Shown here: positions 1-44,899 of the stretch, piece after piece | How positions within the stretch are numbered: the stretch's first letter is position 1 | How the letters are laid out: each line of letters begins with the position of its first letter | Source of the DNA: Escherichia phage Pride | Sequence record: KX534341.1 | Direction: 5' to 3' (one strand) | Length of the DNA stretch: 44,899 nucleotides | The notes under the pieces: generated by a model | What the model was told of the DNA's origin: nothing | Seen by the model: the letters and a program-made list of their open reading frames with translations, nothing else | Databases searched by the model: none | Program-made: the position numbers and the translations under genes

Positions 1-120
1 ACCACCAGACCGATAACCAGTCCGATCGCTGCATATTTAATCACGCCATAACCCCCGGTTTTTAAGCTGTGCAATAGTCATCAGTTCGCCAGAATCGGTA
101 AACATCTTCGGCACTTTCAC
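1..120. repeat. Inverted fold-back copy: 1..120 is the exact reverse complement of 182..301, joined at a short palindromic microhomology (gccgcgc/gcgcggc); probable assembly or chimeric-read artefact
   Basis: Direct comparison of bases: position i pairs with 302-i for i=1..127; match breaks at 128/174. Confidence 0.8.
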
Positions 121-501
121 GCCGCGCCATATTCTGGAGGAGTTATATGGAGTGCAACGCGCCGACCAGATTATGCGCGGCGTGAAAGTGCCGAAGATGT
201 TTACCGATTCTGGCGAACTGATGACTATTGCACAGCTTAAAAACCGGGGGTTATGGCGTGATTAAATATGCAGCGATCGGACTGGTTATCGGTCTGGTGG
301 TAGGATTCTGGCAGGGTGATTCCTACCGAGCTGCCGTTGTGGCGAGAGCATCGCAAGAAGCGCAAGCGAAAGCCCAACGGCAGCAAACTAAGGTTGTCGA
401 GGGGGCTGTGCAGGCAGAACAGGCCCGCGATGTGGAATACCGGACTATCACGAAAGAGGTTGTGAAATATGTTACGCGTCCTAACCGTCCTGATTGCAGT
501 T
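121..501. repeat. Terminal direct repeat, identical to 44519..44899 (offset 44,398 bp); marks circular assembly overlap or terminal redundancy
   Basis: Base-by-base identity of window start and end; position 120 differs from 44518 so the repeat begins at 121. Confidence 0.9.
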
Positions 502-566
502 TTGATGCTGAGCGCGTGCGGATCAAGCAAAGCGCCATTGATGCCGCTAACCGAGTCGGTCTATAG
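258..566 (+). CDS. i-spanin (Rz-like inner-membrane spanin component)
   Basis: N-terminal TM segment (IKYAAIGLVIGLVVGFW) followed by a charged Q/A/K/E-rich region; 3' end overlapped by a lipoprotein ORF in another frame (classic Rz/Rz1 architecture); GTG 258 with GGGGG upstream chosen over TTG 228. Confidence 0.6.
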   Translation: MIKYAAIGLVIGLVVGFWQGDSYRAAVVARASQEAQAKAQRQQTKVVEGAVQAEQARDVEYRTITKEVVKYVTRPNRPDCSFDAERVRIKQSAIDAANRVGL

Positions 567-699
567 ACCGCCTTGCACCTTTGAGAATGCCTCGGCAGAT
601 CCAGACGAAGACTTGCTGGTTGATGTTAAGAATATGGAGTGTGGTGCGAAGCTGCGGGCGCAAGTGCTGGAGTTGCAGAAAATAATTCGGGGGCCGTGA
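469..699 (+). CDS. o-spanin (Rz1-like outer-membrane lipoprotein)
   Basis: ATG 469 with AGAGG RBS; signal peptide with lipobox (LMLSAC); Pro-rich mature part; embedded in the 3' end of the i-spanin gene. Confidence 0.65.
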   Translation: MLRVLTVLIAVLMLSACGSSKAPLMPLTESVYRPPCTFENASADPDEDLLVDVKNMECGAKLRAQVLELQKIIRGP

Positions 700-713
700 T
701 GGCCCCCTTTTCG
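690..713. terminator. Hairpin (gggggcc-gtgat-ggccccc) plus T-run between convergent genes; probable bidirectional intrinsic terminator
   Basis: GC stem 7 bp followed by ttttcg on plus strand; lies between o-spanin stop (699) and minus-strand gene stop (714). Confidence 0.5.
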
Positions 714-1478
714 TTAGCGCGGAATACCGCAAATCTCGTTTAGTGTTTTCACGTCCAGCGCCACCGCCGTGGACTTCGGCTTGTCCGGGTAAGGAATGAA
801 CTGTTCAACTTCAGGCCACGCCTTGATCAGCTTCTTATCTGTATTGTGCATATCCAGCACGCCGGTAACAGTTAGTTTGAACGCGTCATACTTAGCACGC
901 AACTCACGGCGGGCCTTGTCGTTACGGTCCAGGCGCTTGCAGAAATCATGACCCGCCGGGTAGTCTATACGACCGCGTGGCTTATATATCGGCAGCGCTT
1001 TCCCGTCGTCGTCGACTTCGCACACTGACGCTAACAAAATTTCCTCATACCCTGGCACAATATCGCCGAGATCGGGGGATAGTTTATTCATGTATTTATA
1101 CTCCCAGTATCCTCGATGTACTCGGAATCGGTATCCGTCTCCGCTCAATGACACGGTACGGACGTTTCCGCCTGCGTTGATTTCGAAAGTGGCGTCGTAA
1201 ACGCTGCCTATACCATATGGGTTGTCGTCGTCATGTCTATACGTCGCCTTGTTGGTGTATACGCTTACTCCGTACATCTGCGACGGGTCATCGCCGATTG
1301 CTTTAATGCGCGAGAGTAGCTCGGCGAAAGTGCGAATGCCTTCCGGCATACAGTCCAGCGTAATGGCGTACGCCAGATTTCGAGAGTCCATCATGATTGA
1401 TTTGGCTTCGGTCGCGATTTCGTGGTCGCGCAGGATGTTAGCCAGAATCTGGTTTTTAATGTCTTTCGTCAGTCTCAT
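714..1478 (-). CDS. Hypothetical protein (254 aa) encoded opposite to the flanking morphogenesis genes; function unknown
   Basis: Long ORF; start ATG at 1478 (MRLTKDIKNQ...) with GAGGAC RBS; own promoter of the ATTGGTTGCA class immediately upstream. Confidence 0.7.
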   Translation of the reverse strand: MRLTKDIKNQILANILRDHEIATEAKSIMMDSRNLAYAITLDCMPEGIRTFAELLSRIKAIGDDPSQMYGVSVYTNKATYRHDDDNPYGIGSVYDATFEINAGGNVRTVSLSGDGYRFRVHRGYWEYKYMNKLSPDLGDIVPGYEEILLASVCEVDDDGKALPIYKPRGRIDYPAGHDFCKRLDRNDKARRELRAKYDAFKLTVTGVLDMHNTDKKLIKAWPEVEQFIPYPDKPKSTAVALDVKTLNEICGIPR

Positions 1479-1507
1479 TTGTGTGTCCTCGTTGTTGGTG
1501 TGCAACC

Positions 1508-1537
1508 AATATAGTGCAACCAATACGAGGATTGCAA
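1508..1537 (-). promoter_or_regulatory. Predicted sigma70-type promoter (TTGCAA-N18-TATATT) for the 714..1478 gene, containing two tandem ATTGGTTGCAC motifs
   Basis: -35 at 1532..1537 and -10 at 1508..1513 on minus strand; -10 plus leader (TATATTGGTTGCACACCAACAA.GAGGAC) nearly identical to that at 35773..35798. Confidence 0.45.
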
Positions 1538-1627
1538 GCGAATTTTGCGATTATTTTTATCGCTGATAATATTAGAAGCGTGAAGTCGAGCGGGTGGCCT
1601 GCTCTGCCACAATCCCAGGGGGATAGC

Positions 1628-2332
1628 ATGAAACTTACTAAAGCAGAATATGACGCGTTGCCGGAAGGTATGAAGGCGCTTTTTGTTGCCGATGGTGACG
1701 GGTATAAGTCAACGTTCATGACCGCAGAAGAAGTACAGGCGGAAATCAAGGGTCTGAAAGACAACAACGCGAAGCTGGTGAGCGAGAAGAAAGCAGAAGC
1801 TGAACGCCGCGCCGAAGCTGAGCGCCTTGCGAAAGAGAAAGAGGAAGCCGCCGCGCGCAAAAATGGCGACCTCGAAGCGATCGACAAGTCCTGGAAGGAT
1901 AAGTTTGCGAAACACGAAGCAGACACATCGGGAAAAATCGAAGCCTACCGCAAGCAGATCCACGATCTAACCATCGGCAGCGCTGCCAAAGACCTGGCAT
2001 CGAAGCTATTCGGTAAGAATGCGGGCATCATGCAACGCCACGTAATGGACCGCCTGACGCTGGAAGACGGCGAAGACGGCAGCTTGAAAGTGCGTGTCTT
2101 GCAGGATGGCAAACCGTCCGCGCTGACTATGGAAGAGCTTGAAAAAGAGTTCCGTAATAACGCCGATTTTGCATCCGTCCTGGCTGGCACGCCAGCCGGT
2201 GGCGCGCCTAGCAAACCGACGCAGGTTGTCGAAGATGTGAAGTCGAAAATCTCTATGGGCCACAGCTTCGGTATCACTGACCTTACGAAACAGGCAGGTG
2301 AAATCATCGCTAAGATGGGCGACGACGAGTAA
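1628..2332 (+). CDS. Putative scaffolding protein
   Basis: ATG 1628 with AGGGGGA RBS (table ORF begins earlier at 1481 with no plausible start); charged, coiled-coil-like composition; located immediately upstream of major capsid gene. Confidence 0.5.
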   Translation: MKLTKAEYDALPEGMKALFVADGDGYKSTFMTAEEVQAEIKGLKDNNAKLVSEKKAEAERRAEAERLAKEKEEAAARKNGDLEAIDKSWKDKFAKHEADTSGKIEAYRKQIHDLTIGSAAKDLASKLFGKNAGIMQRHVMDRLTLEDGEDGSLKVRVLQDGKPSALTMEELEKEFRNNADFASVLAGTPAGGAPSKPTQVVEDVKSKISMGHSFGITDLTKQAGEIIAKMGDDE

Positions 2333-2337
2333 GCAGA

Positions 2338-2361
2338 TTGCCCGCGAAAGCGGGCAATTTT
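2338..2361 (+). terminator. Weak intrinsic terminator or attenuator hairpin (ttgcccgc-gaaa-gcgggcaa-tttt)
   Basis: 8-bp GC-rich stem with GAAA loop and a short T-run, after the scaffold stop. Confidence 0.35.
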
Positions 2362-2429
2362 GCGAGCGCGTAAATCTAAGGTAACATTAACGTCACTGGG
2401 CGAATGCTCACAACTCAAAGGATTTCGAT

Positions 2430-3530
2430 ATGTCTTTAACAGTGTTCCAGCGTAAACTCGTTACCGCGGTTACGCAAATGATCCCCGACAACCTGAACGT
2501 TTTCAACGCCGCCGCCAATGGCGCTGTTGTTCTCGGTACTGGTGAAGTGCTGAAGGATGTTGTTGAGAAAATGTCCGTAGGCTTGATCGCCAACCTTGTT
2601 ACCGACCGTAACGCCTACGCCCCTGTCGGCACTCCGGCAACCGCTAAAGTGCTGGCGCGTATGCTGACCAACTCCGTTAACCTTTCCGCGAAAGTGGGTC
2701 CGGTAGCAATCACTAAGGCCATGATGGCTAAAATCGAAACCAACGTTAACAGCGTTGCGGCTGAGATTGCGGCGCAGGCTACTCAAGCGATTTTGCTGCA
2801 TTACCTAAAAGCTGGTATCGGTGCGGGTAAAGCGGCGATCGAAAGCAACGCAGCGGCAAAATACACCCAACCGGCGCGCGTTGACGGCGTTGGCGGTCGT
2901 ACCTTCCCGACCCTGGCAGACTTCCCGCTGGCGGCTTCTAAGTTCGGCGATCAGGCGTCTTTGATTAAGTCCTGGTTTATGGACGGCGTTACCTGGGCAA
3001 ACTTCATTGCGTACCAGGCACTCCCTTCCGCTGAACAGGTATTCGCAATTGGCGATCTCCAGGTAATGGGTGATGGCCTGGGCCGTCGCTTCATTATCTC
3101 CGATGCCGCTGCCGATGCTATGGGCGCTGGTAACATGCTGGGTCTGGTCCCTGGCGCGGTTGCAGTTACGACCAACGGCCTCGACATGCTGGCGCAGGAA
3201 AAAGGCGGCAACGAGAACATTGAGCGCTGGTGGCAGGGTGAGTTCGACTTCAACGTGGCTGTTAAAGGCTACCGTCTGAAGGCGTCCGCTCGTACCCCGA
3301 TCGAAGGTGTACGCTCGTTCAAACTGGACGATATCACCACTTCCGCTAACTGGGAACTGGATCAGGGCCAGGTAGACAACGCACCGGCAACCGTGCAGGA
3401 TGTTGGCGCTGTGGGTGATGGCGATACTAAAGGCCGTCGTAAGACCCAGGCCGCACAGGCAGTGCCTACCCGCCACATCAAGGAAACCGCTGGCGTACTG
3501 GTTACGCTGACGGCGACTACCGCGTCTTAA
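2430..3530 (+). CDS. Major capsid protein (putative)
   Basis: 366-aa ORF with AAAGGA RBS, between scaffold and head-tail connector genes, followed by a strong terminator; assignment by position and size. Confidence 0.65.
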   Translation: MSLTVFQRKLVTAVTQMIPDNLNVFNAAANGAVVLGTGEVLKDVVEKMSVGLIANLVTDRNAYAPVGTPATAKVLARMLTNSVNLSAKVGPVAITKAMMAKIETNVNSVAAEIAAQATQAILLHYLKAGIGAGKAAIESNAAAKYTQPARVDGVGGRTFPTLADFPLAASKFGDQASLIKSWFMDGVTWANFIAYQALPSAEQVFAIGDLQVMGDGLGRRFIISDAAADAMGAGNMLGLVPGAVAVTTNGLDMLAQEKGGNENIERWWQGEFDFNVAVKGYRLKASARTPIEGVRSFKLDDITTSANWELDQGQVDNAPATVQDVGAVGDGDTKGRRKTQAAQAVPTRHIKETAGVLVTLTATTAS

Positions 3531-3548
3531 CGGGCGCACATCCCAAAT

Positions 3549-3573
3549 GGGCGGGCTTATGCCCGCCTTTTTT
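3549..3573 (+). terminator. Intrinsic terminator (gggcgggc-ttat-gcccgcc-tttttt) downstream of capsid gene
   Basis: Perfect GC stem followed by T6. Confidence 0.65.
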
Positions 3574-3588
3574 ATAGGAGTGAATCTA

Positions 3589-4089
3589 ATGTATGGCGAC
3601 CCGCAAACCTTTGTCGATTATGCCGCTGCGCGAGGCGTTGAAGTCACGCTGGGCGATGCAACGCGACACCTTACCATCGTTAATGACTTTCTTAACGGCA
3701 TCAACTGGATCGGCGAACAGGCGGACCAGACAGGGATAGACGCATGGCCCCGCGTCAACTACCCGTCAGACGGTAAGCCGGTGCTAAACACGCTTACTGA
3801 AGATTTGGCAGTAGTTCCCGCTGGGCAGATTGTAGACTTCGCATCAATCCCCGTTGCCGTTGAGCAAGCTGTTTACAGGCTGGCGTTGTTGGTGGCGGAC
3901 GAGATCGATATTTCTCCGGTCGGCGATGGTAAAGAGACTATCCGCGAAACGGTCGGCCCGATCACGATGGAATACGACCCGGCGTCGATTGGTAGCGGGG
4001 TGTCGTTTCCGTGGTGGGATGGCTTGTTAGGGCACTGGGTTGATTCTGGCGGCAACGCCGCAGGCAATTTCGATGTATTCCGGGGGTGA
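3589..4089 (+). CDS. Hypothetical structural protein (head-tail connector/adaptor candidate)
   Basis: ORF with AGGAG RBS and ATG 3589 (the table start 3547 lies inside the terminator hairpin); position in the connector region. Confidence 0.5.
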   Translation: MYGDPQTFVDYAAARGVEVTLGDATRHLTIVNDFLNGINWIGEQADQTGIDAWPRVNYPSDGKPVLNTLTEDLAVVPAGQIVDFASIPVAVEQAVYRLALLVADEIDISPVGDGKETIRETVGPITMEYDPASIGSGVSFPWWDGLLGHWVDSGGNAAGNFDVFRG

Positions 4090-4090
4090 T

Positions 4091-4207
4091 ATGAATCCTG
4101 CATTACTGGCGGCTATTATCGCCGCAAATACTAAACGCCAACCAGAACAGGAGCCAGCACCAGAACCAGAACCACCGGTACAGGAGGATGATAATGGCGG
4201 GCTTTAA
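4091..4207 (+). CDS. Small hypothetical ORF (38 aa, Pro/Glu-rich)
   Basis: ATG 4091 directly after preceding stop; overlaps next gene start; weak evidence. Confidence 0.25.
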   Translation: MNPALLAAIIAANTKRQPEQEPAPEPEPPVQEDDNGGL

Positions 4208-4547
4208 TTACGCAGGATTAAAGCGGAAAGTGAATCCGCTGATTAAAAAATTCGGCATGACCGTTACGGTTACGCGTCCGGGGTCGGTTGACCGCGTAGA
4301 CGGCGACGAAGTGGTAATCCCGCCAACGTCGTTCGACGTCATAGGTCTTCGCGAGGAGTACAAGCCTAGCGAGATCGACGGAACGCGTATCGTTGCCGGT
4401 GATGTGAAGTTTTTATGTCGGGCGGTTGAGCAATTGCGGGTGGGCGACCTTGTTAACCTGAACGGCACTGACTACCGGGTCGTTAACCCTAACCCACTGC
4501 AACCGGCGGGGACGACCATGCTGTTTCAACTACAGCTAAGGGGCTAA
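4194..4547 (+). CDS. Hypothetical head-tail joining / head closure protein
   Basis: ORF with AGGAGG RBS 6 nt upstream of ATG 4194; position between capsid and tail genes. Confidence 0.5.
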   Translation: MAGFNYAGLKRKVNPLIKKFGMTVTVTRPGSVDRVDGDEVVIPPTSFDVIGLREEYKPSEIDGTRIVAGDVKFLCRAVEQLRVGDLVNLNGTDYRVVNPNPLQPAGTTMLFQLQLRG

Positions 4548-4548
4548 C

Positions 4549-5142
4549 GTGGCTGAAGTCTACTCATTCGCCGCCACTATTGCTACGTGGGTGGATAAGA
4601 CGAAGGAGAACAACGATAAGGCGGTGCGGGCGTACGGGATGCAAATACTCGGACGCCTTATTGAGATCTCCCCGGTGGGCGACCCTCGCCGGTGGAAAAT
4701 TAACAGGGCTTACGCGCTGGCCCGCCAGCACGCGAACAAGGTGAACGCCGCGCAGCGTCGCAAGAATGGCGGCAAACTGAAGCGCGGGCAGAAAAAGCAC
4801 GCTGGCGTGCTGGTGTCATTCAAGACTAAAAACGGCAACGTCACGTTCCGCCAGCGTGGCTGGGCTGCGAAGAATTACACCGGCGGACGCTTCCGGGGTA
4901 ACTGGCAGGTTACGTTCGACCAACCGGCTGTAGGCGCTATCGACCGCGTGGATAAGGCCGGAACGGCAACACTAGCCGCAGGGCGTGAAGTGCTGGCGCA
5001 TTATGATTCAGGTGAATACGGGTCGATCTGGTTTACTAACAATGTGCCGTATGCGCAGCGACTTGAGTATGGTTGGAGTAAACAAGCGCCCGCGGGGGTT
5101 GTTCGCGTCGTAGCGGCAGAAATTAATTCTAAGGTGAAATAA
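4549..5142 (+). CDS. HK97 gp10-like head-tail connector / tail completion protein
   Basis: GTG start coupled to upstream stop; C-terminal NVPYAQRLEYGW motif resembling the HK97 gp10 family as recalled from memory. Confidence 0.55.
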   Translation: MAEVYSFAATIATWVDKTKENNDKAVRAYGMQILGRLIEISPVGDPRRWKINRAYALARQHANKVNAAQRRKNGGKLKRGQKKHAGVLVSFKTKNGNVTFRQRGWAAKNYTGGRFRGNWQVTFDQPAVGAIDRVDKAGTATLAAGREVLAHYDSGEYGSIWFTNNVPYAQRLEYGWSKQAPAGVVRVVAAEINSKVK

Positions 5143-5564
5143 TGAGCAATACTCTAATCCGCAAGGCGCTTAACAGCGTTGTAGAAGAATTATCGGTAAG
5201 CCTGAGCACTAACCAGCGCCCGATAAAGGTTAACTGGGAGAACGTGAGCGGCGACCACGCAAACGGCAGCGGTGTCTACCTGGAACCGTACCTGCTTCCG
5301 GCCCCTACCCAGTTTGTGGGCTTCCAGCAGAAGGGCCGTATCTATGCCGGTGTGTATCAGGTTGCCGTGGTGTTTCCTGCAGGCACTGGCACACAGTATG
5401 CGAGCGAACTGGCGGACGCCATCGCGACGTCTGACAAGTGGCAGGCCGTAAGGCTTACCGGCGCTGCGTTCCAGCTTCAGGACGCGCCATACACCAGTTC
5501 GGTGATTGAGGATGTTGATCGCGCCCGCATCGTGGTTACAGTGCCCTATTCCTGTTGTGCCTGA
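5142..5564 (+). CDS. Putative tail terminator / tail completion protein
   Basis: ORF translationally coupled (ATGA overlap) to upstream gene; immediately precedes major tail gene. Confidence 0.45.
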   Translation: MSNTLIRKALNSVVEELSVSLSTNQRPIKVNWENVSGDHANGSGVYLEPYLLPAPTQFVGFQQKGRIYAGVYQVAVVFPAGTGTQYASELADAIATSDKWQAVRLTGAAFQLQDAPYTSSVIEDVDRARIVVTVPYSCCA

Positions 5565-5624
5565 TTTGGCGCAATTCTGCGCGTGCTGTATCATTAAACC
5601 GTATATCTAAACAGGAGCTTTATT

Positions 5625-6350
5625 ATGGGTTATCAACTCCCCAACGGGTCCAGCGTCCAGATCGGGTCCGTATTAGGCAGCGGCATCGCTGTTACGGCAG
5701 CTACCAACGCCACCGCATCAATCTCTGACCTTACGCAAGGTTGCGTAATTACCTGCGCGGCATCGCATGGCCTGGTTGTTGGCGACGTTGTTATGTTCAC
5801 TAAAACCCCGTGGGTCCGAGCGCTTAACCGCGCATTCATCGTGGGTAAAGTAGCCGAGAACGACGTGACGCTGGCGCGCTTCGACTCCTCTGACGTCACA
5901 AAATACCCGACCGGCGCTTTCAGCGTAGGCACTCCGGGCGAAGTGGTGAAGGTGTCGAGCTTTATCGACTTCCCTTTCATTACTAACGTTGCCGTGTCGG
6001 GTGGCGACCAGCAGACTACTACCTTCCAGCCGTTGCAGGTGAACACCGCAATCAGTCTTAACACCACGAAAAACCCGTTGGTACAGACTTACACCTTCAC
6101 CCACGACGAAGAAGACCCGATCCGCCCAATCCTGGAAGACCTGGACGACACACAGAAAACCACTGTGATCAAGTTCACTAACCCAGCGGCAGCAAGTGGC
6201 AAAGGTGAAATTCGTATTTACCCGGCTAAGGTATCTTTCCAGAAGATTCCTTCCGCTGAAGTAAACAACGTGGAAACGGTACAGTCTACTCTGACCATGC
6301 AGTCTGATATGGTTATCTACCGTAAGGATCTGGTCGAGGCATTGTCTTAA
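5625..6350 (+). CDS. Major tail protein (putative)
   Basis: 241-aa ORF with AGGAG RBS, followed by terminator and then chaperone G/GT and tape measure (conserved siphovirus order). Confidence 0.6.
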   Translation: MGYQLPNGSSVQIGSVLGSGIAVTAATNATASISDLTQGCVITCAASHGLVVGDVVMFTKTPWVRALNRAFIVGKVAENDVTLARFDSSDVTKYPTGAFSVGTPGEVVKVSSFIDFPFITNVAVSGGDQQTTTFQPLQVNTAISLNTTKNPLVQTYTFTHDEEDPIRPILEDLDDTQKTTVIKFTNPAAASGKGEIRIYPAKVSFQKIPSAEVNNVETVQSTLTMQSDMVIYRKDLVEALS

Positions 6351-6380
6351 TTTGGTCGCTTAAATAGCGAGTGTTAATAT

Positions 6381-6403
6381 GGGGCCAGCACGGCCCCTTT
6401 TTT
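6381..6403 (+). terminator. Intrinsic terminator (ggggcc-agcac-ggcccc-tttttt) after major tail gene
   Basis: GC stem followed by T6. Confidence 0.6.
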
Positions 6404-6419
6404 ATTGGAGAATACTACA

Positions 6420-6782
6420 ATGGCTAAAGCACCACTCTTCACTCTTGACCCTAAGCCGACCTTTAAGCTGCCGATTGAGATCCCGCGCCCTGGTGAGAAC
6501 GAACCCGGCAAGATGACGTTTACCGTCCGTCACCGCCCGATCGACGAATTTTCGCAGACCATGCAGGACACCGAACGCAAGCTGTCGGAATATGACGACA
6601 ATGACCCGGACGGCTTTAACGTTATGGTCGAGGCCATCATGCACGTCGCAGAAGGCTGGAATCTGCCAGACGAATTTAACGCGGAGAACGTCCGCCGCCT
6701 GGTGGTCAACTATCCTCGCGCGTTCGGTGTGTTCCATACGTCGTACTATCTCGAACTGATGGGCTTGCGTGAAAAAAACTAA
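6420..6782 (+). CDS. Tail assembly chaperone (lambda G-like)
   Basis: Acidic ~120-aa ORF directly upstream of the tape measure gene; ends at a slippery site followed by an open -1 frame. Confidence 0.7.
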   Translation: MAKAPLFTLDPKPTFKLPIEIPRPGENEPGKMTFTVRHRPIDEFSQTMQDTERKLSEYDDNDPDGFNVMVEAIMHVAEGWNLPDEFNAENVRRLVVNYPRAFGVFHTSYYLELMGLREKN

Positions 6783-7099
6783 TTGAGGCGGCGCGACGCT
6801 TTTATGGCCCGCCGCCACCCTCCGAAGATTTAGCCGCAAGTTTATGGGGTGCGTCCCCCGAAGATGTTTGTCCGCCTGTTGCGTTATGGCCTGACAACGC
6901 GAAGATAGTCGCAGTATTCACGGATTGTGCCACGCAATGGCGCACCGGATTTGGTGGCGCATACGGCATCGATTACGGCGTGCTGGAGTGGTTATTTAAG
7001 ATGCACGGTATCGAAAACGAGCAGCGCGCGTTTAAAGATATCAAGCTAATGGAACGAATCGCGCTTGATGAAATGGCGCAGCAGAACCACGCACAGTGA
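6420..7099 (+). CDS. Tail assembly chaperone frameshift product (lambda GT-like), made by -1 ribosomal slippage at A AAA AAC (6773..6779)
   Basis: The -1 frame is closed by a TGA at 6770..6772 and then open for 107 codons from 6779 to TGA 7097..7099 with no start codon of its own; slippery heptamer sits at the 0-frame stop. Confidence 0.7.
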
Positions 7100-7100
7100 A

Positions 7101-7425
7101 GCGGGACAAAGCGGGATGTCCCGTTTTGTCCCGCCTCTGTAAAACTGCATATCTAATCACTCCCATTGCATAAACCAAAAGAGGGACAGGCGGGACGTCC
7201 CGTTTTGTCCCACCCCATAAATGTGCATATCTATTCGCATTTCGTGCATAAAACAAACGGGACAAAAAGCGGGACAGACCAGGGGCGGGACAAAGCGGGA
7301 CAGCACCCCGTCCCCGCCAGTGCTGCCGCTGGTTTCAGCCGATCGGGACAGCGGGACAGCACCCCAGTCTTTCAGACTAGACGGGGGTCTGGCACCCCCC
7401 TCGTCTGAGACTGCATAGGGTTTGT
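7101..7425. repeat. GGGACA-array element, copy A: palindromic GGGACA sites (7101..7133, 7183..7211), duplicated TGCATA..GGGACA module, four direct GCGGGACA repeats (7259..7302), two more (7345..7358) and a conserved GC hairpin
   Basis: Direct reading; about 165 bp (7256..7413) aligns with 35432..35590 at roughly 85-90 percent identity. Confidence 0.8.
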
Positions 7426-7481
7426 TTGAAATTCGCTGATACAATGTCAATCGGCAACTGAATAAAAAAGGGGACTGCATA

Positions 7482-10124
7482 ATGGCAGATCAGGCAGCAG
7501 GCATCACGCTAAAGGCGGATGTTGCACAAATCAGAACGGCGAATACTGTGCTTGATTCATTCGCACAGAAATCCGAGAACACAGAAAACAAGGTTAAGAA
7601 ATTAAACGACACCCTCGGCAAATCCAAAAAGGTGACGAGTGACGCCGCGGGCGGAATGGAGAAGCTGGCGACTGAATCGCAGCGCGCTGCCGATGGCATG
7701 ACGAAACAGGAGCGACTTGCCAACAGGTTAGGCATGTCGACCAAAAACCTGGGCTTTGCCTCGCGTAACGCCGCATTCCAGTTACAGGATATCGCAGTTA
7801 CGCTTGAGATGGGGATGCCGGTACACCGCGTTATGCTTCAGCAGTTACCGCAGTTAACTGGGGCGTTCGGGGGATTGGGTAACACGCTGCGTTATGTGGC
7901 GGGATTCCTCGGCCCAGTAGGGATCGGCATTGCCGCACTAACGGCAACGTTAGGCGTCGGCGTGGCAGTTACGACCCGAGCAGAAAACCAGGTCGCAGCG
8001 CTTAACAAGACGCTGGCGCTGTCGGGTAACATTTCCGGCCTCACCGCTAACCAGATCCTTGTGCTGTCTGAGAACGCTGAGCGCATGGGCTGGTCATTCC
8101 GCAAGACGCGAGACACCATTCAGGCACTGGCGGCGGCGGGCGTTAAAGCGGGTGCGGACTTCGGCGCGCTGGCGAAAGTGGTGAATGACTTTGCGAAGGC
8201 GTCTAATCAGCCGATCTCTGACGTGGTTGAATCCATCTCAAAATTGTCGAACGACCCGGTCGGTGGACTGCGCGCACTGGCGGACCAGTATCACGTCGTT
8301 ACCGAGGCGCAGATCCAGCAGGTGCAATCACTAGTGACGGCTGGTCGAGAAACCGAAGCGGTGGCGCTGGCGAACAAAACCGCCGCTGCGTCGTTCTCCA
8401 GCATGACCAATGAGATCAAGTCCAACATGGGTACGCTCGAGCGGTCTATGAACGTCGTCACATCTGCAGCCAAATCCATGTGGGACGCCATCCTGGATGT
8501 AGGACGCGCGCAGTCATCGAATGAGTCCGAGATGAAAGCGCGTGAATCCTTGCAGCGCATGACCACGGCTTACTATGCCGAGATGAAAGCGGTAAACGCT
8601 GCCGGTGGGGTGATGACCGAGGCGCAGAAAGCGCGTATTAACATGCTTTACAGCGAACTGGTCGCCCAGGAAAAGGTGGTGGCGTCGCTCACCCTGCGCA
8701 ACCGCGCCGAGCGAGACAACGCCAGCGCCGCTGACGAAGCAGCAAAGGCGAACGAGGAGGCAAACCGCACCGCCCGCGACCGCGCCGCGTTTGAGAAGGA
8801 GTACGCAACCAACGCGAAGCGGCGAGCCGACGAGATCGCCCGCCTCAATTTGCTGAATAAGCGCGGTGTTATTAACGAGAAAGAACTAGCCGAGGCGGTG
8901 AAGCAGGTCAACGAGCGCTACAAAGACCCAGCACCGAAAAAGGCGGCGGCAATTCGAGTCGATGCCGGGCTGAAAATGCTGGAAGTCGCGCGAAGCGAAT
9001 TAGCCCAGCTTCGTGAGTCTGGAAAGCAGATCGAAGCCAACGCATCGACGCAGACCCGCACGCAACGCGCGCAAGCGGCCCTTAACAAGCTGATCGCGGA
9101 CCATGAACAGTTAATCGCGGCGAGCAAAGAAAGGGCGCTGACGGCAGCAGAAAAGCAGCAAATGGCGGAGTTCGAGTCGGTTAAATCGGTACGCGAGCAG
9201 ATCGTCGAAGAAGCCAAATTGCTGGACGCGAAAGAGAAGCAGATCAAGGCACACGCCCAGGTCGAAGCATTCATCAAGAACCAGAACGCCGAGCTAAAAG
9301 CCACCGCGGCGGGCTATGCGCTTTCTACTCGCGAAGCGGCTAACCTGCGCGAAGAGTTGCAGCTAATTGACCGCCTTCAGCGTGCCGGTGCTAACGATAC
9401 TGATATTGACAAGGCGGTGTATAAGCTGCGTGAGGTTCAGGAAGCACAGACCGGTGCTAACGCCTCATTATGGGATGGATTCAGTCGCGGGCTTCGCGAT
9501 AGTGTGGATGAAATGGGTAACGGATACACGCAGATGTCGTCACTCACAAAATTCACGTTCGGTGCTATGCAGGACACGATGAACGAGTTTTTCGAGACTG
9601 GCAAGCTGAACGCAAAAGATATGGTTAAGTCCATTCTGAGCGAATTAATAAAGCTGGCTACCTCGCAGGCGTTCAAGTCCATCGTTAGCGCTTTCGGTGG
9701 CGACGGCGGCAAAAACGGATTGTTCGGCGCTATCTTCTCGGGCCTCACTAAGAATGCGGACGGCGGAGCGTACACCGGAGGCAATCTCGCGGCCTATTCG
9801 GGGCAAGTGGTGAGCCAGCCTACCTTTTTCAGTTATGGCGTCCAGGCGTTCGCTAAGGGCGCTGGGTTGATGGGTGAGGCTGGACCCGAGGCCATCATGC
9901 CACTGAAGCGCGGGCCGGACGGGAAACTGGGCGTTGCCGCGTCTGGCGCAGGCGGTGGTATGGTCGTGACGACTAACGTTTACACGGGGACCGGTAAGAC
10001 GGATACCAGTGTTGGCGGGCCGGACCCACGTACCGCGCAGGCGTTCGGCAAGCAAATCACCGAGGCGGTGAAGGCCGAGATCGTGAAGGCGATGAAACCG
10101 GGTGGTGTACTTTACAAACGATGA
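7482..10124 (+). CDS. Tape measure protein
   Basis: 880-aa ORF rich in A/Q/K/E coiled-coil-like sequence, between G/GT chaperone and tail-tip genes; AAGGGGA RBS. Confidence 0.85.
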   Translation: MADQAAGITLKADVAQIRTANTVLDSFAQKSENTENKVKKLNDTLGKSKKVTSDAAGGMEKLATESQRAADGMTKQERLANRLGMSTKNLGFASRNAAFQLQDIAVTLEMGMPVHRVMLQQLPQLTGAFGGLGNTLRYVAGFLGPVGIGIAALTATLGVGVAVTTRAENQVAALNKTLALSGNISGLTANQILVLSENAERMGWSFRKTRDTIQALAAAGVKAGADFGALAKVVNDFAKASNQPISDVVESISKLSNDPVGGLRALADQYHVVTEAQIQQVQSLVTAGRETEAVALANKTAAASFSSMTNEIKSNMGTLERSMNVVTSAAKSMWDAILDVGRAQSSNESEMKARESLQRMTTAYYAEMKAVNAAGGVMTEAQKARINMLYSELVAQEKVVASLTLRNRAERDNASAADEAAKANEEANRTARDRAAFEKEYATNAKRRADEIARLNLLNKRGVINEKELAEAVKQVNERYKDPAPKKAAAIRVDAGLKMLEVARSELAQLRESGKQIEANASTQTRTQRAQAALNKLIADHEQLIAASKERALTAAEKQQMAEFESVKSVREQIVEEAKLLDAKEKQIKAHAQVEAFIKNQNAELKATAAGYALSTREAANLREELQLIDRLQRAGANDTDIDKAVYKLREVQEAQTGANASLWDGFSRGLRDSVDEMGNGYTQMSSLTKFTFGAMQDTMNEFFETGKLNAKDMVKSILSELIKLATSQAFKSIVSAFGGDGGKNGLFGAIFSGLTKNADGGAYTGGNLAAYSGQVVSQPTFFSYGVQAFAKGAGLMGEAGPEAIMPLKRGPDGKLGVAASGAGGGMVVTTNVYTGTGKTDTSVGGPDPRTAQAFGKQITEAVKAEIVKAMKPGGVLYKR

Positions 10125-10158
10125 TAAAATGGCCCTCACTACAACGTGGGGGCTTTTT

Positions 10159-10758
10159 ATGTCACAAGGTACAATCACACTAACGAAAGGAAGTAAGACC
10201 GTCACGGGCGCGGGAACGGCGTTCCTTAGCGAGATCGGGAAGGTACTCGTATTCGCCCGCATCGACGGCAACGACTACACCGGCAAAATTGCGGCATTCA
10301 ACTCGAACACGGTCATTACTCTGAAAGATAACTGGGCTGGGCCAACGAAATCCGGTGCGGCATATGAGCTAATCGAAGCACACGACCCGCGATCAAACGA
10401 ATGGCCATATTACTGGCACATGCAATTGCAGGGCGGTGGCGACGTGCAGTTAGCTTTCCGGTCGGAGGAATTGCAATTCGGTAATGGCTACGGACAGAAC
10501 ATCGCGGACGGCCCGAACGCCGAAACGAAACAGTTCCCCGTGCAATTCGTCGGGCTGACTACGGACAAATGGTGCAATCCTAAACTGGTTTACAACTTCC
10601 TTCGCGGTCACTTCGTAAAACCGTTTGTCGTCACCGCGCCGGATGGCGAAACAGGTTTATTCGTGGTCGAGCGTTCGAGCTTGTCGTACACGGACAACGG
10701 GCACTACACGGCAACGGTATCCGCCACCCTTAAGACTGCTATTGGATTCGTAAGATGA
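10159..10758 (+). CDS. Minor tail protein (lambda M-like, with N-terminal extension)
   Basis: First gene after tape measure; ATG 10159 with GGGGG RBS preferred over 10102/10129; gene order M-L-K-I-J. Confidence 0.55.
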   Translation: MSQGTITLTKGSKTVTGAGTAFLSEIGKVLVFARIDGNDYTGKIAAFNSNTVITLKDNWAGPTKSGAAYELIEAHDPRSNEWPYYWHMQLQGGGDVQLAFRSEELQFGNGYGQNIADGPNAETKQFPVQFVGLTTDKWCNPKLVYNFLRGHFVKPFVVTAPDGETGLFVVERSSLSYTDNGHYTATVSATLKTAIGFVR

Positions 10759-11543
10759 ATAAACTCTATCGTGAAGCGACGCGCTTTGACCCCTCAGGAC
10801 GCGTTCGCCTGATTCACATTGACGCGCAGGACGTGGAACCCGGAGACGGCGCGATCGGCGCGGGCCACCACTATTTTCATTACTGCTTTATCCCACACAC
10901 TGCGGAGGATATCGCTGCCGCGGGTGGTGACGAGGATAAGCTAAAACCTAAATCAATCTTCTTCGGCGGGCAGGAGTTCGAATTTTGGCCCTTCGATTTG
11001 TCCGGCCTTAACTTTTCCACATCGACGGCAGCAGAACCGCAACTAACAATCGTCGATATTGGCGGCATAATAACCCGGCTGTCACTGAATCACGACCAGC
11101 TACTGGGCGCGAAGGTTGAAATAATCGACACATTCGCGAAGTTCCTGGATAACGGGTCGGACCCAGACCCGACGCAGAAACGAGTGCAGGAGTATTACAT
11201 CGACTCGCAGGTCGGGCGCAATCCAGGCAAGCAAATCACCTTCGCACTATCCTCCCCCGCGGATATGGAAGGGCAGGTCGTTCCCCGTCGCCAGATCATG
11301 AACATGTGCGAATGGGCGCTCAACGGGAAGTACGCCAGCGGGGACGGTTGCACATGGAACCTTGCACAGCCTGGAATAAAGTATTACGACGAGCGAGGTA
11401 ATGAAGTCATCGCAATGAATATGGACCGATGCGGCGGCTGTTTGTCCGACTGCTATCTTCGTTTTGGGCAAGGGCTTGCGGATCCTAAAGCTGCGGTGCT
11501 GGACTTCGGTGGTTTTCCTGGGTCCAAATTAATCAAGGGGTAG
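10755..11543 (+). CDS. Minor tail protein (lambda L-like)
   Basis: Position in M-L-K-I-J order; C-terminal Cys cluster (CEW..C..MDRCGGCLSDC) consistent with the Fe-S motif of gpL. Confidence 0.75.
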   Translation: MNKLYREATRFDPSGRVRLIHIDAQDVEPGDGAIGAGHHYFHYCFIPHTAEDIAAAGGDEDKLKPKSIFFGGQEFEFWPFDLSGLNFSTSTAAEPQLTIVDIGGIITRLSLNHDQLLGAKVEIIDTFAKFLDNGSDPDPTQKRVQEYYIDSQVGRNPGKQITFALSSPADMEGQVVPRRQIMNMCEWALNGKYASGDGCTWNLAQPGIKYYDERGNEVIAMNMDRCGGCLSDCYLRFGQGLADPKAAVLDFGGFPGSKLIKG

Positions 11544-11545
11544 CC

Positions 11546-12286
11546 ATGTTAACGAAAAAGGTTAAAAGCGATATCGCCGCGCACGTTGCGGCATGTCTGC
11601 CTGAAGAAGCCTGTGGCCTTGTTGTCATGGTGGGCCGCAAACAAGTATTTGTCCCGTGCATGAACGTATTCGAAGACCCGACCGGCGTGCGCTCACGCAG
11701 AGACGCATTCACGATTAGTGATATGGCCTGGATGGATGCCGAGGATATGGGCGACGTCGTGCGAGTAGTCCACTCGCATCCAGGCCAGCGAGAGCTTACA
11801 CCCTCACTTGGCGACGTTAACGGATGCAACGGCAGCGGCGTAGTCTGGACCATCACTAACGAATATGGCGACTTTATCGAGATCGACCCTGAAGACCCGC
11901 CGCTGGTAGGCCGCCGATTTGTTCTCGGAATTACAGATTGTTATGGCCTCGTCATGGACTGGCACAAAAAGCAGGGTGTAAACCTGCCAGACTTCCGCGT
12001 GCCGTATAACTGGTGGGAGACAGGCGAAAATCTGTATATGGATAATTGGTACGGTGCTGGCTTCAGGGAATGCGAGGAGAATACGCCGGGGGCAATGGTC
12101 ATCATGCAGATTAGCGCGCCTGTGCCTAACCACGCTGGGATATTCCTTCCGGGCAACCAACTACTACACCATATCTACGGCAGCCTGTCGAGCGTGATTC
12201 CCTTCCGGGCAGGATTTTTCCGGGACAATGTGGTTAAATGGGTACGTCATAAAGACCTACCGGGGAATATAACAGAATGGCAATGA
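11546..12286 (+). CDS. Tail assembly protein (lambda K-like; JAB/MPN plus NlpC/P60 domains)
   Basis: JAMM-like motif (VVHSHPGQ..S..D) and NlpC/P60-like Cys (GITDCYGLV); position. Confidence 0.8.
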   Translation: MLTKKVKSDIAAHVAACLPEEACGLVVMVGRKQVFVPCMNVFEDPTGVRSRRDAFTISDMAWMDAEDMGDVVRVVHSHPGQRELTPSLGDVNGCNGSGVVWTITNEYGDFIEIDPEDPPLVGRRFVLGITDCYGLVMDWHKKQGVNLPDFRVPYNWWETGENLYMDNWYGAGFRECEENTPGAMVIMQISAPVPNHAGIFLPGNQLLHHIYGSLSSVIPFRAGFFRDNVVKWVRHKDLPGNITEWQ

Positions 12287-12894
12287 CCACATTTAAATTA
12301 TACGGCGTTTTAGGACGTCGATTCGGTAAAGTGCATAAGCTGGACTGCTTCACTCCGGGCGAGGGTATTACCGGCCTGTGCGTGAAGTTACCCGGCTTAC
12401 AGGACTTTCTAATGTCAGCCCACCTGGACAATATGATGTTCAAGGTGCGCAAAGGCGACCACACGATGACCGGCTATGATGAGCTGGGTGAGTTCCACGG
12501 CAACCGCGTCGTCACCATCGCGCCGGTTATGACTGGCGCAAAAAGAGGGTTGGGACAATTGCTGGCGGGTGTCGCGATCGTAGTGGCGTCGTTCTATACG
12601 GGCGGACTTGCTACTGCCGCTTTCGGGGCTTCGGCTGCAACCGCTGCCGCTATCGGGACGGCGACGTTTTCGTTCGGGATGTCGATGGCGCTGGGTGGCG
12701 TTATGCAATTGCTGTCGCCACAACCGAAAGGATTGCAGACAAGGCAGGACGTGGATAACAAAGCGTCGTATGCGTTCGGAGGCCCAGTAAACACTACCGC
12801 GCAAGGCACGGCTCTTGGTGTATTATGGGGCGAGCGTGAGATCGGCGGCGCTATTATTTCAGCCGGAATCGTAACCGAGGACTTGAACGAATGA
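12277..12894 (+). CDS. Tail assembly protein (lambda I-like)
   Basis: Position between K-like and J-like genes; Gly/Ala-rich hydrophobic C-terminal half. Confidence 0.7.
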   Translation: MAMTTFKLYGVLGRRFGKVHKLDCFTPGEGITGLCVKLPGLQDFLMSAHLDNMMFKVRKGDHTMTGYDELGEFHGNRVVTIAPVMTGAKRGLGQLLAGVAIVVASFYTGGLATAAFGASAATAAAIGTATFSFGMSMALGGVMQLLSPQPKGLQTRQDVDNKASYAFGGPVNTTAQGTALGVLWGEREIGGAIISAGIVTEDLNE

Positions 12895-15800
12895 CGATTA
12901 TCTACGACGTCACAGGGCATAAAGGCGGCGGCGGCAAACAGCACACCCCACAGGAGACGCCAGATAGCCTGCATTCGCTGGCTAAAATCCGCATCTTGCT
13001 TGCGCTGGGGGAAGGGGAATTCGAAAGTATTACCAGCGCCAGCGAATTGCGGCAGCGTGTTTACCTTGATGGAACACCGATCCAGAACGCGGACTTGTCC
13101 GAAAACTTCCCCGGCGCGCGGGTGGAGTTCCGCCCAGGCACACAGCACCAGGACGTGATCCACGGATTTTCAGCGGTGGAAAGTGAGCAATCCATCGGTG
13201 TAAAACTGGAAAACGGCACGCCGTGGGTGCGCCAGATTAACGACACCAGTTTGGACGCCGTGCGCATTCGCATCGGCATTCCGGCCCTGTACACAAACGA
13301 AGATAATGGCGACCTGGTGGGCGGGCGCATCGACTATAAGATCGTTGTGTATACGGATAACGCCGACCCGCGTGAGTTCAGATTCGCCGCCGTTGGTAAA
13401 ACAATGTCGCTGTATGAGCGCGACCACCGCATCGAATTACCGCCGAACGTGAATACCGGCTGGCGCGTGGAGGTGCACCGCATAACGGCAGACTCCACAT
13501 CGGCGAAAGTGGTTAATGATATCCGGGTGCAGTCCATCACTGAGATTATTGACGCCCGCCTGCGTTACCCGCTAACCGCGCTGTTGTTTGTGGAGTTCGA
13601 CGCCAAAGCGTTCCAGAACATCCCGCGCGTGTCCATCAAGTGCAAAGGCCGCAAAGTTCTAATACCGAACAACTACGACCCGATTAATCATACCTATTCC
13701 GGGGACTGGGACGGCACGTTTAAACGCGCATGGACGGATAACCCTGCGTGGCACTGGTACGATATTTGTATTACTGAGCGCTTCGGCCTCGGTCGGCGTA
13801 TCAAACCGCAAATGTTAAACCGGTACGCGCTCTACCAGATTGCGCAGCGCTGCGATCAGTTGGTCAGCGACGGCAACGGTGGTCGAGAAATCCGCTTTAA
13901 GAATGATATGTACATTCAGTCACAGACGGATGCCTGGACCGTGCTTAAGGATTTAGCCGCCATCTTCGCCGGAATGACCTGGTGGGGCAACCAGATGTTG
14001 AATATCGTCAGTGACCAACCGGTCGCAGCAGTGTCGCACACTATCACCAACGCCTCGGTTATTGATGGTCGATTCGACTACGCGTCCGGTAGCCAGAAAA
14101 CTCGGTATTCCACATTCGCGGTAGCATACGGCAACCCGAAGAACCACTATGAAGATGCCATCGCAACGGGGCAACGTGTCGAACTGGTACGCCGCCATAA
14201 GATTAACCGTCTTGATATAACGGCGATCGGCTGTACGCGTGAGTCAGAAGCGCAACGACGTGGGCACTGGGCGCTAATCTCCAACCAGCTTGACCAGCAA
14301 GTTAGCTTTAAGGTGGGCATGGAGGGACTTTTCTTTATTCCTGGTAGCGTAGTCGCGATCGCCGATACAAACATTTCTGGCGGCTTCGAGACACGCGGCG
14401 GTCGCCTGTTGTCGGACCCTGGCACGCGTACCGTGCTTAACACGGACAGCGAAATCACATTCCGCCCAGGTGATAAATTCCTGGTACGCACCGATAGTGG
14501 TAATGTAGAGACTCGCGAGATCGCCAGCGTCAACGGCAACAAGGTTACGCTAAAAACCGCACTGGACGCCGACCCGATTCCTGATCAGCCGTTTTGCGTC
14601 GATGGCAACGATATCCAGTTGCAGAAGTTCCGCATCACCGACCTGGAATATGACGACTCTACGAGCACTTTCTCGGTGCGCGGGATTGAATACAACGATA
14701 GCAAATATGATGCCGTTGATAATGGCGCGCGCCTAGACCCGGGCATCTTTACGCAAGTGCCTGACGGGGTAATGAAGGGGCCGGAATCCGTGACCATCAC
14801 CCCGTCGCAGATTTCATCGCAAGGACAGCTAATCACCAACGTGGATATTGTATTCCCTCCGGTGAAGGATGCCGTGGTGTATGAAATCCAGTGGAGGCGT
14901 ACCAGCCTTCAGAATATGGAAATCCAGTGGGGTAACGACTGGGTGAATATCCCACGCACGGCGTCGAACGGCGCGCACATCCCTAACGTGTTCTCCGGTA
15001 ACTACCAGGCACGCGTCCGCGCGATCGGTATGGGCGAGATTTCATCTCCGTGGGTGTCGTCCGCCATCACGCCGGTGGAAGGTCGTCTCGGTGGGCTTAA
15101 CGCACCAATCATCACCAACGCTATTTCGGGCCTTCACCAGATCTTGTGGAAGTGGAACCACAACAACGCCGCTACTGATATCTCGTACACCGAGCTTGAA
15201 GTGCGCAAGACCGGTGAGACTGAATGGAAATTCCTTACCAACGTCCCATATCCGGGGGCGGAGTATGCGCAAACATCGCTGGAGTTCGGAATTTACCAGC
15301 AGTTGCGCGCCCGTGTAGCGGATAAAATCGGCAACCGGTCGGACTGGTCGGCCCCGTTTGAAGGGCAGGTGAGTGACAAAGTTGACGAGTACATGAAGGG
15401 GCTTGATGACGAGTTCTTGACTTCCGAGGATGGTAAACACTTCCAGGAAGCTATTAACACGATCCCGCAAGGCATTTATGAGTCAATGCTCACCGACGCC
15501 CAGCAGCTATTCAACGCCCGCGCCGAGTACAAAGGGATTTATGCGGAAATCAAGGTGACGTATAACGTGGCGGCGGACGCCCACAAGGCGGTCGCTCAAC
15601 TGGAGACGTTGATCGGCACGCGACTTGATGACGCGGAAGCTGCGATCCGCACGTTGCAGACCGCGCAGAGCACACAGGAACAAGCGTTCGCCCAGTACCA
15701 GCAAACTGTTGCCGCTAAGTTCGGGGAACAGGAAGCCGCCATCCAGCAGGTACAAACGGCAACCGCAGACGTGGCGGGAGCGCTGGCGGAATATAAGACC

Positions 15801-16310
15801 CAGGTCGCTACACAGTTCGGTCAGCAGTCCGCCGCTATCGAGCAGAAGATGACGTCCTCGTTTAACCACTCTGGTGGTAGCGCCACGTATAGCCTTAAGG
15901 CTGGCGTGACATATAACGGGACTTATTATGATGCGGGTATGCAGCTTTCCGTTGTGACGTCTGGCAACGCGGTTAAATCGCGTATTGCGTTCAAGGCGGA
16001 CCAGTTCTACATCATGCATCCGTCCAATGGGACGCTGTCGTCTGCGTTTATTGTGGACGGTGGCGCGGTGTATATCGACACGGCACGCATCAAGAACGCG
16101 TCCATCAACTTCGCGCAGATAACAGACACGCTGCAATCGAATAACTACGACGGCAGCACGCGCGGCTGGCGCTTAGGGAAAGATGGAACGTTTATCAACC
16201 TGGGCACCGGTAGCGGCGGCGGGATGAAACAGACGAACACAAGAATCAGCGTGAAGGACGGAAACGGCGTTCTCCGCGTGCAGATTGGTGAGCTTACTGG
16301 TAGCTGGTAG
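12891..16310 (+). CDS. Central tail fibre / tip attachment protein (lambda J-like host specificity protein)
   Basis: 1139 aa; recognisable similarity to lambda J as recalled from memory (GHTP.E...L, YSGDWDGTFK.AW..N.AW..YD, ALYQIAQRCDQLVSDGNGG). Confidence 0.9.
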   Translation: MTIIYDVTGHKGGGGKQHTPQETPDSLHSLAKIRILLALGEGEFESITSASELRQRVYLDGTPIQNADLSENFPGARVEFRPGTQHQDVIHGFSAVESEQSIGVKLENGTPWVRQINDTSLDAVRIRIGIPALYTNEDNGDLVGGRIDYKIVVYTDNADPREFRFAAVGKTMSLYERDHRIELPPNVNTGWRVEVHRITADSTSAKVVNDIRVQSITEIIDARLRYPLTALLFVEFDAKAFQNIPRVSIKCKGRKVLIPNNYDPINHTYSGDWDGTFKRAWTDNPAWHWYDICITERFGLGRRIKPQMLNRYALYQIAQRCDQLVSDGNGGREIRFKNDMYIQSQTDAWTVLKDLAAIFAGMTWWGNQMLNIVSDQPVAAVSHTITNASVIDGRFDYASGSQKTRYSTFAVAYGNPKNHYEDAIATGQRVELVRRHKINRLDITAIGCTRESEAQRRGHWALISNQLDQQVSFKVGMEGLFFIPGSVVAIADTNISGGFETRGGRLLSDPGTRTVLNTDSEITFRPGDKFLVRTDSGNVETREIASVNGNKVTLKTALDADPIPDQPFCVDGNDIQLQKFRITDLEYDDSTSTFSVRGIEYNDSKYDAVDNGARLDPGIFTQVPDGVMKGPESVTITPSQISSQGQLITNVDIVFPPVKDAVVYEIQWRRTSLQNMEIQWGNDWVNIPRTASNGAHIPNVFSGNYQARVRAIGMGEISSPWVSSAITPVEGRLGGLNAPIITNAISGLHQILWKWNHNNAATDISYTELEVRKTGETEWKFLTNVPYPGAEYAQTSLEFGIYQQLRARVADKIGNRSDWSAPFEGQVSDKVDEYMKGLDDEFLTSEDGKHFQEAINTIPQGIYESMLTDAQQLFNARAEYKGIYAEIKVTYNVAADAHKAVAQLETLIGTRLDDAEAAIRTLQTAQSTQEQAFAQYQQTVAAKFGEQEAAIQQVQTATADVAGALAEYKTQVATQFGQQSAAIEQKMTSSFNHSGGSATYSLKAGVTYNGTYYDAGMQLSVVTSGNAVKSRIAFKADQFYIMHPSNGTLSSAFIVDGGAVYIDTARIKNASINFAQITDTLQSNNYDGSTRGWRLGKDGTFINLGTGSGGGMKQTNTRISVKDGNGVLRVQIGELTGSW

Positions 16311-16312
16311 TA

Positions 16313-16331
16313 TAGGGGCTTCGGCCCCTTT
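16313..16331 (+). terminator. Intrinsic terminator (ggggc-ttcg-gcccc-ttttt) after J-like gene
   Basis: GC stem with tetraloop and T-run. Confidence 0.55.
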
Positions 16332-16346
16332 TTAACGAGGTTATTT

Positions 16347-16649
16347 ATGGCATTCGGTATCGCAACGTGGGACGCGCAAGGACGCCCAAACAACTACGGC
16401 ATTAAACCGGTAAGCGTGATCGGAAGGATTCATCTTGCGGAAGGACAAAAATCAGGCGCATGGTCATTCCCTGTACCGGCGGGGATGAAGGTCGGATACG
16501 TGGTCGCACTGGATAAAGGCGCGGTCGGGCCAGGCCGCAGAATAACCGCCAGCGGGAACACTATCACGGTTTCCGCGGCAAGTGCGGTAGGTGGCGGGGT
16601 TTACTCCGCATCTGAATGTGACGTTATTGTTTTTGTGGAGCGAGCATAA
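16347..16649 (+). CDS. Hypothetical protein (tail-associated by position)
   Basis: ORF with ACGAGG RBS downstream of J-like gene. Confidence 0.6.
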   Translation: MAFGIATWDAQGRPNNYGIKPVSVIGRIHLAEGQKSGAWSFPVPAGMKVGYVVALDKGAVGPGRRITASGNTITVSAASAVGGGVYSASECDVIVFVERA

Positions 16650-17323
16650 TGGCTAATTACGGCGCGTTGATTGACTTACCAAACGGCAACCCGTTTATCA
16701 CGCCAGAATCGACGCCGTTTTGTCTATTCCGCCGTGTGGTTGTTGGGTCTTCGGCTAACGGCACTGCGCAGTCGGCGGCTGCCGATATTAATTTGGGCGG
16801 TGACTACCCTGCAATAGCGTTTGTGAAAACTACGCACACCGCCCAGCCGACCGTCGTAGGGTCTTCTCGCGTTGGTAATGTGGTGAAGGTGAGCGCCAGC
16901 AATCCATTCGGGCAAGGCTTCACGATGACGGCTTACATCTTTGCCATATTCCCACAGACCCTTCCGCGGTGGGGCTTCGCTATTTGGGATAAGACGGGGA
17001 AGCTAGTGCTTACTAATGAGAGTCGCGTACTGAGCGATTTAGTTACCGTCGGGTCGCCTGGCGCTAACGGGGGGATTAACATTGATCAGACGCTAAACGG
17101 CAGCTACGCCGTCGCACCGGGAATATTGGGGTCTACGCTGATCCGGTTTTTTGTGCAGGGCCAGCCGCAGGTAATATCGGTAACGGCGTACACGGGGGCC
17201 AGATTTGATGGGTCGCGAACGCGTATATCGGCAGCGTCGTCAGGGAACGCCACGGGGGATGTGGTGGGGTATACTAACAACGGCAACGCGATTATGGCGA
17301 TTAACACTGCCAATTATGATTGA
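16649..17323 (+). CDS. Hypothetical protein (tail-associated by position)
   Basis: ORF translationally coupled (ATAATG) to upstream gene. Confidence 0.6.
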   Translation: MANYGALIDLPNGNPFITPESTPFCLFRRVVVGSSANGTAQSAAADINLGGDYPAIAFVKTTHTAQPTVVGSSRVGNVVKVSASNPFGQGFTMTAYIFAIFPQTLPRWGFAIWDKTGKLVLTNESRVLSDLVTVGSPGANGGINIDQTLNGSYAVAPGILGSTLIRFFVQGQPQVISVTAYTGARFDGSRTRISAASSGNATGDVVGYTNNGNAIMAINTANYD

Positions 17324-17326
17324 AGA

Positions 17327-17344
17327 AAGCCCCGAAAGGGGCTT
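17327..17344. terminator. Bidirectional terminator hairpin (aagcccc-gaaa-ggggctt) between convergent genes
   Basis: Stem-loop flanked by T-rich sequence on both strands; overlaps stop of minus-strand lipoprotein gene. Confidence 0.5.
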
Positions 17345-17561
17345 ATTTGCAGGTTGTGCTTTTGAAATGGTCTACAGACACGTACTGGAAGCTAAACGGA
17401 TAACCCGCCCTTAGCATTTTATGCCCGGAGAAGTCCGCAACACCATACACAGGTACCGCATAATCCATGCCGCTATTCTGGTATGTGGCGTCGCAGACTT
17501 TAGCGGGCATGTTGGCACAACCGGACAAAAGAACCGCACAAATCATAATTAAAGTTTTCAT
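17343..17561 (-). CDS. Small outer-membrane lipoprotein moron (72 aa); candidate superinfection-exclusion protein (Cor/Llp-like)
   Basis: ATG at 17561 with AGGAGA RBS; signal peptide plus lipobox (MKTLIMICAVLLSGC); opposite strand inside tail module; own promoter. Confidence 0.65.
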   Translation of the reverse strand: MKTLIMICAVLLSGCANMPAKVCDATYQNSGMDYAVPVYGVADFSGHKMLRAGYPFSFQYVSVDHFKSTTCK

Positions 17562-17592
17562 GGTATCATCTCCTATATTTGGTCGAGTTTCA

Positions 17593-17620
17593 GTATTACA
17601 CCGCTCAACCAGGATTGCAA
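17593..17620 (-). promoter_or_regulatory. Predicted promoter (TTGCAA-N16-TAATAC, ATTGGTTGCAA motif) for the lipoprotein gene
   Basis: -35 at 17615..17620 and -10 at 17593..17598 on minus strand. Confidence 0.4.
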
Positions 17621-17641
17621 CCAATTTATGAGGATTTAGCT

Positions 17642-19420
17642 ATGGCAGCGGGCACACTATCCGTAACGAATAACAGCAAGGCGGTTGTAGGGGTCGGCAC
17701 AACGTTTACCTCGTTTAACGCTGGCGACTTCTTAACGCTGGTGGTAGGACAAGTCCCCTACACCGTAGCAATCGCGTCCATTGAAAGCGAAACCGCGCTT
17801 ACGCTGGTGTTGCCGTTCGACGGCCCAACGGCAACCGGCCTCGCGTGGGATGGCGTTAAGCGCGATACCATGTCACTGGCGACGATGGGTGTAACCGTAC
17901 AGGCACAGAAAGCATTGCGCTTGATGATTGCAGATGAAAACAACTGGCGTGCAATCTTCGGCGACGCTGAAGAAATCACCGTGACGCTGCCTAACGGGCA
18001 GGTAATGCAGGGTATGTCATGGGGCTACCTGTCGCAGTTGATGAAACAGATCGACCCCGTTGAGATGCTAAACCTGCAACAACAAGCCGCCGCATCGGAA
18101 GCAGCCGCGCAAGGATACCGCGACCAGGCCGAAGGCATTAAAACCGAGACGGCAGGCATCCGCGACGACACCAGGTTGATTAATGCTGATACGCTGGCGA
18201 TCCGCAACGACACCGATGCCATCAGGACGAATACCAACCAGATTAAATCAGATACGCAGGCCATTAAGGACCAGACGAACCAGATCAAGACGGACACCGG
18301 CGTTATTCGCGACGAAGCCAATACCGCGAAGACGGACGCGCAATCCGCCCGCGATGCTGCGCTGGGATACCGGAACGAGGCCGAACAGTTCAAGAATGAG
18401 ATCGACCCGTCGAAACTTCTGGCAAAGGCCAACAACCTTAGCGACGTTGCCGACCCCGCGGCAGCGCGCGACCACTTAGGCATCGGGCCTGACGACACCC
18501 TTAACCTTGGTGGCCTGGTAACGTCCGGCAGTATCTCCGCGGGCCGCAACACATGGGATGGGTCTAACTGGGGGAGCCAGGGACTTCTCGCCTCATTAGT
18601 GGTCCTATACCCGGACGGAAGCTCAGCCCCAGGCTTATACGTGCGAAAATCCAACGGCGACAGCGGATATGCGGCGGGATGGTTGTATAACGAGAACAGT
18701 ATCAGTTGGGCTACTAACGCGCGTATTGCGGGCTTTCAGTTCCGGTCCCCTAAAGGCGCGATGGGGTATAACCAGCTATGGTCAGAGGCTGTGGTGCGTG
18801 CGGACGACTTCATGGCACAGAATGGCGCGGAAAACTATAAGTCGTTAATCGCGGGGGCCGCTACAACGCAAGGTCACGGATACTCGGGCGGTGTCTCGTT
18901 CGGGATAATGACAACTGGCATAAACAACTGGCCCCGGGCGCAGATCTCGATCGGCACAGCAGACCGTGACGCCGCTGGGAATATGGCTTCGCAGATGCAC
19001 TTCCGCTTTAATGAATATGGGCAGATTTCTTACACAGGGCCACTGGGGACGGGGTCGTTCCAGCAAGTACCTGCGTCGGATCGCAACCTGAAGCATGACA
19101 TTGCCGATGACGCAAGCAGCACCGCCTACGACAATATCAAGGCTTTGCGGTTCCGCACGTTCGTATTCAACAACGATGAACAGGAACGGCAGCGTCGCGG
19201 TATTATTGCGCAGGAAGCGGAAGAAATCGACCCGCTGTATGTGAAGCACCGCGTGTATAACAATCACGAATTAAATGGGCCTCTGGTGCACCAGCTTGAA
19301 CTGGATACGACACCGCTGTTACTCGACACTATGCGAGCGTTGCAGGATACGATTAAGCAGGTGGAGGATTTGAAGGCGGAGATCGCAGCGATGAAGCAGG
19401 CGGAAGAGTTGAAGAAATAA
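17642..19420 (+). CDS. Tail fibre protein with C-terminal intramolecular chaperone (peptidase S74-like) domain
   Basis: ATG 17642 with GAGGA RBS; repetitive segments (IRDDTRLINADTLAIRNDTDAIRTNTNQIKSDTQAIKDQTNQIKTDTGVIRDE); C-terminal DRNLKHDI...RTFVFNND motif typical of self-cleaving fibre chaperone domains. Confidence 0.8.
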   Translation: MAAGTLSVTNNSKAVVGVGTTFTSFNAGDFLTLVVGQVPYTVAIASIESETALTLVLPFDGPTATGLAWDGVKRDTMSLATMGVTVQAQKALRLMIADENNWRAIFGDAEEITVTLPNGQVMQGMSWGYLSQLMKQIDPVEMLNLQQQAAASEAAAQGYRDQAEGIKTETAGIRDDTRLINADTLAIRNDTDAIRTNTNQIKSDTQAIKDQTNQIKTDTGVIRDEANTAKTDAQSARDAALGYRNEAEQFKNEIDPSKLLAKANNLSDVADPAAARDHLGIGPDDTLNLGGLVTSGSISAGRNTWDGSNWGSQGLLASLVVLYPDGSSAPGLYVRKSNGDSGYAAGWLYNENSISWATNARIAGFQFRSPKGAMGYNQLWSEAVVRADDFMAQNGAENYKSLIAGAATTQGHGYSGGVSFGIMTTGINNWPRAQISIGTADRDAAGNMASQMHFRFNEYGQISYTGPLGTGSFQQVPASDRNLKHDIADDASSTAYDNIKALRFRTFVFNNDEQERQRRGIIAQEAEEIDPLYVKHRVYNNHELNGPLVHQLELDTTPLLLDTMRALQDTIKQVEDLKAEIAAMKQAEELKK

Positions 19421-19424
19421 GAGA

Positions 19425-19445
19425 GGGGCCATACAGCCCCTTTTT
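19425..19445. terminator. Bidirectional intrinsic terminator (ggggc-cataca-gcccc-ttttt) between tail fibre gene and convergent minus-strand operon
   Basis: GC stem, T-run on plus strand and T-rich flank on minus strand. Confidence 0.55.
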
Positions 19446-20019
19446 AGTTTGAGTTTTCCCAGTCCATTTTGCGCCGCACCAGCGGGCTTTCGTAATATTC
19501 CTTTCCTTCCACTTCCACCAAAGGCCAGTCGTTCACAATCACGTATGGCTCCGCGATATCCTCAATCACGCCGTGCGCGCTTTGCGGCCCTAACGACACA
19601 CCAACCAGGATAACACCGGCAACGCGACGGGTCAGATATTCGCGAGCGCAACGTGCCTCAACCAGCCCACGACGGATGCCGCTGGTGGCCTTAACCTCGT
19701 AGGTCCATACGGCATCGATCACATGCTCGCGGAAGTCGGGACCGGACTTCACCTTGCGCTTGCCTACCATGATAATATCGCCGCGGTCTATGGTATTGGC
19801 ACTAAACAAGCCGGTACGCATGAGCAAACCTTGCGGTATACAACTGCGCCCGCCTGCTTGCCCTTCAAGGTACATGCCCGCAAACATTTCGCCCAGCACA
19901 CCGACCAGTCGGCTTTGCTTGCACGCGTCGGACTTTAAGCGCCATTGGTCAAACTCGATGCTTGCTATCATTGCCGCCAGGTGGAATTGTTTACCGGATA
20001 TTTCATATTCGCCGTACAT
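19444..20019 (-). CDS. Hypothetical protein with possible PD-(D/E)XK nuclease-like motif
   Basis: 191-aa ORF; GDIIMVG ... DAVWTYEVK resembles a D...E.K catalytic arrangement; weak. Confidence 0.4.
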   Translation of the reverse strand: MYGEYEISGKQFHLAAMIASIEFDQWRLKSDACKQSRLVGVLGEMFAGMYLEGQAGGRSCIPQGLLMRTGLFSANTIDRGDIIMVGKRKVKSGPDFREHVIDAVWTYEVKATSGIRRGLVEARCAREYLTRRVAGVILVGVSLGPQSAHGVIEDIAEPYVIVNDWPLVEVEGKEYYESPLVRRKMDWENSN

Positions 20020-20061
20020 CGTGTGGTCCTCATTGATGCGGGCCGAAGCCCGCGATTAGAA

Positions 20062-20616
20062 TTATTTCAGTGCGCTACGTACCAGTGTTTTTTCCATGTT
20101 GCGGAAGTCTTCCGGCGTCATGAGGATTTTGGACCCATCCTCTCCAGTGAGCACGACCATAGGCTGGACGTCCTGGGCCGCTACGCCGAAATTGGCGGCT
20201 TTGACAGTCTTCCCGAACGAGGCCACCACACCTTCGGCAACGCGCATCGCACTGTTATACGCATTAATCTCGCCATCTAGTCGTACGGACAGGTCTTTGA
20301 GGCTGTCGAATTGTGCTGCCGTTGTGTCGATCTGGATCTCGTCATGCACGGTCATGTACGACTCGCCCAGCAGTGCGGCATATGCTACCAGGTCAACGAT
20401 GTTATCGTCCTGGTGCTTACGGTGCTGGCGTACCAGCTTCAGGCAGATCAAGAAGGTCCAGGCTTCTTGCTCGGTCAGGTCGCGACCGGTAAGCGCGTTA
20501 AACACGTCAGCGATCTGTTTAGCGCTACGCTCTTCTTTCGCGTTGTCATAGCCGTTTTCTTTTCCGCGCTGTTCCATAGTGGTGGCGGCGTTTTTGCAGT
20601 ATTCGTATGCTTTCAT
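20062..20616 (-). CDS. Hypothetical protein
   Basis: ORF; ATG 20616 with AAGGA RBS preferred over 20640; promoter immediately upstream. Confidence 0.6.
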   Translation of the reverse strand: MKAYEYCKNAATTMEQRGKENGYDNAKEERSAKQIADVFNALTGRDLTEQEAWTFLICLKLVRQHRKHQDDNIVDLVAYAALLGESYMTVHDEIQIDTTAAQFDSLKDLSVRLDGEINAYNSAMRVAEGVVASFGKTVKAANFGVAAQDVQPMVVLTGEDGSKILMTPEDFRNMEKTLVRSALK

Positions 20617-20629
20617 TATGTGGTCCTTT

Positions 20630-21145
20630 TTAGGGGCCATATCGCCCCGACGAGTTAACTATAGTGCAACCAATAGGTTGGTTGCAAGTAAATTTTGCAA
20701 CGTTTATCGCATAAATTTTCGAGACCAGATCGCTGCACGCCCGTCGAATGGCCGCGATGTTCTTCGGGCAGTCTTCAATGATGACCAGTTCCGATACGTC
20801 CGCATAGCAGACCATTTTGAACACGGCGCACGCTTTAAACTCTGGCGGCGGGGTATCGTCCAGCATGTGGCGCATAAACAACCGGCCTACGGGGAATACT
20901 TCCAATTGCTCGACGGTAGTCTCCCAGCATTCTCGCTGCCGGTTGGTCAGATACGCGATCTCGAAGCCTTGCTCTTTGTACATGGTCAGCAGCGGCAGCA
21001 TATCCATGTTCAGATCTTCGCGTATATGCGCTTTGTGCCACTTCGCCCAAAAGGTGGATTTTGTTTTTATACCTGGCACCAGGTCGGCACGCGCATCGCT
21101 TGAACCATTAATAACGCCATCAAGATCACAAATCAGTAGTTTCAT
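20630..21145 (-). CDS. HAD-superfamily hydrolase-like protein (putative phosphatase/nucleotidase)
   Basis: N-terminal DxDG motif (ICDLDGVI), downstream T/S (LTNR) and acidic (IIEDCPKN) motifs. Confidence 0.5.
   Translation of the reverse strand: MKLLICDLDGVINGSSDARADLVPGIKTKSTFWAKWHKAHIREDLNMDMLPLLTMYKEQGFEIAYLTNRQRECWETTVEQLEVFPVGRLFMRHMLDDTPPPEFKACAVFKMVCYADVSELVIIEDCPKNIAAIRRACSDLVSKIYAINVAKFTCNQPIGCTIVNSSGRYGP
20658..20687 (-). promoter_or_regulatory. Predicted promoter (TTGCAA-N18-TATAGT) within palindrome TGCAACCAA-TAGG-TTGGTTGCA
   Basis: -35 20682..20687, -10 20658..20663 on minus strand; same architecture as the 1508..1537 promoter. Confidence 0.45.
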
Positions 21146-21366
21146 TTTAATTCCTCAACCAAATCCGAACGAACAACTCTGGCGGAAAACTTGTTACACA
21201 CAAGATGCCAATTTGCGGTTATGACAAGCCAGCCGGTAAGGTCCAGACCCAGGATATATTCTGGACGTGACACTCGCTTCACACGATCGCGGCGCGGATC
21301 GATGTTATAGTCTCTTTGCATTCGGTCTACTACCGCAGGGTCGCGGTCAACGATTAAGATATTCAA
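21142..21366 (-). CDS. Hypothetical protein
   Basis: ORF in operon context. Confidence 0.5.
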   Translation of the reverse strand: MNILIVDRDPAVVDRMQRDYNIDPRRDRVKRVSRPEYILGLDLTGWLVITANWHLVCNKFSARVVRSDLVEELK

Positions 21367-21832
21367 GGAGTTCTCCTTCGCTCATTATTTCAATTTGTGC
21401 GCTGCCGGTTGGTGGCGCTTCGTCAAATATTATCAATTGCTGGCACTTGTTATTGCTCGGCCCGACTTCACCGGTGACAGCGTGTATAAATCTCACCCGC
21501 CAGTCCAGAAGAATTATCATATTGGCAGTCTTCCGGGCCAACTTCGCCCACTTCGTCGACGTGTCCTGATTCAGTAGCATGACAGTCCGGCGACCGTGCG
21601 CTGCGCATTCCACCCACGGCAGCGGGTCGGAATACGGCGGATTGCACCACTTCCACCCTTTCAAATCAGCCCAGTCCACATCAAGCGCGCTATGTTCTGC
21701 TGTGAAGTAACGCGGTAGCAGGTGGTTGGCATCGCTTGCCGCCATATCGTAACGGAATCGGTATTTCCGACGAAGCGGTTTGAATAAAGCTGGCGGCGTG
21801 CGCCAGCTATCTTTTTGCTCACTCTTCTGCAT
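21347..21832 (-). CDS. DNA N6-adenine methyltransferase (phage Dam-like)
   Basis: NPPY catalytic motif (WCNPPYS) and N-terminal SWRTPP region typical of the small phage Dam family as recalled from memory. Confidence 0.65.
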   Translation of the reverse strand: MQKSEQKDSWRTPPALFKPLRRKYRFRYDMAASDANHLLPRYFTAEHSALDVDWADLKGWKWCNPPYSDPLPWVECAAHGRRTVMLLNQDTSTKWAKLARKTANMIILLDWRVRFIHAVTGEVGPSNNKCQQLIIFDEAPPTGSAQIEIMSEGELLEYLNR

Positions 21833-22283
21833 GACCTGGATCTATCGCGTATAAAGGGACTTTATTGCCGGTTTTCATAACGCGCTGGACGCGCTTTGAC
21901 TCCTCGGCGCTCATTGGGCGCATATCAGTGCTATAACCACCGTTTGATGTGTGCCGCCACGCTATCAGCACCAGATCTTTCCGGTCGATCTTAGACTGGC
22001 GGCCCTTCGGTCGCACGTACGCCTCGGCCCGTTTGCAATGCTCGCGCAGACCTTCGGCAGTGATGCGGTTTAGCGCGACGGTGGTTGTGTACCCGGTGCG
22101 CTGCATAATACCCATCAACCCATACAGCAGTTCGAAGCGCTCCTCTAACTCCTTGCGCATCTTTTCCTCGCCTTCATAGCTCGCCAGGTAGGTATCCGCC
22201 AGCGCGTTCGCCCGTTCGACCTGTTCGCGGGCTTCGAGGCATTGCGCGGCCCAGTAATTTTTCTCTTCTTGTAAAATTTTCAT
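21819..22283 (-). CDS. Hypothetical protein
   Basis: ORF with promoter of ATTGGTTGCA class upstream. Confidence 0.6.
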   Translation of the reverse strand: MKILQEEKNYWAAQCLEAREQVERANALADTYLASYEGEEKMRKELEERFELLYGLMGIMQRTGYTTTVALNRITAEGLREHCKRAEAYVRPKGRQSKIDRKDLVLIAWRHTSNGGYSTDMRPMSAEESKRVQRVMKTGNKVPLYAIDPGHAEE

Positions 22284-22330
22284 CGTGTTGTCTCCAGGTA
22301 TTAAAAAGGGCGTCCAAACCGGACACCCTC

Positions 22331-22359
22331 AATATAAGGCAACCAATATGACTATGCAA
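22331..22359 (-). promoter_or_regulatory. Predicted promoter (TTGCAT-N17-TATATT) with two tandem ATTGGTTGC motifs
   Basis: -35 22354..22359, -10 22331..22336 on minus strand. Confidence 0.45.
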
Positions 22360-22364
22360 CCAAT

Positions 22365-22688
22365 TTACGCATAAAAGTTCGGGTCGCGTGCAACGTCTAC
22401 CAGGTAAAGGTTGCTTATGCGGTTGCCGTAGTGCCCTGGAGTGCGCTGGCGGCACACAACGGCGAAGCCTGGAGGGATTGTATTGCCCGTCTCAATAATC
22501 CACGCCACGCGTGCGCCAGACAGCGTCTTGCCGTTGTATTCGATACGTGTTCCGCCATCGGCGGTATTGAGGTTGCCAATTTTGCAGCCGGTGGACTTCA
22601 GACGAATGACGCCGGTTTTGCTGTCGTAGGAGAATAACTGGTTAGTCATTGCAACCGAAAAATCGATGGCTTCGAATGAAGTATTCAT
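22365..22688 (-). CDS. Hypothetical protein
   Basis: ORF in operon context. Confidence 0.6.
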   Translation of the reverse strand: MNTSFEAIDFSVAMTNQLFSYDSKTGVIRLKSTGCKIGNLNTADGGTRIEYNGKTLSGARVAWIIETGNTIPPGFAVVCRQRTPGHYGNRISNLYLVDVARDPNFYA

Positions 22689-23380
22689 TTTAAATTTTCC
22701 TCGTTAACCGCTATCGCGAAGCCGCGCGGAGTGAGCGACCGGATTAATTTTGTGCGGGCTGATTTGCCTCCGAGGCGACTATACTGCTTCGAGTACCCTT
22801 TTTCAACGAAAACAGGTCTCTTCTCTGGCATACGGAAGCCGTTGCCGGTCCATAAGCAGGTCAGCTTCGGATATGAATCGCGGGCGTTGATGTATTCCGG
22901 GAAGAGCGGGTGTACGTCATCCTCCGGCAGATATCCCCCATACTCCCACGGGTCGAATGAGTGATCCGGCTTGCGCCACTGGGTGGAAAGCACACTGCGC
23001 GGATTCTCAATCATATACGGCACTTCGAAGAAGTCACCCAGGTACGCGGCGATCTTCGCGGTGCGCACCGCCTTAAGCTGGAAGGCCGGGTCGCGGGCGC
23101 GTTTGCGCGGGAAAGCTGGCGCACCGCTCACCGCCAGATCAGTACACGGCGGGAATGCGTAGATGATATCTGGCGTACCGAAATCGCCATTCATCGCGCG
23201 GTCTACAAAGTCCAGATCAATAAACTCATTGCGATATCGGATCCCGCGACCATAAATCCGGTAGTCCAGGTACGACCCGTGATCGGCTTCGGAGTAGTTA
23301 AAACAGTAGCACTTATGCCCCATCTCGGCAGCACGCTCAATCATCAAGCCGCTGCCGTCAAACAATGACCAGATTATCAT
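22685..23380 (-). CDS. DNA cytosine-5 methyltransferase-like protein (small)
   Basis: Motif I-like LFDGSG, motif IV-like FPPC..AVSGA, motif VI-like IENP. Confidence 0.6.
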   Translation of the reverse strand: MIIWSLFDGSGLMIERAAEMGHKCYCFNYSEADHGSYLDYRIYGRGIRYRNEFIDLDFVDRAMNGDFGTPDIIYAFPPCTDLAVSGAPAFPRKRARDPAFQLKAVRTAKIAAYLGDFFEVPYMIENPRSVLSTQWRKPDHSFDPWEYGGYLPEDDVHPLFPEYINARDSYPKLTCLWTGNGFRMPEKRPVFVEKGYSKQYSRLGGKSARTKLIRSLTPRGFAIAVNEENLK

Positions 23381-24801
23381 TTGCGCGCCTTCTTAGCTTT
23401 CATGTATTCCATCAAGTCGTCCTGAATATCCCGCTTACTGTCGCGACGCTCGGCGACCAGTTCGTCCAGTGTTCCGCGCGCCTGGATAATGTAGACGAAT
23501 ACCGGTCGAGGGTGCCCGGCCTGCATCTGGCGAACCGGCCCGATACGCTCAACGATCTGCGAAAAGTGCTCAAAGTTCCAGGTATCGGAGAAGATTGCCA
23601 GGTGATGACCGCCGTCCTGCAAGTTAAGGCCGTGGCCTGCCGATGCCGGGTGTGCAAACATGATGGGGATCTCACCCCTGTTCCACGCTTCCATATCCTT
23701 ATTGCCCTGCTTACCTTTACCCAACGCAACGCCGTGCGGAAATTTCTTCTTAAGTCGTGCCAGGTCATGCTTATACTGATACGCAACGAGCAACGGCGCG
23801 CCGTTCAACTCCTCTACGATACTCTCCAGCGCGTCCAGCTTCGCGTCGTGAATCTTCACCCACTCGTCGGTCCGTTCGCCGTCTTCGTCCACCTTATACA
23901 CGGCCCCGGATGCAAGCTGAAGGCACTTAATTGTCTTCGACGCCGCGTTCGCCGCTTCCACTGTTCCGCTTTCCAGTTCTGCAAATAGCTCGCTTTCAAA
24001 CTGGTCATAAATCTTACGCGCTTTCTTCGGCAGGTCCACAACAACCGGCGTATAGATTGGCTTGTCGCACCCGAAGTATTCCGCCGCGTCAACGGTGAGG
24101 GATACATCTGACAGACGTTGTTGTATCTCTTTCTCGGAGTTCTTTAGCGGAGCGTGCTGCATAGTGAAGCTGCTAGGCTTAACAGGCTTGCTAATGAACC
24201 AGCGGTCGGTAAATGCCTTATAGCTACTGCCGAGGCGTTCGCCACCGTCGACAAACCACGTCTGACCCCATAAGTCTTTTAGCCCGTTTGGCGCTGGTGT
24301 GCCGGTAAGGTTAATCCAGCGCTTGACGTGTTTATGTGCAATCGCTGCCAGTGCGCGGGCGCGCTTGCTCCCCTGCTTGCTACGATAGCCTTTCAGCTTA
24401 GTCGATTCATCGGCAACAACGACCGTAAAGGGCCACGCATCGCCGTAATAGTCGACCAGCCACTCAACCACATCATAGTTAACACAAACCACGTTAGCGT
24501 CGCTCTCCAGCGCTGCAATGCGGTCCTTCTCTGGACCAGTGCCGTCTACTACCAGCAGGGCTGGGAAGCGCCATTTCTCCTGCTCCGGGGGCCAGGTGCC
24601 GGACGCAACGCGCAGCGGGGCCAGCACCAGTACGCGGTCCTCCTGGTTGGACAGGATACCCGTCTGGAACATTTTATTCAGCGCCCACATTGTCGCGCCG
24701 GTTTTACCCGATCCCATTGTCGCCCATATATTACATCGCTTATGCTTGAGGATGAACGCGGTTATCAACTTCTGATATTCGCGGCGTCGGAATCGTGCCA
24801 T
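23377..24801 (-). CDS. SNF2-family DNA helicase/ATPase
   Basis: Walker A (GSGKTG), DExx (VVADESTKLK), LTGTP motif, C-terminal helicase domain; ATG 24801 chosen. Confidence 0.8.
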   Translation of the reverse strand: MARFRRREYQKLITAFILKHKRCNIWATMGSGKTGATMWALNKMFQTGILSNQEDRVLVLAPLRVASGTWPPEQEKWRFPALLVVDGTGPEKDRIAALESDANVVCVNYDVVEWLVDYYGDAWPFTVVVADESTKLKGYRSKQGSKRARALAAIAHKHVKRWINLTGTPAPNGLKDLWGQTWFVDGGERLGSSYKAFTDRWFISKPVKPSSFTMQHAPLKNSEKEIQQRLSDVSLTVDAAEYFGCDKPIYTPVVVDLPKKARKIYDQFESELFAELESGTVEAANAASKTIKCLQLASGAVYKVDEDGERTDEWVKIHDAKLDALESIVEELNGAPLLVAYQYKHDLARLKKKFPHGVALGKGKQGNKDMEAWNRGEIPIMFAHPASAGHGLNLQDGGHHLAIFSDTWNFEHFSQIVERIGPVRQMQAGHPRPVFVYIIQARGTLDELVAERRDSKRDIQDDLMEYMKAKKARK

Positions 24802-24805
24802 ATCT

Positions 24806-25039
24806 TTATTCCGCCTTTTTCCAGACTTCAGTTTCACTGTTCCAGTTCCTTTTTGTGGCGTCGTAGTTGGTGGCGTGTCCGACGTGGACACCGGTAGCCC
24901 GGAAGCTCTTAAATTTTTGCCAGCACACCGTCAACGGCAGCGGATCATTCATGCCTGCGATAAACCATACGCGATCGCCCGGTTTACATTCGCCCAGCTT
25001 GGTGAGTCGGTAATGTTCTTTCATCGTCATGTCTCCCAA
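24806..25039 (-). CDS. Hypothetical protein
   Basis: ORF in operon context. Confidence 0.5.
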   Translation of the reverse strand: MGDMTMKEHYRLTKLGECKPGDRVWFIAGMNDPLPLTVCWQKFKSFRATGVHVGHATNYDATKRNWNSETEVWKKAE

Positions 25040-25067
25040 AAATGGCGGGACAAGCCCGCCGTATTAA

Positions 25068-25241
25068 TTATTTTTGTTCTGCACGGTAGCGGCGCTGCCG
25101 TTCGCGCTCTTTTTTATTGCGGCACGATTTGCACTCTGCCCGATACCCGTCTGGACTTCGCGCAGTCTTACCGGTGTATTTGTGGAACTGGGATAGCGGC
25201 TTTACACAGCCGCAATTACTACAACGTTTTTCTTCAATCAT
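25068..25241 (-). CDS. Small zinc-ribbon protein (CxxC...CxxC plus basic tail)
   Basis: ATG 25241 with GAGGA RBS; CSNCGC...CKSCRNKK pattern resembles the N-terminal zinc-ribbon repeats of the neighbouring HNH protein. Confidence 0.5.
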   Translation of the reverse strand: MIEEKRCSNCGCVKPLSQFHKYTGKTARSPDGYRAECKSCRNKKERERQRRYRAEQK

Positions 25242-25272
25242 CTCTAAAATCCTCGATATGGCTAACCGGCAC

Positions 25273-25301
25273 ACTATACCGCTATGCGACCAATTCAGCA
25301 A
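25273..25301 (-). promoter_or_regulatory. Predicted promoter (TTGCTG-N17-TATAGT) with ATTGGTTGC / ATTGGTCGC motifs
   Basis: -35 25296..25301, -10 25273..25278 on minus strand. Confidence 0.45.
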
Positions 25302-25560
25302 CCAATAAATCACAGTCGGCTATGCTGTCGATAACGCGAACGTCCGCACCGCGGCGGGCCATTCGCTCATGTTCTCGTACCTGGTGCGGCTTAGGTTTAC
25401 CGCCTGGGCGCTTCACTTCGACGAAAACTATCTTGCCGTTGATGATGATAATCAGATCGGGCGCGCCTGCGCGCCCCTCCCACGCCACTTTACGGCAGAA
25501 TCCGCCAACCTCTTTAACCCGTTTCATAAGGTGACGCTGCACCTTGCCTTCTGGTGTCAT
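25282..25560 (-). CDS. VRR-NUC domain nuclease
   Basis: PDLIIII..GKIVFVEVKRPGGKPKPHQ motif; ATG 25560 with AAGGAAAAG RBS. Confidence 0.65.
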   Translation of the reverse strand: MTPEGKVQRHLMKRVKEVGGFCRKVAWEGRAGAPDLIIIINGKIVFVEVKRPGGKPKPHQVREHERMARRGADVRVIDSIADCDLLVAELVA

Positions 25561-26159
25561 TGTCGGCTTTTCCTTACGGCAGCGATGGCAGGTCCGATAA
25601 ACTTCTTCATTTCGTCCGGGGTAAACCGATCCCCGCGGGCTATGTTGCACTCTACGCAGCACGGCACGCAGTTATCTTTCGTATGGCCTACTGCGTTGTC
25701 GAGTCGGTCCGCGCCATTGTCGCCGGTGAATCCGCAGTATGCGCACGGCTGAGAAGTAAGGCGCAGCACGTCCTCTGTAGTAAGGTCGGTGTTTAGCCCC
25801 TTCCTTTCGTCTGCCTTACGGTACTGAAAGAGTTTATAGTAAGCGCGGATCTCTGGTGTCCGGTGGTTGTACTCGCGGCGTGACTTATTAGCGCACGATC
25901 GGCATTCTTTACGAATATGTGACCCGTTTGCTTGGCTTCCTGGCCGGAAGTTTTCCGGCGTGAGCGGCTTGCGCTCACCGCACGTACGACATGTTACGAT
26001 CTCCCCGGTGTACTCTCGCCATACTTCTCTCGGCGGCGCGCCTCTTTCCTTATCCCGTCTCTCTTTCTTATATGCCGCCATGCATTTGGCGCACCACGAC
26101 TGGCCCTTGTTGAAAGCGGACTCATCTTTACCCGTATTACAACGCCCACAATGTTTCAT
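25557..26159 (-). CDS. HNH endonuclease with N-terminal zinc-ribbon repeats
   Basis: HNH motif (CAYCG...DRLDNAVGHTKDNCVPCCVECN); two CxxC..CxxC modules at N-terminus. Confidence 0.75.
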   Translation of the reverse strand: MKHCGRCNTGKDESAFNKGQSWCAKCMAAYKKERRDKERGAPPREVWREYTGEIVTCRTCGERKPLTPENFRPGSQANGSHIRKECRSCANKSRREYNHRTPEIRAYYKLFQYRKADERKGLNTDLTTEDVLRLTSQPCAYCGFTGDNGADRLDNAVGHTKDNCVPCCVECNIARGDRFTPDEMKKFIGPAIAAVRKSRQ

Positions 26160-26225
26160 ATACACCTCGAAAAAGAAAACGCCAGACAATAATGCCCAAC
26201 GTTTCCGCTAAAAGCAACATTTCCG

Positions 26226-28517
26226 CTACTTGCGGTAGCGATACATGCAATCGCCCTCTGCGGCAAGTGGGAAGCCTTTCGCCCAAATAGGCAGGTCGCA
26301 CATCAGCGCGCAAAGCTCCTCTGTCGTGTAGTCGTCGGTGTCCGGCACTTCTGTGATCAATTCATCATGCACCGATAGAACGATTTCATAGCCCGCAGCT
26401 TCAACGCCAGGCATTGACCAGGCGAGAATATCACGGCACAACGCCTGTACTATGTTCTCCGTCAGTTTGCCGCCGTAGGTATACTGGAAGCCCCACTGGC
26501 GCGTCGTCTGATTCTCGCCCTGATATTTAATGCGGGTGCTGGTGCGTTTCTTGCCGGTATCTTCGTCGATCTCGGTCGTCACTGACAGCGCAATGCCTGG
26601 ATAACTCATAATACGCCCCGACGGCAACTCAATTTTCAACCACCACCCCGCGGCGTTCGGGTCGTCGCGTTCCTCGTCGAAGGTTGGGTCATGCTTCGCC
26701 TTCGTGCGGACTATCTTGAGCGCTTTCTTACCATCCGGGCGAACGTTCGCGCCAGCCCAGTACGCTTTGCCAGGATTGCGGATTGCACACAACACCGCGT
26801 CCTCAAGCTCGGCCCAAAAGGCTACCGTCTTCGGGTGAGCCTCGCGCCACATGCGTTTAATCGCATCACACGTAAGCCATACGTTTTTCGGCAGTATGTA
26901 AGTCGGGCGCTCGTCCTTCTTGCCAGGCTTTGGCGGTCGCTTCGCTTCGTTAATGCGGGCGTACTCATAACCCCGTTTAGCCGCTGCCCAAATGTGATCG
27001 GGGAATGTGCCCTTCATGACGTCCGCCATCGCGTAAAGGTCGAGGCCCAGGTTTTTAGCGAACTGCAAGAACGCCGCGACGCCGCCACCATAGCCCAGCC
27101 CCAATTCGCACGCCTTACCGATCTGGCGTAAGTCCTTGCGGTTAGCTTTAATGTAGTCCGGGTCCAGGCCGAACATCTTACCGGCAGTCTCACAATAGAT
27201 ATCGCGACCGGCCTTAAACACCATTAGCGCGGTTTTCTCGCCTGCGATCCAGGCAAGTCCACGCCCTTCCACGTTGGAGTAGTCCGCTACGACAAACTTC
27301 TTGCCCTTAGCCGGGATAATGCACCCGCGAACGGTCGAGGCTGTTAGCTTAGATATGTCATACGCCCAGTGCGCGGTCCCGCGTAACAGGGAATTGATGC
27401 CGTTGGTGAGCATGTGCGACCGGACCCAAAAAGCAACGTCGCTCTCGCCTTCGCGGCGCTTAATCTTCCCTTCGTGATCGTCGCTATACTCGCCGCGTGC
27501 CAGGTTTTGAGGCTGGAAGCCTTTACCCGCCCAGCGCAGCGTGCGCTTTGCACCACCATACTGAAGACACCCACGGCGGCGACCATCTGCGGATAAGCCG
27601 TTAACTAGCGGATTGTACTTAGTCGATGCCGTTGATGACGCTCCGAGGCGCATTTCTATAAGCGCTTTGCCTTCGTCGGGGAAGTCCGGGTCTTCAAGCA
27701 GGTCGTTAAGTGTGGATTTCTGCGCGTTGTGGATCGTGAACGCCGGGGCGATATCACGTAGGATTGGCAGGAAGTCATTGCCGGTCAGCTTACCGCCAAA
27801 TCGCTCCCAGGCTTCCTCTTTCAATTCTTCCTTATGCGCCTGTACCGCTTTGATCGCAGCGCGCGCCAGGTCAACGTCCACGTAGAAGCCGCGGTCGTTA
27901 ATCAATTGGTCGATAAGCAGGATTTCGTCTTCCTTCGGCGTATTACCCCAGTCCGGTATGCGCCAATAGACTTCCCTCATCGCGATGATATCCAGCGCGG
28001 CATAGCGCAGGAATTTAGCCCACTCCTCGGGGTGCGTCTTGCGCGTGTAGCGGCGGATTTTGTAGGTCTTAGGGGTAGGCTTACAGAATCGTTTAATCAG
28101 CGCCTTGCCTGCCTTATCCTTCGCGTGCTCTGCGTCAACGCCCAGCACCTGACACTGCATATCGAGGCTACCCGGCAGCGCGTGCCGAAAGGCCATAATC
28201 ATGGTATCTTCGATCTGGCTTACCGGCAGGTCGATTCCCCACTTTTCACGGATAACCAGGCGGTCAAACAGGAGGCCGTTAGCCATCACGATTTTTGCTT
28301 TCTTGCGGGATACCTGACGGAGCGCCTTGCGCAGTTCACGCGGCATTGTTGGGGATTCAGTGGCATCCCATGTCTGCACGCGGCCCTCGTCGATGGCGTA
28401 TGTGCAAATCATAATCTCGGTTGATGGGTGTTCTGCGTAGGCGTAAGCGCCGACTTTCTTCAGGTCCACATCGCTAAACGTCTCGGTGTCGAGAAACAGG
28501 CGTTCGAAGTCTTTCAT
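26226..28517 (-). CDS. DNA polymerase, family A, with 3'-5' exonuclease domain
   Basis: Exo motif (LFLDTETFS), motif B-like (KACELGLGYGGG), motif C (VLSVHDELI). Confidence 0.85.
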   Translation of the reverse strand: MKDFERLFLDTETFSDVDLKKVGAYAYAEHPSTEIMICTYAIDEGRVQTWDATESPTMPRELRKALRQVSRKKAKIVMANGLLFDRLVIREKWGIDLPVSQIEDTMIMAFRHALPGSLDMQCQVLGVDAEHAKDKAGKALIKRFCKPTPKTYKIRRYTRKTHPEEWAKFLRYAALDIIAMREVYWRIPDWGNTPKEDEILLIDQLINDRGFYVDVDLARAAIKAVQAHKEELKEEAWERFGGKLTGNDFLPILRDIAPAFTIHNAQKSTLNDLLEDPDFPDEGKALIEMRLGASSTASTKYNPLVNGLSADGRRRGCLQYGGAKRTLRWAGKGFQPQNLARGEYSDDHEGKIKRREGESDVAFWVRSHMLTNGINSLLRGTAHWAYDISKLTASTVRGCIIPAKGKKFVVADYSNVEGRGLAWIAGEKTALMVFKAGRDIYCETAGKMFGLDPDYIKANRKDLRQIGKACELGLGYGGGVAAFLQFAKNLGLDLYAMADVMKGTFPDHIWAAAKRGYEYARINEAKRPPKPGKKDERPTYILPKNVWLTCDAIKRMWREAHPKTVAFWAELEDAVLCAIRNPGKAYWAGANVRPDGKKALKIVRTKAKHDPTFDEERDDPNAAGWWLKIELPSGRIMSYPGIALSVTTEIDEDTGKKRTSTRIKYQGENQTTRQWGFQYTYGGKLTENIVQALCRDILAWSMPGVEAAGYEIVLSVHDELITEVPDTDDYTTEELCALMCDLPIWAKGFPLAAEGDCMYRYRK

Positions 28518-28684
28518 TGCTTTATCCTCACTACGGCGTCAGCGCTGCCGATCATGGAGAAGATACCGTCGGAAAGGGTTATCTCCTCGCCGTTGTTACG
28601 AACCTCGGCAACGGTGAAATACTCGCCCAGCAGTTTAGACCATACCTGCATTCCGACTTTTACTTCGCTGGCTTTAATGCGCAT
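28514..28684 (-). CDS. Small hypothetical protein (56 aa)
   Basis: ORF below the table size cutoff; stop overlaps polymerase start (ATGA). Confidence 0.35.
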   Translation of the reverse strand: MRIKASEVKVGMQVWSKLLGEYFTVAEVRNNGEEITLSDGIFSMIGSADAVVRIKQ

Positions 28685-28699
28685 TTTTCATTGTCCTAT

Positions 28700-28723
28700 T
28701 AAAAAGCCCGCATTAAGCGGGCT
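28700..28723 (-). terminator. Intrinsic terminator on minus strand (agcccgc-ttaat-gcgggct-uuuuu)
   Basis: GC stem followed by T-run on the minus strand, 20 nt downstream of the 28743 stop. Confidence 0.55.
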
Positions 28724-28742
28724 TGAATAGTGGGCTTTGCCC

Positions 28743-29525
28743 TTAACGGCGGCGACGTTTACGTGGTGCTTCGTCTTCGTCGTCGTCCTCATCTTCGTCA
28801 TCGCGTGGCTTACGACGTTTGCGAGGTTTTTCATCTTCCTCATCGTCGTCGTCATCGCGGCGCTTGGATTTCTTGGACTTGCGCGGCTTGTCATCTTCAT
28901 CATCGTCATCACGACGTTTTGACTTTTTGGACTTGCGCGGTGCTTCGTCTTCGTCGTCGTTGTCCAGGTCTTCATCGGAGCAAGAAGACCCGCCACCTCC
29001 GAAGGCTTCGCCGTCTTCACGGAATCGCAGACCCAGCAAGCCAGCCCCGAGACCCTTGCCGTTGGTGTTGTTCCACGCCCAAATATCAAGGGACACGTTG
29101 CAATAACAACCAGAGTAGATCTCCTGGCCTTCAATCTCGTCGCCGTCGATGGTCAGACCCTGTTCAGTCTGCTTCTCGCCGAGTGACGTTTGAATGATCG
29201 GCTGTTTGAACGATTTGGCGTTGATGTACAACATGCCTTCGAATTCTTCGGTCACTTCGTCGCGCTCGTCACCGTCGCGGACTGCGCATTCCTTCGAATC
29301 CTGGGCGTAGTGGCGGTCCATCCACTTATCAGCATTCTTCTCGGATTTCAGCTTGTCGGTTAGCACTGCGCGCGCTGCCGCTTCCACTTTGTCCACCTGC
29401 GGATCTTCTTTATCAAGAAGAATCACTGCACGGTATGCCGGTTTTTGTCCATCCTGTTTAGGGGTATCACGTTCCCAAATTTTAAGGAAACATGCGCGCA
29501 CATTTTTCAGGTTGACTTTAGCCAT
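28743..29525 (-). CDS. Putative ssDNA-binding / recombination-associated protein with charged repetitive C-terminal tail
   Basis: ATG 29525 with GAGGA RBS; adjacent to PD-(D/E)XK exonuclease gene; C-terminus made of alternating acidic/basic repeats. Confidence 0.45.
   Translation of the reverse strand: MAKVNLKNVRACFLKIWERDTPKQDGQKPAYRAVILLDKEDPQVDKVEAAARAVLTDKLKSEKNADKWMDRHYAQDSKECAVRDGDERDEVTEEFEGMLYINAKSFKQPIIQTSLGEKQTEQGLTIDGDEIEGQEIYSGCYCNVSLDIWAWNNTNGKGLGAGLLGLRFREDGEAFGGGGSSCSDEDLDNDDEDEAPRKSKKSKRRDDDDEDDKPRKSKKSKRRDDDDDEEDEKPRKRRKPRDDEDEDDDEDEAPRKRRRR
28790..28990. repeat. Imperfect tandem repeats (~54-60 bp) inside CDS 28743..29525 encoding alternating D/E and K/R blocks
   Basis: ggacttgcgcgg recurs at 28875 and 28929; protein repeats PRKSKKSKRRDDDD... 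Confidence 0.7.
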
Positions 29526-29615
29526 TTTCCAATTCCTCATTTTCACATGTATCGGGGTTATTGGAAGCCACCCCGTTCGGCTTGGTTGCTAATTTACTTG
29601 GTTGCGCCTGAGCGG

Positions 29616-29858
29616 TCAAGCATTTTCATTAAAAAGATTTCGGGTAACGTAGTTGGTCGCGTTCTCGATCCAGCTTAACGGCGGGCGGTTGATGTTCTTC
29701 TCCACCCAATCGACGGCAGCTTCGCTATAGCCGTCATCCAGCCAGCGGGTCGGATGTCTAATCATCCATGCCACCATTAACACGCCTTGCACACAATGCA
29801 GGATAAAGCCCAGCGCGCCGATAACAAACATCAATAAGATTGCGAATACTTTATTCAT
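29616..29858 (-). CDS. Small membrane protein
   Basis: Two hydrophobic segments (FAILLMFVIGALGFIL; VLMVAWMI). Confidence 0.5.
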   Translation of the reverse strand: MNKVFAILLMFVIGALGFILHCVQGVLMVAWMIRHPTRWLDDGYSEAAVDWVEKNINRPPLSWIENATNYVTRNLFNENA

Positions 29859-31281
29859 TGCTTAAGTCCTCGTCAGTAGCTTCCGACCACGCAGGGCGCG
29901 GGTCGTCGATTGGTGCTAACACCGGTTTTGCCGGTGCGCGCGTGATTTTATCACACAGCTTCGCCCACACTTTCGGTTTTTCGTCCTTCAGTACCTTCTC
30001 GGCATCCGTAGGGCTGAGCAATGTTTCTTTGTACATCACATCGCGCTTGATCCGGGCCTTCGTGAAGATTTCAATCACTTCGCTTTCGTCTGCCCACTTG
30101 CGAATCCCTTCCTTACCGGCAACCATCTTGAGGCCCAGCGATTCGCCATCGCCCGCCATAACCGCTTTGAATACCGCGGACTCGATAGCCTTGATGTGCT
30201 GGCGCATTGCGTCAAGACCTTCATATGCCTTGCGCAGTTCCGCGGCGGTCATAGCGCCTGTGGCCGCTTCTTTCTTGCCACGCTTCGCACGTCGTGCCGC
30301 TTTGCGGGCTTCGCGGGCCATATTGCGGTCGTGATTGGCGCATTCTTCCTCTGTCGCAATACTTACGTCGTCGCCCAGGTCTTCGTCTGTTGCCGTTGGT
30401 GGGGTCATCGTGTCGATTGCAGCCTTAGCGCGGGCGCTACACTGATCCGCAAATCTGCACCACTGACACGCATCAACGCTCGGTCGGAAGTCGGCGCGGG
30501 TGAGTCCTTTCTTACCGCGGGCGTACGCTTCCAGGGCGGCGATAGCACGCTTGGACGCAAACTTCGCGAATATCTCCAGCGCTTCTACCGAAATATCCCA
30601 CTCCGACGCCCCGCCGCAATACGGCTGGAAGATAACCAGGCGAACGGTCGTAATGTCGTACATAGTTTGCAGCTTGCGTAGCAGGCCGAGCGCATACAGC
30701 ATAAGCTGTTTGTTCTCTTTCGCCTCGACCTTATGGCGTCCGGTCTTCAGGTCGCCAACAATCAGCATGTACGTGCCGTCGGTCTTCTTCATGACCATAA
30801 CCATATCGGCAGTACCGAAGGTTTTAATCACCTCGCCGTCAATCTCGTAGCCTTTGTGCAGGACGCGTGTCAGATCCGCGCGCATCTCAAGCTGGACAAA
30901 CTCTGCCACTTCGAGGAGCGGTCGCCAGTGGTCGATGTACGCGTCGCACTGTTTCACCATATCGTCGTTGACCAGTACGCCGCCTTTCGGTGCTTTCGGG
31001 TGTGCCTTTACTGGCCCCTTTCCTTCGTTCTCGACGTAACACCCTTTATACGTCTTTGCGGTTATCAGCTTTTCACCGGCGATAATGCGGTTTAGCACGA
31101 CTTCAGATACGGTGTGCATACTCGTACCGTTAATCGCGGCTTGCCCGGATTCGTTTGGGATATCTTTTTCTACCACCAGAGCGGCAGGGCAACCCATCCA
31201 TTTTTTAGCACCGGACGGCCCGAGTAATGAGTGTTCGGTATTGCTACCGGATTGCGTCTTACGTTTTGGTTTAATCGCCAT
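29851..31281 (-). CDS. PD-(D/E)XK-family exonuclease (RecB/RecE-like)
   Basis: GDLKTG..K and QLMLYALGL motifs typical of RecB-type nuclease cores; Cys cluster near C-terminus; paired with SSB-like gene. Confidence 0.6.
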   Translation of the reverse strand: MAIKPKRKTQSGSNTEHSLLGPSGAKKWMGCPAALVVEKDIPNESGQAAINGTSMHTVSEVVLNRIIAGEKLITAKTYKGCYVENEGKGPVKAHPKAPKGGVLVNDDMVKQCDAYIDHWRPLLEVAEFVQLEMRADLTRVLHKGYEIDGEVIKTFGTADMVMVMKKTDGTYMLIVGDLKTGRHKVEAKENKQLMLYALGLLRKLQTMYDITTVRLVIFQPYCGGASEWDISVEALEIFAKFASKRAIAALEAYARGKKGLTRADFRPSVDACQWCRFADQCSARAKAAIDTMTPPTATDEDLGDDVSIATEEECANHDRNMAREARKAARRAKRGKKEAATGAMTAAELRKAYEGLDAMRQHIKAIESAVFKAVMAGDGESLGLKMVAGKEGIRKWADESEVIEIFTKARIKRDVMYKETLLSPTDAEKVLKDEKPKVWAKLCDKITRAPAKPVLAPIDDPRPAWSEATDEDLSNE

Positions 31282-31460
31282 TATTCCACCCGTGTAAACT
31301 GGACAATTACATATTTCACATTAGCCAGGCCCGCTTTTTCGACTCGGCGCTTAACTTCATTTTGCGCGTCCACAAAGCAATTGCTTGCGTTGGTGTTTTC
31401 AACAATAAAAGAAGTGTGATCGTTTAATTCGTGGCAAGTTGCCATGACGAAGAATTTCAT
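31281..31460 (-). CDS. Hypothetical protein
   Basis: ORF, translationally coupled on both sides (TAATG overlaps). Confidence 0.45.
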   Translation of the reverse strand: MKFFVMATCHELNDHTSFIVENTNASNCFVDAQNEVKRRVEKAGLANVKYVIVQFTRVE

Positions 31461-31711
31461 TATTTTGTCTCCCAGCGGTCGATTGTTTTTGCTTCGGATG
31501 CAACTGCGAAGCGAACATATTCCAGATTTGAATCCGCCCAAATATAAAAGTCGGGATTAATAAAGGTGGTGCGCTTAATTTGCGCGGGGGTGTTGCGGCG
31601 TTTGTCTATTACGGCAACGCGTGACTGAAAGCTGCCGATGCGTTCGAATAGCCAATAGTACGGGCGCTGGTCGCGGGAATCCACCGCCTCGATTAGCGTG
31701 AATCGTGCCAT
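31460..31711 (-). CDS. Hypothetical protein
   Basis: ORF in operon context. Confidence 0.5.
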   Translation of the reverse strand: MARFTLIEAVDSRDQRPYYWLFERIGSFQSRVAVIDKRRNTPAQIKRTTFINPDFYIWADSNLEYVRFAVASEAKTIDRWETK

Positions 31712-31759
31712 TGTCTCGTCCTCTAAAAATAGGCCCGCAGATTAGCGGGCCGGATAATA

Positions 31760-32266
31760 TTAATCTTCCAGTTCGAAATAAGTTTCGACGATTTCTTTTA
31801 GCTCTTTGTGGAAGTCTTCGACGTCGTCATCTTCCAGCTTAGCGATTGATTTGATTTCGAACGCGTCCAGCAGATCATCAAATTCGTCGTTCGCGTCGTC
31901 GTCATCACCGCCCGCGATAATCGCGGCATACTGTTTGATCTCGTCGCGCATCTCCGCCAGCGGATCGGCATCTTTCTTGCCTTTGCCCTTCGCCGGTGCT
32001 TTTTTAGACTTAGCCGGTTTTGCGTCTTCGGCGTCTTCGTCGTCATCTTCGACTACTTCTTTTTTAGCCTTACCTTTCGCCGGGGCTTTTTTAGATTTAG
32101 CCGGTTTTTCGTCTTCGTCGTCATCTTCGACAACTTCTTTTTTGGCCTTAGACGGCTTCTTGTCTTCCTGCTTACCAACGGCAGCGCCAACGGTTTCATA
32201 ATGCTTAGCGATGACTTCCAGTGCTACTACGCCGCGAGTGATCAGGTTTACGATTTGCTCAAACAT
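31760..32266 (-). CDS. Hypothetical protein with lysine/alanine/proline-rich and acidic tandem repeats (histone-H1-like tail); first gene of leftward early operon
   Basis: ATG 32266 with GGAGA RBS; 29-aa protein repeat KPAKSKKAPAKGKAKKEVVEDDDED from an ~87-bp DNA tandem repeat (about 31985..32160); acidic C-terminus. Confidence 0.6.
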   Translation of the reverse strand: MFEQIVNLITRGVVALEVIAKHYETVGAAVGKQEDKKPSKAKKEVVEDDDEDEKPAKSKKAPAKGKAKKEVVEDDDEDAEDAKPAKSKKAPAKGKGKKDADPLAEMRDEIKQYAAIIAGGDDDDANDEFDDLLDAFEIKSIAKLEDDDVEDFHKELKEIVETYFELED

Positions 32267-32462
32267 GGTATATCTCCGATTGGTTAAGTTTAGGTGTCGG
32301 CAGTTAACTTCGTCGGTGGCCTTAACATATTGCCAGGTTACGCGTTCTCCCGTTCGGGTAGTGGACCTGGTTATATAATCACGGTTGGGAATCCTGACAC
32401 TTCGATCCGGCCCCTGCGTTGCCCCTCTCCAGTTTGCGTCCTGCATCCTGTCGACGGAGTGA

Positions 32463-32492
32463 ATGATAGATTGGTTGCAGGATGGGTGTCAA
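32463..32492 (-). promoter_or_regulatory. Predicted leftward early promoter (TTGACA-N18-TATCAT) with GCAACCAAT motif in spacer
   Basis: -35 at 32487..32492 and -10 at 32463..32468 on minus strand; upstream of minus operon beginning at 32266. Confidence 0.5.
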
Positions 32493-32503
32493 CAACTAAT
32501 TTC

Positions 32504-32537
32504 AAAAAAAAAGCGCCGAGGCAAAATGCGACGGCGC
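32504..32537 (-). terminator. Intrinsic terminator on minus strand (gcgccg-loop-cggcgc followed by U9)
   Basis: 6-bp GC stem with 13-nt loop and A9 run on plus strand (T-run on minus). Confidence 0.55.
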
Positions 32538-32561
32538 TAACCAATAAGAGACAATGAGACG
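32504..32561 (-). ncRNA. Candidate small RNA (~55-60 nt) transcribed leftward from a TTGAAA-N16-TAATAA promoter and ended by the 32504..32537 terminator
   Basis: Promoter elements on minus strand at 32591..32596 (-35) and 32569..32574 (-10); no ORF; terminator immediately downstream. Confidence 0.2.
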
Positions 32562-32608
32562 GGAATTATTATTACACGCGTGCGCGCCCGTTTCAATATC
32601 CAAAGGAT

Positions 32609-32637
32609 TTGACACCATGCAGTTTTAGGTGTAGTTT
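32609..32637 (+). promoter_or_regulatory. Predicted rightward promoter (perfect -35 TTGACA, weak -10 TAGTTT) upstream of HTH gene
   Basis: TTGACA at 32609..32614; weak -10 suggests activator dependence. Confidence 0.35.
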
Positions 32638-32668
32638 CGTTGGTCATTAACCAACAGGAGACTGAATT

Positions 32669-32998
32669 ATGAATATCAAAGAAGCAATTGAAGTGTTATC
32701 TAATGCAATCCGCGGCGAAGCGGGTAAATCCTGGTATTACACAAATGCGGTGGATACTCTGTTATTTGAAGTGTCCAGATTATCGCGTGCTGAGAAGGAG
32801 CTTACCGCGAAGCTGGAATTGCTCAACGGCACGGCAGCAAGCAAGCTGCAAAAACACAATGAAGAAATGGAAGAATACAAAAAACAGGTTATCCGTCTAC
32901 GTGAGGAAGGTAAATCCTGGGCGATGATTGCCGAGTTGACCGGAATTAATCAGAGCACAGTGCGCTCCTGGGTACGCAATAATAAAACTTCTAAGTAA
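32669..32998 (+). CDS. Helix-turn-helix DNA-binding protein (putative transcriptional regulator)
   Basis: CAGGAG RBS; C-terminal HTH-like segment (SWAMIAELTGINQSTVRSWV). Confidence 0.6.
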   Translation: MNIKEAIEVLSNAIRGEAGKSWYYTNAVDTLLFEVSRLSRAEKELTAKLELLNGTAASKLQKHNEEMEEYKKQVIRLREEGKSWAMIAELTGINQSTVRSWVRNNKTSK

Positions 32999-33008
32999 GG
33001 CCACGGCA

Positions 33009-35273
33009 ATGAGCTTAATTAAATTCGCTGTAACAAGACCCGCTAAAAAAGGCGAAAAAGCCAGGGCGGAAAACTTCCAGATGACGACCGATGAATTTTT
33101 CGAATTTATCAAAGATGCGAAAGAGATATCGTCGGTGCATATCAACAAGACGGAAGATAAAGCCGAGTATGCGCGCCGCAAGCGTAAGGCCGATGGCATC
33201 GTAGCGTATACCAGTGACGGCTTACGCCGCAAGACCAGTGCGGTGGACCGCTCGATCCTGTTCTTCGATATTGACCGTACCGACACCCGCACCCTACGCC
33301 GCTGCCGTAAGGCTTTCATCGACGCGGGGCTGGAGCACGTATTTCACACCACAACCGGCGACCGCCACCCGCTGAAAGGCGGCACGCGTTGCGCTCGTTT
33401 CCTGGTGCTCACCGACAAGCCTGTACCGGCTGAAGACCTGGGCCGCGTCCAGTACGCACTATTACACCAACTGGGCCTGTCAGATGTGGACTTCGATGAT
33501 TGTACGAAAGACACAAACCGCCTGATGTACCTGCCACACCAGCAGTCTGTTATTAAGTGCCACTACGGCAAGCGTGCCCGCGTCCGTCGTCTGCTTCGCC
33601 TGGCGGATAAGTTGGGCGTGGAGAAGGAGGAAGTACGCCGCGAGCTTACCCAGGGCGACGACGCAGTGGCAGACGGCATTCTGGACTGGTGCTTCCAGGC
33701 AGGATTCGAGGAGTTATCTTCCGGTCGCGGTTATGAAGTGCCGTGCCCGAACGAACATCTGCACAGCGGCGAAGGGTCGACGGCTATCATGGTCAAGGAT
33801 GGCGAGATCCGTTTCAAGTGTATGCACACCGGCAACGAGTGTTGCTCGGAACTGAACAGACACCAGCACCTGGCGCTACGTCTTATCGGGATCCCGGACC
33901 ACCTGAACGTCGAGCCGCACAACATGTCACGTAAGCAAATCGCCGCCATCCTTCCGGGACTGGACGATGAGGAAGTGGAATCGTGCTATGAACATATCGT
34001 TGATGCGGTCGGAGACGGCGACGAGTACGGCGTGTGTACTGATGCAGACCTGGACAACGAGCCGGTCGCACTGTTCAGTAAGCACGACCCGATCATCGAA
34101 GGCCTGGTCAACTTCAAATCGACCTGGTATCTCGCCGGTGAGTCGAACATTGGCAAGTCGTTCTACGTGCTGGGCCAGATGGCGTCAGTATCTGCCGGTA
34201 TTCCGTTCGGCGGTGCGAAGGTCGTCCAGTCTCATTGCTTCTATTTCGATGCGGAAGGTGGTGAGGCCTCCAACCAGCGTAAAGAAGCACTGCAGATCAA
34301 ATATGAGCACGACCTGGACAAGCTGCACATTATCGATCTGCAATCACGCGGCTGGGATATCACCAGCAAATCCGGCTTGCGTGAAGTTATCAGCTTCATC
34401 AACCGCACCGCTAACGGCGAGCCGGTTGGCCTGGTGGCGTTCGACTCACTCAACCAGACTGTTGCGCTGCGGTCCGCCGATGCAAAACCGTTCGACGAGA
34501 ATAACGCCAGCGATATGGGTGAAGTGGTCAAAGCGCTGAAGGCCATTGCGGAAAATACAGGCGGCAGTGCGGGCGTCATCCACCACCCGGCGAAGGGTGC
34601 AAACGGCAGCAGATCTCCCCGTGGGTCCGGCGCGCTGCATGGCGCTGTCGATTCTGCGTTCTTCCTGGAACAGCCGGACGACAACCAGCCAGGTCAACTC
34701 AACCTGTATCACGAAAAATCCCGTAACGGCATCAAGCAAGCGCCGCGCGGCTTCGTCCTGCTCAAGTGCAAGGTTAAGGTGGATCTCCGCAAGTCCGAGG
34801 CGTTCGAAGCCCACCAGTCCACCAGCACCGGGCCGGACTTCGGTGACGTCGTTGCCGGTTGGGACGTCAAGCCGATTGCCTCCACGCCACGCGACGAGAC
34901 TCTTTACCTCGTACCGGTCGCCCTGGCACCGTTCGCCATTGAGCAGGCAAAGGCCGCTGGCAAGGCCGCAGTTAAGGAAGAGAACGCCGCAGGACCGCGC
35001 AACGAAAAAGAGAAAGTGCTTTATGCAGCGCTGGAAAAACTGATGGAAGATAACCCGGACCATACCGGATTCAGCAAATCGGCAATTGTCCGCCAGGCTG
35101 GGCTTGCGAAAGGTGGCACATCGACGAAGGCAATTGACGATATGGTCGAGCGCGGCGTGCTCGGTTTTTATACCGATCCGCACACCGGGGCCATCTATGG
35201 GTCGTCGAATATCGTCATCAAAACGAAGATACCCATCACGCTTTCGGCGACCGATGACGACTTAAAAGATTAA
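33009..35273 (+). CDS. Bifunctional DNA primase / replicative helicase (primase-polymerase-like N-terminus, zinc ribbon, RecA/DnaB-like ATPase)
   Basis: ILFFDIDRTD acidic motif; Cys/His zinc cluster (CPNEHLH...CMHTGNEC); Walker A GESNIGKS; VIHHPAKG. Confidence 0.75.
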   Translation: MSLIKFAVTRPAKKGEKARAENFQMTTDEFFEFIKDAKEISSVHINKTEDKAEYARRKRKADGIVAYTSDGLRRKTSAVDRSILFFDIDRTDTRTLRRCRKAFIDAGLEHVFHTTTGDRHPLKGGTRCARFLVLTDKPVPAEDLGRVQYALLHQLGLSDVDFDDCTKDTNRLMYLPHQQSVIKCHYGKRARVRRLLRLADKLGVEKEEVRRELTQGDDAVADGILDWCFQAGFEELSSGRGYEVPCPNEHLHSGEGSTAIMVKDGEIRFKCMHTGNECCSELNRHQHLALRLIGIPDHLNVEPHNMSRKQIAAILPGLDDEEVESCYEHIVDAVGDGDEYGVCTDADLDNEPVALFSKHDPIIEGLVNFKSTWYLAGESNIGKSFYVLGQMASVSAGIPFGGAKVVQSHCFYFDAEGGEASNQRKEALQIKYEHDLDKLHIIDLQSRGWDITSKSGLREVISFINRTANGEPVGLVAFDSLNQTVALRSADAKPFDENNASDMGEVVKALKAIAENTGGSAGVIHHPAKGANGSRSPRGSGALHGAVDSAFFLEQPDDNQPGQLNLYHEKSRNGIKQAPRGFVLLKCKVKVDLRKSEAFEAHQSTSTGPDFGDVVAGWDVKPIASTPRDETLYLVPVALAPFAIEQAKAAGKAAVKEENAAGPRNEKEKVLYAALEKLMEDNPDHTGFSKSAIVRQAGLAKGGTSTKAIDDMVERGVLGFYTDPHTGAIYGSSNIVIKTKIPITLSATDDDLKD

Positions 35274-35410
35274 AATTTGCGCGCATTGGTCGCCGATATG
35301 GGGATTCCCATATCGCTAGACGATTAAATTTTGCGCGCATTGGTTGCCATTTTGAGTGTTTTTATCTGGTCGTATTGGTTGCCGTGTAGTGTGAATATAG
35401 TGAATAGTTA

Positions 35411-35592
35411 TGCAGTTTTATTGCATAAAGTAAGCGGGACAAAAAGCGGGACAAACAAGGGGCGGGACAAAGCGGGACAGCACCCCCGTCCCGCCACGGA
35501 TGGCGCGGCTTCCAGAGGAGCGGGACAGCGGGACAGCACCCCAGTCTTTCAGACTAGACGGGGGTCAATGGCCCCCCTCGTCTGAGACTGAA
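35411..35592. repeat. GGGACA-array element, copy B (homologous to 7256..7413), preceded by direct repeats TTGCGCGCATTGGT(C/T)GCC at 35271..35294 and 35325..35350
   Basis: Four GCGGGACA direct repeats, GGGACAGCGGGACAGCACCCCAGTCTTTCAGACTAGACGGGGG...CCCCCCTCGTCTGAGACTG conserved in both copies. Confidence 0.8.
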
Positions 35593-35749
35593 TAAAATCC
35601 GGGGATTGCAAAATACACGGCAGCATGATGCTAAGTGCGGTCGTCGATGAACTAGGCAACCAATGCAGGTTGTATTATGCTGAGTGAAAATGCGGTTTGC
35701 AGTCACAGCAGATAGCGATCAACTTTTTCATGCGCGTGATTAATATTGG

Positions 35750-35778
35750 TTGCACCCTGCCTGGCGCCCTGCTATATT
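35750..35778 (+). promoter_or_regulatory. Predicted promoter (TTGCAC-N17-TATATT) with two ATTGGTTGCAC motifs
   Basis: -35 35750..35755, -10 35773..35778; -10 and leader nearly identical to the promoter of the 714..1478 gene. Confidence 0.5.
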
Positions 35779-35806
35779 GGTTGCACACCAACAAGAGGAC
35801 TGAACG

Positions 35807-36112
35807 ATGAAAGCATTAATCTGGAATTACACATCAGCGGTCGCAGCGCTCTATGAAGCGAAGCACACAAACGGCAACGCCGACCACGCACGCCAGGCTG
35901 TAATGTTCGCGCAGCAGGCAATCTTTGCAGCGTTCGACAACATGGGCGTCAGCCTGGATGAACTGGAACCATTGCGTGTGGCAATCTGCGAGTATGCGAT
36001 GAAATTCGCCCGTGAGCGTCTTGCGTACCGGTTTGGCATCGGAGAGACGGCAGTGACTAACATCGCTCGCATCACGGCTCAGCGTGAGCTGCACGCCTTA
36101 CTTGCGAAATAA
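35807..36112 (+). CDS. Hypothetical protein
   Basis: ORF with AAGAGGA RBS. Confidence 0.6.
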   Translation: MKALIWNYTSAVAALYEAKHTNGNADHARQAVMFAQQAIFAAFDNMGVSLDELEPLRVAICEYAMKFARERLAYRFGIGETAVTNIARITAQRELHALLAK

Positions 36113-36121
36113 GGGGCTAAA

Positions 36122-36391
36122 ATGGCACGTAGACGCGCTAAATGGTTATCCTGGTATATTCCCCTGCATAGCATCCGTTTATGGGCGCAGAATGCGATTG
36201 AGGGTGATTCTGTGTTCTGGAGCTATCGGGATGACGTCAAGCCGCTGACGCAGACCAAAATGCTGCACCAGTTCATGAACGAACACGGACTGCCGGTGAA
36301 AACATCATTGCAACCAATCGGCATCCGTATTACATTACGCCGTAAGCCAATCGTTGCGCAGGTTGGCAAACACAAGAGACTGAGCAAATGA
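36122..36391 (+). CDS. Hypothetical protein
   Basis: ORF in operon context. Confidence 0.55.
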   Translation: MARRRAKWLSWYIPLHSIRLWAQNAIEGDSVFWSYRDDVKPLTQTKMLHQFMNEHGLPVKTSLQPIGIRITLRRKPIVAQVGKHKRLSK

Positions 36392-36540
36392 CACCAATGC
36401 AAAGAGCGCTAATGGCTGGATTCTCGCAGAAGTTTATTTCAGTAGACGACTGCATAGCTGATTATGAGATGGACGGCATCGCTACGGTATGCGATGGCGA
36501 CTATAAGACTGTTGACGAGATCGAGGAGACTGAGCAATGA
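36388..36540 (+). CDS. Small hypothetical protein (50 aa)
   Basis: ATGA-coupled at both ends; below the table size cutoff. Confidence 0.4.
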   Translation: MTPMQRALMAGFSQKFISVDDCIADYEMDGIATVCDGDYKTVDEIEETEQ

Positions 36541-37091
36541 AATTACTATTCCGCAATAAACATAACGGGCTATTCTTCACCCCGATCGAAGTGCTGCCGA
36601 ACTTTGTGCGCATGTACCATGAAGCCAGCGACCGCGTATACTGGTACAGGAAAGACACCCTGCATGAGCATTTGCAGGTTGTGCATCACGACGTACGAGT
36701 AGGTGATGTGCTGCGTTGTGATGGCAATGACTACACCTGGGTCGTGAAGTCAGTCGGGAAGGAATGGATTACTATCGACAGCACTCTGGTTGCGGGCGCA
36801 ACAATAAACCCCGCCACCCTGGTGAACTACACCCGCGTAGGCCGGAACTATGCACCTAAGCGCCCTGGCGTCGAAGCGAAAGCGATTACCCGTACGGAGC
36901 ACCCATATACCAAATACGACGAGAACAAGGTGCGCCAGCATATCGACAACGCCCGGAAAGCCATCACCCAGCAATGTGATGCGATGCGCCTGGCTAATCT
37001 GGACGCAGAGCGCTTTGGCATTGGTGTGATCCTGGTCTACCCGGACGGCAGCATGAAGTCTACCGATCCGCGCTCGGTGATTCAGAAATGA
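36537..37091 (+). CDS. Hypothetical protein
   Basis: ORF in operon context. Confidence 0.6.
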   Translation: MKLLFRNKHNGLFFTPIEVLPNFVRMYHEASDRVYWYRKDTLHEHLQVVHHDVRVGDVLRCDGNDYTWVVKSVGKEWITIDSTLVAGATINPATLVNYTRVGRNYAPKRPGVEAKAITRTEHPYTKYDENKVRQHIDNARKAITQQCDAMRLANLDAERFGIGVILVYPDGSMKSTDPRSVIQK

Positions 37092-37228
37092 GTGCGACGG
37101 TCCGTGATATGCTAATGCATAACCGCTTTGAGGTTGGCGGTCGTGTATTCCGTAACTACTTCGTTGCGCGCGCCTGGGCGCGCCACATTGGCAAACCAGA
37201 GGGGGCAATACGATGCTACACGATTTGA
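37088..37228 (+). CDS. Small hypothetical protein (46 aa)
   Basis: ATGA-coupled start; overlaps next gene start. Confidence 0.3.
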   Translation: MSATVRDMLMHNRFEVGGRVFRNYFVARAWARHIGKPEGAIRCYTI

Positions 37229-37500
37229 TATATTGGTTTGGATTGGGGTGCGCGACACTCTTTGCCACGGTGCTGGCGCTGTTGGTATGGGTGTTCCTGA
37301 TTTGGCCCGCGGTGGAAGCAGCCAGCATTACCCGCATGACGTTCCAGATATACAAGCGCCGTGGCATCACGGAGCACCCTACCAGGTTGCGCATGTGGTG
37401 GCTATGGTATCGCGATATGATCGGCGGGCGAATGTTCGAGGCCGTCCGATCGGAAGGGTGGGAGTGGAAAGGCGTCGGCAAGTGGTCCATTTTCGATTAA
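37213..37500 (+). CDS. Membrane protein (two TM segments), upstream of lysis cassette
   Basis: Hydrophobic segments FGLGCATLFATVLALLVWVFLIWPAV. Confidence 0.5.
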   Translation: MLHDLIYWFGLGCATLFATVLALLVWVFLIWPAVEAASITRMTFQIYKRRGITEHPTRLRMWWLWYRDMIGGRMFEAVRSEGWEWKGVGKWSIFD

Positions 37501-37517
37501 TTATGCAAGCGTGATAT

Positions 37518-37552
37518 AGTCCCAGTGAGCTAAAACTTACTGGGACTTTTTT
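37518..37552 (+). terminator. Terminator-like hairpin (agtcccagtgag-ctaaaa-cttactgggact) plus T5, ending 1 nt before the holin ATG
   Basis: 12-bp stem with one mismatch, then ttttt directly abutting ATG 37553. Confidence 0.5.
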
Positions 37553-37843
37553 ATGGATAAGCTAAACGAGTGGTTATTCGCCCTTGCGTGTCTTGCTGGT
37601 GGCTTCGTAGGCGCACGCATTCATGGCGAGGCAACGAAAGGGCCGCTAAACTTCGTGTTATATATCGTAGTTGGCTTCCTGTGTGCCATCTTTGGTGCGC
37701 CAGCTATCGCCGAGTGGGCTGGCTTATCTGGCGAGCGCACTGTCGCCGGTTTGGGCTTCGTAACTGCAATCTTCTGGATGCCAATCGCCGACCGGGTCAG
37801 GGGGACTATTGCGTCGTTCCGACTTCCGGGGGGTGCAAAATGA
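37553..37843 (+). CDS. Putative holin (three predicted TM segments)
   Basis: Three hydrophobic segments; immediately upstream of endolysin; no alternative in-frame start after the stop at 37526. Confidence 0.6.
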   Translation: MDKLNEWLFALACLAGGFVGARIHGEATKGPLNFVLYIVVGFLCAIFGAPAIAEWAGLSGERTVAGLGFVTAIFWMPIADRVRGTIASFRLPGGAK

Positions 37844-38085
37844 TTATCTCCGTCCTGTTGTTTGTTATCATCGGGGCTTCGTCCCTGTTTAACGTGTATG
37901 CGCCGTCCGTCCGGGATGGCTTTTTCGGTCGGGTGCTGTATCTGTTAACGGCAATGGTCTGTTTTATCGGATTGTTGCAAACCGGAGACGTATCTGATAC
38001 CACCAGGACCGCGTTAATATGGCTGTTTGCATTGCGCACGCTGCGTAATGCTGTTTTGAATGGGGTAAAACATGCGATTCAGTGA
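37840..38085 (+). CDS. Small membrane protein (holin/antiholin-like)
   Basis: ATGA overlap with holin stop; two to three hydrophobic segments; overlaps endolysin start. Confidence 0.45.
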   Translation: MIISVLLFVIIGASSLFNVYAPSVRDGFFGRVLYLLTAMVCFIGLLQTGDVSDTTRTALIWLFALRTLRNAVLNGVKHAIQ

Positions 38086-38563
38086 CAACGGTCTACGATT
38101 TACGGCAGCATGGGAGACGTTCAGTCCAGTGCCGTATTTCGCGACTAAGAAAGAGCAGGCACGCGGCCTGTACACCTGGGGCTATGGGCATACTGGCACA
38201 AACCCGCCGCGGAGCATTACCCGCGCGGAAGCGCTTGAACTACTCAAGCGCGATGTGGCGTATGCCGAAAACTGGGTGAACAAGTACGCACACCCTAGTA
38301 TCAATCAGGCGCAATTCGACGCGCTGGTGGACCTGGTTATCAATGCCGGTCCTGGTCCGATCATGCCGGACGACGTCGCCGGAGACTTCGACGATGCGAT
38401 CCGCCTGGGTGACTGGGCAAAGGTCCGTGCTACGCTGCCACAATTCCGCAAGCAAGGCGGGGCAGTGCTCAAGGGGCTTGTCCGTCGTGCAATCGGCAGG
38501 CAGGCACTATTTGATGGTAAGCAGTGGGATGTTGCCGAGAAAATCGGGCGAAACGCCGCATAA
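38072..38563 (+). CDS. Endolysin, phage lysozyme (glycoside hydrolase family 24-like)
   Basis: T4-lysozyme-like motifs (AAWETFS, YTWGYGHTG, FDALVDLVINAG). Confidence 0.85.
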   Translation: MRFSDNGLRFTAAWETFSPVPYFATKKEQARGLYTWGYGHTGTNPPRSITRAEALELLKRDVAYAENWVNKYAHPSINQAQFDALVDLVINAGPGPIMPDDVAGDFDDAIRLGDWAKVRATLPQFRKQGGAVLKGLVRRAIGRQALFDGKQWDVAEKIGRNAA

Positions 38564-38579
38564 TACGAGGAGACACAGT

Positions 38580-38741
38580 ATGTTAAAAAGCATTCTTGAT
38601 CATAACGCCGACGCGCTCGCCGCGCTGGCTAAAACCGAAGACCCAGGCGCTCGCGCCATTATCGCGGACACTATCAGTCATGCTGGCGTATTTGACGCGA
38701 AGCTGCCGAGTCCGCCACCGCCGGAAGATCCAGAAGTGTAA
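38580..38741 (+). CDS. Small hypothetical protein (53 aa)
   Basis: GAGGAG RBS; followed by strong terminator. Confidence 0.4.
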   Translation: MLKSILDHNADALAALAKTEDPGARAIIADTISHAGVFDAKLPSPPPPEDPEV

Positions 38742-38748
38742 ACTACCA

Positions 38749-38774
38749 AGCCCGGATAATTCCGGGCTTTTTTA
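38749..38774 (+). terminator. Intrinsic terminator (agcccgga-taat-tccgggct-tttttt)
   Basis: Perfect 8-bp stem plus T6 downstream of lysis genes. Confidence 0.7.
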
Positions 38775-38836
38775 TTTCTTGGCCCAGTACCGTGGTATAT
38801 TGCCTCCAGGTCATCTCAAACTGGAAGTAAATTAAT

Positions 38837-39979
38837 ATGCACCCGCAAACTAAAATTACCGATGAGCAATTGATCGCAGAATTGCAAGCAGGCACTACGT
38901 CGAAAGATATTGCGAAGAAATACGGCATTGCCCTTCGAAATGTCTACATGCGCAAAGCCCGCCTGTCGAAGAAAGGTATTGGTCACGGTAACGATGCCGT
39001 AATTCGTAAGCGCGTTGCTGATGGCTTCGGTGTTAAACGCGTATCCGCCCTGGTGCGCGGAAATGGCGAAGAGGTCATGTCGTGGGTTATCACTGAGCAA
39101 GACAAGGAGCGCCAGCTTGAAGCAATGCGAGCCGTTGTCGAGGGTATGAACAGCGAAATCACACCGGCAGCGCCAGTAAACGCCCCGCCAGTACCGATCC
39201 AGGCGCTAGACTTGCTCAACCTGTACACCGTGTCCGACTTCCACCTGGGTATGCTGGCATGGGGCGAGGAGACTGGCGAAGATTGGGATATGGCGATCGC
39301 CGAAGACCTGTTCTACCGCTGGTTTGTCGAAGCCTTCGCCCGCGCACCGGACGCAGGCACTGCCGTGATCAATATCCTCGGCGATATGGCGCACTTTGAT
39401 AGCCTTGATGCCGTCACACCGGCAAGCGGTCACGTATTGGACGCCGACACCCGCTACCAGAAACTGGTACGCTACATGATTCGCATGGTGCGCAACGTGG
39501 TAGACCTGGCGCTGCAAAAACACCACAAAGTCAAACTTCTAATCGTCCAGGGGAATCATGACGAGTCTGGCATGATTTGGCTGGCTGAAATGTTCAATAC
39601 ACTGTACGAGAACGAGCCACGCGTCGAGGTGGACACGTCCCCGGACGTGTACAAAATGGTGCAACACGGCAAGACCACGCTGTTCTTCCACCACGGGCAC
39701 AAAGCGCGCTTCGATGCTATCGAGACCGTCATGATTTCTAAATTCAGACAGGCTTTCGGATCCAGTGAGTACAGCTACGCACACGTAGGCCACTTGCACC
39801 ACCAGAAGATTGTAGAATCCCGCAACATGATTGTTGAACAACACCGGACCCTCGCAGCGAAAGACGCATATGCCAGCCGCGGCGGTTGGATGTCCGGTCG
39901 TAGTGCCAACGTCATCACCTACAGCGCCAATTACGGCGAAGTGGCGCGCTTAACCATTAGCCCGGAAATGTTGAAGTAA
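38837..39979 (+). CDS. Metallophosphoesterase (calcineurin-like phosphoesterase) with N-terminal HTH-like region
   Basis: Motifs DFHLG, GDMAHFD, GNHDE, HHGH, GHLHH; N-terminal TSKDIAKKYGIALRNVYMRK. Confidence 0.7.
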   Translation: MHPQTKITDEQLIAELQAGTTSKDIAKKYGIALRNVYMRKARLSKKGIGHGNDAVIRKRVADGFGVKRVSALVRGNGEEVMSWVITEQDKERQLEAMRAVVEGMNSEITPAAPVNAPPVPIQALDLLNLYTVSDFHLGMLAWGEETGEDWDMAIAEDLFYRWFVEAFARAPDAGTAVINILGDMAHFDSLDAVTPASGHVLDADTRYQKLVRYMIRMVRNVVDLALQKHHKVKLLIVQGNHDESGMIWLAEMFNTLYENEPRVEVDTSPDVYKMVQHGKTTLFFHHGHKARFDAIETVMISKFRQAFGSSEYSYAHVGHLHHQKIVESRNMIVEQHRTLAAKDAYASRGGWMSGRSANVITYSANYGEVARLTISPEMLK

Positions 39980-40108
39980 CGGCAACCAGTAATCCTCCCA
40001 GCCTGCCGATTTGGTGGGCTTTTTTGTGCCTGTTATAATCCCCTCAGATGGCAGGGCCGTCTCTTATGTTGCCGATGGTCGGCGCATATGCACAAAAGGG
40101 CTTATATC

Positions 40109-40660
40109 ATGGCAGAAATTAAAGTTAAAGGTCGTCGCGCTAAACTGGACGGACGAGTCGCAGTAACCCCGCGCCGTAAACCAGGCGAGCAAACAGAGCA
40201 TACCAATCTCGGACCTGAGATCGAATATGGCAAGCGTCGTAAAGGCGGCAAATGCGGACGCCCTACTGACTACAGATCCGTTTACTGCGACCAGCTTCGC
40301 CGCTATTTTGCCGACGCCGACGCCTGGCAGGTCAACTACTCCGATAAAGGCGCTGCGCAAGTAATTCCCCGCAACAAAATGCCAACCTTCGGTCGATTTG
40401 CCGCGGAAATCGGCGTTGGCGTCGCTTGCCTGTATCGCTGGGCGCGTGCACATGAGGAGTTCGCCGAGGCTATGGCGGACGCTATGGAGCTACAGAAAAC
40501 TTTCCTGATGGAAGCTGGCGGCGTTACCATCGCGGCGGGCTTCGCCACGTTCCTGCTTAAAGCCAACCACGGCGTCCGCGATGATGTTCCACTGGATGAC
40601 GACGAAGATGATAACGGCGACGTCGTTGTCGAACCTACCGGCAAAGGCCAGGGTGAGTAA
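40109..40660 (+). CDS. Terminase small subunit (putative)
   Basis: Gene immediately upstream of and overlapping the terminase large subunit; basic N-terminus, acidic C-terminus; ATG 40109 with AAAGGG RBS preferred over 40088. Confidence 0.55.
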   Translation: MAEIKVKGRRAKLDGRVAVTPRRKPGEQTEHTNLGPEIEYGKRRKGGKCGRPTDYRSVYCDQLRRYFADADAWQVNYSDKGAAQVIPRNKMPTFGRFAAEIGVGVACLYRWARAHEEFAEAMADAMELQKTFLMEAGGVTIAAGFATFLLKANHGVRDDVPLDDDEDDNGDVVVEPTGKGQGE

Positions 40661-42045
40661 TGCGTAATTATGCGGCAGAACACCGCGCCCTGGAACGCGC
40701 GATCGCAAAGCGCAACCGACCGCCGCGCCCTACGCGTGTTGCGCAGGCCGTCCGCCTGTATCAGCCTGATTGCCTTCCCCACCAGGTGGAACTACTGCGC
40801 GATACAAAGACCAAAATCCTCGGCCTGTGTTCCGGCTTCGGTGGCGGTAAGTCATGGGTTGCGGCGCGCAAGGTCATCCAGCTTCTGACACTGAACCCTG
40901 GTCATGACGGCATCGTTACAGAACCGACAATCCCCCTCCTGGTTAAAATCATGTACCCGGAATTGGAAAAGGCGTTTGACGAGGCGGGCTTCCGGTGGAA
41001 GTTCAATAAGCAGGACAAGATCTATAACGTGCTTGTGAAAGGCAAATGGACCCGCGTTATCTGTGAATCAATGGAGAACTATACCCGCCTGATCGGGGTC
41101 AACGCCGCGTGGATTGTTGCCGATGAATTCGACACCACGAAGCAGGACGTTGCGCTGGCGGCGTATCACAAATTGCTCGGCCGTCTGCGTGCGGGTCTGG
41201 TCCGCCAGTTTGTCATCGTGTCCACCCCGGAAGGCTACCGGGCAATGTACCAGATTTTCGAGGTGGAGAAAGACAACCAGAAACGCTTGATCCGGGCGAA
41301 GACCACGGACAACCACCATTTACCGGCAGACTTTATCGACACGCTCCGTAGTCAGTACCCAGCTAACCTGATCGACGCGTACCTGAACGGCCTGTTTGTT
41401 AACCTTACGTCGGGCGCGGTATACAAGATGTTTAACCGTGAGGAGAACGCCAGCACCGAAGAAGTGCAACCGGACGACACGCTGATTATCGGTATGGACT
41501 TTAACGTCACGAAAATGGCGGCGGTCGTGTACGTCAGACGGCAGCGCATCACCGAAAACAAGGAGTTCCGCGACGAGATTCACGCAGTGGATGAATTTGT
41601 GGACCTGTTTGATACCCCGGCTATGATTGAGGCGATCGAGGAGCGATACCCCGATCATTGTGCTGCCGGTCGTGTTGTTGTTTACCCGGATAGCAGCGGC
41701 AAGTCTCGCAAGACTGTCAACGCATCGTCGTCCGATATCGCGCAACTGGAAGACGCGGGCTTCGAGGTGGAGTATGACAGCGTTAACCCTCCCGTGAAAG
41801 ACCGATTGATCGCGATGAATACGATGATGTGCAACTCGAAGGGCGTGCGCCAGTATTTTGTCAACCTGGATAAATGCCCTACACTAGCGAAATGTCTGGA
41901 ACAGCAGGTCTACGACCTGAAGAAAGGCGAGCCGGATAAAACCGCCGGTGTGGACCACATGAACGATGCCGCGGGCTATCCAATTGCGCACCTGTTCCCA
42001 GTGATTCGTCCGATCGCCGTTGTTCCAACTGTAGACTTCTACTAA
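40660..42045 (+). CDS. Terminase large subunit
   Basis: Walker A-like GFGGGKS, Walker B-like (WIVADEFD), C-terminal nuclease-like acidic residues; followed by portal. Confidence 0.85.
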   Translation: MRNYAAEHRALERAIAKRNRPPRPTRVAQAVRLYQPDCLPHQVELLRDTKTKILGLCSGFGGGKSWVAARKVIQLLTLNPGHDGIVTEPTIPLLVKIMYPELEKAFDEAGFRWKFNKQDKIYNVLVKGKWTRVICESMENYTRLIGVNAAWIVADEFDTTKQDVALAAYHKLLGRLRAGLVRQFVIVSTPEGYRAMYQIFEVEKDNQKRLIRAKTTDNHHLPADFIDTLRSQYPANLIDAYLNGLFVNLTSGAVYKMFNREENASTEEVQPDDTLIIGMDFNVTKMAAVVYVRRQRITENKEFRDEIHAVDEFVDLFDTPAMIEAIEERYPDHCAAGRVVVYPDSSGKSRKTVNASSSDIAQLEDAGFEVEYDSVNPPVKDRLIAMNTMMCNSKGVRQYFVNLDKCPTLAKCLEQQVYDLKKGEPDKTAGVDHMNDAAGYPIAHLFPVIRPIAVVPTVDFY

Positions 42046-42055
42046 GGAAACGACC

Positions 42056-43576
42056 ATGACCGTTAACGTTGACAACCAGCACCCTCTCTATGCGCGCATC
42101 GCGCCAGAGTGGAAAATGATTCGTGACTGTGTAGCAGGGGAGCGCGCCGTGAAGGCGTGCGGCCCCTTGTACCTGCCTCATCCCGCCAGTGGCGACAATA
42201 CTGACCCAAAAGCACGGGCGCGATATAAGGCGTACAAGCAACGCGCTGTATTCCTGAACGCCACCGCCCGCACACTTAACGCGCTGTTAGGCGTCGCCTT
42301 TGCAAAACCTGTAAGTCTGGACCTTTCTGGGGCGATGGCTGACCTGATTGACGACGTAGACGGCAGCGGTATGCCATTGCCGCAACTTCTGCGCGGTGCT
42401 ATGTCGGAAGTTCTGCAATCGGGCCGCGCGGGCTTTATGGTGGACTACGACCGCCAGGCTAACTTTGATGAACTGGGTAACGTAGTTCCGCAGACAGCCG
42501 CCGAGATGGCGTCACACCGCCCGCTTATCCGCCTGTACACGGCAGAACAGATCATCAACTGGCGGCAGACCCACGGCGTCGATACGCTAATTGTGCTGAA
42601 GGAAACGGACGAAATCAGCACCGAAGACCCGGACGACTTCGCAAACCACGAAGTAACAATCTGGACCGAGCTTCGCATGATTGACGGCAAGGCACACGCC
42701 CGCCGCTGGTTTTACAACGCGGACACGTCCGAAGTGCAGATGGACTTGCCGCGTGGATTTACCCGCACCGATCTGGTGCCGTTGGTGGATGCTTCCGGTA
42801 ATGCGCTTACGCAACTACCGTTTTGCTGGTGCGGTGCGGTGGACAACAACGCAACGCCTGACGCCGCTCCGCTGGCGGATATCGCATCCATCAACATTAA
42901 GCACTACAACGCCGAAGCGGACGTCGCCGAGATTGCGCACATCGTGGGCCAGCCTACCCTCGTTGCGACGGGCTTGACCCAATCATGGGCGGACAAGAAC
43001 CTGAAGGGCGGCATTGCCCTCGGTGCGACTAAGGGCGTTATCCTGGGCCAGAACATGGACGCTAAACTGATCCAGGCGGAGGAGCGCAACTTGTCTGTTG
43101 CACTGTGTGAGCGTCGCGAATTGCAAATGGCTAAACTTGGCGCGGCCCTGGTCGAGAAGGGGACAGCACCTAAGACGGCAACGGAAGCGGCCTACGATGC
43201 GCAGACTGATAACAGTATCCTGTCACTGATCGCCGGTAACGTCGAGAAGGCTTTCAACCGTGCGCTGCAAATCGTCCAGCTATTCACGGGCGACACCGCC
43301 GACCAGCGTGTGACGCTGAATAAGTTCTACACCGAAATCACGGTTGATGCGCAGCTTATGACCGCGATGATGTCGGGTGTGCAGACGGGTACGGTCCGCC
43401 TGGCTGACTTCATCAAGTGGATGATGGCGCAGGGTGTCATCGACGACTCGCAAACCGTCGAGCAGGTTGAAGACGAATTGCGGAATCAGAATCCACTGCC
43501 CCAAATGTCCTCCGATGCGGTAGAATCTACCGAAGAAGACCCGGACAAGGTAGCGGACAATGTCGAAGACAATTAA
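42056..43576 (+). CDS. Portal protein
   Basis: 506-aa ORF directly after terminase large subunit; AAGGAAA RBS; acidic C-terminus. Confidence 0.8.
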   Translation: MTVNVDNQHPLYARIAPEWKMIRDCVAGERAVKACGPLYLPHPASGDNTDPKARARYKAYKQRAVFLNATARTLNALLGVAFAKPVSLDLSGAMADLIDDVDGSGMPLPQLLRGAMSEVLQSGRAGFMVDYDRQANFDELGNVVPQTAAEMASHRPLIRLYTAEQIINWRQTHGVDTLIVLKETDEISTEDPDDFANHEVTIWTELRMIDGKAHARRWFYNADTSEVQMDLPRGFTRTDLVPLVDASGNALTQLPFCWCGAVDNNATPDAAPLADIASINIKHYNAEADVAEIAHIVGQPTLVATGLTQSWADKNLKGGIALGATKGVILGQNMDAKLIQAEERNLSVALCERRELQMAKLGAALVEKGTAPKTATEAAYDAQTDNSILSLIAGNVEKAFNRALQIVQLFTGDTADQRVTLNKFYTEITVDAQLMTAMMSGVQTGTVRLADFIKWMMAQGVIDDSQTVEQVEDELRNQNPLPQMSSDAVESTEEDPDKVADNVEDN

Positions 43577-44663
43577 TCAACATTTGGCGGATCGAATGAT
43601 TCGCCGTCACATCTTCACCCAGCGCCTGAGCAATGATCAGGCGCGGAGGGTGCTGGCTATGTGGGAGAAGTTCCGGCCCACTTTACTTGGTAAGCTGACC
43701 GAGTTACTTGATGGCAAAAAGTCCATGAGCAACAAGGCACTTACCACACTGTTAACGCAACTCGACAAGACCGTCAAAACGGAACTGCGCGCCGAGTTTA
43801 AAGTGCTGGCGGATAGTCTTCAGGAGTTTGCCGACACCGAGGCCGATTACCTCGCCGACACATTAACGGCAGCGATCCAGCCGGTGGTCGCCGTACCTGC
43901 GGTCGAGGTGGTGGGTGTAGTAACAGGCGCGCAGGTCGCAGCGACTGCGATGAAAAACCCGTTCCAGGGTAACACCATGATGCAATGGCCGGATTCACTT
44001 TCAGAGTGGACAAGGACGCAGATCGGCAATCAGGTGCGCGCCGGATTCATCCAGGGCAAGCCGACTATGGAAATTATCGCGGACGTGAGGCGCGCGCTCG
44101 GCGGTCGTAGTGCGCAAGCAATCTCAAGCGTTGTTAAGTCCGCTGTCAACCACTATGCGGCGACCGCCCGCGAATTAATGGTGAAAGCTAATGACGATAT
44201 TCTCGAAGGTCGCCAATGGTTGGCCACATTGGACACTCATACTTCCCCTATGTGCCAGCTACGCGATCGCCTGTTTTATCCTGTTGACGTCACTCCCGAC
44301 ACCAAAGGAAAACGCGGCGGGAAAGTGGTGGCGGGATCACAATATGGCGCTGGTCCGGGCAAGCTGCATTATTGCTGCCGTTCGACGGAGACGTGGAAAG
44401 TTAAGGGCATGGAAGACTGGCCCAGTGGTAAGCGTCCGGCACTGAAGGCTGACGCAGGCAGATTGCTGAGTGAGCAGGTAGACGCGCAGACTGATTTCTT
44501 CTCATGGGTGCAGCGCCAGCCGCGCCATATTCTGGAGGAGTTATATGGAGTGCAACGCGCCGACCAGATTATGCGCGGCGTGAAAGTGCCGAAGATGTTT
44601 ACCGATTCTGGCGAACTGATGACTATTGCACAGCTTAAAAACCGGGGGTTATGGCGTGATTAA
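43560..44663 (+). CDS. Head morphogenesis protein (Mu F / SPP1 gp7-like minor head protein)
   Basis: Position after portal; WLATLDTHTSPMCQ motif typical of the minor head protein family. Confidence 0.7.
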   Translation: MSKTINQHLADRMIRRHIFTQRLSNDQARRVLAMWEKFRPTLLGKLTELLDGKKSMSNKALTTLLTQLDKTVKTELRAEFKVLADSLQEFADTEADYLADTLTAAIQPVVAVPAVEVVGVVTGAQVAATAMKNPFQGNTMMQWPDSLSEWTRTQIGNQVRAGFIQGKPTMEIIADVRRALGGRSAQAISSVVKSAVNHYAATARELMVKANDDILEGRQWLATLDTHTSPMCQLRDRLFYPVDVTPDTKGKRGGKVVAGSQYGAGPGKLHYCCRSTETWKVKGMEDWPSGKRPALKADAGRLLSEQVDAQTDFFSWVQRQPRHILEELYGVQRADQIMRGVKVPKMFTDSGELMTIAQLKNRGLWRD

Positions 44664-44899
44664 ATATGCAGCGATCGGACTGGTTATCGGTCTGGTGGTA
44701 GGATTCTGGCAGGGTGATTCCTACCGAGCTGCCGTTGTGGCGAGAGCATCGCAAGAAGCGCAAGCGAAAGCCCAACGGCAGCAAACTAAGGTTGTCGAGG
44801 GGGCTGTGCAGGCAGAACAGGCCCGCGATGTGGAATACCGGACTATCACGAAAGAGGTTGTGAAATATGTTACGCGTCCTAACCGTCCTGATTGCAGTT
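44519..44899. repeat. Terminal direct repeat, second copy (identical to 121..501)
   Basis: Base identity with window start. Confidence 0.9.
44656..44899 (+). CDS. i-spanin, duplicate partial copy in terminal repeat (truncated by window end)
   Basis: Identical to 258..501. Confidence 0.5.
   Translation, partial: MIKYAAIGLVIGLVVGFWQGDSYRAAVVARASQEAQAKAQRQQTKVVEGAVQAEQARDVEYRTITKEVVKYVTRPNRPDCS

Follow-up and report, generated by a model that had tools for sequence, protein, structure and literature searches.

What is a reverse-strand gene, apparently with a promoter of its own, doing between the spanin and head genes of a virulent phage? The window analyzed here, a stretch of 44,899 bases, is a complete and circularly permuted genome of a Dhillonvirus, a group of virulent siphoviruses that infect E. 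coli. The original prediction placed a 254-aa reverse-strand open reading frame (ORF) between packaging or spanin genes and head genes, and both the ORF positions and the annotation confirm these flanks; given the circular permutation, the terminase, portal, and head-morphogenesis genes found at the end of the window biologically precede the spanin genes at its start. Identity with the phages Lust and Gluttony is 100% over positions 121 to 3000, where Envy and Sloth reach 98.4%; the second half of the window is 98.4% identical to Gluttony. At the ends of the window, the last 381 bases repeat positions 121 to 501, and positions 182 to 301 recur in inverted form as the first 120 bases, which looks like an assembly artifact. 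Two DNA methyltransferases are encoded elsewhere in the window, and an Rfam search of positions 1 to 3000 returned no RNA family.

The major capsid gene also contains an antisense ORF, of 244 aa (2805..3539), so ORF length alone is no proof of a gene in this region. The reading frame studied here is real and conserved because it has a full-length match to the Pfam family Nmad5 (PF18757; score of 184.2 bits with a gathering cut-off of 27, E=4.2e-54, with residues 1 to 253 aligned to positions 1 to 206 of the 206-position profile), a dN/dS of 0.12 (12 orthologues compared), and homologues among unrelated phages; this dN/dS and the homology rule out a spurious antisense ORF. By thirds of the protein, dN/dS was 0.08 (N-terminal), 0.17 (middle), and 0.05 (C-terminal), values that indicate purifying selection. 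The protein also matches PHROG 1965. Mechanical ORF calling begins the frame at a TTG (714..1523, 269 aa), but this TTG lies inside the promoter, and a GAGGA motif stands 7 nt before the ATG at 1478. The true start is the ATG, giving 254 aa, and the product is a conserved single-domain protein of ca. 29 kDa belonging to the Nmad5 family. No family had been assignable by eye, yet an identical protein was already in GenBank (it is 100% identical to Gluttony gp40 and Envy gp39), and the gene is already known as nmad5, with this exact protein and its genetics on public record. It is present in about 149 phage records at an identity of at least 60% and is near-universal in the genus.

The nmad5 gene is antisense to both adjoining operons, so it cannot be transcribed from either of them. 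That it forms an independent transcription unit, as had been proposed, is supported by a promoter and a terminator of its own (Table 1), both of which are consensus-level calls backed by conservation. Bare consensus matches to such a promoter are no more frequent than chance would allow (3 found against 2.3 expected from shuffled sequences, not a significant difference); the promoter block of nmad5, however, is conserved in all 12 Dhillonvirus loci compared, even where a gene has been inserted behind it. The feature as first delimited ended at 1537, precisely where the −35 hexamer begins. Its leader had also been described as almost identical to that of gene 35807-36112, which encodes a 101-aa protein (PHROG 9839), and this proved correct: 22 identical bases, TATATTGGTTGCACACCAACAA, occur exactly at two places in the window (0 expected in 100 shuffles), and pairwise alignment of the two leaders extends the likeness through GAGGA with a single indel. 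At the other end, a G+C-rich hairpin lies 6 nt past the nmad5 stop codon, and its stem begins inside the spanin ORF, 11 nt short of that ORF's end at 699. It reads as a putative bidirectional intrinsic terminator common to the convergent spanin and nmad5 units.

Table 1. Features of the nmad5 locus, of promoters and genes elsewhere in the window that carry the same elements, and of the variable slot in related loci
Feature	Position	Strand	Remark
i-spanin gene, o-spanin gene	258-566, 469-699	+	Upstream neighbors of the antisense ORF
G+C-rich hairpin GGGGGCC-N5-GGCCCCC	689..707	both	Terminator-like in scan
nmad5 coding sequence, 254 aa	714..1478	−	ATG 1478-1476, stop TAA 716-714; ORF list, Pfam, PHROG
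Shine-Dalgarno motif GAGGA	1486..1490	−	7 nt before ATG; read from sequence
22-nt block TATATTGGTTGCACACCAACAA (−10 hexamer and leader)	1492..1513	−	Identical to 35773-35794 (+)
Two direct copies of ATTGGTTGCAC, 14-nt spacing	1500-1510 and 1514-1524	−	Promoter spacer; start region
Sigma-70-type promoter TTGCAA (1537-1532), 18 nt, TATATT (1513-1508)	1508..1537	−	Consensus scan, conservation
Scaffold gene	1628-2332	+	Downstream neighbor of the nmad5 locus
Major capsid gene	2430-3530	+	Downstream neighbor of the nmad5 locus
Cor-like superinfection-exclusion gene	17343-17561	−	ATTGGTTGC directly upstream
DUF6378 gene	20062-20640	−	ATTGGTTGC directly upstream
gp05-like gene	21819-22283	−	ATTGGTTGC directly upstream
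Lar-like restriction-alleviation gene	25068-25241	−	ATTGGTTGC directly upstream
Sister promoter and leader, TTGCAC-17-TATATT with two ATTGGTTGCAC copies	35745..35794	+	Upstream of gene 35807-36112
Slot gene in relatives, 104-aa protein			PHROG 24635
Slot gene in relatives, 135-aa orphan			Annotated coding sequence in SM_W22 longer, 172 aa
Slot gene in relatives, 53-aa ORF			
Slot gene in relative L015, 172-aa protein			Weak match to beta-clamp domain

The promoter region carries a pair of direct repeats, ATTGGTTGCAC, which are a candidate operator or promoter-class element. The window contains 14 copies of a 9-mer, ATTGGTTGC, where 0.54 would be expected, and at six places it lies no more than 60 nt upstream of a start codon. 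The layout at these sites is ATTGG-TTGCAx, ca. 17 nt, and TATAxT, frequently with an additional copy located in the spacer or across the start site. The genes so preceded are nmad5, the Cor-like and Lar-like genes, the DUF6378 gene, the gp05-like gene, and gene 35807; the gp labels among them are gp01-like, gp05-like, and gp23-like. Thus, the early-class promoter that had been ascribed to this locus belongs to a real, phage-specific sequence class, and one that includes known host-interaction genes. An inverted copy also sits between the two hexamers of the strongest leftward early promoter (TTGACA-18-TATCAT, 32492..32463), and the element is clustered, together with GCGGGACA repeats, in an iteron-rich noncoding region of 540 bases adjoining the primase-helicase gene. 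It may act as an operator bound by a phage regulator, or it may simply be an extension of the −35 element.

Does this architecture make nmad5 a moron, as the original prediction suggested? Work by Juhala et al. in 2000 and by Hendrix is said to describe the morons of lambdoid phages as units of promoter, gene, and terminator inserted in a late operon. In its own promoter and terminator, its position between late genes, and its dispensability for growth, nmad5 resembles these, and this part of the proposal stands. However, the sporadic presence and odd composition expected of a moron are lacking: unlike the lambdoid elements, nmad5 is near-universal in its genus, resides in a virulent phage, is under strong purifying selection, and has a native G+C content at third codon positions (GC3 of 0.612, the scaffold and capsid genes having 0.613). 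The native GC3 also rules out a recently acquired horizontal island. What does vary is the slot between the promoter block and nmad5. In the window, nmad5 directly follows the promoter with no gene between, whereas 8 of 12 related loci have an extra gene there, separating the two by 0.2 to 0.6 kb, and at least four unrelated genes fill this slot among the relatives. In most such loci a small GGGGCGAAAGCCCC hairpin separates the slot gene from nmad5. In this comparison, nmad5 is the constant element of the cassette, and the optional upstream gene the variable, moron-like one.

The timing of nmad5 expression has to be approached through its relatives, as we found no transcript-timing study of any Dhillonvirus in the literature, and the infected-cell proteome of the phage EE09, in which only four phage proteins were detected, is uninformative on this point. 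The metagenomic phages L021, L026, L028, and L031 share with the window a primase-helicase (43 to 49% identity), and L021 and L028 also share its DUF2800 exonuclease (48 to 51%) and single-stranded DNA-binding protein (SSB; 47 to 48%). In all four, Nmad5 is encoded by gene 1, 2, or 3 of an operon transcribed divergently from the HTH and primase-helicase genes. The L021 and L031 copies, moreover, lie between homologues of gp20 and gp19 of the window; the window itself has no Nmad5 at the gp20/gp19 junction and carries the gene at 714-1478 instead. Head-region placement like that of the window is found in the relative L029, whose Nmad5 is 43% identical. The neighbors of Nmad5 in these and other loci include a DUF2800 exonuclease, an Enc34-type SSB, PolA, and an SNF2 helicase (L021, L028, and L030), a DEAD helicase, VRR_NUC, and a primase (L022), and a PDDEXK protein (L023).

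Lambdoid and P22-like phages, including mEp235, APC_JM3.2, and the Stx-converting phages, carry a 207-aa homologue in the PL operon, just after N or cI, and in other temperate phages Nmad5 is found among early recombination and replication genes. The lambdoid and P22-like proteins belong to the same family (32% identity over residues 156 to 253) and are early accessory genes, as we propose for nmad5 of the window; they differ in their length, in belonging to temperate phages, and in being transcribed from PL. Their 90% identity cluster alone has 2,436 members in Escherichia and Salmonella, and thousands of near-identical copies of the family reside in the prophages of these two genera. With orthologues of relatives at the head of early replication operons and lambdoid homologues just after N, early expression is plausible, and we infer that nmad5 is probably expressed early by the host RNA polymerase. 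By the same reasoning from gene order, it would be an early-class gene that the Dhillonviruses have moved into a stand-alone cassette, and it would group functionally with early DNA-metabolism and host-interaction genes rather than with the head genes that surround it.

The Nmad5 family comprises at least 522 representatives at 50% identity, with a median length of 208 aa. The best 150 of these are all no longer than 251 aa, and none of them has a second domain or fusion; likewise, a profile of the C-terminal module alone retrieved six short fragments only and no fused architecture. The Dhillonvirus proteins have about 50 extra residues (ca. 114 to 165), which are predicted at mixed and mostly lower confidence. 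Among 148 members, the conserved positions are R2, L3, G104, T213, L217, W221, P222, E223, P229, L246, N247 (100%), G251, and P253, and position 250 is Ile as frequently as Cys. The family signature can be written as an N-terminal R-L-T, a G...G hairpin, T-x-x-[KQR]-L-x3-W-P-E, and a C-terminal L-N-x-x-[CI]-G-[LI]-P, and the window protein carries all signature residues, including G104, G113, T213, K216, L217, and W221. At position 216, which adjoins L217 (98%), 90% of members have K, Q, or R and none has an acidic residue.

AlphaFold models were made of the window protein (pLDDT 77, pTM 0.74) and of a 224-aa relative, P0083 (pLDDT 86, pTM 0.78). Both begin with two long N-terminal helices, a third helix, and short beta strands bearing the conserved glycines, and continue with a very long helix, two short helices, a low-confidence linker, and a last short helix. 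In both, a beta bridge involves the extreme N terminus, and the counterpart of T213 likewise adopts a bridge conformation, which hints that the N-terminal and C-terminal motifs may come together in the fold. The conserved residues look less like a catalytic set than like a structural core plus a small conserved surface. Foldseek comparison with BFVD gave eight matches with an E value of 0.001 or lower, all eight with a probability of 1.00; those with names are annotated as Nmad5, the rest are unnamed phage proteins, and no other named family appeared below E = 1. In its predicted fold the window protein thus agrees with other members of the family. A profile search of PDB sequences with Nmad5 found nothing below E=4.7, and the PADLOC and NCBIfam models gave no match to it at E<=1. 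One validated defense system from DefensePredictor is listed with an "NMAD" domain, but its supplement shows this to be Nmad2 (PF18753), not Nmad5.

Recently, Yamashita et al. (2025, Commun Biol, PMC11846954) studied nmad5 in the Dhillonviruses SM_A8 and SMS22 in connection with Tmn, a defense system consisting of a membrane KAP-family NTPase. Independent mutants escaping Tmn both carried a Lys-to-Glu substitution in Nmad5 (K216E in SM_A8; K296E, its equivalent, in SMS22). Sensitivity returned when the substitution was reverted, and introducing it conferred resistance to Tmn. Phages in which nmad5 had been deleted were viable and were still restricted by Tmn. These workers (PMC11846954) also failed to clone nmad5, owing to apparent toxicity, an observation that concerns cloning efficiency only. 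SM_A8 Nmad5 is 94% identical to the window protein over all 254 residues with no gaps, so the published K216E corresponds to K216 of the window. Since it is the same gene at the same locus with K216 conserved, these findings should apply to the window, although SM_A8 and SM_W22 differ from it in having another gene (104 aa and, as annotated, 172 aa, respectively) between the conserved promoter and nmad5.

Yamashita et al. (PMC11846954) took Nmad5 to be a DNA modification enzyme, as the Pfam name also implies. Were Nmad5 such an enzyme for DNA or nucleotides, or an obligatory subunit of one, it would mark the phage genome and Tmn would sense the mark. The name of the family derives from its genomic association, and this association is seen in M6-like Yuavirus genomes, where the homologue lies between aGPT-Pplase1 and a thymidylate-synthase-like gene within a thymidine hypermodification cluster. 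The two methyltransferases of the window, and the fact that a point mutation in nmad5 alters the outcome with Tmn, also agree with a modification role. The M6-like Pseudomonas phage protein shares the Pfam family, the signature motifs, and ca. 37% identity in the C-terminal third with the window protein; it differs in having 186 aa, without the extra residues at ca. 114 to 165, and in being embedded among aGPT-Pplase, 5-hmdU kinase, radical-SAM, PLP-enzyme, and thymidylate-synthase-like genes, none of which is present in the window. When eight genes of the M6-like cluster were compared with the window by tblastn, only Nmad5 matched (E=2e-10), the other cluster enzymes giving E values of 0.2 or higher throughout. 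The co-located 5-hmdU DNA kinase, aGPT-Pplase, and thymidylate-synthase-like hydroxymethylase of the M6/ViI type are therefore absent from the window, and the RefSeq annotation of the near-identical Gluttony lists no M6-type hypermodification enzymes. In most lineages with Nmad5 (Dhillonvirus, lambdoid and P22-like prophages, and L021 to L031) there are no modification genes near it. Moreover, we found neither an enzyme-like fold nor a recognizable set of catalytic residues of the Asp/His/Cys type in the protein. Dhillonviruses have been described as restriction sensitive in comparison with the 7-deazaguanine-modified Queuovirinae (PMC8594841), the paper on the M6 hypermodification pathway does not use the name Nmad5, and we found no role for the gene there. 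Nor did we find biochemical support for a modification role for any member of the family. Continued restriction of the deletion phage is hard to square with a defense that senses a mark made by Nmad5. These negative, indirect tests remove the only argument for modification activity in this genome, without proving that it is absent. Nothing that we found supports the "nucleotide modification" name, and we consider an enzymatic marking role improbable.

Two further explanations take their cue from position. If Nmad5 were a head-assembly or virion protein, its place between the head-morphogenesis and scaffold genes would be accounted for, as would the head-region position kept by the more distant relative L029, and nothing else would. 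The gene is on the opposite strand with its own promoter, its homologues in other phages sit in early operons, and the deletion phage is viable (PMC11846954). The lack of a structural-gene signature, as originally noted, is upheld by the absence of homology to any structural family in Pfam, PHROG, or Foldseek. Consistent with this, 24 proteins were detected in virion lysates of EE09, and they include products of neighboring genes (CDS28 to CDS30, CDS34, and CDS35) but not the orthologue itself, CDS32. A virion or assembly role is thus close to refuted, and we assign it a very small residual probability. A better case can be made that Nmad5 is a dispensable accessory factor of phage replication or recombination that is not directed at the host, such as an adaptor for the primase-helicase, exonuclease, SSB, or polymerase, or an origin-associated factor. 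It lies consistently among replication and recombination genes (L021, L022, L023, L028, and L030), is conserved genus-wide under strong purifying selection, follows directly a beta-clamp-domain-like gene in the cassette of L015, and shares ATTGGTTGC with the iteron-rich region beside the primase-helicase gene. However, early operons consist mostly of such genes, which makes the neighborhood weak support, and in lambdoid phages, whose replication relies on O, P, and host proteins, Nmad5 belongs to the PL accessory region and not to the replication region. A replication factor also does not predict toxicity to uninfected cells or a gain of function in relation to a membrane NTPase defense. We therefore regard this explanation as unlikely, although less so than a modifying enzyme; it overlaps in part with the one that we prefer, as both invoke a binding protein.

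Most likely, we infer, Nmad5 is a nonenzymatic protein that binds a host, defense, or replication-associated partner. The binding surface would be composed of R2-L3, T213-x-x-K216-L217-x3-W221-P222-E223, and the C-terminal helix L246-N247-x-x-C-G-x-P253. Such a model would account for the dispensability of the gene in a laboratory host, for the apparent cloning toxicity, and for the finding that K216E permits escape while deletion does not. A charge reversal at K216 with gain of function fits better with an altered interface than with a lost DNA mark. Stated in full, that nmad5 encodes an early, dispensable effector acting by binding through its conserved N- and C-terminal patch, this is a proposition to which we give an even chance. 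The published genetics link the gene to a defense system, and the host-takeover or antidefense role first suggested for it is a possibility.

Some observations sit less comfortably with a binding effector. Many counterdefense genes are patchy and fast evolving, whereas nmad5 is a genus-core gene with a low dN/dS, and the M6-like homologue does lie within a thymidine hypermodification cluster. It is also conceivable that R2, T213, E223, and N247 form a small polar site, in which case Nmad5 could represent a new enzyme fold.

T7 Ocr, lambda Ral, and Rac Lar are first-expressed proteins of counterdefense or takeover. Nmad5 may be compared with them by analogy, in position and proposed mode only (early, dispensable, and binding); it has no sequence or fold relationship to them and is not a member of their number. 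The Lar-like gene of the window does, however, have a promoter with the same ATTGGTTGC element as nmad5.

A broader and more tentative proposal, which we hold to be possible but rather less than even, runs as follows. Nmad5 would be a large, misnamed family of early binding effectors rather than modification proteins; its N- and C-terminal patch would be an evolvable interface, which K216E retargets so as to neutralize the KAP-NTPase of Tmn; and the stand-alone cassette, to which the Dhillonviruses would have transferred nmad5 from the early replication operon, would double as an insertion slot for variable accessory genes, controlled jointly with the Cor-like and Lar-like genes through ATTGGTTGC as a shared promoter or operator element.

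Few phage genes have been genetically tied to the Tmn defense, and nmad5 is one of them. The label of DNA modification enzyme may mislead, and if so, the binding partner and early expression would be better targets for experiment. The conserved promoter with its variable gene slot, together with the ATTGGTTGC class, could serve the engineering of therapeutic Dhillonviruses. Finally, Nmad5 is very common in enterobacterial prophages, such that a function assigned to it would annotate thousands of genes.

The 9-mer ATTGGTTGC occurs 14 times in the window, against 0.54 occurrences expected, and sigma-70-like promoters that contain it, often in two copies within one promoter, lie directly 5′ of the Cor-like, Lar-like, DUF6378, gp05-like, gp23-like and nmad5 genes (nmad5 being the reverse-strand gene for the 254-amino-acid Nmad5 protein). 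Its recurrence at these promoters suggests that ATTGGTTGC is the mark of a common promoter or operator class. Elsewhere, a noncoding stretch of 540 bases (35260 to 35800), bordered by the primase-helicase gene on one side and by gene 35807, which encodes a 101-amino-acid protein, on the other, is dense in repeats: GCGGGACA(A/G) units are present in four to six copies and CGCATTGGTTGCC-type units in three, and there are several inverted repeats as well. We consider this stretch a candidate for an origin of replication or a hub of regulation.

In related Dhillonviruses, at least four alternative extra genes are found between the conserved promoter and nmad5. Such a gene precedes nmad5 in loci L008, L009, L012 to L015 and L017 to L019 of those compared with the window, and in most of these a GGGGCGAAAGCCCC hairpin lies 3′ of the extra gene.

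Features of the window and of the variable slot upstream of nmad5
Feature	Position in window	Strand	Remarks
ATTGGTTGC sites	1502, 1516, 17617, 20666, 22339, 22356, 25298, 32470, 35339, 35374, 35656, 35745, 35776, 36310		9-mer
Two small palindromes, GCGATTATTTTTATCGC and CGCTGATAATATTAGAAGCG	1546-1580	+	Between nmad5 promoter and scaffold gene
o-spanin ORF	469-699	+	Lipoprotein signal LMLSAC; overlaps i-spanin gene
Slot gene 1			104-aa protein; PHROG 24635
Slot gene 2			135-aa orphan; 172 aa in the SM_W22 annotation
Slot gene 3			53-aa ORF
Slot gene 4			172-aa protein; weak beta-clamp domain similarity (PF02767, E=7e-4); PHROG 3007 and 947

The lambdoid homologue of Nmad5, whose protein cluster has 2,436 members from Escherichia and Salmonella, is without annotation in many records of Stx-converting phages (e.g., LC616075.1, 11143 to 11442, where the feature is given as “none”). 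In phage EE09 (L025, 2501 to 3262), nmad5 has AAG in place of an ATG start codon, and the CDS annotated in the record is shorter, beginning at an internal methionine; the AAG may be a sequencing error, or it may reflect a real N-terminal truncation with loss of the conserved residues R2-L3. The RefSeq annotation of the near-identical phage Gluttony starts the o-spanin at the equivalent of position 541, and the signal peptide is thereby lost.

As for the window itself, it represents a whole genome in circularly permuted form, the ends of which overlap: the last 381 bases (44519 to 44899) repeat positions 121 to 501. Bases 1 to 120 are an exact inverted copy of 182 to 301, and public genomes match the window from base 121 onward (megablast); the inverted segment looks like a fold-back assembly artifact.

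The divergent intergenic region that carries the two palindromes is well conserved among relatives and may be the site of a head-operon promoter or regulator. If such a site is present there, the nmad5 cassette would form the boundary of two late transcription units.

Follow-up and report, generated by a model that had tools for sequence, protein, structure and literature searches.

A dispersed 10-bp word in the early promoters of Escherichia phage Pride, a putative operator in Dhillonviruses

Results

Organisation of the Pride genome

The DNA analysed here (44,899 nt of Escherichia phage Pride, KX534341.1), hereafter called the window, is the circularly permuted genome of a Dhillonvirus (HK578/SO-1-like) coliphage. 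In the structural region the phages Lust and Gluttony are essentially identical to the window, and the coding map was obtained by carrying the RefSeq annotation of Gluttony over to window coordinates (Table 1), which leaves 8.2% of the window as non-coding DNA. The annotation of the reference genome contains neither an integrase nor an immunity repressor, and the phage is virulent. Known RNA families were not found in the window. In the GenBank record of SO-1 only two repeat regions, A and B, are marked, and these are the iteron modules. Searches of the literature with the motif string described below and for Dhillonvirus or HK578 promoters returned no description of this word, and neither mapped transcription starts nor RNA-seq data for Dhillonviruses were found in them.

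Table 1. Genes, promoters and word copies in the window. Forward and reversed refer to the direction of local transcription; -35 and -10 elements are predicted.
Feature	Position	Strand or direction	Elements and word copies	Remarks
Nmad5 gene	714-1478	(-)		leftward 'moron-like' gene in the structural operon
P_gp40 cassette	1495-1537	(-)	-35 TTGCAA 1532-1537; -10 TATATT 1508-1513; forward copies 1515-1524 (spacer, adjoining -10) and 1501-1510 (over -10/+1)	predicted to drive the Nmad5 gene; copy 1501-1510 runs on into dyad TTGGT-N5-ACCAA, 1495-1509
Structural operon	~1.6-19.4 kb	rightward		broken by two leftward 'moron-like' genes
Cor superinfection-exclusion gene	17343-17561	(-)		leftward 'moron-like' gene in the structural operon; target of P_cor
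P_cor	17592-17625	(-)	forward copy 17616-17625 = -35 TTGCAA; 17 bp to AATACT	
Replication, modification and anti-restriction genes	19.4-32.3 kb	leftward		
P_gp01	20658-20687	(-)	reversed copy 20677-20686 (+) = -35 TTGCAA; forward copy 20665-20674 (-) in spacer, adjoining -10 TATAGT	
P_gp05	22331-22364	(-)	forward copy 22355-22364 = -35 TTGCAT; forward copy 22338-22347 in spacer, adjoining -10 TATATT	
P_gp10	25273-25306	(-)	forward copy 25297-25306 = -35 TTGCTG; -10 TATAGT; variant copy ATTGGTCGCA 25285-25294 in spacer, five bases further upstream than -10-adjoining copies	Lar-like gene; cassette sits in the 3' tail of the VRR-NUC gene
P_gp15	29581-29619	(-)	TTGACC-17-TAAATT (canonical); reversed copies, written on the + strand, 29597-29606 (spacer) and 29581-29590 (over -10/+1)	SSB/annealing protein operon
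Divergent control region	32.3-32.67 kb			
P_L	32463-32492	(-)	TTGACA-18-TATCAT; reversed copy 32470-32479 (+ strand) in spacer, one base from -10	leftward early promoter of the divergent control region
P_R	32609-32654	(+)	TTGACA-17-TAGTTT, then dyad TTGGTcattaACCAA 32640-32654	promoter of gp21 and primase-helicase
gp21	32669-32998	(+)		109 aa; first gene of the rightward operon; candidate motif-binding regulator
Rightward block		rightward		opens with HTH protein gp21 and primase-helicase, then 533-bp non-coding region, small early genes, lysis genes and terminase
Three forward copies	35285-35383	(+)	35285-35294 (ATTGGTCGCC), 35339-35348, 35374-35383	left of origin-type iterons; first two embedded in longer direct repeat TTAAATTTTGCGCGCATTGGTyGCC
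Single reversed copy	35655-35664	(-)		between iteron/hairpin module and P_gp23; no convincing promoter partner
P_gp23	35745-35791	(+)	forward copy 35745-35754 = -35 TTGCAC; -10 TATATT 35773-35778; forward copy 35776-35785 over -10/+1	copy 35776-35785 runs on into dyad TTGGT-N5-ACCAA, 35777-35791
gp24 internal promoter	36308-36336	(+)	reversed copy 36309-36318 = -35 TTGCAA; 17 bp to TACATT	

A short asymmetric word is concentrated in non-coding DNA

Unbiased k-mer counts returned the core TTGGTTGC, with 19 copies, as the top dispersed repeat word of the window. The word ATTGGTTGC occurs 14 times. The exact word ATTGGTTGCA was found nine times against an expected 0.07, a number that was reached in 0 of 100 shuffles, and 16 copies (3.3 expected) were obtained when up to one mismatch was allowed. 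The recurrence that an earlier note had described from inspection of this DNA is therefore real; every locus listed there was recovered at its stated coordinates, together with one copy that it had missed (36309-36318, (-) strand). That note had further placed the motif always in intergenic regions, which holds for 13 of the 19 core copies (binomial p=1e-10 given the non-coding share of the window). The others lie within CDSs: the copies at 20665, 20677 and 25297 fall within the final codons of annotated CDSs, immediately before the gene that follows, the copy at 36309 is located inside the gp24 CDS as part of a conserved internal promoter, and those at 8805 and 12153, which are without the 5' A, are at the level expected by chance. 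On full count, the core reaches a density of ~3.5 per kb in non-coding DNA versus 0.15 per kb in coding DNA, a difference of ~24-fold. When all words were subjected to an unbiased k-mer test, only two families were enriched in non-coding DNA, namely the motif and the clustered GCGGGACA iterons.

A sequence logo generated from 79 unique contexts in five genomes was asymmetric and held information only in A-TTGGTTGC-A/c, with none outside. Since the information is confined to the 10-mer, the motif is not part of a longer cassette that has been duplicated. A second half-site is missing from the logo and from most individual copies, so that the dyad symmetry of an operator for a dimeric HTH protein such as Cro or CI was not seen in it. 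Dyads were found only at P_gp40, P_gp23 and P_R (TTGGT-N5-ACCAA) and in the inverted pair of P_gp01. Together the two copies of this pair make up a palindrome of 22 bp, whose orientation is opposite to that in four other genomes; the scan flagged it (20665-20686) as a terminator, which was rejected given that there is no T-run on the transcribed strand. Paired copies are present at seven loci, with a start-to-start spacing of 12-35 bp and no helical phasing.

The word occupies promoter cores in several registers and both orientations

Promoters of the sigma70 type were predicted on both strands using a simple position weight matrix and cross-checked with a built-in scan. Overall, these consensus-based calls yielded 14 promoter-like matches compared with 15.1 in shuffles; as this is no enrichment, the promoter assignments are based not on consensus scores alone but on the consistency of their geometry and on conservation. 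In the early half of the genome the word is found in most of the strongest promoter-like sites, without one fixed arrangement, and 14 of the 19 copies fall between -40 and +10 relative to predicted promoters that are also conserved in other genomes. The promoter predicted before terS (40011) is without the motif. Three registers were distinguished (-40..-30, -23..-13 and -9..+2), and relative to local transcription ~13 copies are forward and ~6 reversed, a bias of ~2:1.

According to the earlier note the word overlaps a -35 element at most sites. This applied to only ~6 of the 19 copies, four of them forward (17616, 22355, 25297 and 35745) and two reversed (20677 and 36309), while the rest lie mostly in spacers or over -10/+1, and the copies at 35285-35383 and 35655 supply no -35 either. 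The forward -35 copies, in P_cor, P_gp05, P_gp10 and P_gp23, are separated by 16-17 bp from a downstream -10, which is mostly TATAxT, and reversed copies can likewise supply a -35 because TTGCAA is palindromic. TTGCAx agrees with the -35 consensus at no more than 3-4 of its 6 positions and does not pass the built-in scan, which is stricter. In P_gp40, P_gp01 and P_gp05 a forward copy in the spacer directly adjoins the -10, and neither the spacer copies nor those at +1 have a -10 partner of their own. The reversed copies of P_L and P_gp15 sit in promoters that have their own canonical -35 (TTGACA and TTGACC, respectively), P_L being the best promoter match of its region (top match of the built-in scan, 11/12). 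These copies (29581, 29597 and 32470) had previously been read as rightward promoters, a reading that we abandon, as they are part of strong leftward ones. A sigma54 promoter was rejected by eye, the GG-N10-GC geometry being unmet at single or tandem copies.

The leaders of gp40 (tatattggttgcacaccaacaacgaggac) and gp23 (tatattggttgcacaccaacaagaggac) are one base apart, confirming the shared promoter cassette that had been suspected from their similarity. An RNA hairpin in this shared leader was considered and rejected, since the predicted start lies within the dyad and the stem would not be transcribed whole; the element was taken as a DNA dyad.

The word is retained in divergent relatives while its register changes

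Nine promoter regions were aligned for five Dhillonviruses (the window, HK578, SO-1, SP1 and UAE_MI-01). The word copies and the -10 hexamers were invariant in this alignment, and the DNA between and around them drifts. The gp24 internal promoter is an example, in which the reversed copy and TACATT form perfectly conserved islands in a fast-diverging CDS. Quantitatively the effect among these five close relatives is modest, with 77% invariant columns in the motif versus 67% in other non-coding DNA (p=0.009).

More divergent relatives, which provide the stronger evidence, were reached through gp21 homologues. The relative L007 (20 kb, 71.6% DNA identity over the alignable part) contains 13 core copies against 0.64 expected, and L009 (6 kb, ~71% identity) contains nine against 0.18 expected; again these are located inside sigma70-type promoters and in both orientations. 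In L007 the spacer of P_L carries two overlapping reversed copies (TTGACG-CAACCAACGCAACCAATC-TAGTAT), and the P_gp15 copy, which adjoins the -10 in the window, adjoins the -35 in L007. Promoters thus keep the word but not its exact register, a turnover that an operator should show and a promoter element should not. At syntenic positions the motif was present in 24 of the 24 Dhillonvirus-type loci examined, while the Kagunavirus outgroup has two copies, which is chance level. Genomes differ in the genes downstream of P_gp40, P_gp05 and P_gp23, with swaps or insertions immediately behind the cassette.

The HTH protein gp21 is a candidate for the motif-binding protein

When 20 small proteins of the early region were scanned with Pfam and PHROGs, gp21 was the only one with a recognisable HTH or other DNA-binding domain. 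Its C-terminal HTH scores against HTH_23, Sigma70_r4_2 and HTH families of the transposase and resolvase type, and the region of the recognition helix reads STVRSWVRN. In the AlphaFold model, which is confident at residues 40-105, a first helix is followed by a long one (22-79), which leads into a C-terminal three-helix HTH. A fold search with this model matched generic HTHs only (IS21/IS3 transposases, LuxR/NarL, resolvase) over ~35 residues and with E above 0.3; a structural relative of the whole protein was not among the hits, and a sequence search of the PDB gave only a designed repeat protein. The protein gp20 was rejected as a sequence-specific binder, as it is a charged low-complexity repeat protein.

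Alignment of 17 gp21 homologues demonstrated that residues 47-106 are almost invariant, L007 and L009 included, while residues 1-46 are hypervariable and in places unalignable. Thus, the HTH of gp21 is invariant where the motif is invariant, across ~71% DNA identity. The origin iterons of L007 are of the GGTGCCA type instead of GCGGGACA, with the motif and the HTH of gp21 unchanged, which, as judged from this one lineage, argues against gp21 binding the GCGGGACA origin-type iterons. Furthermore, L007, L009 and L010 carry a reversed copy at about +3 of the gp21 promoter; in the window the P_R dyad TTGGTcattaACCAA holds a degenerate one (TTAACCAAC) at this place. This reversed copy suggests that gp21 might regulate its own expression. 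Taken together, gp21 can tentatively be put forward as the protein that binds the motif, a link that is possible and correlative. A single small HTH usually contacts ~6 bp, and a 10-bp asymmetric site needs further contacts. The gp21 family is small; all homologues (24 protein clusters and 15 IMG/VR loci) come from Dhillonvirus-type genomes, and a wider test for co-occurrence of gp21 and the motif is therefore uninformative. Every gene of this clade co-occurs with the motif, and the iteron argument comes from one lineage.

Discussion

From the enrichment and conservation of the word and its observed geometry relative to conserved promoter-like elements, we infer that it is probably a protein-binding site and not an element recognised by RNA polymerase. 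In the reading that fits the evidence best, which the earlier note had offered as a secondary suggestion with the HTH protein at 32669 as a possible binder, ATTGGTTGCA would be an operator in ~10 early and middle promoters served by host sigma70, and its occupation would lead to a coordinated turn-down of the regulon (probability about 0.5). An asymmetric 10-bp site, single or loosely paired, would be recognised by a sequence-specific DNA-binding protein, most likely gp21, which might also repress its own promoter. Since the copies cover the -35, the -10-adjoining spacer or the -10/+1 region, a bound protein would compete with RNA polymerase, and from such competition the most likely role would be a Cro-like, coordinated turn-down of early and middle transcription as infection proceeds. 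A purely steric operator does not require the ~2:1 bias toward the direction of transcription.

This proposal has a partial precedent in lambda Cro. In both cases a small HTH protein is the product of the first rightward gene, next to a divergent P_L/P_R region and near the replication genes, and several operators lie side by side over the -35 and -10 of early promoters, with early turn-down and autoregulation as the (here predicted) outcome. However, the operators of lambda are dyads of 17 bp found at two loci only, whereas the Dhillonvirus word is an asymmetric 10-mer at ~10 loci with variable spacing (9-35 bp) and orientation, and gp21 shares nothing in sequence or fold with Cro except a generic HTH. 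Multi-copy sites for phage regulators are already well known, and no new principle is involved.

The main rival is that the motif is an intrinsic extended -35 (ATTGG+TTGCAx, perhaps UP-like), which is read by host RNA polymerase with sigma70 and needs no dedicated regulator. At P_cor, P_gp05, P_gp10, P_gp23 and their orthologues in L007 and L009, TTGCAx stands 16-17 bp from a good TATAxT and there is no better -35, reversed copies also supply a -35 (P_gp01 and inside gp24), and the orientation is biased along transcription. To this extent the promoter-motif reading of the earlier note stands, as the word is promoter-associated and TTGCAx is the sole plausible -35 in several cases, but occurrence in both orientations and three registers argues against its being a promoter element in itself. 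No fewer than nine copies, in spacers or over -10/+1, are without a downstream -10 partner, reversed copies occur in promoters that already have TTGACA, TTGACC or TTGACG, and copies shift register between relatives. In addition, the conserved 5' ATTGG has, to our knowledge, no counterpart in sigma70 or alpha-CTD recognition. An intrinsic -35 would account for the -35 copies, but not for the reversed, spacer and +1 copies, and we regard it as unlikely.

The two behaviours might be reconciled if gp21 were a dual temporal switch, whose sigma-region-4-like HTH, carried on a long helix, reads the 10-bp word in any orientation, helps polymerase where the word replaces a weak -35 and occludes it where the word lies in the spacer or at +1, while the hypervariable N-terminus contacts host machinery (RNA polymerase or a defence sensor, for example) in an arms race. 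This scenario is speculative and unlikely; if it were true, the dispersed repeats of T1-like phages could be a regulon of the same type with a different word, which is directly testable.

A site for a pure activator or sigma-appropriation factor, switching on middle promoters with a weak -35 in the style of T4 MotA/AsiA, appears improbable. The -35 elements covered by the motif are only of the TTG type (TTGCAT, TTGCTG, TTGCAC), and the HTH of gp21 scores against Sigma70_r4_2, the sigma region that reads the -35; as at MotA boxes, a phage-specific word replaces or overlaps the -35 while the sigma70 -10 is kept. The MotA box, however, has a fixed position (about -30) and one orientation and activates transcription, whereas register and orientation vary here and copies also occur in spacers and at +1, where those over -10/+1 would block polymerase. 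Moreover, several of the target promoters are near-consensus and should need no activation, and among the 20 early-region proteins compared with Pfam and PHROGs no homologue of MotA or AsiA was present.

We consider it just as improbable that the phage exploits a host protein, such as a transcription factor or nucleoid protein of E. coli, which binds the motif, or that the motif represents a recombination or mosaic-junction sequence promoting gene swapping. The half-site ATTGGT presumably resembles half-sites of GntR-family operators such as that of PdhR, but PdhR-type sites are dyads with 3-bp spacing and most copies here are without a second half-site. Gene swaps after the P_gp40, P_gp05 and P_gp23 cassettes and the inversion of the P_gp01 palindrome between genomes are in line with a recombination signal; the swaps, however, sit downstream of whole promoters, as is the case for morons that use any conserved promoter as homology anchor, and recombination needs neither fixed registers in promoter cores nor retention in the spacers of the promoters of essential replication genes at 71% identity.

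The word also invites comparison with the stoperators of cluster A mycobacteriophages (L5 gp71, the TipsytheTRex repressor), temperate phages in which 13-bp sites act on elongation and initiation and the repressor monomer combines an HTH with a second DNA-binding domain. The orientation of L5 stoperators strictly follows transcription, and reversal abolishes their function (PMC9283540). Shared features are one short asymmetric word at many genome sites, in promoters and short intergenic gaps, and a small phage HTH protein as presumed reader; the L5 system is characterised by >20 asymmetric, intergenic sites, and the window, with 14-19 mostly intergenic copies, is slightly below 20. Here the orientation is mixed, the sites are in promoter cores, the phage is virulent and gp21 consists of a long helix and a single C-terminal HTH. 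That the copies are roadblocks that halt elongating polymerase in short intergenic gaps is therefore very improbable, even though an asymmetric word with 14-19 dispersed copies mostly in short intergenic regions would suit it and the authors of the T1/TLS repeats likened those analogous elements to stoperators, as about one third of the copies are reversed and conserved as such across genomes, copies coincide with promoter cores and not with arbitrary intergenic positions, and gp21 is without the second ('Stoperator') domain.

Among published elements, the closest analogue is found in T1-like phages (T1, TLS, Stevie), whose intergenic repeat is a 21-22-nt asymmetric element with the consensus aaATAGCACnnnTTGnTAAAA and 16-21 copies. 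Its function was posed as an open question, and it was reported to be strictly co-oriented with transcription, ~76 nt upstream of start codons. Both occur in small virulent coliphages that use host RNA polymerase, T1-like phages being a sister group, and both are asymmetric, mostly intergenic and upstream of genes. The T1-type repeat differs in being twice as long and unrelated in sequence (with up to 3 mismatches allowed, the T1/TLS consensus was not found in the window), whereas the Dhillonvirus word of 10 bp occurs in both orientations, is often paired and lies over the predicted promoter core. The word provides a tractable parallel to these unexplained dispersed repeats.

Few small coliphages are isolated as often as Dhillonviruses, five of which are included in the BASEL collection. 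For this common genus the analysis supplies one candidate regulator with exact, mutable sites and a candidate regulon of ~10 promoters, which would comprise replication, anti-restriction (Lar-like and methyltransferase genes), superinfection exclusion by Cor, the variable 'moron' slot (occupied by Nmad5 here) and small early genes. The analysis further shows that the word-bearing promoter cassettes stay in place as anchors while the accessory and anti-defence genes behind them are exchanged, a property that is useful for phage engineering.

Accessory genes behind motif-bearing promoters

The genes immediately 3' of P_gp40, P_gp05 and P_gp23, three predicted promoter cassettes that carry the asymmetric 10-bp motif, were compared between phage Pride and the related Dhillonviruses HK578, SO-1, SP1 and UAE_MI-01, and were found to vary among the genomes. 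Promoter and leader remained constant at all three cassettes while the downstream accessory genes changed. Behind P_gp40, Nmad5 is present in the window and in SP1, a PolIII-beta-like gene was found in SO-1 and another gene in HK578 and UAE_MI-01. Additional ORFs are inserted in these slots in UAE_MI-01, SO-1 and HK578. The slots behind P_gp40, P_gp05 and P_gp23 are sites at which morons or anti-defence genes are exchanged.

Coordinates of slots and features in the phage Pride genome
Feature	Position	Strand	Description
Variable slot	714-1478	-	Window compared with HK578, SO-1, SP1 and UAE_MI-01
Variable slot	21819-22283	-	Same comparison
Variable slot	35807 onward		Same comparison
gp20	31760-32266	-	Opening gene of leftward operon
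Candidate short leftward RNA	32505-32596	-	Predicted promoter and intrinsic terminator
Strong promoter-like site without motif	22778-22806	-	TTGAAA-17-TATAGT, 10/12

Two inverted copies of the motif form a 22-bp palindromic unit at 20665-20686. In the window this unit is flipped (plus-strand centre AATAGG) relative to HK578, SO-1, SP1 and UAE_MI-01, as expected for recombination between its inverted arms.

The divergent control region and its proteins

The N-terminal third of the HTH protein gp21 (residues 1-46, 32669-32806), the candidate motif binder, is hypervariable and in some cases swapped wholesale; the HK578 protein comprises 142 aa and its leader differs. Over the C-terminal 60 residues there is almost no variation, and this combination of a variable N-terminus and a nearly fixed C-terminus suggests that an interaction surface is subject to diversifying selection or to module swapping. 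gp20 is a highly charged repeat protein in which two copies of KPAKSKKAPAKGK(A/G)KK alternate with long stretches of acidic residues. gp20 matched no protein family; it may act as a DNA mimic or be histone-like.

The predicted promoter of the candidate short RNA, a TG-extended TTGAAA-17-AATAAT, lies back to back with P_R, the promoter of gp21 and the primase-helicase gene. About 55 nt downstream, a strong minus-strand intrinsic terminator was identified (hairpin and U9; -16.7 kcal/mol, z=-2.9). A search of Rfam gave no match for this RNA.

Iteron modules and other features

A module of iterons with the repeat unit (A)GCGGGACA(A/G) is duplicated at 7100-7360 and 35433-35595, and in both copies one identical hairpin, cccagtctttcagactagacggggg...cccctcgtctgagactg, comes after the iterons. 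All 13 iterons in the window are non-coding. The modules, whose counterpart in the SO-1 GenBank record is 'region A/B', are probably an origin or a primase-helicase binding site. At the equivalent place, a divergent relative (71.6% DNA identity over the alignable part) carries iterons of the GGTGCCA type instead.

The contig starts with a fold-back, in which positions 1-120 match the reverse complement of 182-301 exactly. In the reference genome, Gluttony, the sequence is single-copy in this arrangement; the fold-back most likely arose during assembly or in the library, as an artefact at the record end.

The motif-less promoter-like site is located within the cytosine methyltransferase gene, 5' of the HNH endonuclease gene gp06. 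The DNA polymerase gene of the window (26226-28517) is uninterrupted, whereas that of SO-1 (30312-33500) is annotated as split by a group I intron carrying its own ORF.

Follow-up and report, generated by a model that had tools for sequence, protein, structure and literature searches.

Gene order and protein families at the locus

The DNA analysed here, a 44,899-nt stretch from Escherichia phage Pride (KX534341.1) that is referred to below as the window, is a Dhillonvirus. Its region 5600-10200, which carries the locus of interest, matches Escherichia phage Gluttony and phage Lust at 100% identity. Altogether 158 records were matched, and over the same interval the other Dhillonvirus (HK578-like) ones, among them HK578, SSL-2009a and Sodalis phage SO-1, show 80-95% identity. 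The genes and signals of the locus are all on the + strand.

The gene for the major tail (tube) protein occupies 5625-6350 (Pfam Phage_tail_3, E 5e-32; phrog_584, major tail protein, E 1e-73), and its counterpart in the Gluttony record is likewise labelled major tail protein. Behind it, at 6381-6405, a terminator scan detected an intrinsic-terminator-like hairpin, GGGGCC-AGCAC-GGCCCC followed by a T run (T6); the record of vB_Eco_CS16 has a terminator annotated at the matching position. This hairpin may lower expression of the downstream chaperone genes relative to the tube protein, and it could in this way set a high ratio of tube protein to chaperone.

The tail assembly chaperone ORF, here called G, encodes 120 amino acids in what is taken as the 0 frame and lies at 6420-6782. 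It starts with the ATG at 6420, which has GGAGA 8 nt upstream; an alternative upstream start, the TTG at 6405, appears in the ORF list. G belongs to the Pfam family Phage_TAC_4 (PF08748; E 1.4e-23, 83.9 bits against a gathering cutoff of 21.1), with residues 1-120 aligned to profile positions 1-124 of 124, and also matches phrog_569 (E 1e-40). Its 0 frame ends ...CTG ATG GGC TTG CGT GAA AAA AAC TAA TTG AGG CGG, so that a slippery heptamer A AAA AAC, of the form X XXY YYZ and in 0-frame phase, is found at 6773-6779 and is abutted by the TAA stop at 6780-6782, which may act as a pause element. Both the end of the chaperone ORF at 6782, right after this heptamer, and the closing of the -1 frame by the TGA at 6770-6772 had been proposed from the sequence alone, and both are borne out.

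From that TGA onward the -1 frame stays open for 108 sense codons (6773-7096), as far as a second TGA at 7097-7099; 106 of these codons (6779-7096) would be read after a shift. The original prediction gave an open stretch of 107 codons ending at 7099: the end point was right, while the count falls between the two figures just given and matches neither. It also held that this frame has no start codon of its own. Taken literally that is incorrect, in that start codons do occur; none of them is usable, however, the first canonical one being the GTG at 6980, which leaves only 39 amino acids and cuts the conserved domain described next. The downstream segment, here called T (6779-7099, 106 codons plus the stop), matches DUF1799 (PF08809; E 1.2e-20, 74 bits against a cutoff of 26), with T residues 23-99 covering profile positions 1-80 of 80, and phrog_680 (E 1e-30). 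The two ORFs thus overlap where G ends, the downstream one being in the -1 frame and without initiation signals of its own, and the shared stretch contains an X XXY YYZ heptamer phased to the upstream frame. T would be read only as a C-terminal extension of G: a canonical tandem shift gives a predicted product of 226 amino acids, GT, with the junction ...GLREKN-LIEAARRF..., precisely as originally put forward. G and T also fit one family profile, in order, as a single 213-position profile, phrog_17368, is matched by both halves: by G at positions 1-107 and by T at 150-212.

Just past the T stop a repeat search found an inverted repeat with 19-nt arms that are 89% complementary (7098-7137), recorded as a rho-independent terminator in the HK578 record. 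The next gene, at 7482-10124, encodes the tape measure protein (Pfam TMP_2, E 3e-43, and Tape_meas_lam_C, E 2e-13; phrog_24, E 6e-183), the presumed client of G and GT. Both ORFs thus lie between the tube gene and the tape measure gene.

The 380-nt non-coding gap from the T stop to the tape measure start (7100-7481) is dense in the motif CGGGACA, which occurs in both orientations, nine times in this gap and a further six times at 35435-35535 (within 35395-35600); the window as a whole contains 18, against 6.5 expected, a number matched by 0 of 100 shuffles. About 165 nt of the gap (roughly 7250-7410) are nearly duplicated at roughly 35425-35590, including a hairpin-like element, CAGTCTTTCAGACTAGACGGGGGTC...CCCCCCTCGTCTGAGACTG, whose arms are identical in the two copies and whose loop differs between them. 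The pair corresponds to the 'region A / region B' repeat_region of the SO-1 record. ORFs drawn across the gap gave no PHROG match, and no Rfam family was matched there. The repeats may be a promoter module, or one that binds a regulator, in front of two operons. In one relative whose G is about 60% identical to that of Pride (L011, 4700-4885), a repeat-rich non-coding stretch also lies right past T, this time with the motif GGTGCCA / TGGCACC; given that locus, the repeat array would be a conserved feature, its sequence co-varying with a phage-specific factor.

Conservation of the slip site and of the -1 frame

Related loci were compared at two depths. The close set consists of 26 unique sequences, comprising the Dhillonviruses and three relatives whose G is about 60% identical. 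Every one of the 26 keeps the segment GAAAAAAAC T[AG]A, with the heptamer identical in all, and has an open -1 frame of 105-107 codons. Variable columns in T are distributed over -1 codon phases 1, 2 and 3 as 51, 38 and 93 of 105 each (chi-square p 1e-14), a pattern that mirrors that of G in its own frame (52, 40 and 104; chi-square p 2e-18). Variation biased in this way toward third positions shows that the -1 frame is translated and is under purifying selection at the protein level. A downstream frame interrupted or non-conserved in close relatives, together with the absence of a fusion peptide, had been named at the outset as what would count against a fusion; what is seen is a frame that is open in every one of them and changes in the manner of a coding sequence.

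The wider set consists of 23 distinct lineages: besides the window and 14 prophages, it takes in five loci from metagenomes or genomes and the three relatives at about 60% identity in G, with locus L026 counted among the 23. The prophages are from Pantoea, Lelliottia, Leminorella, Janthinobacterium, Steroidobacter, Pseudomonas (four), Variovorax, Paraburkholderia (two), a Burkholderiales MAG and a MAG labelled Chitinophaga. They come from a profile search of genome contigs with a narrow T alignment, which gave 15 matches, of which 14 were kept; the remaining one (L049) was discarded as a spurious short match. Identity in this set falls to about 20-35% for G (A5) and to about 30-40% for T (A2). 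Throughout this divergence the heptamer is present in 23 of 23 lineages, as A AAA AAC in 14 and as G GGA AAC in nine; a 0-frame stop follows it immediately in all 23, with zero intervening bases; and the DUF1799 ORF is always in the -1 frame, which is open in 22 of 22 distant relatives. The comparison with homologous loci that had been suggested as a check thus gave a slip site of the form X XXA AAC and the same relative frame in every lineage, and the arrangement is conserved despite sequence divergence, with the downstream frame under coding selection.

Codon choice at the slip site departs from that in the rest of the same ORFs. As descriptive counts over 23 lineages that are non-independent, Gly at the nine G-class sites is GGA in 9 of 9, vs 4.7% of Gly codons elsewhere; all 14 A-class sites have a codon ending in A ahead of Lys (GAA, CAA, AGA, ACA, GCA), vs 17% elsewhere, and Lys itself is AAA in 14 of 14, vs 53%; and Asn is AAC in all 23, vs 79%. 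Judging from these patterns, selection at the slip site acts on nucleotides and amino acids alike. The combination of X XXA AAC with a direct stop and DUF1799 in the -1 frame is, on the same comparative footing, a simple and reliable annotation signature for the TAC_4/DUF1799 chaperone family.

Protein-level searches see the two halves mostly apart. An exhaustive HMMER search with the fusion returned 1110 proteins at E <=0.001, almost all of them either G-like or T-like. A protein homologue search found only two relatives of G with the fusion as query and only HK578 gp16 with T, and a scan of viral contigs with the G alignment recovered almost solely near-identical Dhillonviruses. One protein of 206 amino acids (P0010; locus L030, 173-793) carries TAC_4 and DUF1799 in one frame, and has neither a slip site nor the ELxGxRxKN tail. 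Either an assembly artefact or a naturally occurring in-frame fusion could account for it; it comes from an 811-nt contig with 2.6x coverage, and with the slip site absent it was dropped as strong evidence for a fusion.

Reading of the T frame and its possible stimulators

By itself the raw pattern of a heptamer followed by an open frame does not exceed chance. An open run of 106 codons arose in 153 of 20,000 shuffles of the region (about 0.8%), and its probability from the window-wide stop-codon frequency is 2.6%. An X XXY YYZ heptamer inside a -1 overlap is found in 10 of the 126 long stop-to-stop frames of the window, and three of those 10, the G/T locus included, have a -1 extension of at least 80 codons. 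The significance of the G/T finding therefore comes from homology and conservation. The other two such frames, at 37529-37843 (+) and at 21508-22215 in reverse-complement coordinates, have extensions of 81 and 107 codons, and are most likely ordinary overlapping neighbour genes.

Position, the TAC_4 and DUF1799 assignments, phrog_17368, the conserved slip site and the purifying selection on T together support the G/GT arrangement ahead of a tape measure gene that was originally proposed. The preferred reading, to which we assign a probability of about 90%, is a low-efficiency -1 ribosomal frameshift that yields a 226-amino-acid GT fusion, as in the lambda G/GT system. Most ribosomes translating 6420-6782 would terminate at the TAA at 6780 and release the 120-amino-acid chaperone G. 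A minority would slip back by one base on A AAA AAC (6773-6779) and go on to read the -1 frame over 6779-7096, giving GT, with DUF1799 at its C-terminus. On the analogy of phage lambda, the tape measure protein would then be coated by G in many copies and by GT in few; the T domain, from its position and the same analogy, would recruit the major tail protein and so start polymerisation of the tube, and neither G nor GT would be expected to stay in the virion. A literature search found no proteomic or reporter data on GT for Pride or any Dhillonvirus.

The same fusion could in principle be reached in the transcript, if the polymerase stuttered on the run of seven A residues at 6772-6778 and added one more; normal translation would then give ...REKK-LIEA.... 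Such a run is indeed present in the window's lineage, a one-base insertion would bring T into frame, and A-rich heptamers recur at frame transitions, the two mechanisms being reviewed together (PMC5009743, PMC3711429). Against this, nine of the 23 lineages have G GGA AAC, with just three consecutive A residues and the tRNA re-pairing pattern kept, and the phase and the terminal C of the heptamer are invariant, though both would be irrelevant to a slipping polymerase. Productive transcriptional slippage in bacteria usually takes place on runs of 9 or more. Because G GGA AAC offers no homopolymer run, slippage by the ribosome is favoured over slippage by the polymerase across the family, and transcriptional slippage as the general explanation is very improbable; a small contribution from polymerase stuttering on the A7 run of the window is possible.

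Translation of T alone, by coupling or re-initiation at the ATT at 6782 or at an internal start and with no fusion made, is no better placed and is likewise considered highly unlikely. It has the deposited annotation of two phages in its favour, gp16 of HK578 (L004, 983-1297) and of SO-1 (L005, 983-1297) being entered as stand-alone CDSs that begin with the ATT at the last base of the G stop, and some relatives have a called ATG that gives a T ORF of 90 amino acids (L009). Across the lineages, however, no conserved start codon is found at the 5' end of T: the codon at the 6782 position, that following the Leu, is ATT, ATC, ATA, GTC, ACA, AGA, AAG, ACG or ACC, and is not kept as a start codon of any kind. 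There is no Shine-Dalgarno sequence in GCGTGAAAAAAAC, and initiation at the first canonical start, GTG 6980, would remove most of DUF1799. Separate initiation would also leave unexplained the invariance of the heptamer, of its phase and of its synonymous positions. Moreover, distant relatives share, at the protein level, the residues L-I/x-x-A-A...Y right past the slip site. Where gene callers have extended T ORFs upstream, the resulting proteins read ...CAKKKLVEAARR..., ...CRKKLIAAAE..., ...PEGKLIEAV... and ...QAGKLTEAA..., in which the ...KKL... or ...GKL... represents the -1 reading of the slip site. In the HK578 and SO-1 records the ATT-start gp16 looks like an annotation artefact of a missed frameshift.

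That the open -1 frame is a by-product of high GC content or a decayed remnant, with nothing translated past 6782, is barely credible: a run of this length in about 0.8-2.6% of nulls and the chance occurrence elsewhere in the window of heptamers with extensions would allow it, and the comparative data (a DUF1799 domain at E 1e-20, third-position-biased substitutions at p 1e-14, a frame open in all 26 close and all 22 distant relatives) already refute it.

For the -1 ribosomal frameshift, the likely stimulators would be the stop abutting the heptamer and a GC-rich hairpin 7 nt downstream of it (6787-6816), found by RNA folding, whose stem would pair GGCGGCG (6787-6793) with CGCCGCC (6810-6816). 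In the window this hairpin is indistinguishable from those of shuffled sequence (z 0.37 over 88 nt, z -0.6 over 58 nt). Averaged over the 23 lineages, the 58 nt past the heptamer have a free energy of -21.5 kcal/mol and a z of -0.86, the lowest of 9 offsets (Mann-Whitney p 0.04). Many lineages have a hairpin that begins 4-8 nt downstream and differs in sequence and in the residues encoded, such as one of 13 bp in L033 and others of about 12-16 bp in L041 and L044; about a third of the lineages have no such hairpin or a weak one. The stem overlaps the conserved Glu-Ala-Ala and Pro-Pro codons. In the close relatives it is practically invariant, with a single G-C to G-U change, so that there are no compensatory changes to score. 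A role for the downstream hairpin as frameshift stimulator is plausible, the comparisons being suggestive only. No Rfam family was matched in a search across the whole window. An upstream stimulator resembling a Shine-Dalgarno sequence was considered and dropped, there being nothing convincing 8-14 nt upstream of the heptamer.

Partly on the background of work on stop codons 3' of shift sites, we infer that the abutting stop stimulates slippage in Pride by presenting a slow-to-decode A site. A bolder proposal, offered tentatively and as one that we consider rather unlikely to hold, is that throughout the TAC_4/DUF1799 family X XXA AAC with its abutting stop (23 of 23 lineages, several proteobacterial orders) may form a distinct mechanistic class, in which slow recognition of the A-site stop by release factors, competing with -1 re-pairing of the tRNAs, would be the main driver of the shift, and in which the ratio of GT to G would be tuned by the release-factor activity or growth state of the host and not by downstream RNA structure.

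Annotation and relation to known systems

None of the 10 distinct Dhillonvirus genomes inspected (Gluttony, UDS3lw, SECphi18, HK578, SO-1, Kenya-K19, EE09, Opt212, CS16 and LM40P1, the last a record without any annotation) has a joined CDS for GT. These records lack the T region, break it up into spurious small ORFs, label it a DUF1799 fragment or start it at an ATT; HK578 gp16 stands in the protein database as 104 amino acids beginning with M (P0153). In the lambda RefSeq record, too, T is a separate CDS. The Pride locus is thus of a known kind, a G/GT frameshift that is so far unannotated in the inspected Dhillonvirus records, and the main value of the finding is for annotation; understanding of the mechanism is unchanged by it. 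With correct annotation these genomes gain one more essential protein of tail assembly, 226 amino acids long. This matters for phage engineering and for studies of defence systems by which tail assembly chaperones are sensed; the work on Avs17 mentions long and short chaperone isoforms.

IS1 has its frameshift site at an A6C sequence. The frameshift sites of E. coli dnaX and of IS elements resemble that of Pride in being heptamers rich in Lys codons that are read by the same E. coli tRNAs, and A_AAA_AAC is a recognised though weak shift site in E. coli (PMC5009743), being far less prone to shift there than A_AAA_AAG. The dnaX signal differs: its heptamer is the much more efficient A AAA AAG, accompanied by a Shine-Dalgarno-like element upstream and by a strong hairpin, whereas no such upstream element is evident in Pride, and the biological purposes of the dnaX and IS sites are unrelated to the frameshift of tail chaperones. 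HK97-like chaperone frameshift genes shift with an efficiency of 6-7% in reporters (PMC3711429).

The G/GT frameshift is conserved in long-tailed phages (Xu, Hendrix and Duda 2004, as cited in PMC3025963 and PMC5009743). The related Edwardsiella phage eiAU is a siphovirus, several of whose ORFs have their best hits in the Dhillonvirus Sodalis phage SO-1 and in enterobacterial phages (PMC3025963). Its ORF22 and ORF23 lie between the tape measure and major tail genes, and its authors pointed out the conserved frameshift there (PMC3025963); the likeness to Pride is one of position and frameshift, that paper giving no slip-site sequence. In gp12/gp13 of Acinetobacter phage vB_AbaS_Loki, a phage of another host that is likened to Pride by its signal architecture, a predicted frameshift has AAAAAAC directly beside the chaperone stop, the same architecture as in Pride (PMC5313236).

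A further parallel is phage lambda (Levin 1993; Xu, Hendrix and Duda 2004, 2013, 2014, as cited in PMC5009743 and PMC3025963). Like Pride, it has two overlapping ORFs between the major tail and tape measure genes, the second of them in the -1 frame, with an X XXY YYZ heptamer close to where G ends, and in both a short and an extended chaperone are expected. The ratio of G to GT in lambda is about 30:1 (PMC5009743), and since GT is required there at low abundance, a weak heptamer such as A_AAA_AAC would fit a low yield of GT in Pride. The two loci also differ in several ways. Lambda T overlaps H directly, while in Pride the 380 nt of repeat-rich non-coding DNA separate T from the tape measure gene. 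The lambda proteins belong to other Pfam families, G to Phage_TAC_2 (PF06894) and T to Phage_tail_T (PF06223), whereas the Pride proteins match only Phage_TAC_4 and DUF1799 in Pfam, and an hhalign comparison of the DUF1799 alignment with lambda T gave a probability of 1.9%, with no detectable similarity. Finally, the lambda heptamer is G GGA AAG and has five sense codons between it and the G stop, whereas A AAA AAC in Pride is adjacent to its stop; set against this five-codon gap, the invariance of the abutting stop marks it as a feature of the TAC_4/DUF1799 family. As the lambda families are not matched, the Pride locus would work in the manner of lambda G/GT while belonging to different sequence families.

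Follow-up and report, generated by a model that had tools for sequence, protein, structure and literature searches.

A duplicated array of 8-bp units with a conserved stem-loop, a candidate two-site replication origin in Escherichia phage Pride and other Dhillonviruses

A shared element in two intergenic regions

The DNA analyzed here is the 44,899-nucleotide sequence of Escherichia phage Pride (KX534341.1; hereafter, the window), which belongs to the genus Dhillonvirus and is 100% identical to Escherichia phage Gluttony between positions 6800 and 7700. In window coordinates, the late genes lie on the plus strand from approx. 35.8 kb to the end and, wrapping round, up to 19.4 kb, while the region from 19.4 to 32.4 kb carries replication genes on the minus strand. 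A short plus-strand operon encodes a 109-amino-acid HTH protein and a 754-amino-acid helicase-primase (see Table 1; the operon status of the two genes is from bioRxiv 10.64898/2026.07.10.737580). Two copies of one non-coding element are present in this genome. Copy A occupies a 381-bp gap (7101-7481) inside the tail operon, with the tail chaperone G/T genes on one side and the tape measure gene on the other, and copy B occupies a 533-bp gap (35274-35806) directly 3' of the helicase-primase gene; the distance between them is 16.7 kb. Copy A is followed by the tape measure and tail genes and copy B by lysis, terminase and head genes, with the terminase genes (40088-42045) distant from both copies.

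The shared element has a length of approx. 160 bp, and its cores (7253-7420 in copy A and 35430-35597 in copy B) show ~87-90% identity, with the differences falling mostly in the inter-array spacer and the hairpin loop. Each copy consists of four direct GCGGGACA units, an inverted or degenerate unit, a spacer of ~40 bp, two adjacent units and a 49-nt imperfect stem-loop. Start-to-start spacing is identical in copies A and B, both for the direct units (12, 16 and 10 bp) and for the adjacent pair (8 bp). Exact GCGGGACA sites occur 13 times on the two strands of the window, as compared to approx. 1.4 occurrences expected by chance for a random 8-mer (our own arithmetic); 12 of these 13 sites are inside the two regions and one is at 25045. 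GGGACA occurs 23 times in the window, 17 of them in the two regions, and 17.9 occurrences are expected genome-wide; the GGGACA signal is one of clustering, and the genome-wide count is ordinary.

Each array is adjoined by a conserved AT-rich segment of ~40 bp, which represents a candidate unwinding element. The segment in AT-rich module 2 of copy A is common to copy B and is kept in all lineages described below as ..ATGCA..N..TG(A/C)ATAAATAAG. Copy A additionally contains a duplicated module of ~78 bp (z = -7.4), in each version of which an AT-rich TGCATA...TGCATAAA stretch comes after a palindrome of two direct and two inverted units. The ATTGGT(T/C)GCC motifs at copy B form a second motif class, which is kept in all lineages; promoter spacing is absent here.

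An earlier note on this DNA had described two non-coding regions of 380 and 530 bp sharing four irregularly spaced direct repeats and a further repeat pair, as well as two palindromic GGGACA sites and a duplicated TGCATA..GGGACA module in copy A, and all of these features were found where the note had placed them. Its remark that copy A lies in an unusual place was also correct, and the gap is conserved as far as Edwardsiella phage eiAU. The imperfect hairpin that it had described is present but was drawn too short, as the stem comprises ~20 bp with bulges.

Open reading frames are present inside the copy A gap, at 7157-7480 on the minus strand and at 7166-7408 and 7221-7418 on the plus strand. 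These are unlikely to be genes, because relatives show 1-nt indels and loops of variable length and copies A and B differ by frame-breaking indels; no reading frame is conserved among the relatives.

Table 1. Positions in the window of the two copies of the element and of the neighboring genes
Feature	Coordinates	Strand	Remarks
Copy A palindromic unit cluster 1	7101..7134	.	Two direct and two inverted GGGACA-type units (GCGGGACAAAGCGGGA and TGTCCCGTTTTGTCCCGC), right after the stop codon of the chaperone T segment
Copy A AT-rich module 1	7140..7179	.	TGCATA...TGCATAAA
Copy A palindromic unit cluster 2	7181..7213	.	Duplicate of cluster 1 (92% over 25 nt)
Copy A AT-rich module 2	7218..7256	.	Ends in TGCATAAA; candidate DNA-unwinding region
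Copy A four direct GCGGGACA-type units	7257..7302	+	Starts at 7257, 7269, 7285 and 7295
Copy A spacer with degenerate inverted unit (GTCCCCGCC)	7303..7342	.	Sequence copy-specific
Copy A two adjacent units (TCGGGACAGCGGGACA)	7343..7358	+	14 and 22 nt 5' of the stem-loop
Copy A conserved imperfect stem-loop	7365..7413	.	CAGTCTTTCAGACTAGACGGGGG-loop-CCCCCCTCGTCTGAGACTG; ssDNA z = -3.6, 0/200 shuffles
Small HTH protein, sigma-70 region-4-like	32669..32998	+	First gene of the operon with the helicase-primase
Helicase-primase gene, 754 aa	33009..35273	+	Proposed trans-acting reader of the 8-mer units
Winged-helix coding part of helicase-primase	35004..35219	+	Model residues 19-90; H2 and H3 starts vary with unit type
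Copy B region with three ATTGGT(T/C)GCC motifs	35285..35382	+	Between the helicase-primase stop codon and the element
Copy B AT-rich segment (TGAATATAGTGAATAGTTATGCAGTTTTATTGCATAAAGTAA)	35392..35433	.	
Copy B four direct GCGGGACA units	35434..35479	+	Starts at 35434, 35446, 35462 and 35472
Copy B inverted unit	35487..35494	-	GCGGGACG on the minus strand
Copy B two adjacent units (GCGGGACAGCGGGACA)	35520..35535	+	
Copy B conserved imperfect stem-loop	35542..35590	.	Arms as in copy A, loop differs; ssDNA z = -3.8

Conservation of the scaffold and stem-loop, and replacement of the unit

The element core was found in all 158 Dhillonvirus GenBank records, each with at least two copies, and at 336 places overall in the phage collection. 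In some genomes, copies A and B share variants, which suggests exchange between the copies. The sighting of the element itself is not new. The record of Sodalis phage SO-1 (NC_013600) already had it, as regions A and B at the same two positions, annotated as mutually similar direct, inverted and palindromic repeats. These regions are the same element as in the window, and the accessible part of the SO-1 annotation is limited to describing the repeats, with wording of the type "possible ...". In the searchable literature, we found no analysis of the units of the element, of the sister lineages or of a binding protein, and no mapped replication origin for any Dhillonvirus. What is new here is the apparent swap of the unit on a fixed scaffold in sister lineages and a predicted winged-helix recognition region that varies with the unit type.

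Metagenomic sister lineages were reached through homologues of the helicase-primase (66-70% identity) and of the chaperone (57-65% identity). The scaffold was kept in all of these lineages, with units positioned approx. 108, 95, 80, 70, 55, 23 and 14 nt from the hairpin. Clusters of two direct and two inverted units like cluster 1 of copy A, made of the lineage's own unit, were observed in L207, L209 and L211, and the sister lineages as well as eiAU have an AT-rich TGATTTATAAGG-type spacer in place of the copy A spacer. The unit itself, on the other hand, was replaced. GCGGGACA is the unit in the window and in L203, L207 and L208, GTGTGGCA in L204, L205 and L211, GTGTGCCA in L209 and L212, and G(G)GTGCCA in L206 and L213, while eiAU carries TCGCCCCG/CGCCCGCCCC.

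In sample ERR13731138, L205 (copy B) and L211 (copy A) carry the same word, GTGTGGCA, and in sample SRR25999232 the same is true of L212 (copy B) and L209 (copy A), which both carry GTGTGCCA. Both loci thus appear to switch word together in these two sample-matched cases, in which the pairing of A and B to one phage is based on the shared metagenomic sample. Units occur in both orientations, and the unit located ~95 nt 5' of the hairpin switches between the direct and the inverted form among lineages; such orientation flips would fit recognition of duplex DNA and not a fixed RNA fold. Concerted replacement of a word, irrespective of its orientation, at two unlinked loci on a fixed scaffold would be expected of duplex-DNA sites that co-evolve with a trans-acting protein.

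Copy B was always located directly 3' of the helicase-primase gene, i.e., in Dhillonvirus, in four sister lineages and in eiAU. The DNA polymerase of eiAU is ~63% identical to that of the window, and gaps are present in eiAU at the positions equivalent to copies A and B. At its end, gap A of eiAU, inside which the record begins, follows the same plan, with TCGCCCCG/CGCCCGCCCC repeats, an AT-rich spacer, more repeats and a stem-loop. The core of this stem-loop (AGACGGGGGT...CCCCTCGTC) matches that of Dhillonvirus, and the outer stem differs on both sides. A blastn search with the eiAU element returned eiAU itself only. The gaps are missing from Jerseyvirus SETP7 and Kagunavirus K1ind2, in which no comparable arrays were found either. 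Viral-contig scans with the 14-mer GGGACAGCGGGACA and with a hairpin-core pattern returned chiefly chance matches and chiefly unrelated GC hairpins, respectively, and the matches in a tblastn search for outgroups with the tail chaperone were dominated by T1-like phages.

The terminal stem-loop is a real conserved structure, of either strand, as RNA or as single-stranded DNA. It was kept in all ten lineage versions, and its single-stranded DNA folds were better than those of shuffled sequences (z from -2.6 to -4.0). All 16 variants folded as RNA (fifteen from Dhillonvirus plus eiAU) gave -25 to -30 kcal/mol. Plus and minus strands fold equally well, and G.U pairs give no discrimination between RNA and DNA. 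As regards the covariation that the earlier note had considered for the hairpin, some compensatory changes were observed: A...T is replaced by G...C flanking GAC/GTC in L207 and L208, TCAGAC/GTCTGA is replaced by AGAGAC/GTCTCT in L212, and the eiAU counterpart is AGAGGA/TCCTCT. Apical variants also stay paired, via U-A, U.G or C-G. However, covariation is weak, with double changes found in just 2 of 12 pairs of the consensus fold, and in the middle part of the stem-loop the pairing register is variable. Conservation of the hairpin is mostly plain sequence conservation, notably of the invariant 5' arm AGTCTTTCAGACT. Since this conservation is at the level of sequence, it suggests that the stem-loop may be recognized by a protein.

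The helicase-primase and the small HTH protein

The helicase-primase comprises an AEP primase-polymerase fold (residues ~1-350), a RepA/DnaB-type AAA_25 helicase (357-531), a C-terminal winged helix and an acidic tail, which is conserved at the end of the protein. The best structural match of the N-terminal ~350 residues was the AEP domain of the cyanophage S-2L PrimPol (E = 3.3e-5), and the match to RepA (1g8y) was weak (E = 0.47). In the AF2 model of the winged helix, the core has pLDDT values of 83-94 and the topology H1-b-H2-H3-b-b. All top Foldseek matches to this model were winged-helix DNA binders (MarR-family regulators with DNA, linker histones, ArsR, IclR and ORC), with weak E values of 0.03 or higher. 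Pfam and PDB sequence searches of the tail of the protein were uninformative save for a weak hint of an eS25 winged helix, and a 127-amino-acid C-terminal fragment used as query for protein homologues yielded 2 matches.

Compared with its eiAU counterpart, the helicase-primase shows 45% identity over ~690 residues, and the last ~65 residues are unalignable; between genera, no part of the protein is conserved less than the winged helix. The residues that start H2 and H3 in the model differ with the unit found at the locus. They are FSKS and GGT for GCGGGACA, FSRR and GGSSTKP for GTGTGGCA, FSAR and GGSTSKP for GTGTGCCA, and FSK[AS] and GGST[TS]TA for GGTGCCA. This correlation between winged helix and unit is a direct observation across approx. 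seven lineages and four or five unit types. For P0010 (FSAR...GGSTSKP), a distinct word was predicted before the locus was read, and the locus then showed GTGTGCCA. The correlation is nevertheless confounded, because the coding end of the winged helix is just 60-160 bp from copy B and this physical linkage could let both swap as one recombination module.

The small HTH protein was considered as another possible reader of the units. Its DNA-binding half is invariant across lineages, and it is therefore more likely to read the conserved ATTGGTTGC promoter motif than the variable units. About nine sigma-70-type promoters across the genome take their -35 hexamer from ATTGGTTGC in its ATTGGTTGCA form. 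Overall, the sequence comparisons and the structural model point to the winged helix of the helicase-primase as the most likely, putative reader of the 8-mer units.

Candidate functions of the element

The earlier note had proposed three candidate functions for the element, i.e., an iteron-like replication origin, a binding array for a phage regulator or a structured RNA. The comparative evidence favors the first of these. Taking sequence, structural models and analogy together, we consider it probable, if with modest confidence, that the element is a two-site iteron-type replication origin whose logic would resemble that of P4 ori/crr, RSF1010 oriV and the stem-loop origin of pRN1. Short repeats clustered in non-coding DNA, as in an iteron origin, are present in the window (12 of 13 GCGGGACA sites), and the array positions are conserved across lineages. 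Each element would be a cis-acting site in double-stranded DNA, composed of an AT-rich segment, 8-bp words (iterons) in both orientations and a conserved long stem-loop. The C-terminal winged helix of the helicase-primase would bind the 8-mers and the protein would multimerize on the array; in copy A, head-to-head unit clusters would flank AT-rich DNA. This AT-rich DNA would then open and the RepA/DnaB-type helicase ring would load, and the AEP primase domain would take the extruded stem-loop as a signal for loading or priming. Copy B, beside the initiator gene, and copy A could be two origins; alternatively, as in P4 with ori and crr, one may be the origin and the other an enhancer acting from a distance.

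Several findings count against an origin. A helicase-primase of the same family, including the winged helix, is encoded by phages of Jerseyvirus and Kagunavirus, yet these show no conspicuous arrays. GC skew in the window mirrors gene orientation, and an origin signal is absent from it. Moreover, both copies are co-oriented with, and located 5' of, late-gene blocks, which suits a transcriptional role too. Classical iterons have 17-22 bp, and 8-bp units at an irregular spacing of 8-16 bp are atypical in comparison.

Regulation of transcription is one alternative, i.e., the arrays may be sites for a phage transcription regulator (an activator, roadblock or insulator) acting over the two late-gene blocks, with the hairpin as a terminator-like or processing signal in RNA. 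An extended -10-like TGATACAAT is located at 7437-7445 before the tape measure gene, where sister lineages have TACAAT or TAAACT, and a promoter-like TTGCAC-N17-TATATT is located at 35750-35778, 3' of copy B. Protein stoichiometry would presumably benefit from a partial stop between the chaperone genes and the tape measure gene, and a concerted swap of the unit fits any co-evolving DNA-binding protein. The protein region that tracks the unit, however, belongs to the helicase-primase, while the sole obvious dedicated HTH protein nearby is invariant as the units change. The arrays also stop ~90-110 bp 5' of the putative tape measure promoter with the 49-nt hairpin intervening, an awkward arrangement for activation, and the promoter downstream of copy B is ~200 bp away. 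Neither does the hairpin qualify as an intrinsic terminator, as the sequence after the stem (AATAAAATCC in copy B, CATAGGGTTTG in copy A) is no U-tract, and a terminator scan flagged no site on the plus strand. We consider a regulator array unlikely. An element that acts as RNA, i.e., a structured leader on late transcripts (HK022 put-like antitermination, an RNase III or stability site, or protein-titrating repeats), appears more doubtful still. HK022 putL and putR are two copies in transcribed orientation, as are copies A and B, and GGA-containing repeats loosely resemble CsrA-type sites; the strong conservation of the stem-loop, with its consistently low folding energies and the pairing kept in apical variants, would also suit such a role. 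On the other hand, whole-element RNA folds were barely better than those of shuffled sequences (z from -1.7 to -1.8) and both strands fold equally. The Rfam 15 scan of the whole window gave no match at gathering thresholds, and a scan of 7000-7600 at E up to 10 gave only chance-level miRNA-type hits. A sigma-70 promoter consensus scan detected no plus-strand site in either region, and no conserved promoter of this type was found directly 5' of the element. As units flip at a fixed position, any RNA structure would have to be rewired, and the shift of the word from G-rich to mixed or C-rich across lineages is hard to square with one RNA-binding partner. The earlier proposal of a structured RNA is not supported for the arrays as a whole.

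The element could also be a pac site, a partition-like site, a recombination hotspot or a neutral duplication kept by gene conversion, all of which we consider very improbable. P1 pac and terminase-binding sites have repeat arrays flanking a central region and are resembled by the arrays here; in addition, the eiAU record starts inside gap A, and variants are shared between A and B within some genomes. However, a headful mechanism with permuted ends has been predicted for packaging in Dhillonvirus (PMC9022532), and the terminase genes are distant from copies A and B alike. Record and contig ends do fall inside the element in some cases, but they are explained as assembly breaks at the 160-bp repeat. 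These are virulent phages with no need for partition, and, as regards neutrality, units and stems are near-invariant across the 158 genomes and both copies are retained out to eiAU.

A number of other candidates were discarded. A likeness of GACAAAGCG to P22 boxB was rejected as direct repeats cannot form the boxB stem, and mimicry of the E. coli type I-E CRISPR repeat was partial and limited to copy A. A sigma-54 promoter in the loop of copy A has no counterpart in copy B, matches to DnaA boxes in the AT-rich segment (7-8 of 9) were inconsistent, and IHF sites in the spacer did not reach the consensus. KOPS and Chi sites as well as T7-type primase GTC recognition sites had no support.

For the origin, a more specific proposal can be made, which we put forward tentatively as possible rather than probable. 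A fused AEP-primase/SF4-helicase/winged-helix protein would read an 8-bp word at two distant loci, the word at both loci would have changed in nature at least four or five times, along with the recognition residues, on an unchanged scaffold, and the tail-operon locus would be like P4 crr. If this were true, these phages would represent a natural series of mutually orthogonal initiator/origin pairs, and relatives infecting the same cell may for this reason be incompatible in replication or exclude each other. The palindromic clusters and the stem-loop would then be single-stranded hairpins that origin-sensing defense systems such as OLD or Lamassu could detect. A 2026 preprint regards the HK578 gp45-gp46 operon, with the genes for the HTH protein and the helicase-primase, as the replication-initiation module and links origin hairpins to OLD sensing; the origin was not mapped there (bioRxiv 10.64898/2026.07.10.737580). 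As HK578 escapes OLD via helicase-primase mutations, there is a link to the proposed defense sensing of hairpin-forming origins, and the preprint is consistent with the origin reading.

Dhillonviruses are among the commonest E. coli siphovirus isolates and are found among phage therapy candidates, in the BASEL collection and in studies on defense systems. A cis element together with its likely reader would make the Dhillonvirus origin directly testable, and natural initiator/origin sets with swapped specificity would provide material for studies on the co-evolution of DNA words and proteins. Genome engineering would be guided as well, in that neither of the two "empty" gaps should be used for cargo as if it were dispensable. 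An origin element would also account for metagenome assemblies breaking at two fixed points.

With regard to known origin systems, P4 repeats are 8-bp units that occur in both orientations at two loci (ori and crr), and the units here likewise occur in both orientations at two separate cis loci, with copy B beside the gene for a winged-helix primase-helicase. P4 alpha is a multifunctional primase-helicase with a C-terminal winged helix that binds short origin repeats (PMC4234260). A C-terminal winged-helix domain is also predicted on the phage helicase-primase by the AF2 model, with the weak Foldseek E values given above. Unlike alpha, which combines a Toprim primase with an SF3 helicase, the phage protein combines an AEP primase with an AAA_25 helicase of the RepA/DnaB type, and a PDB sequence search gave no match of the helicase-primase to alpha or other solved relatives; the conserved long stem-loop is a further difference. 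The phage system is thus not a member of the P4 alpha group by homology and may, by analogy, work likewise.

RSF1010, with iterons of ~20 bp as compared to the 8-bp units here, shares iterons, AT-rich DNA, stem-loops and the RepA-like helicase class (AAA_25) with the phage system. In RSF1010 oriV, the stem-loops are exposed on unwinding of the DNA and are recognized by an AEP-related primase (PMC4234260). RSF1010 has separate RepA, RepB' and RepC proteins, whereas the three functions appear fused in one polypeptide here, and it has ssiA and ssiB hairpins on opposite strands, as compared to one stem-loop per element here.

In pRN1, the orf56/orf904 operon is followed by a long stem-loop, located just 3' of the replication gene, that is required for replication, and an equivalent of this type of origin has been proposed for Bordetella phage BIP-1 (PMC4234260). 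Dhillonvirus and four sister lineages show a similar order, i.e., a gene for a small DNA-binding protein, an AEP-primase/helicase/winged-helix gene and then a stem-loop. pRN1 differs in having an SF3 helicase, no iterons, no second copy and a stem-loop of ~100 nt (49 nt here), while the phage system has an AAA_25 helicase and dense 8-mer arrays. Because the phage element combines an AEP primase and an SF4-type helicase with 8-bp units and is duplicated, it is no homologous member of the P4, RSF1010 or pRN1 systems. The DNA polymerase of a Bordetella phage is a distant homologue of the polymerase of this phage (41% identity).

Promoters marked by a -35-like motif

The phage carries a promoter class that is marked by ATTGGTTGCA, in which the TTGCAN of the motif serves as the -35 hexamer and is followed by a spacer of 16 - 18 nt and a TATAnT -10. 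Promoters of this type are found upstream of approx. nine genes in the window, each in the orientation of its gene, and two promoters of the class have the leader GGTTGCACACCAACAA(C)GAGGAC in common. At ≤ 1 mismatch, the window holds 27 matches to ATTGGTTGCA as compared to 12.4 expected, a count that was reached in none of 100 shuffles. Clusters of the motif, in the form GCAACCAA, are also present in both gap A and gap B of Edwardsiella phage eiAU (i.e., the positions equivalent to those of the two copies of the element). A plausible reader of the motif is the invariant sigma-70 region-4-like HTH protein (gene at 32669-32998), acting as a repressor or an appropriator.

Motifs beside and within the elements

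A variant of the promoter motif, ATTGGTTGCC, lies on the flanks of the elements, where its spacing is not promoter-like. The metagenomic sister lineages (loci L203-L206, L212 and L213) have two to three tandem copies of TGAATTGGTTGCCA at the end of the helicase-primase gene, which begin within the final codons of the gene (encoding E-L-V-A) and run on just past the stop codon. These ATTGGTTGCC and TGAATTGGTTGCCA copies may represent a second set of protein sites in the putative origin region.

The spacer between the arrays contains a conserved AT-rich motif of the TGATTTATAAGG type in the sister lineages and eiAU, while in Dhillonvirus proper this spacer is GC-rich and copy-specific instead. 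In gap B of eiAU, two copies of this motif, approx. 195 nt apart, form a 28-nt inverted repeat. No match to the IHF consensus was seen in the spacer. An operator-like motif (GTGAATAGT / ACTATTCAC) found at promoters of the Kagunavirus K1ind2 is similar to GTGAATAGTTATGCA in the AT-rich segment of copy B.

The helicase-primase and all of its homologues that were compared share a conserved acidic C-terminus, D/E-D/E-D-L-x-D/N. It is reminiscent of T7 gp4 and gp2.5, whose acidic C-terminal tails contact DNA polymerase; the phage also encodes a Pol I-type polymerase as well as a single-strand-binding protein resembling gp2.5.

Coordinates of the motifs, reading frames and protein end described in the text
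Feature	Locus	Position	Strand
ATTGGTTGCA motif	window	1502, 1516, 17617, 20666, 22339, 22356, 25298	minus
ATTGGTTGCA motif	window	32470, 35745, 35776	plus
ATTGGTTGCC variant	window	35285, 35339, 35374, 35656	
TGATTTATAAGG-type spacer motif	L205	3870-3895	
TGATTTATAAGG-type spacer motif	L206	3865-3885	
TGATTTATAAGG-type spacer motif	L207	2945-2965	
TGATTTATAAGG-type spacer motif	L208	3255-3275	
TGATTTATAAGG-type spacer motif	L212	2880-2900	
TGATTTATAAGG-type spacer motif	eiAU (L124)	gaps A and B	
GTGAATAGT / ACTATTCAC operator-like motif	K1ind2 (L125)	~32560-32600, 36090-36130, 37390-37430	
Helicase-primase C-terminus (...SATDDDLKD)	window	35250-35273	
-10-like TGATACAAT and following motif, copy A side	window	7437-7445 and 7450-7458	
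Small ORFs, T segment-tape measure gap	L207	2274-2654	minus
Small ORFs, T segment-tape measure gap	L208	2274-3022	minus
Small ORFs, T segment-tape measure gap	L209	2262-2435	minus
Small ORFs, T segment-tape measure gap	L211	2277-2450	minus
Small ORFs, T segment-tape measure gap	eiAU (L124)	42365-42718	minus

The T segment and the gap upstream of the tape measure gene

Near its 5' end, the tail chaperone T segment (6782-7100) lacks a start codon of its own; the plus-strand ORF listing includes none of ≥ 60 amino acids there, and the annotation of phage Gluttony has only a 40-amino-acid ORF at this position. The missing start codon is consistent with expression of T via programmed frameshifting from G. 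The copy A palindrome starts one base after the T stop codon.

An extended -10-like sequence, TGATACAAT, is located 24 nt past the stem-loop of copy A and 37 nt ahead of the tape measure start codon. At the equivalent position, L207-L211 conserve either TACAAT or TAAACT with (A)TCGGCAACA after it, and a CGGCARCA motif is found after copy B as well. Transcription of the tape measure gene and the distal tail genes may start from a separate promoter.

In the sister lineages and eiAU, the gap also contains one to two small minus-strand ORFs (57 - 126 amino acids), located upstream of the element, which makes the gap a recurrent site of insertion for additional genes.

Assembly breaks at the repeat

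Short-read assemblies of Dhillonvirus-group phages break at this two-copy repeat of approx. 160 bp, which calls for practical caution when such phages are recovered from metagenomes. For example, L204 and L206 terminate within the arrays, record NC_073059 terminates within the element and L194 begins 96 nt ahead of the tape measure gene. One 27.6-kb contig appears to cover the unique stretch between copy A and copy B.

Follow-up and report, generated by a model that had tools for sequence, protein, structure and literature searches.

Background

Several small lipoproteins encoded by phages act on FhuA, the TonB-dependent outer-membrane transporter used as receptor by phages such as T1, phi80 and T5. 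Cor proteins encoded by prophages keep out phages that depend on FhuA and inactivate the functions of FhuA itself, through a molecular mechanism that has been called unresolved (bioRxiv 10.64898/2026.03.26.714494). For Llp of phage T5 the mechanism has been solved: in the crystal structure that was obtained for FhuA bound to Llp, the lipoprotein sits on the periplasmic side against a non-native conformation of the plug, with the extracellular loops EL7 and EL8 folded inward and the phage receptor-binding protein thereby blocked (PMC9586334). The authors of that structure noted about 20% identity between Llp and Cor, including an intramolecular disulphide (Cys11-Cys58 in Llp), and expected Cor to act in a similar manner (PMC9586334); published structure models take the same view of the likeness of the Cor and Llp folds (bioRxiv 10.64898/2026.03.26.714494; PMC13164509).

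Cor is also known from virulent phages. Within the BASEL collection, every Drexlerviridae and Dhillonvirus phage that targets FhuA is reported to contain a cassette with cor (PMC13164509), and among the Dhillonviruses phage JLBYU60 has been shown experimentally to depend on FhuA, specifically on its loop L8, with Envy and bob cited as FhuA-dependent in the same study (PMC10373560). Here we describe the corresponding locus of Escherichia phage Pride, as it stands in a sequence of 44,899 nucleotides (KX534341.1), the whole of which is referred to below as the window. An original prediction, drawn from this DNA without database searches, had pictured a minus-strand lipoprotein gene inside the tail module as a candidate for superinfection exclusion and as a possible indicator of receptor usage.

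Results and discussion

Relationship of the window to other phage genomes

Positions 8600-19802 of the window correspond exactly (100%) to positions 33311-44513 of phage Gluttony, and a 2.9-kb query around cor finds 100% identity in Gluttony (KX534336 / NC_031113) as well as in phage Lust. Elsewhere in the window (19800-44700) the identity to Gluttony is only 98.4%, and the order is circularly permuted. By these alignments the window is a Dhillonvirus genome, either a close relative of Gluttony or a mosaic that carries an identical region comprising the tail tip, cor and the fibre gene. According to its record, Gluttony is a Dhillonvirus whose source was human bladder microbiota. Because no integrase or repressor is listed in its annotation, we take the phage to be virulent, like T1 and T5. 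A tRNA scan of the whole window found no tRNA genes.

Two further observations were made in the course of these comparisons. The query region matched several places in PQ843332.1 (P-GXEC-L2P5), a record whose 88,607 bp are about twice the length of a Dhillonvirus genome, and for which a concatemeric or duplicated assembly is more probable than a true 88-kb phage. At the other end of the window, the Rz-like spanin genes annotated in the RefSeq entry of Gluttony (gp38/gp39) map to approximately 258-699, where an overlapping spanin pair is found: the i-spanin frame is listed as the open reading frame 228-566, and the o-spanin candidate is the 76-aa open reading frame 469-699 with the lipobox LSAC. 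This pair lies between the head-morphogenesis and scaffold genes and, in Gluttony, about 6 kb from the holin and endolysin, so that the lysis genes are divided in an unusual way.

The cor gene and its product

The gene at the centre of this study is a minus-strand coding sequence at 17343-17561, with its ATG at 17561-17559 and its TAA at 17345-17343; the translation is MKTLIMICAVLLSGCANMPAKVCDATYQNSGMDYAVPVYGVADFSGHKMLRAGYPFSFQYVSVDHFKSTTCK (72 aa), and the predicted mature form, Cys15-Lys72, has 58 residues. Reading frame and lipobox pattern confirm the lipoprotein of 72 residues with a signal peptide and LLSGC that had been proposed. Of the range originally given, 17343-17620, the coding part is 17343-17561, and the remaining 59 nt (17562-17620) are upstream flank. 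A mechanical list of open reading frames contains a 93-aa version in the same frame, starting at the TTG at 17624. The ATG at 17561 is to be preferred since a good Shine-Dalgarno sequence precedes it and RefSeq annotates it as the start. In phage ZCEC10 (L006:1438-1719) cor is annotated from the upstream in-frame TTG, again as 93 aa, and some other GenBank records also start the gene at this TTG; the resulting spurious N-terminal extension of 21 residues would hide the signal peptide.

The signal peptide, MKTLIMICAVLLSGC, occupies codons 1-15 (17517-17561, minus strand). It has a lysine at position 2 followed by a hydrophobic core, and a regular-expression search matches the lipobox LSGC, formed by L12, S13, G14 and C15 within LLSGC. 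The residue at +2 of the lipobox is alanine, a non-Asp residue that sorts to the outer membrane. With this textbook lipoprotein signal peptide, Cor is a predicted outer-membrane prolipoprotein.

Profile searches place the whole protein in the Cor family. It scores 57.4 bits (E 1e-15, residues 2-71) against the NCBIfam equivalog model NF047972, 'phage exclusion lipoprotein Cor', for which the curated cut-off is 31 bits, and it matches PHROG 1119 (Cor superinfection exclusion protein) over residues 1-72 with E 2.7e-27. A Pfam scan of the 72-aa protein returned no family at E <= 1; Pfam therefore offers no usable Cor model. Pairwise alignments run from end to end in the case of both phi80 Cor (42.9% identity over 77 columns, E 1.4e-19) and T1 Cor (47.9% over 73 columns, E 1.8e-23). 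The identical protein of Gluttony is already named in RefSeq (NC_031113, BI089_gp59) as "Cor superinfection exclusion protein". The guess that this would be a Cor-type lipoprotein is thus borne out by the two models, by the full-length alignments with phi80 and T1 Cor and by the RefSeq name. As the name is public, and a link between the cor cassette and FhuA-targeting Drexlerviridae and Dhillonvirus phages has been published (PMC8594841, PMC13164509), the gain in annotation is small.

Full-length Cor homologues were detected by tblastn in 238 phage records, which include T1, phi80, lambdoid phages of the mEp and HK series and Stx phages. A word-indexed search for homologues yielded six close relatives only, and diverse members were obtained with an exhaustive search of representatives; the alignment used to assess conservation contains 21 family sequences with identities down to 30%. 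In this alignment Cys23, Gly53 and Cys71 are invariant, Gly14, the lipobox Cys15, Ala52 and Phe56 are conserved in at least 90% of the sequences, and the AGYPF motif, which takes the form (A/P)GYPF in the family, is well conserved throughout. The lipobox, the invariant cysteine pair and AGYPF are accordingly common to the Cor of the window and the Cor proteins of phi80, N15, HK022, mEp167 and the T1-like phages, relative to which (phi80/T1 group) the window protein is 3-5 residues shorter. Closer to hand, the orthologues that occupy the same slot in other Dhillonviruses (Envy, JLBYU60, JLBYU37, welsh, GeorgBuechner and others) have 79-100% protein identity, those of Gluttony, Lust and P-GXEC-L2P5 are 100% identical to the window copy, and the cor segment of SSL-2009a is 81.6% identical to that of the window. 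These Dhillonvirus proteins show no difference of substance from the window Cor, and several of the phages that carry them have been shown to need FhuA.

It is highly improbable that the gene is a leftover, decaying or non-functional, that travels with the tail module. No finding speaks for such a reading, and it is at odds with a frame that is unbroken in all of the 76 records having the mature cor segment. It is equally at odds with dN/dS values of 0.06-0.21, at dS of up to 0.74, among five Dhillonvirus orthologues (Nei-Gojobori), which indicate purifying selection, with the conservation of the Shine-Dalgarno sequence, the promoter-like blocks and the terminator stem described below, and with the invariance of functional residues in distant relatives. 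Given the matches to PHROG 1119 and NF047972, the 238 records with tblastn homologues and the dN/dS values, the minus-strand gene is, by all these comparisons, the real and already annotated cor of a virulent Dhillonvirus.

Another class of small outer-membrane lipoproteins, the Rz1-like o-spanins that function in lysis, might be thought to accommodate the product, and PHROG 456 ('Rz-like spanin') does give a faint match (E 0.064). This match covers residues 3-23, that is the signal peptide, only, and the Cor match is full-length and 25 orders of magnitude stronger. The phage already has its overlapping spanin pair at approximately 258-699, its holin and endolysin likewise lie elsewhere, and the cor locus is without a partner i-spanin. 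The signal-peptide-only match to PHROG 456 and the separate spanin pair effectively refute an Rz1-type role, the probability of which we regard as vanishingly small.

Expression signals

On the minus strand a Shine-Dalgarno sequence, AGGAGA, can be read at 17569-17574 with a spacer of 7 nt to the ATG, and it is invariant in six Dhillonviruses. Further upstream, visual examination revealed a candidate sigma-70 promoter of the extended -10 type (17592-17620, minus strand), composed of TTGCAA (17620-17615), 17 nt and TGt-AATACT (17597-17592), with 8/12 consensus matches. In the same six phages the blocks TTGCA, GTG and AATACT are invariant and at least six positions of the spacer vary; this amounts to a modest phylogenetic footprint, which is suggestive but not proof. 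A promoter scan made no call upstream of cor, the 8/12 candidate falling below the threshold of the tool. The sole minus-strand call of that scan, at 17569-17542, was rejected as it covers the Shine-Dalgarno sequence and the start codon. Since cor is flanked by genes of the opposite strand, a promoter of its own is the simplest reading. The promoter originally proposed for the gene is made plausible by the conserved candidate, though not by the promoter scan.

At the other end of the gene, an 18-nt element at 17327-17344, AAGCCCC-GAAA-GGGGCTT, forms a GC-rich hairpin of 7 bp between the convergent genes and overlaps the stop codon of cor by 2 nt. Its folding energy is -14.0 kcal/mol on the plus strand and -12.4 kcal/mol on the minus strand, with z about -3.1 on both, and the stem is conserved among the Dhillonviruses compared, the loop differing in ZCEC10. 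A terminator scan did not call this hairpin, because its T-tracts are too short. The bidirectional intrinsic terminator that had been postulated here thus finds backing in the stability of the hairpin on both strands, though not in the scan, and such a function of the candidate element is plausible. Taken as a whole, a weak extended -10 promoter within the divergent intergenic region of 80 bp would probably drive transcription of cor, with a predicted start near 17585, and transcription would end at the shared hairpin.

Genomic context and FhuA usage

Upstream of cor in the direction of the tail operon lies the J-like central tail-fibre (tail tip) gene (12891-16310, plus strand), annotated as tail protein in NC_031113, whose product has 98.8% identity to the J protein of JLBYU60 and 35-37% to those of phi80 and T1. 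Its C-terminal approximately 45 residues (TFxNxG...MKxTN..ISV.D...LRVQxGxLTG) are held in common with phi80 and T1 and are absent from J of the LptD-type phage Bas84. Two small plus-strand genes follow. The first (16347-16649), with which the accessory genes of the FhuA-type cassette begin, encodes a 100-aa homologue of gp22 of phi80 and of N15 (PHROG 557, E 1.1e-32); its identity is 70% to phi80 gp22 and 54% to the T1 counterpart. The second (16649-17323; gp58) encodes a 224-aa homologue of phi80 gp23 (PHROG 425, E 4.6e-70), which is 57% identical to phi80 gp23, 53% identical to the T1 homologue and 100% identical to gp26 of JLBYU60. The database label of the latter is 'membrane associated protein', and the current names of both products look like weak annotation. 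The 224-aa gp23-like protein has been proposed as the FhuA-specific receptor-binding protein, and alleles of the locus track the terminal receptor (PMC8594841); the literature is nevertheless split on the two small genes, which are regarded either as an FhuA receptor-binding module (PMC8594841; bioRxiv 2026.04.02.716166) or as exclusion helpers (PMC13164509). On the far side of cor is the lateral tail-fibre gene (17642-19420, plus strand), which is annotated as tail fiber protein and matches PHROG 1980 with E 1.9e-142.

The cor gene converges with the two small plus-strand genes and diverges from the gene for the lateral tail fibre. Its placement on the opposite strand next to the fibre gene was correctly foreseen; it does not, however, directly abut J, as the two small genes intervene. 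The order J, 100-aa gene, 224-aa gene and cor is the same in the window, phi80 and T1, such that the window cor occupies the same slot after J-, gp22- and gp23-like genes as the phi80/T1-type cor and has the same tie to FhuA-using phages. Orientation differs within this set, the gene being inverted relative to the tail operon in the window and T1 and co-oriented with it in phi80. The hosts of the gene differ as well, the window being a virulent Dhillonvirus whereas prophage cor resides in temperate lambdoids. The term 'moron' applied to the gene at the outset is loose, in that cor belongs to a conserved cassette for receptor recognition and exclusion and is not a stray insertion.

The same comparisons bear on the receptor. 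This cor allele is found in the phages GeorgBuechner (Bas16) and KarlBarth (Bas17), for both of which FhuA is the listed receptor, whereas Oekolampad (Bas18) is without Cor and is listed with LptD. In conjunction with the neighbouring gene products, which are 100% (224-aa protein) and 98.8% (J) identical to those of the FhuA-dependent JLBYU60, this lends support by proxy to the thought that cor marks FhuA usage. From these near-identical relatives it would follow that the phage uses FhuA.

Possible exchange with LptD-type cassettes

The LptD-type Dhillonviruses Bas84 and Oekolampad have a lipoprotein of 73 aa in the cor slot (L004:5826-6047 and L009:2323-2544). Its signal peptide, MKTLIMIC[A/V]VLLSGC, agrees with that of the window Cor in 15/15 or 14/15 residues, and the Shine-Dalgarno sequence and promoter region of these Rtp45-type genes are identical or nearly identical to those of the window cor. 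The mature domain in Bas84, by contrast, has no relation to Cor; it matches Rtp45, the lipoprotein of LptD exclusion (PDB 9RPS chain D), with E 1.9e-7. The Rtp45-type proteins (Rtp, Oekolampad, Bas84) target LptD rather than FhuA, and are paired with a different, inverted gene for a receptor-binding protein of 321 aa. Membership of Cor itself in the Rtp45 family was considered and rejected: in BLASTP the Bas84 protein aligns with it over 16 N-terminal residues only, and the Cor profile reaches E 0.91 against 9rps_D over the signal peptide only.

Both boundaries of the divergent region can be located. On the right, the two cassette types become homologous again at the DNA level at position 17515 of the window, 1-2 bases past the codon of the lipobox cysteine. 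On the left, identity between J of the window and J of Bas84 drops from approximately 96% to approximately 10% after residue ~1085-1100, corresponding to ~16146-16190 in the window. In a phage collection the segment comprising the signal peptide and the intergenic region was present in 123 records, and the mature Cor segment in 76. By this comparison the signal-peptide codons (17517-17561) would be the right-hand junction of an exchangeable cassette, and the last ~40-55 codons of J (about 16146-16310) would be part of that receptor cassette.

These data are consistent with an arrangement in which the right arm (signal-peptide codons, promoter and Shine-Dalgarno sequence, start of the lateral fibre gene) and the left arm (J up to ~1085) would be fixed, and the J tip, the genes for receptor-binding proteins and the mature exclusion domain would be swapped as one unit, for instance FhuA/Cor for LptD/Rtp45-like, with the junction exactly at the lipobox cysteine. 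We give this model an even chance of being right. It adds a neat detail to a modularity already known from the literature and does not describe a new system.

Structure and probable mode of action

An AF2 model of the window Cor has a mean pLDDT of 84, rising to ~95 for residues 21-70, and shows a small beta fold. Its top match among 350,542 PDB chains is 8a60_B, which is Llp in its complex with FhuA; this match is weak and below significance (Foldseek E 0.088, TM 0.48/0.55, rmsd 3.0 A, 51 columns). In BFVD, a library of viral structures, lipoproteins of T5-like phages rank 2 and 5 for the Cor model. At the sequence level a search of PDB sequences with the single Cor sequence gave no match, and a Cor-family profile matches Llp (8a60_B) with E 1.6e-4 and 24.9 bits, part of the alignment being signal peptide. 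The invariant Cys23 and Cys71 are positions 9 and 57 of the 58 residues of the mature protein, in parallel to Cys11-Cys58 of Llp.

The comparison with Llp can be extended to the biology of the two phages. Like the predicted Cor of the window, Llp is a small lipoprotein of the outer membrane that comes from a virulent siphovirus using FhuA, its gene is located beside the receptor-binding gene, and a cysteine pair holds its N and C termini together, as would also be the case in Cor. The loop of FhuA that the Dhillonviruses need, L8 (PMC10373560), is one of the two that Llp folds away (PMC9586334), which provides a further link between the two proteins. On the other hand, pairwise identity between Llp and the window Cor is only ~20-24%, the two are not in the same curated family, and the mechanism is solved for Llp and not for Cor.

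Taking family membership and gene context, which can be read directly from the DNA, with a mechanism argued by analogy, we consider that the product is very probably a Cor-family outer-membrane lipoprotein that inactivates FhuA. In this scheme the mature 58-aa domain, probably held by a Cys23-Cys71 disulphide, would bind the periplasmic face or the plug of FhuA and lock the receptor in a state in which its extracellular loops refuse the phage receptor-binding protein, in line with the mechanism solved for Llp of T5. Neither the infected cell nor its debris would then go on adsorbing the phage's own virions or other FhuA-dependent phages (such as T1, phi80 and T5), so that superinfection would be prevented and progeny would not be wasted.

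The main competing view is that Cor excludes indirectly, by way of other outer-membrane proteins such as porins and OmpA or in concert with the two proteins encoded upstream in the cassette, without jamming FhuA in the manner of Llp. The literature regards the mechanism of Cor as unresolved (bioRxiv 10.64898/2026.03.26.714494), the title of one study announces an interaction of Cor with other outer-membrane proteins (reference 13 in PMC13164509), and the structural match between the Cor model and Llp is weak. Yet Llp is the top fold match in the PDB, the Cor profile matches it, and the architecture of the cysteine pair is parallel; the two upstream proteins, for their part, are read elsewhere as a receptor-binding module with alleles that track the receptor (PMC8594841). 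We therefore hold an indirect route to be unlikely, and Llp-like periplasmic jamming of FhuA to be the most likely, if unproven, mode of action. The sequence of the window gives no special leverage on the choice between direct jamming of the plug and an indirect effect.

Conclusions

For a virulent phage, a FhuA-inactivating Cor would probably, by analogy with T5 and T1, bring a twofold benefit, through exclusion of superinfecting phages and by keeping progeny off debris (PMC13164509). If the exchange of cassettes takes place as modelled here, the choice of receptor and the matching self-exclusion would always be inherited together. In practice the presence of cor would be a reliable genomic marker of FhuA use by this phage, which may serve in receptor prediction. 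It also predicts that infected cells would be refractory to T1, T5, phi80 and their relatives, a consideration that is relevant to the design of phage cocktails.

Follow-up and report, generated by a model that had tools for sequence, protein, structure and literature searches.

Two orphan DNA methyltransferases and a separate HAD phosphatase as probable accessory genes in the replication module of Escherichia phage Pride

Results and Discussion

Our analysis of the window (the whole 44,899-nt stretch of Escherichia phage Pride, KX534341.1) indicates that the cluster at positions 20,630 to 23,380 is best explained, with good probability, as two orphan methyltransferases and an independent HAD phosphatase within the replication module of a Dhillonvirus. 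Pride is a known phage of E. coli, the genes of this cluster had already been annotated, and a tested relative exists for one of them, the C5 methyltransferase. The Dhillonviruses in BASEL carry these methyltransferase genes. An earlier sequence-only reading of the cluster had proposed a Dam-like N6-adenine methyltransferase, a small C5 methyltransferase and a HAD-like hydrolase in one operon, and all three genes are indeed present on the minus strand at the positions it gave. Each identification held up on closer inspection: the adenine methyltransferase by a match to PF05869 together with an N64-P-P-Y67 motif, the C5 methyltransferase by agreement between its motifs, a match to PHROG 757 and its predicted fold, and the hydrolase by all four HAD motifs and by family profile matches. 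Two classes of methyltransferase, N6-adenine and C5-cytosine, are therefore both found, as had been claimed. The features of the region are as follows:

19420..19445, both strands: bidirectional GC-rich hairpin terminator (terminator-like sites on both strands)
19444..20019, minus strand: 191-aa protein, last gene of the leftward unit (PHROG 10558 only)
20062..20616, minus strand: DUF6378 protein (PF19905, 38.9 bits, cutoff 27.1)
20630..21145, minus strand: stand-alone HAD phosphatase, 171 aa (four HAD motifs, family profile, PHROG 415)
21142..21366, minus strand: 74-aa protein (PHROG 10685)
21347..21832, minus strand: small phage Dam-family N6-adenine DNA methyltransferase, 161 aa (PF05869)
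21819..22283, minus strand: 154-aa protein labelled "DNA ligase" in RefSeq and PHROGs (label unsupported)
22365..22688, minus strand: HNH_3-like protein, 107 aa (PHROG 99, E 2.3e-16; Pfam HNH_3 only at E 0.075)
22685..23380, minus strand: small C5-cytosine DNA methyltransferase, 231 aa (PHROG 757, motifs, fold)
23377..24891, minus strand: SNF2-family helicase (PF00176, E 5e-11; PHROG 62, E 6.5e-157)

The cluster genes all point the same way, with overlaps of 4-20 nt at five junctions, an arrangement that fits a single transcription unit and is compatible with the proposed operon. A 13-kb leftward replication module, of which this unit forms the distal end, extends from promoter-like sites near 32463-32596 as far as the hairpin at 19420-19445, which terminates the tail-fibre gene as well as the leftward unit. 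A promoter scan gave 12 sites where shuffled sequence predicts 10.8, and because it did no better than this background we did not assign any internal promoters. The gene for the SNF2 helicase lies directly upstream of the C5 methyltransferase gene, with the helicase stop overlapping the methyltransferase start, and the HNH_3-like gene overlaps the methyltransferase stop by 4 nt. A DNMT5-style functional link between the SNF2 helicase and the C5 enzyme was considered and rejected as unsupported: a neighboring helicase gene is found repeatedly, but its family varies between phages (SNF2, DnaB, primase-helicase), and the adjacency is missing in two contexts.

The 231-aa protein matches the "DNA methyltransferase" family PHROG 757 with an E value of 5e-82, and the expected motifs can be placed along its sequence, namely motif I at F7-D-G-S-G11 (F-x-G-x-G), motif IV at P77-P-C79 with the catalytic pair P78-C79, and motif VI at E125-N-P127, which holds the ENV-type glutamate. 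Residues C79, E125 and P127 are invariant across 56 diverse members of the family, as is K172. Searches with the single sequence against Pfam, NCBIfam, PADLOC and the PDB gave no match, and neither the Pride protein nor KarlJaspers Dcm matched PF00145 at E<=0.1. Two other family members, P0023 at 28.5 bits and P0026 at 24.7 bits, score above the PF00145 cutoff of 22, so the membership of the Pride protein in PF00145 is one of transitive homology and fold. A profile built from the 56 members yielded only insignificant PDB matches (M.HaeIII at E 0.31, DNMT2 at E 0.85), and the identity was decided from a predicted structure and a fold search, which gave a class I SAM-methyltransferase fold of C5 type. 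Canonical C5 enzymes of PF00145, such as M.HhaI, M.HaeIII and the catalytic domain of DNMT3A/B, differ from this protein in several ways. The Pride protein is approximately 100 residues shorter than the bacterial type II enzymes, and whereas the canonical enzymes have a variable target-recognition domain between motifs VIII and IX, which sets their sequence specificity, it has a short insert of ~75 residues (about residues 140-213) in place of that large domain. This insert matches the catalytic core in conservation, with a mean top-residue frequency within the family of 0.61 for residues 140-185 compared to 0.55-0.58 for the core blocks. The 231-aa protein belongs to a very large, compact and phage-specific family of ~230-aa C5 enzymes. 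It is represented in 1511 phage records, and its 822 clusters at 50% identity are nearly all 210-260 aa long. The label "Dcm" is present in several phage annotations, but the family is Dcm-like in name only: the predicted enzyme shares its reaction chemistry with E. coli Dcm, while no similarity beyond the fold, including in the target-recognition domain, is detectable.

The tested relative is the "Dcm-like" enzyme of K42 and KarlJaspers (Bas06), which belongs to the same ~230-aa family and is 54% identical to the Pride protein over its full length. The K42 homologue makes 5mC, as detected by LC-MS, and a C82A/E128A/K175A/K176A mutant loses this activity (bioRxiv 10.1101/2023.08.16.553469). 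Residues C82, E128 and K175 of K42 align with C79, E125 and K172 of Pride, while K176 is Leu173 in the Pride protein. The hosts of the two genes also differ, as Pride is a Dhillonvirus whereas K42 and KarlJaspers are Drexlerviridae, and the overlaps with the SNF2 helicase and HNH-like genes in Pride are unlike the gene context in K42 and KarlJaspers. The K42-type enzyme has further been found to trigger the retron Ec86/Eco1, with phage escape mutations mapping to dcm (bioRxiv 10.1101/2023.08.16.553469). In Pride, a DNMT3-like compact core would attack with Cys79 as the nucleophile, protonate N3 through Glu125 and place 5-methylcytosine on the replicating phage DNA, a product shown in the 54%-identical homologue. 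It is very improbable, in our view, that the protein moves a non-methyl group instead (for example carboxymethyl from Cx-SAM, as in phage CmoX) or has single-stranded DNA or RNA, in place of duplex phage DNA, as its main substrate.

The CCWGG target given for the K42 homologue was taken from E. coli Dcm, with msDNA mutants as its sole support. Since the family combines a short recognition region with a core-like conservation of that region, it is conceivable, though less likely than not, that all its members share one short or relaxed target in the manner of DNMT3, rather than the CCWGG of Dcm. If this were true, a shared short target would give broad, low-level protection, and it would also explain the reported toxicity of the enzyme and its use by retron Eco1 as a signal of infection.

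The second methyltransferase is a small Dam-type enzyme, which matches PF05869 at E 4e-35 (121.4 bits, cutoff 28.1), PHROG 111 at E 6.5e-55 and the PADLOC orphan methyltransferase model at E 4.5e-11, and which reaches 84.8 bits against TIGR01712 of NCBIfam, below the equivalog cutoff of 97.05. Like the PF05869/TIGR01712 enzymes of T1, HP1 and VT2-type phages, it is small, is an orphan and carries the NPPY motif, and it is 30% identical to the longer KarlJaspers enzyme (Drexlerviridae; 233 aa compared to 161 aa in Pride). The characterised members of the PF05869 Dam family target GATC, and by analogy the Pride enzyme most likely makes N6-methyladenine at this site; among the papers searched, none turned up on T1 Dam and GATC. 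Non-specific adenine methyltransferases of Hia5 type are related to the classical Dam/DpnM enzymes (PMC3299994), but we found no link between them and PF05869, and we set this reading of the Pride enzyme aside.

It had been suggested that the two methyltransferases protect the phage against host restriction, and we consider such self-protection, limited in scope, to be plausible but unproven. Methylation shields DNA from a restriction enzyme only where its site and the methylated motif overlap, and the two methyltransferases, neither of which has a partner endonuclease, would pre-methylate progeny DNA and thereby confer a narrow immunity to restriction enzymes with overlapping sites. The Pride genome shows no depletion of GATC or CCWGG, as expected if these sites are harmless or protected, and we found no methylation data in the literature for Pride or any Dhillonvirus. 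In BASEL, Dhillonvirus phages were markedly more sensitive to type I and type II restriction-modification than 7-deazaguanine phages, and in the related Drexlerviridae the methyltransferase genes had no simple link to restriction resistance (PMC8594841). Since Dhillonviruses are reported as sensitive to the type I and type II systems used in that study, any anti-restriction benefit is not a general one. The C5 enzyme would also come at a price, as it can presumably be sensed by retron Ec86/Eco1, which the K42-type homologue triggers.

Alternatively, both methyltransferases could be active and yet serve mainly in phage DNA transactions, or persist as mobile, moron-like genes; the transactions might include full GATC methylation during fast replication against nicking by MutH, marks for packaging or replication control, or the regulation of transcription. 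We regard this as rather unlikely. It would agree with the methylation of GATC and CCWGG that E. coli hosts already carry out, which makes protection against common host systems redundant, with the continued sensitivity of Dhillonviruses to restriction-modification systems, and with the genomic position of the C5 gene, which in five of the eight lineages examined adjoins a gene for a helicase, polymerase or primase and so suggests co-expression with replication. However, direct evidence for any of the DNA-transaction roles is absent, and the shielding of phages from cognate endonucleases by orphan methyltransferases is an established precedent, with the lactococcal 936-type phages reportedly being one example. 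The wide horizontal spread of the C5 gene over unrelated phages also fits a gene for defence evasion. Narrow self-protection by the two orphan enzymes is thus the reading we favor.

The HAD protein is, judged from its sequence, a separate phosphomonoesterase of the polynucleotide-3'-phosphatase or class B-C acid-phosphatase type. Residues D7, D9, K104, D125 and R69 are invariant among 14 homologues, and T/S67 is conserved. PHROG 415 matches the protein at E 1.8e-37, and the family profile finds Pnkp1 (4xrp, 2.5e-9), an acid phosphatase (2i33, 1.8e-4) and the phosphatase domain of T4 PNK (5uj0, 1.2e-3; also 1ltq) in the PDB, while the Pride sequence alone scores 23.8 bits against PF03767, below the cutoff of 27. 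The four motifs and the profile similarity are thus shared with the phosphatase domains of T4 Pnk and Pnkp1 and with class B/C acid phosphatases. Scans of Pfam and NCBIfam detected no kinase or P-loop domain, and the label "polynucleotide kinase" in PHROG 415 and some GenBank records is therefore wrong as written. The Pride protein also has a 15-aa C-terminal extension, which arose where an inverted hairpin loop eliminated the stop codon. Its activity is most likely the healing of 3'-phosphate ends or the dephosphorylation of nucleotides, and it would act apart from base modification.

The protein at 20062..20616, previously called uncharacterised, is real, and its start at 20616 is likely right, since a Shine-Dalgarno sequence (AAGAAGGA) precedes the ATG and homologues begin there. 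In the alignment, the N-terminal ~90 aa form a conserved helical domain, and the C-terminal half varies. In a per-member Pfam scan, 21 of 22 homologues matched DUF6378 alone; the family profile had no match in the PDB, the AF2 model was poor (pLDDT 52), and the literature on DUF6378 yielded no function. Among the smaller genes, the 107-aa HNH_3-like protein is probably a degenerate homing endonuclease or a DNA-binding remnant, the 74-aa protein has a TTG start after an AAGGAG Shine-Dalgarno, and the 191-aa protein has no match in Pfam or NCBIfam. The 154-aa protein has no Pfam or NCBIfam domain and no PDB relative, and we rejected its reading as a DNA ligase because the KxDG motif is absent and no nucleotidyltransferase match was found in Pfam, NCBIfam or the PDB. 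RefSeq itself remarks "Possible DNA ligase but no evidence".

The HAD enzyme and the DUF6378 protein had also been proposed as parts of a nucleotide or DNA modification pathway, and this proposal found no support: the former groups with phosphatases, the latter has no functional link, and the genes do not co-occur. We consider a coordinated hypermodification pathway, in which both would work with the methyltransferases, to be highly unlikely. The cluster genes are tightly packed in the same orientation, and an Nmad5 "nucleotide modification associated" domain protein is encoded at 714-1523, but 19 kb away; in M6-like phages, Nmad5 lies in a thymidine hypermodification cassette (PMC9476957). 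This lone Nmad5 is the only hypermodification-related domain we found. Against such a pathway, the closest relatives of the HAD protein are end-healing and acid phosphatases, and Pfam scans covering the ORFs at 19.4-40.7 kb revealed no pyrimidine hydroxymethylase, 5-HMUDK or other nucleotide kinase, aGPT-Pplase, glycosyltransferase, TET/JBP, DpdA/QueCDE, CmoA/CmoY or Mom. The genes also fail to travel together in other lineages: in eight further phage contexts, the C5 gene is accompanied by neither HAD nor DUF6378. Distances of 5-7 kb and different strands separate Dam, Dcm and HAD in KarlJaspers, and the C5 gene has no Dam-PF05869, HAD or DUF6378 neighbor in Jerseyvirus, Tlsvirus, Vequintavirus or any of four metagenomic or T4-like contexts. 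We thus favor a region in which several independent accessory genes would occupy the distal end of the leftward DNA-replication module.

Conclusions

The practical value of these results lies in the clean-up of annotations, and they leave current understanding unchanged. The small C5 enzyme escapes the models of Pfam, NCBIfam and PADLOC and frequently remains "hypothetical" in annotations; within the cluster, neither "polynucleotide kinase" nor "DNA ligase" is a supported label, and the name "Dcm" implies a CCWGG specificity for the predicted C5 enzyme that goes beyond present support. Because this family modifies phage DNA and triggers retron defence, knowledge of its real target would help to predict the host range of therapeutic coliphages.

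Gene layout of the methyltransferase cluster

The two methyltransferase genes and the HAD-like gene of Escherichia phage Pride lie where the sequence-only reading had placed them, and all of the motifs that it cited were found. The ORF listing shows them within a run of genes that are all co-oriented on the minus strand, with overlaps of 4-20 nt at five junctions.

Genes of the methyltransferase cluster, from the ORF listing
23377-24891 (-): SNF2 helicase
22685-23380 (-): 231-aa protein, small C5 methyltransferase
22365-22688 (-): 107-aa HNH-like protein
21819-22283 (-): 154-aa protein
21347-21832 (-): 161-aa protein, Dam-like
21142-21366 (-): 74-aa protein
20630-21145 (-): 171-aa protein, HAD
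20062-20616/20640 (-): DUF6378 protein
19444-20019 (-): 191-aa protein

These genes make up the distal part of a 13-kb leftward replication module encoding a DUF2800 nuclease, an Enc34-type SSB, PolA, VRR-NUC and the SNF2 helicase. Promoter-like sites (32463-32596) and a bidirectional terminator (19420-19445) delimit the module. The region 19400-24900 has matches in 160 phage records, with 100% identity in Escherichia phages Lust (KX534338) and Gluttony (NC_031113) and 91-94% in many other Dhillonvirus members. The methyltransferase cluster is already known and ordinary; RefSeq carries two “DNA methyltransferase” genes in the region, and labels in other records include “putative C-5 cytosine-specific DNA methylase”, “DNA N-6-adenine-methyltransferase”, and “putative nucleotidase / polynucleotide kinase”. 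RefSeq and PHROG 10530 also label the 154-aa protein a “DNA ligase”, which is unsupported, as Pfam, NCBIfam, and PDB searches returned no ligase feature or domain and RefSeq's own note on the label reads “no evidence”.

Two methyltransferases of different classes

The Dam-like protein carries NPPY at residues 64-67 and matches Pfam PF05869 at 121 bits (cutoff 28), in agreement with PHROG 111 and the PADLOC orphan-methyltransferase models, while its TIGR01712 score of 84.8 falls slightly under the equivalog cutoff of 97. Its specificity is presumably GATC, as in characterised members of the PF05869 family. KarlJaspers (Bas06), a T1-like phage, has a longer Dam-like enzyme that shares 30% identity with it.

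The C5 protein has FDGSG, PPC (77-79), and ENP (125-127) motifs and belongs to PHROG 757, but had no match in Pfam, NCBIfam, PADLOC, or PDB sequence searches, and a PDB search with a 56-member family profile gave insignificant matches only. Its family is large and compact, with 2864 matches at 90% clustering, 822 clusters at 50% identity (nearly all 210-260 aa), and occurrences in 1511 phage records from Drexlerviridae, Dhillonvirus, Jerseyvirus, Kagunavirus, Webervirus, Vequintavirinae, and T4-like phages. Motifs I-IV bring two of its members above the PF00145 cutoff.

The KarlJaspers “Dcm-like” protein is 54% identical to the Pride enzyme (E 2e-86), and a dcm gene from K42, a phage 95% identical to KarlJaspers, has been tested (bioRxiv 10.1101/2023.08.16.553469). 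This 711-bp gene triggers retron Ec86; expressing it raised 5mC in msDNA by LC-MS, and a C82A/E128A/K175A/K176A mutant was inactive (same source). In our alignment, C82, E128, and K175 correspond to C79, E125, and K172 of the Pride protein, each invariant in the family, whereas K176 corresponds to Leu173. CCWGG was carried over to the K42 enzyme from E. coli Dcm, with msDNA stem-loop mutants as its sole support (bioRxiv 10.1101/2023.08.16.553469). Because residues 140-185, which replace the target-recognition domain, are as conserved as the catalytic core, their conservation suggests that one target may be common to the whole family.

A predicted phosphatase and no support for a modification pathway

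All four HAD motifs of the 171-aa protein are invariant among its homologues, which match HAD_PNKP and Acid_phosphat_B, and the family profile matches the Pnkp1 phosphatase domain (2.5e-9) as well as class C acid phosphatase and the phosphatase domain of T4 polynucleotide kinase. A kinase domain is absent, and the “polynucleotide kinase” label (PHROG 415, GenBank) is unsupported for this phosphatase-only protein. From these matches it is predicted to be a stand-alone phosphomonoesterase, most likely acting in 3'-phosphate end-healing or nucleotide dephosphorylation. The end of its gene holds a hairpin with a perfect 9-bp stem (window 20665-20686). In relatives, the 4-nt loop reads TAGG on the coding strand and contains the stop codon; in Pride the loop is inverted (CCTA), so that the stop is lost and 15 residues are added (171 vs 156 aa). 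A quasi-palindrome was probably inverted here by template switching.

In the DUF6378 protein, a conserved helical domain at the N-terminus is followed by a variable C-terminal half. The PDB search returned no relative, the Pfam scan no family other than DUF6378, and the literature search no reported function, and its AlphaFold model was unusable.

The suggestion that the HAD-like enzyme and the 20062-20616 protein may belong to a modification pathway found no support, because the genes are dispersed or non-neighbouring in other phages and no hypermodification enzyme appears among the ORFs scanned. KarlJaspers has its Dam, Dcm, and HAD genes scattered and on different strands. In Jerseyvirus, Tlsvirus, Vequintavirus, and four further contexts, the C5 gene adjoins helicase, polymerase, or primase genes or sits among small early genes, never beside PF05869, HAD, or DUF6378 genes. 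Pfam scans of the remaining ORFs at 19.4-40.7 kb gave replication, lysis, and packaging functions only, with no hypermodification enzyme.

Elsewhere, the product of a minus-strand gene inside the plus-strand head module (714-1523) is a protein with the Nmad5 domain (“nucleotide modification associated domain 5”, PF18757, 184 bits), conserved in Dhillonviruses. It is the sole hint of further DNA modification in the genome. A single Lys-to-Glu change at this locus allows these phages to escape the Tmn defence system (PMC11846954).

Restriction evasion and its limits

Anti-restriction is the classical role of orphan phage methyltransferases. The Pride genome shows no avoidance of GATC or CCWGG. 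Across the window (1-44899), EcoKI sites (AACN6GTGC) number 0 in either orientation against ~6 expected from composition, and GAATTC occurs 3 times against ~8 expected, a scarcity that represents site avoidance alongside the predicted methylation. On the plus strand there are 25 copies of the EcoP15I-type site CAGCAG against one CTGCTG, a bias present in all three gene blocks (14/0, 6/1, and 5/0) whatever the coding strand; none of the other hexamer pairs, out of 996, is as strand-asymmetric (binomial p 8e-7), and KarlJaspers shows the bias as well (34/1). Such a site orientation resembles the way in which T7 evades type III restriction.

A small Cys-rich ORF at 25068-25313 (-), without a Pfam or PADLOC match, is annotated in relatives as a “Lar-like restriction alleviation protein”; if the label is true, it would be a further anti-restriction element in the leftward replication module.

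Dhillonvirus phages showed clear sensitivity to type I and type II systems in the BASEL study (PMC8594841). Because of this sensitivity and the other evasion signatures (EcoKI absence and CAGCAG orientation), methylation-based protection would be narrow at best. The self-protection proposed in the sequence-only reading is partly supported for the methyltransferases. By analogy with K42, the C5 enzyme may also come at the cost of recognition by retron Eco1.

Follow-up and report, generated by a model that had tools for sequence, protein, structure and literature searches.

Charge-patterned repeat modules in an SSB and a second replication-module protein of Escherichia phage Pride

Genes and signals at the repeat locus

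The window, that is, the whole 44,899 nt stretch of Escherichia phage Pride DNA analysed here (KX534341.1), carries two genes whose products contain alternating acidic and basic blocks. Both repeat-bearing genes were found where they had been predicted, with small corrections to the boundaries and lengths of the repeats. In a sequence search, the 1.3 kb around the repeat finding matched Escherichia phages Gluttony and Lust at 100% identity and well over 100 other Dhillonvirus genomes at 92-95%; by this comparison, the window genome is a Dhillonvirus. The first gene, encoding protein A, occupies positions 31760..32266 on the minus strand and specifies 168 aa plus a stop codon. Its start was assigned to the ATG at 32266, with the RBS GGAGAT upstream, and the phrog_3127 profile covered the product over its full length (1-168, E = 8.3e-52). 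The second gene (28743..29525, minus strand) specifies an SSB of 260 aa plus a stop codon, starting at the ATG at 29525 with the RBS GAGGAA upstream. Both genes belong to a leftward replication/recombination operon, and both are labeled hypothetical in the deposited records.

Protein A was predicted to be the first gene of this leftward operon, and it indeed lies directly downstream of a near-consensus sigma-70-type promoter (TTGACA-18-TATCAT, 32463..32492, minus strand), which showed 11 of 12 matches and was kept in relatives. Directly 3' of the gene, an intrinsic-terminator-like hairpin (GGCCCGC-TAATCT-GCGGGCC, 31732..31751, minus strand) was followed by a T run; the hairpin was kept in Dhillonvirus loci and in some relatives, with the loop inverted in one. 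This promoter/terminator layout would fit an early product that is expressed separately and strongly. Another terminator-like hairpin (AGCCCGC-TTAAT-GCGGGCT, 28701..28724, minus strand), followed by TTTT, lies directly 3' of the SSB gene; it was read from the sequence and was not listed by the terminator scan.

The 5' UTR of protein A also contained an unannotated feature that is separate from the repeats. A structured leader RNA of approximately 150 nt (32298..32457, minus strand; covariance model R1, 175 bits) begins at the predicted transcription start. The covariance model comprised 20 leader copies and five helices. In the alignment, 97.9% of the cells were paired, compared with 24-47% when the partners were slid, and compensatory changes were detected in 13 of 33 pairs, compared with five or fewer for slid partners; none of 500 shuffles reached the observed values. 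Folding of the single sequence gave no signal (z = +1.28), and the structure was seen by comparative analysis alone. Most Dhillonviruses, but not all, had the leader. It was also found promoter-proximal, 5' of genes unrelated to protein A, in Warwickvirus JK16, Changchunvirus PHB17, and Sortsnevirus sortkaff/IME279, and promoter-proximal on several uncultured contigs of 30-52 kb. It matched no Rfam family and was not found in E. coli genomes. Our guess is that this RNA acts in cis as an antitermination or stabilising leader, and its novelty may exceed that of the repeats.

Several GenBank records give the protein A gene as an ORF of 228-231 aa starting at the ATG at 32446. This reading was rejected. 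Across the 60 codons 5' of the ATG at 32266, variable sites numbered 11, 6, and 8 at codon positions 1, 2, and 3, compared with 2, 3, and 11 in the CDS. The upstream segment showed no third-position bias and was missing from some relatives. The 60-codon extension overlies the structured RNA, and we conclude from these observations that it is not coding.

Architecture and variation of protein A

The original prediction described a 29-aa repeat in protein A, encoded by an 87-bp tandem repeat. A tandem repeat is present, but it consists of two unequal copies. Unit 1 comprises 26 aa encoded by 78 nt (KKEVVEDDDEDEKPAKSKKAPAKGKA, 32066..32143, minus strand) and unit 2 comprises 29 aa encoded by 87 nt (KKEVVEDDDEDAEDAKPAKSKKAPAKGKG, 31979..32065, minus strand), both defined by repeat search and codon comparison; the predicted size therefore describes only one of the two. 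The DNA repeat search returned an 80-nt pair with 83% identity at a spacing of 87 and a 41-nt pair with 95% identity at a spacing of 78, and the array was not reported by TRF at default settings. The two units differed by a 3-aa indel and by six synonymous and two non-synonymous differences in 26 codons.

An AlphaFold2 model of protein A was built from a 38-sequence alignment. The model comprised an N-terminal amphipathic helix (aa 2-27; 32186..32263, minus strand; pLDDT about 72), a polyampholyte linker predicted to be disordered (aa 28-100; 31967..32185, minus strand; pLDDT <50 for residues 23-96), and an acidic three-helix C-terminal domain (aa 101-168; 31763..31966, minus strand; block-mean pLDDT 91-95 for residues 101-160) with helices at 102-119, 123-135, and 149-164. 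The linker contained 22 K/R and 20 D/E and is a near-neutral polyampholyte with a net charge of +2. The C-terminus was strongly acidic, as predicted: the last 69 residues (100-168) contained 26 D/E and 6 K/R, corresponding to a net charge of -20. Acidic residues accounted for 38% of the C-terminal domain, and the net charge of the whole protein was -19.

The N-terminal helix and the C-terminal domain were almost invariant among 104 close homologues. The C-terminal domain contained invariant alignment columns, and R11, A15, and E17 of the helix were invariant even in relatives at 23-40% identity. The linker, by comparison, ranged from 28 to 92 aa among 101 homologues and carried 0, 1, or 2 acidic blocks. 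Cultured phages had either one unit (TheodorHerzl, jat, AV129, and SM_S22) or two (Gluttony and GeorgBuechner), in agreement with the expectation that repeat copy number would vary between isolates. Near-linkerless variants of 115-124 aa were detected on genome-length metagenomic contigs; therefore, the repeated blocks of protein A are probably dispensable. The N- and C-terminal modules are almost invariant and the linker varies, so that the conserved and functional part of the protein lies outside the repeats. They had been described as a tail; in protein A they instead make up a linker of highly variable length that joins two conserved helical modules, and they are not its functional core. 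An AlphaFold2 model of a 115-aa short-linker variant showed no confident packing of the N-terminal helix on the C-terminal domain (N-helix pLDDT <50, pTM 0.49).

The possibility that the repeats were produced by misassembly was also considered. Independently deposited records showed the same arrangement (Gluttony and Lust, both at 100% identity, and the more than 100 further Dhillonvirus genomes), and homologues from many independent assemblies had discrete unit numbers. Because the repeat structures recur across so many independent assemblies, they are not assembly artefacts.

The family phrog_3127 is small and carries the annotation "13.88 kDa late protein". An exhaustive profile search of 1.84 billion representatives returned only 47 relatives of protein A. 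All 47 had a helix, a charged linker, and a helical domain, with two C-terminal domains in a few, and this architecture was retained down to about 23-30% identity. A Foldseek search with the protein A model matched Q9T1Z8, E7EKT7, and others, with E values of 6e-4 to 4e-7 for phrog_3127-type relatives. Q9T1Z8 from Salmonella phage MB78 and Gp46 from Edwardsiella phage eiAU have the same plan of a helix, a disordered linker, and three helices. Compared with distant members of phrog_3127, protein A has a duplicated linker module, and this duplication is absent from most of them. The distant members are found in Jerseyvirus (SETP3, SE2), Kagunavirus, and related phages, where they are labeled "hypothetical" or "13.88 kDa late protein", a name that goes back to Salmonella phage MB78. 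Across 53 viral loci, the order was fixed as primase-helicase, protein A, a small gene, a DUF2800 PD-(D/E)XK nuclease, SSB, and PolA. The position of protein A held down to about 29% identity and was the same in Jerseyvirus and Kagunavirus genomes, so that it is shared by Dhillonvirus and Guernseyvirinae-type phages.

A literature search found no function assigned to the protein A family. Neither Pfam nor NCBIfam has a family for protein A, and NCBIfam has none for the SSB either; the Pfam matches of window proteins to DUF6669 and BUD22 were below threshold. Fold searches with protein A returned only generic helical bundles or uncharacterised phage proteins. The match to the C-terminal region of the DUF1071 (Rad52/Sak-type annealase) chain 8qe9 was below significance (E = 0.19), and the match to designed armadillo repeats (E = 0.001) arose solely from the summing of sub-threshold repeat matches. 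Identity with either of two characterised Dhillonvirus accessory proteins was rejected: Ksap1 is a 74-aa protein encoded elsewhere (PMC11564622), and anti-Tmn is ORF35 with a beta-sheet domain (PMC11846954).

The SSB tail and charge patterning in both proteins

The second gene had been proposed to be SSB-like, and profile and structure comparisons bore this out. Residues 3-193 matched PF10991 (Enc34_ssDNA-bd, DUF2815) with 109.6 bits (cut-off 26, E = 1.8e-31), the match to phrog_112 "Gp2.5-like" had an E value of 1e-55, and residues 3-194 aligned with the solved relatives 4jg2, 4klk, and 5odj in the PDB (E = 4e-11 to 1.5e-10). On these matches, the product of 28743..29525 is an OB-fold SSB of the Enc34/T7 gp2.5 type. 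The OB-fold domain (aa 1-183; 28977..29525, minus strand), delimited by the Pfam match and the PDB alignments, is followed by a C-terminal tail of 77 aa (aa 184-260; 28746..28976, minus strand). The tail is a low-complexity region beyond the Pfam domain in which four acidic and four Pro-Lys/Arg blocks alternate; it contains 28 K/R and 36 D/E and ends in ...APRKSKKSKRRDDDDEDDKPRKSKKSKRRDDDDDEEDEKPRKRRKPRDDEDEDDDEDEAPRKRRRR, the last seven residues being PRKRRRR. That this protein ends in repeats was confirmed at the DNA level, with a corrected span: TRF reported a period of 54 with 2.3 copies at 28835-28960, and the repeat search located a 54-nt tandem repeat (28837..28944, minus strand, 74% identity) that encodes PRKSKKSKRRDDDDEDDK modules, each pairing PRKSKKSKRR with an acidic run.

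The window SSB resembles ORF6 of Enterobacter/Hafnia phage Enc34 and T7 gp2.5 (PDB 5odj/5odk/5odl, 4klk, and 4jg2) in its OB fold, in having an Asp/Glu-rich C-terminal extension that is disordered by composition, and in the position of its gene beside those for a DUF2800 PD-(D/E)XK nuclease and a family A DNA polymerase. The tail of Enc34 ORF6 is purely acidic and disordered; in the crystal it occupies the groove with which neighbouring molecules bind DNA, and without it the protein can bind dsDNA (PMC5686142). Roles of the acidic tail have been published for both Enc34 ORF6 and T7 gp2.5, and acidic tails are said to characterise all prokaryotic and phage SSBs (PMC5686142). In contrast, whereas the tails of Enc34 ORF6, gp2.5, and bacterial SSBs are purely acidic with an acidic/hydrophobic tip, that of the window SSB has 28 K/R interleaved and ends in PRKRRRR, and it measures 77 aa compared with about 29 aa in Enc34. 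The tail of the window SSB is an elaboration of the family's acidic C-terminal tail in which basic blocks are inserted between the acidic blocks. This SSB lineage carries a poly-Arg tip instead of the usual acidic/hydrophobic one.

Among 108 SSB homologues, the tail ranged from 19 to 176 aa with 0-12 basic blocks, and the tip was basic in 56 and acidic/hydrophobic in 51; this sample is biased to query-like tails because the candidates were gathered via shared 5-residue words. Dhillonvirus tails contained two to four modules and ranged from 45 to 82 aa, so that the comparison of copy number among related genomes gave variation in the SSB as well as in protein A. The SSB tail of Jersey-like phages is the minimal form, with one acidic block followed by PRRERRRR. 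Near-perfect tandem modules were seen in distant lineages, which points to independent recent expansions, and these comparisons indicate that the tail modules expanded repeatedly and independently in separate lineages.

The protein A linker and the SSB tail were 62-83% charged with strict block alternation, and kappa was about 0.44 and 0.56 for the two regions. Charge segregation (Das-Pappu-type delta) was compared with 5000 composition-matched shuffles per region. The z value was 5.8 for the protein A linker, where one of the 5000 shuffles reached the observed value, and 10.1 for the SSB tail, where none did. When all six frames of the window were scanned for stretches of 40 aa with 12 or more K/R and 12 or more D/E, only three places qualified, two of which were the linker and the SSB tail. 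Both regions are blocky polyampholytes, disordered by prediction in protein A and, as we infer from its composition, in the SSB tail. Both arose, and change in size, through in-frame tandem duplications and deletions of a module made of an acidic block and a Pro-Lys/Arg block. Linker and tail lengths were correlated in 14 Dhillonviruses (rho = 0.55, p = 0.04, kinship ignored); the correlation is weak, and co-variation of the two lengths was dropped as evidence.

Disordered regions of biased composition also occur in bacterial SSBs, where a linker of variable length probably modulates cooperativity and the binding of partners, and blocky mixed-charge regions are known elsewhere, for example, in the acidic and basic tracts of nucleophosmin. 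In each of these proteins, as here, a disordered, biased region follows or links folded domains. The linker of E. coli SSB, however, is rich in Gly, Gln, and Pro, nearly uncharged, and followed by an acidic DDDIPF tip, whereas the regions described here consist of heavily charged alternating blocks; there is no homology between them.

Possible roles of the repeat modules

The explanation we favour is that the two regions are charge-patterned modules with roles in the replication/recombination proteins that carry them. We regard the chances of this explanation as a whole as evenly balanced, and its descriptive part is secure. By analogy with gp2.5 and Enc34, the acidic blocks of the SSB tail would keep the roles of the acidic tail, occupying the protein's own DNA-binding groove and discriminating against dsDNA, and basic patches on the polymerase or the helicase may serve them as docking sites. 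Non-specific affinity for nucleic acids could come from the basic blocks and the tip. The basic blocks might also draw in the acidic blocks of adjacent SSB molecules or of partners, thereby tuning cooperativity, annealing, and self-association. Protein A would be an accessory or adaptor of the replication module, expressed from a strong promoter. Its N-terminal helix may oligomerise or dock on a partner, and its acidic domain could bind a basic surface, such as the SSB tail or tip, a DNA-binding cleft, or the basic blocks of its own linker. The linker would then serve as a tether whose composition counts more than its exact length.

A specific pairing of protein A with poly-Arg-tip SSBs was considered and found to be unsupported. 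Proteins of the same position and layout also accompany acidic-tip SSBs in distant phages; therefore, the co-occurrence of a basic tip with protein A does not discriminate. In hhalign comparisons, the protein A family profile matched two proteins from acidic-tip loci with probabilities of 53.7% (L058) and 2.4% (L061), and a database search with the L058 protein returned only itself.

The repeats could instead be near-neutral, slippage-prone spacers of low complexity whose alternating pattern has no function of its own; all that would count is that a flexible, hydrophilic linker or tail is there. Linker length does differ widely among otherwise almost identical proteins, units 1 and 2 differ mostly synonymously, as a recent duplication would, and frameshifted database versions exist (P0098, P0104, P0109, and P0112). 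However, the same grammar of an acidic block followed by a Pro-basic block is common to both proteins. It is also seen in relatives of 23-40% identity, in which the sequences cannot be aligned with one another as repeats, up to 12 modules arose independently in distant SSB lineages, and the net charge remains balanced. We consider a neutral spacer unlikely.

Protein A might also act as T7 gp5.9, lambda Gam, and Ocr do, by mimicking DNA or inhibiting a nuclease, with the linker as no more than a tether, which we judge improbable. The equally improbable mode of action would be that the acidic three-helix domain fills the DNA-binding site of a host enzyme such as RecBCD or a restriction/defence nuclease. 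DNA-mimic inhibitors are typically encoded beside recombination modules, and protein A comes first after an early-type promoter, beside the exonuclease/SSB recombination module; the composition of its acidic domain (26 D/E in 69 aa) is also what a mimic would have. Nevertheless, sequence and fold searches gave no similarity to any known mimic, and the more distant proteins at the same position are much less acidic. The family is conserved together with replication genes in phages of Escherichia, Salmonella, Edwardsiella, and others, and conservation across such hosts suits a core function better than host-specific counter-defence.

It is doubtful that the blocky regions, by electrostatic attraction, bring SSB, protein A, and DNA together in a replication compartment formed as a complex coacervate or condensate, with material properties that depend on the number of modules, and a role for protein A as the oligomeric hub of such an assembly is doubtful to the same degree. 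The high charge segregation of both regions, with the kappa values given above, lies in the range at which polyampholytes associate with themselves, and tail-mediated phase separation is known for E. coli SSB. The two genes also share one module, and the plan of protein A (a helix, about 70 aa of disorder, and three helices) may be likened to hub proteins such as PopZ. On the other hand, PopZ/DUF2497 was not among the Pfam matches listed at E <= 0.1 for protein A, nor among the first 25 of the 46 families matched by 34 relatives, short-linker variants of protein A exist, and Jersey-like SSBs carry one module only. There is a similarly slim chance that the acidic/Pro-basic modules constitute a shared electrostatic code through which the poly-Arg SSB tail, protein A, and ssDNA bind multivalently as a module-tuned hub or condensate. 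If that were true, partner recruitment by the SSB would be inverted relative to the canonical acidic-tip paradigm.

Finally, the repeats were predicted to be histone-H1-like. On this view, the Lys/Ala/Pro blocks of protein A and the Lys/Arg blocks of the SSB tail would, as in Hc1, bind and condense DNA or the nucleoid; this is a faint prospect, and as a statement of homology it failed, the window protein A having no significant Pfam match to H1, Hc1, or Hc2. K/A/P-rich repeats typify H1 tails, Hc1/Hc2, AlgP, and mycobacterial HupB, and KPAKSKKAPAKGKAKK resembles them. Both genes lie in the replication module, and 1 of 34 protein A family members matched PF07382 (HC2) below threshold (E = 0.01). 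The H1, chlamydial Hc1-Hc2, and AlgP tails have short K/A/P-rich motifs such as KPAKSKKAPAKGK in common with the window repeats but, unlike them, carry a strong net positive charge with no acidic blocks in between. In protein A, the linker is nearly neutral and the whole protein is acidic; every basic block has beside it an acidic block of the same length, which would neutralise it; and the basic blocks are the least conserved part, being nearly absent from some variants. "Histone-H1-like" is thus a compositional resemblance only.

The protein A gene is a conserved part of the replication module in Dhillonvirus, Jerseyvirus, and Kagunavirus, groups that are common in phage-therapy collections, and the confinement of conservation to its two small helical modules narrows the targets for experiments. 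Both repeat regions are prone to indels, some deposited genomes carry frameshifts in them, and several records place the start of protein A wrongly. The C-terminal tails of bacterial and phage SSBs have been described as uniformly acidic, and this acidity is central to the recruitment of replisome partners. A large DUF2815/gp2.5-type branch instead carries expandable acidic/basic modules, often with a poly-Arg tip, and its range of 0 to 12 modules offers a natural series for studying the effect of charge patterning on SSB behaviour. If this branch also recruits its partners via the tail, the acidic-tail rule would not be general.

Start codon and leader RNA of protein A

An unannotated, structured RNA of ~150 nt was located at 32298-32457 on the minus strand, where it forms the 5' leader of protein A, the 168-aa repeat-linker protein encoded by 31760-32266(-). 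Its 5' end lies at the predicted transcription start, and its five helices showed compensatory changes in 13 of 33 pairs; a comparison with Rfam matched no family. Copies of the leader were also detected in Warwickvirus, Changchunvirus, Sortsnevirus, and uncultured siphovirus contigs, where they are promoter-proximal and precede unrelated genes. Among Dhillonviruses, the leader is a presence/absence polymorphism.

The leader bears on the start of protein A. GenBank annotation includes an in-frame 5' extension (32267-32446, minus strand) beginning at ATG 32446, which yields a protein of 228-231 aa in several records (Opt212, GeorgBuechner, PEC9, and Teewinot). No codon-position bias was found in this extension, and it overlaps the leader RNA. 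ATG 32446 was therefore rejected, indicating that the true start of protein A is ATG 32266.

In three contigs of distant phages, the protein A position is occupied by proteins of 145-175 aa (8308-8835 in L058, 4151-4588 in L059, and 3080-3520 in L061). These phages carry Prim-Pol/DUF2800/DUF2815/PolA modules with acidic-tip SSBs. The first-position proteins share the plan of protein A, namely an N-helix, a K/P/A/E-rich linker, and a C-terminal helical domain, and one of them carries KPAKKKAPEKKAPAKKEVEEE. Alignment of the protein A family with two of these candidate homologues using hhalign gave probabilities of 54% (L058) and 2% (L061).

Repeats, charged segments, and window ends

A second open frame of 148 codons (28688-29134, minus strand) runs through the charge-block repeat tail of the SSB, the 260-aa product of 28743-29525(-), and continues beyond its stop codon. 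A frameshift leads into this second frame in two SSBs from the databases, P0109 (phage vB_EcoS-22664B1) and P0112, which could reflect either sequencing errors in the repeat or genuine frameshift variants. Besides the protein A linker and the SSB tail, just one further stretch of the window is of mixed charge: EKKAEAERRAEAERLAKEKEEAAARKNGDLEAIDKSWKDK (~1784, plus strand), which is helical-looking rather than blocky.

Repeat clusters containing GCGGGAC were present at 7108-7360 and 35432-35537, with a 79-nt unit in 2.1 copies and 12-16-nt units in 2-4 copies; these clusters may act as terminators, iterons, or regulator sites. The ATCGGACTGGTT/ACCAGACCGATA motifs were found at both ends of the window (4-26, 276-298, and 44674-44696). 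The record of the close relative Gluttony has 44,513 nt, ~386 nt fewer than the 44,899 nt of the window, a difference that suggests terminal redundancy or overlapping assembly ends.

Putative control elements of the leftward operon

Annotations differ for the 109-aa gene that diverges from protein A (32669-32998, plus strand), naming it 'nuclease inhibitor gamma', 'transposase', 'resolvase', or 'HTH protein'. Because the sole Pfam feature of its product is a C-terminal HTH_23/Sigma70_r4-type helix-turn-helix, this protein is probably the early regulator rather than a homologue of Gam.

A second promoter-like site (32596-32568, minus strand; TTGAAA-17-AATAAT with an upstream TG) and, ~60 nt after it, a strong terminator-like hairpin (GCGCCG...CGGCGC and T9) closely precede the main leftward promoter (32463-32492, minus strand). 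The pair, spanning 32505-32596(-), is kept across the Dhillonvirus alignment and could produce an sRNA or short transcript running leftward within the divergent control region. Terminator-like hairpins also lie directly 3' of the SSB gene (28701-28724, minus strand) and the protein A gene (31732-31751, minus strand); both are GC-rich, with GCCCGC-loop-GCGGGC followed by a T run. The occurrence of similar hairpins right behind both repeat-bearing genes suggests that the replication operon may be interspersed with terminators requiring read-through.
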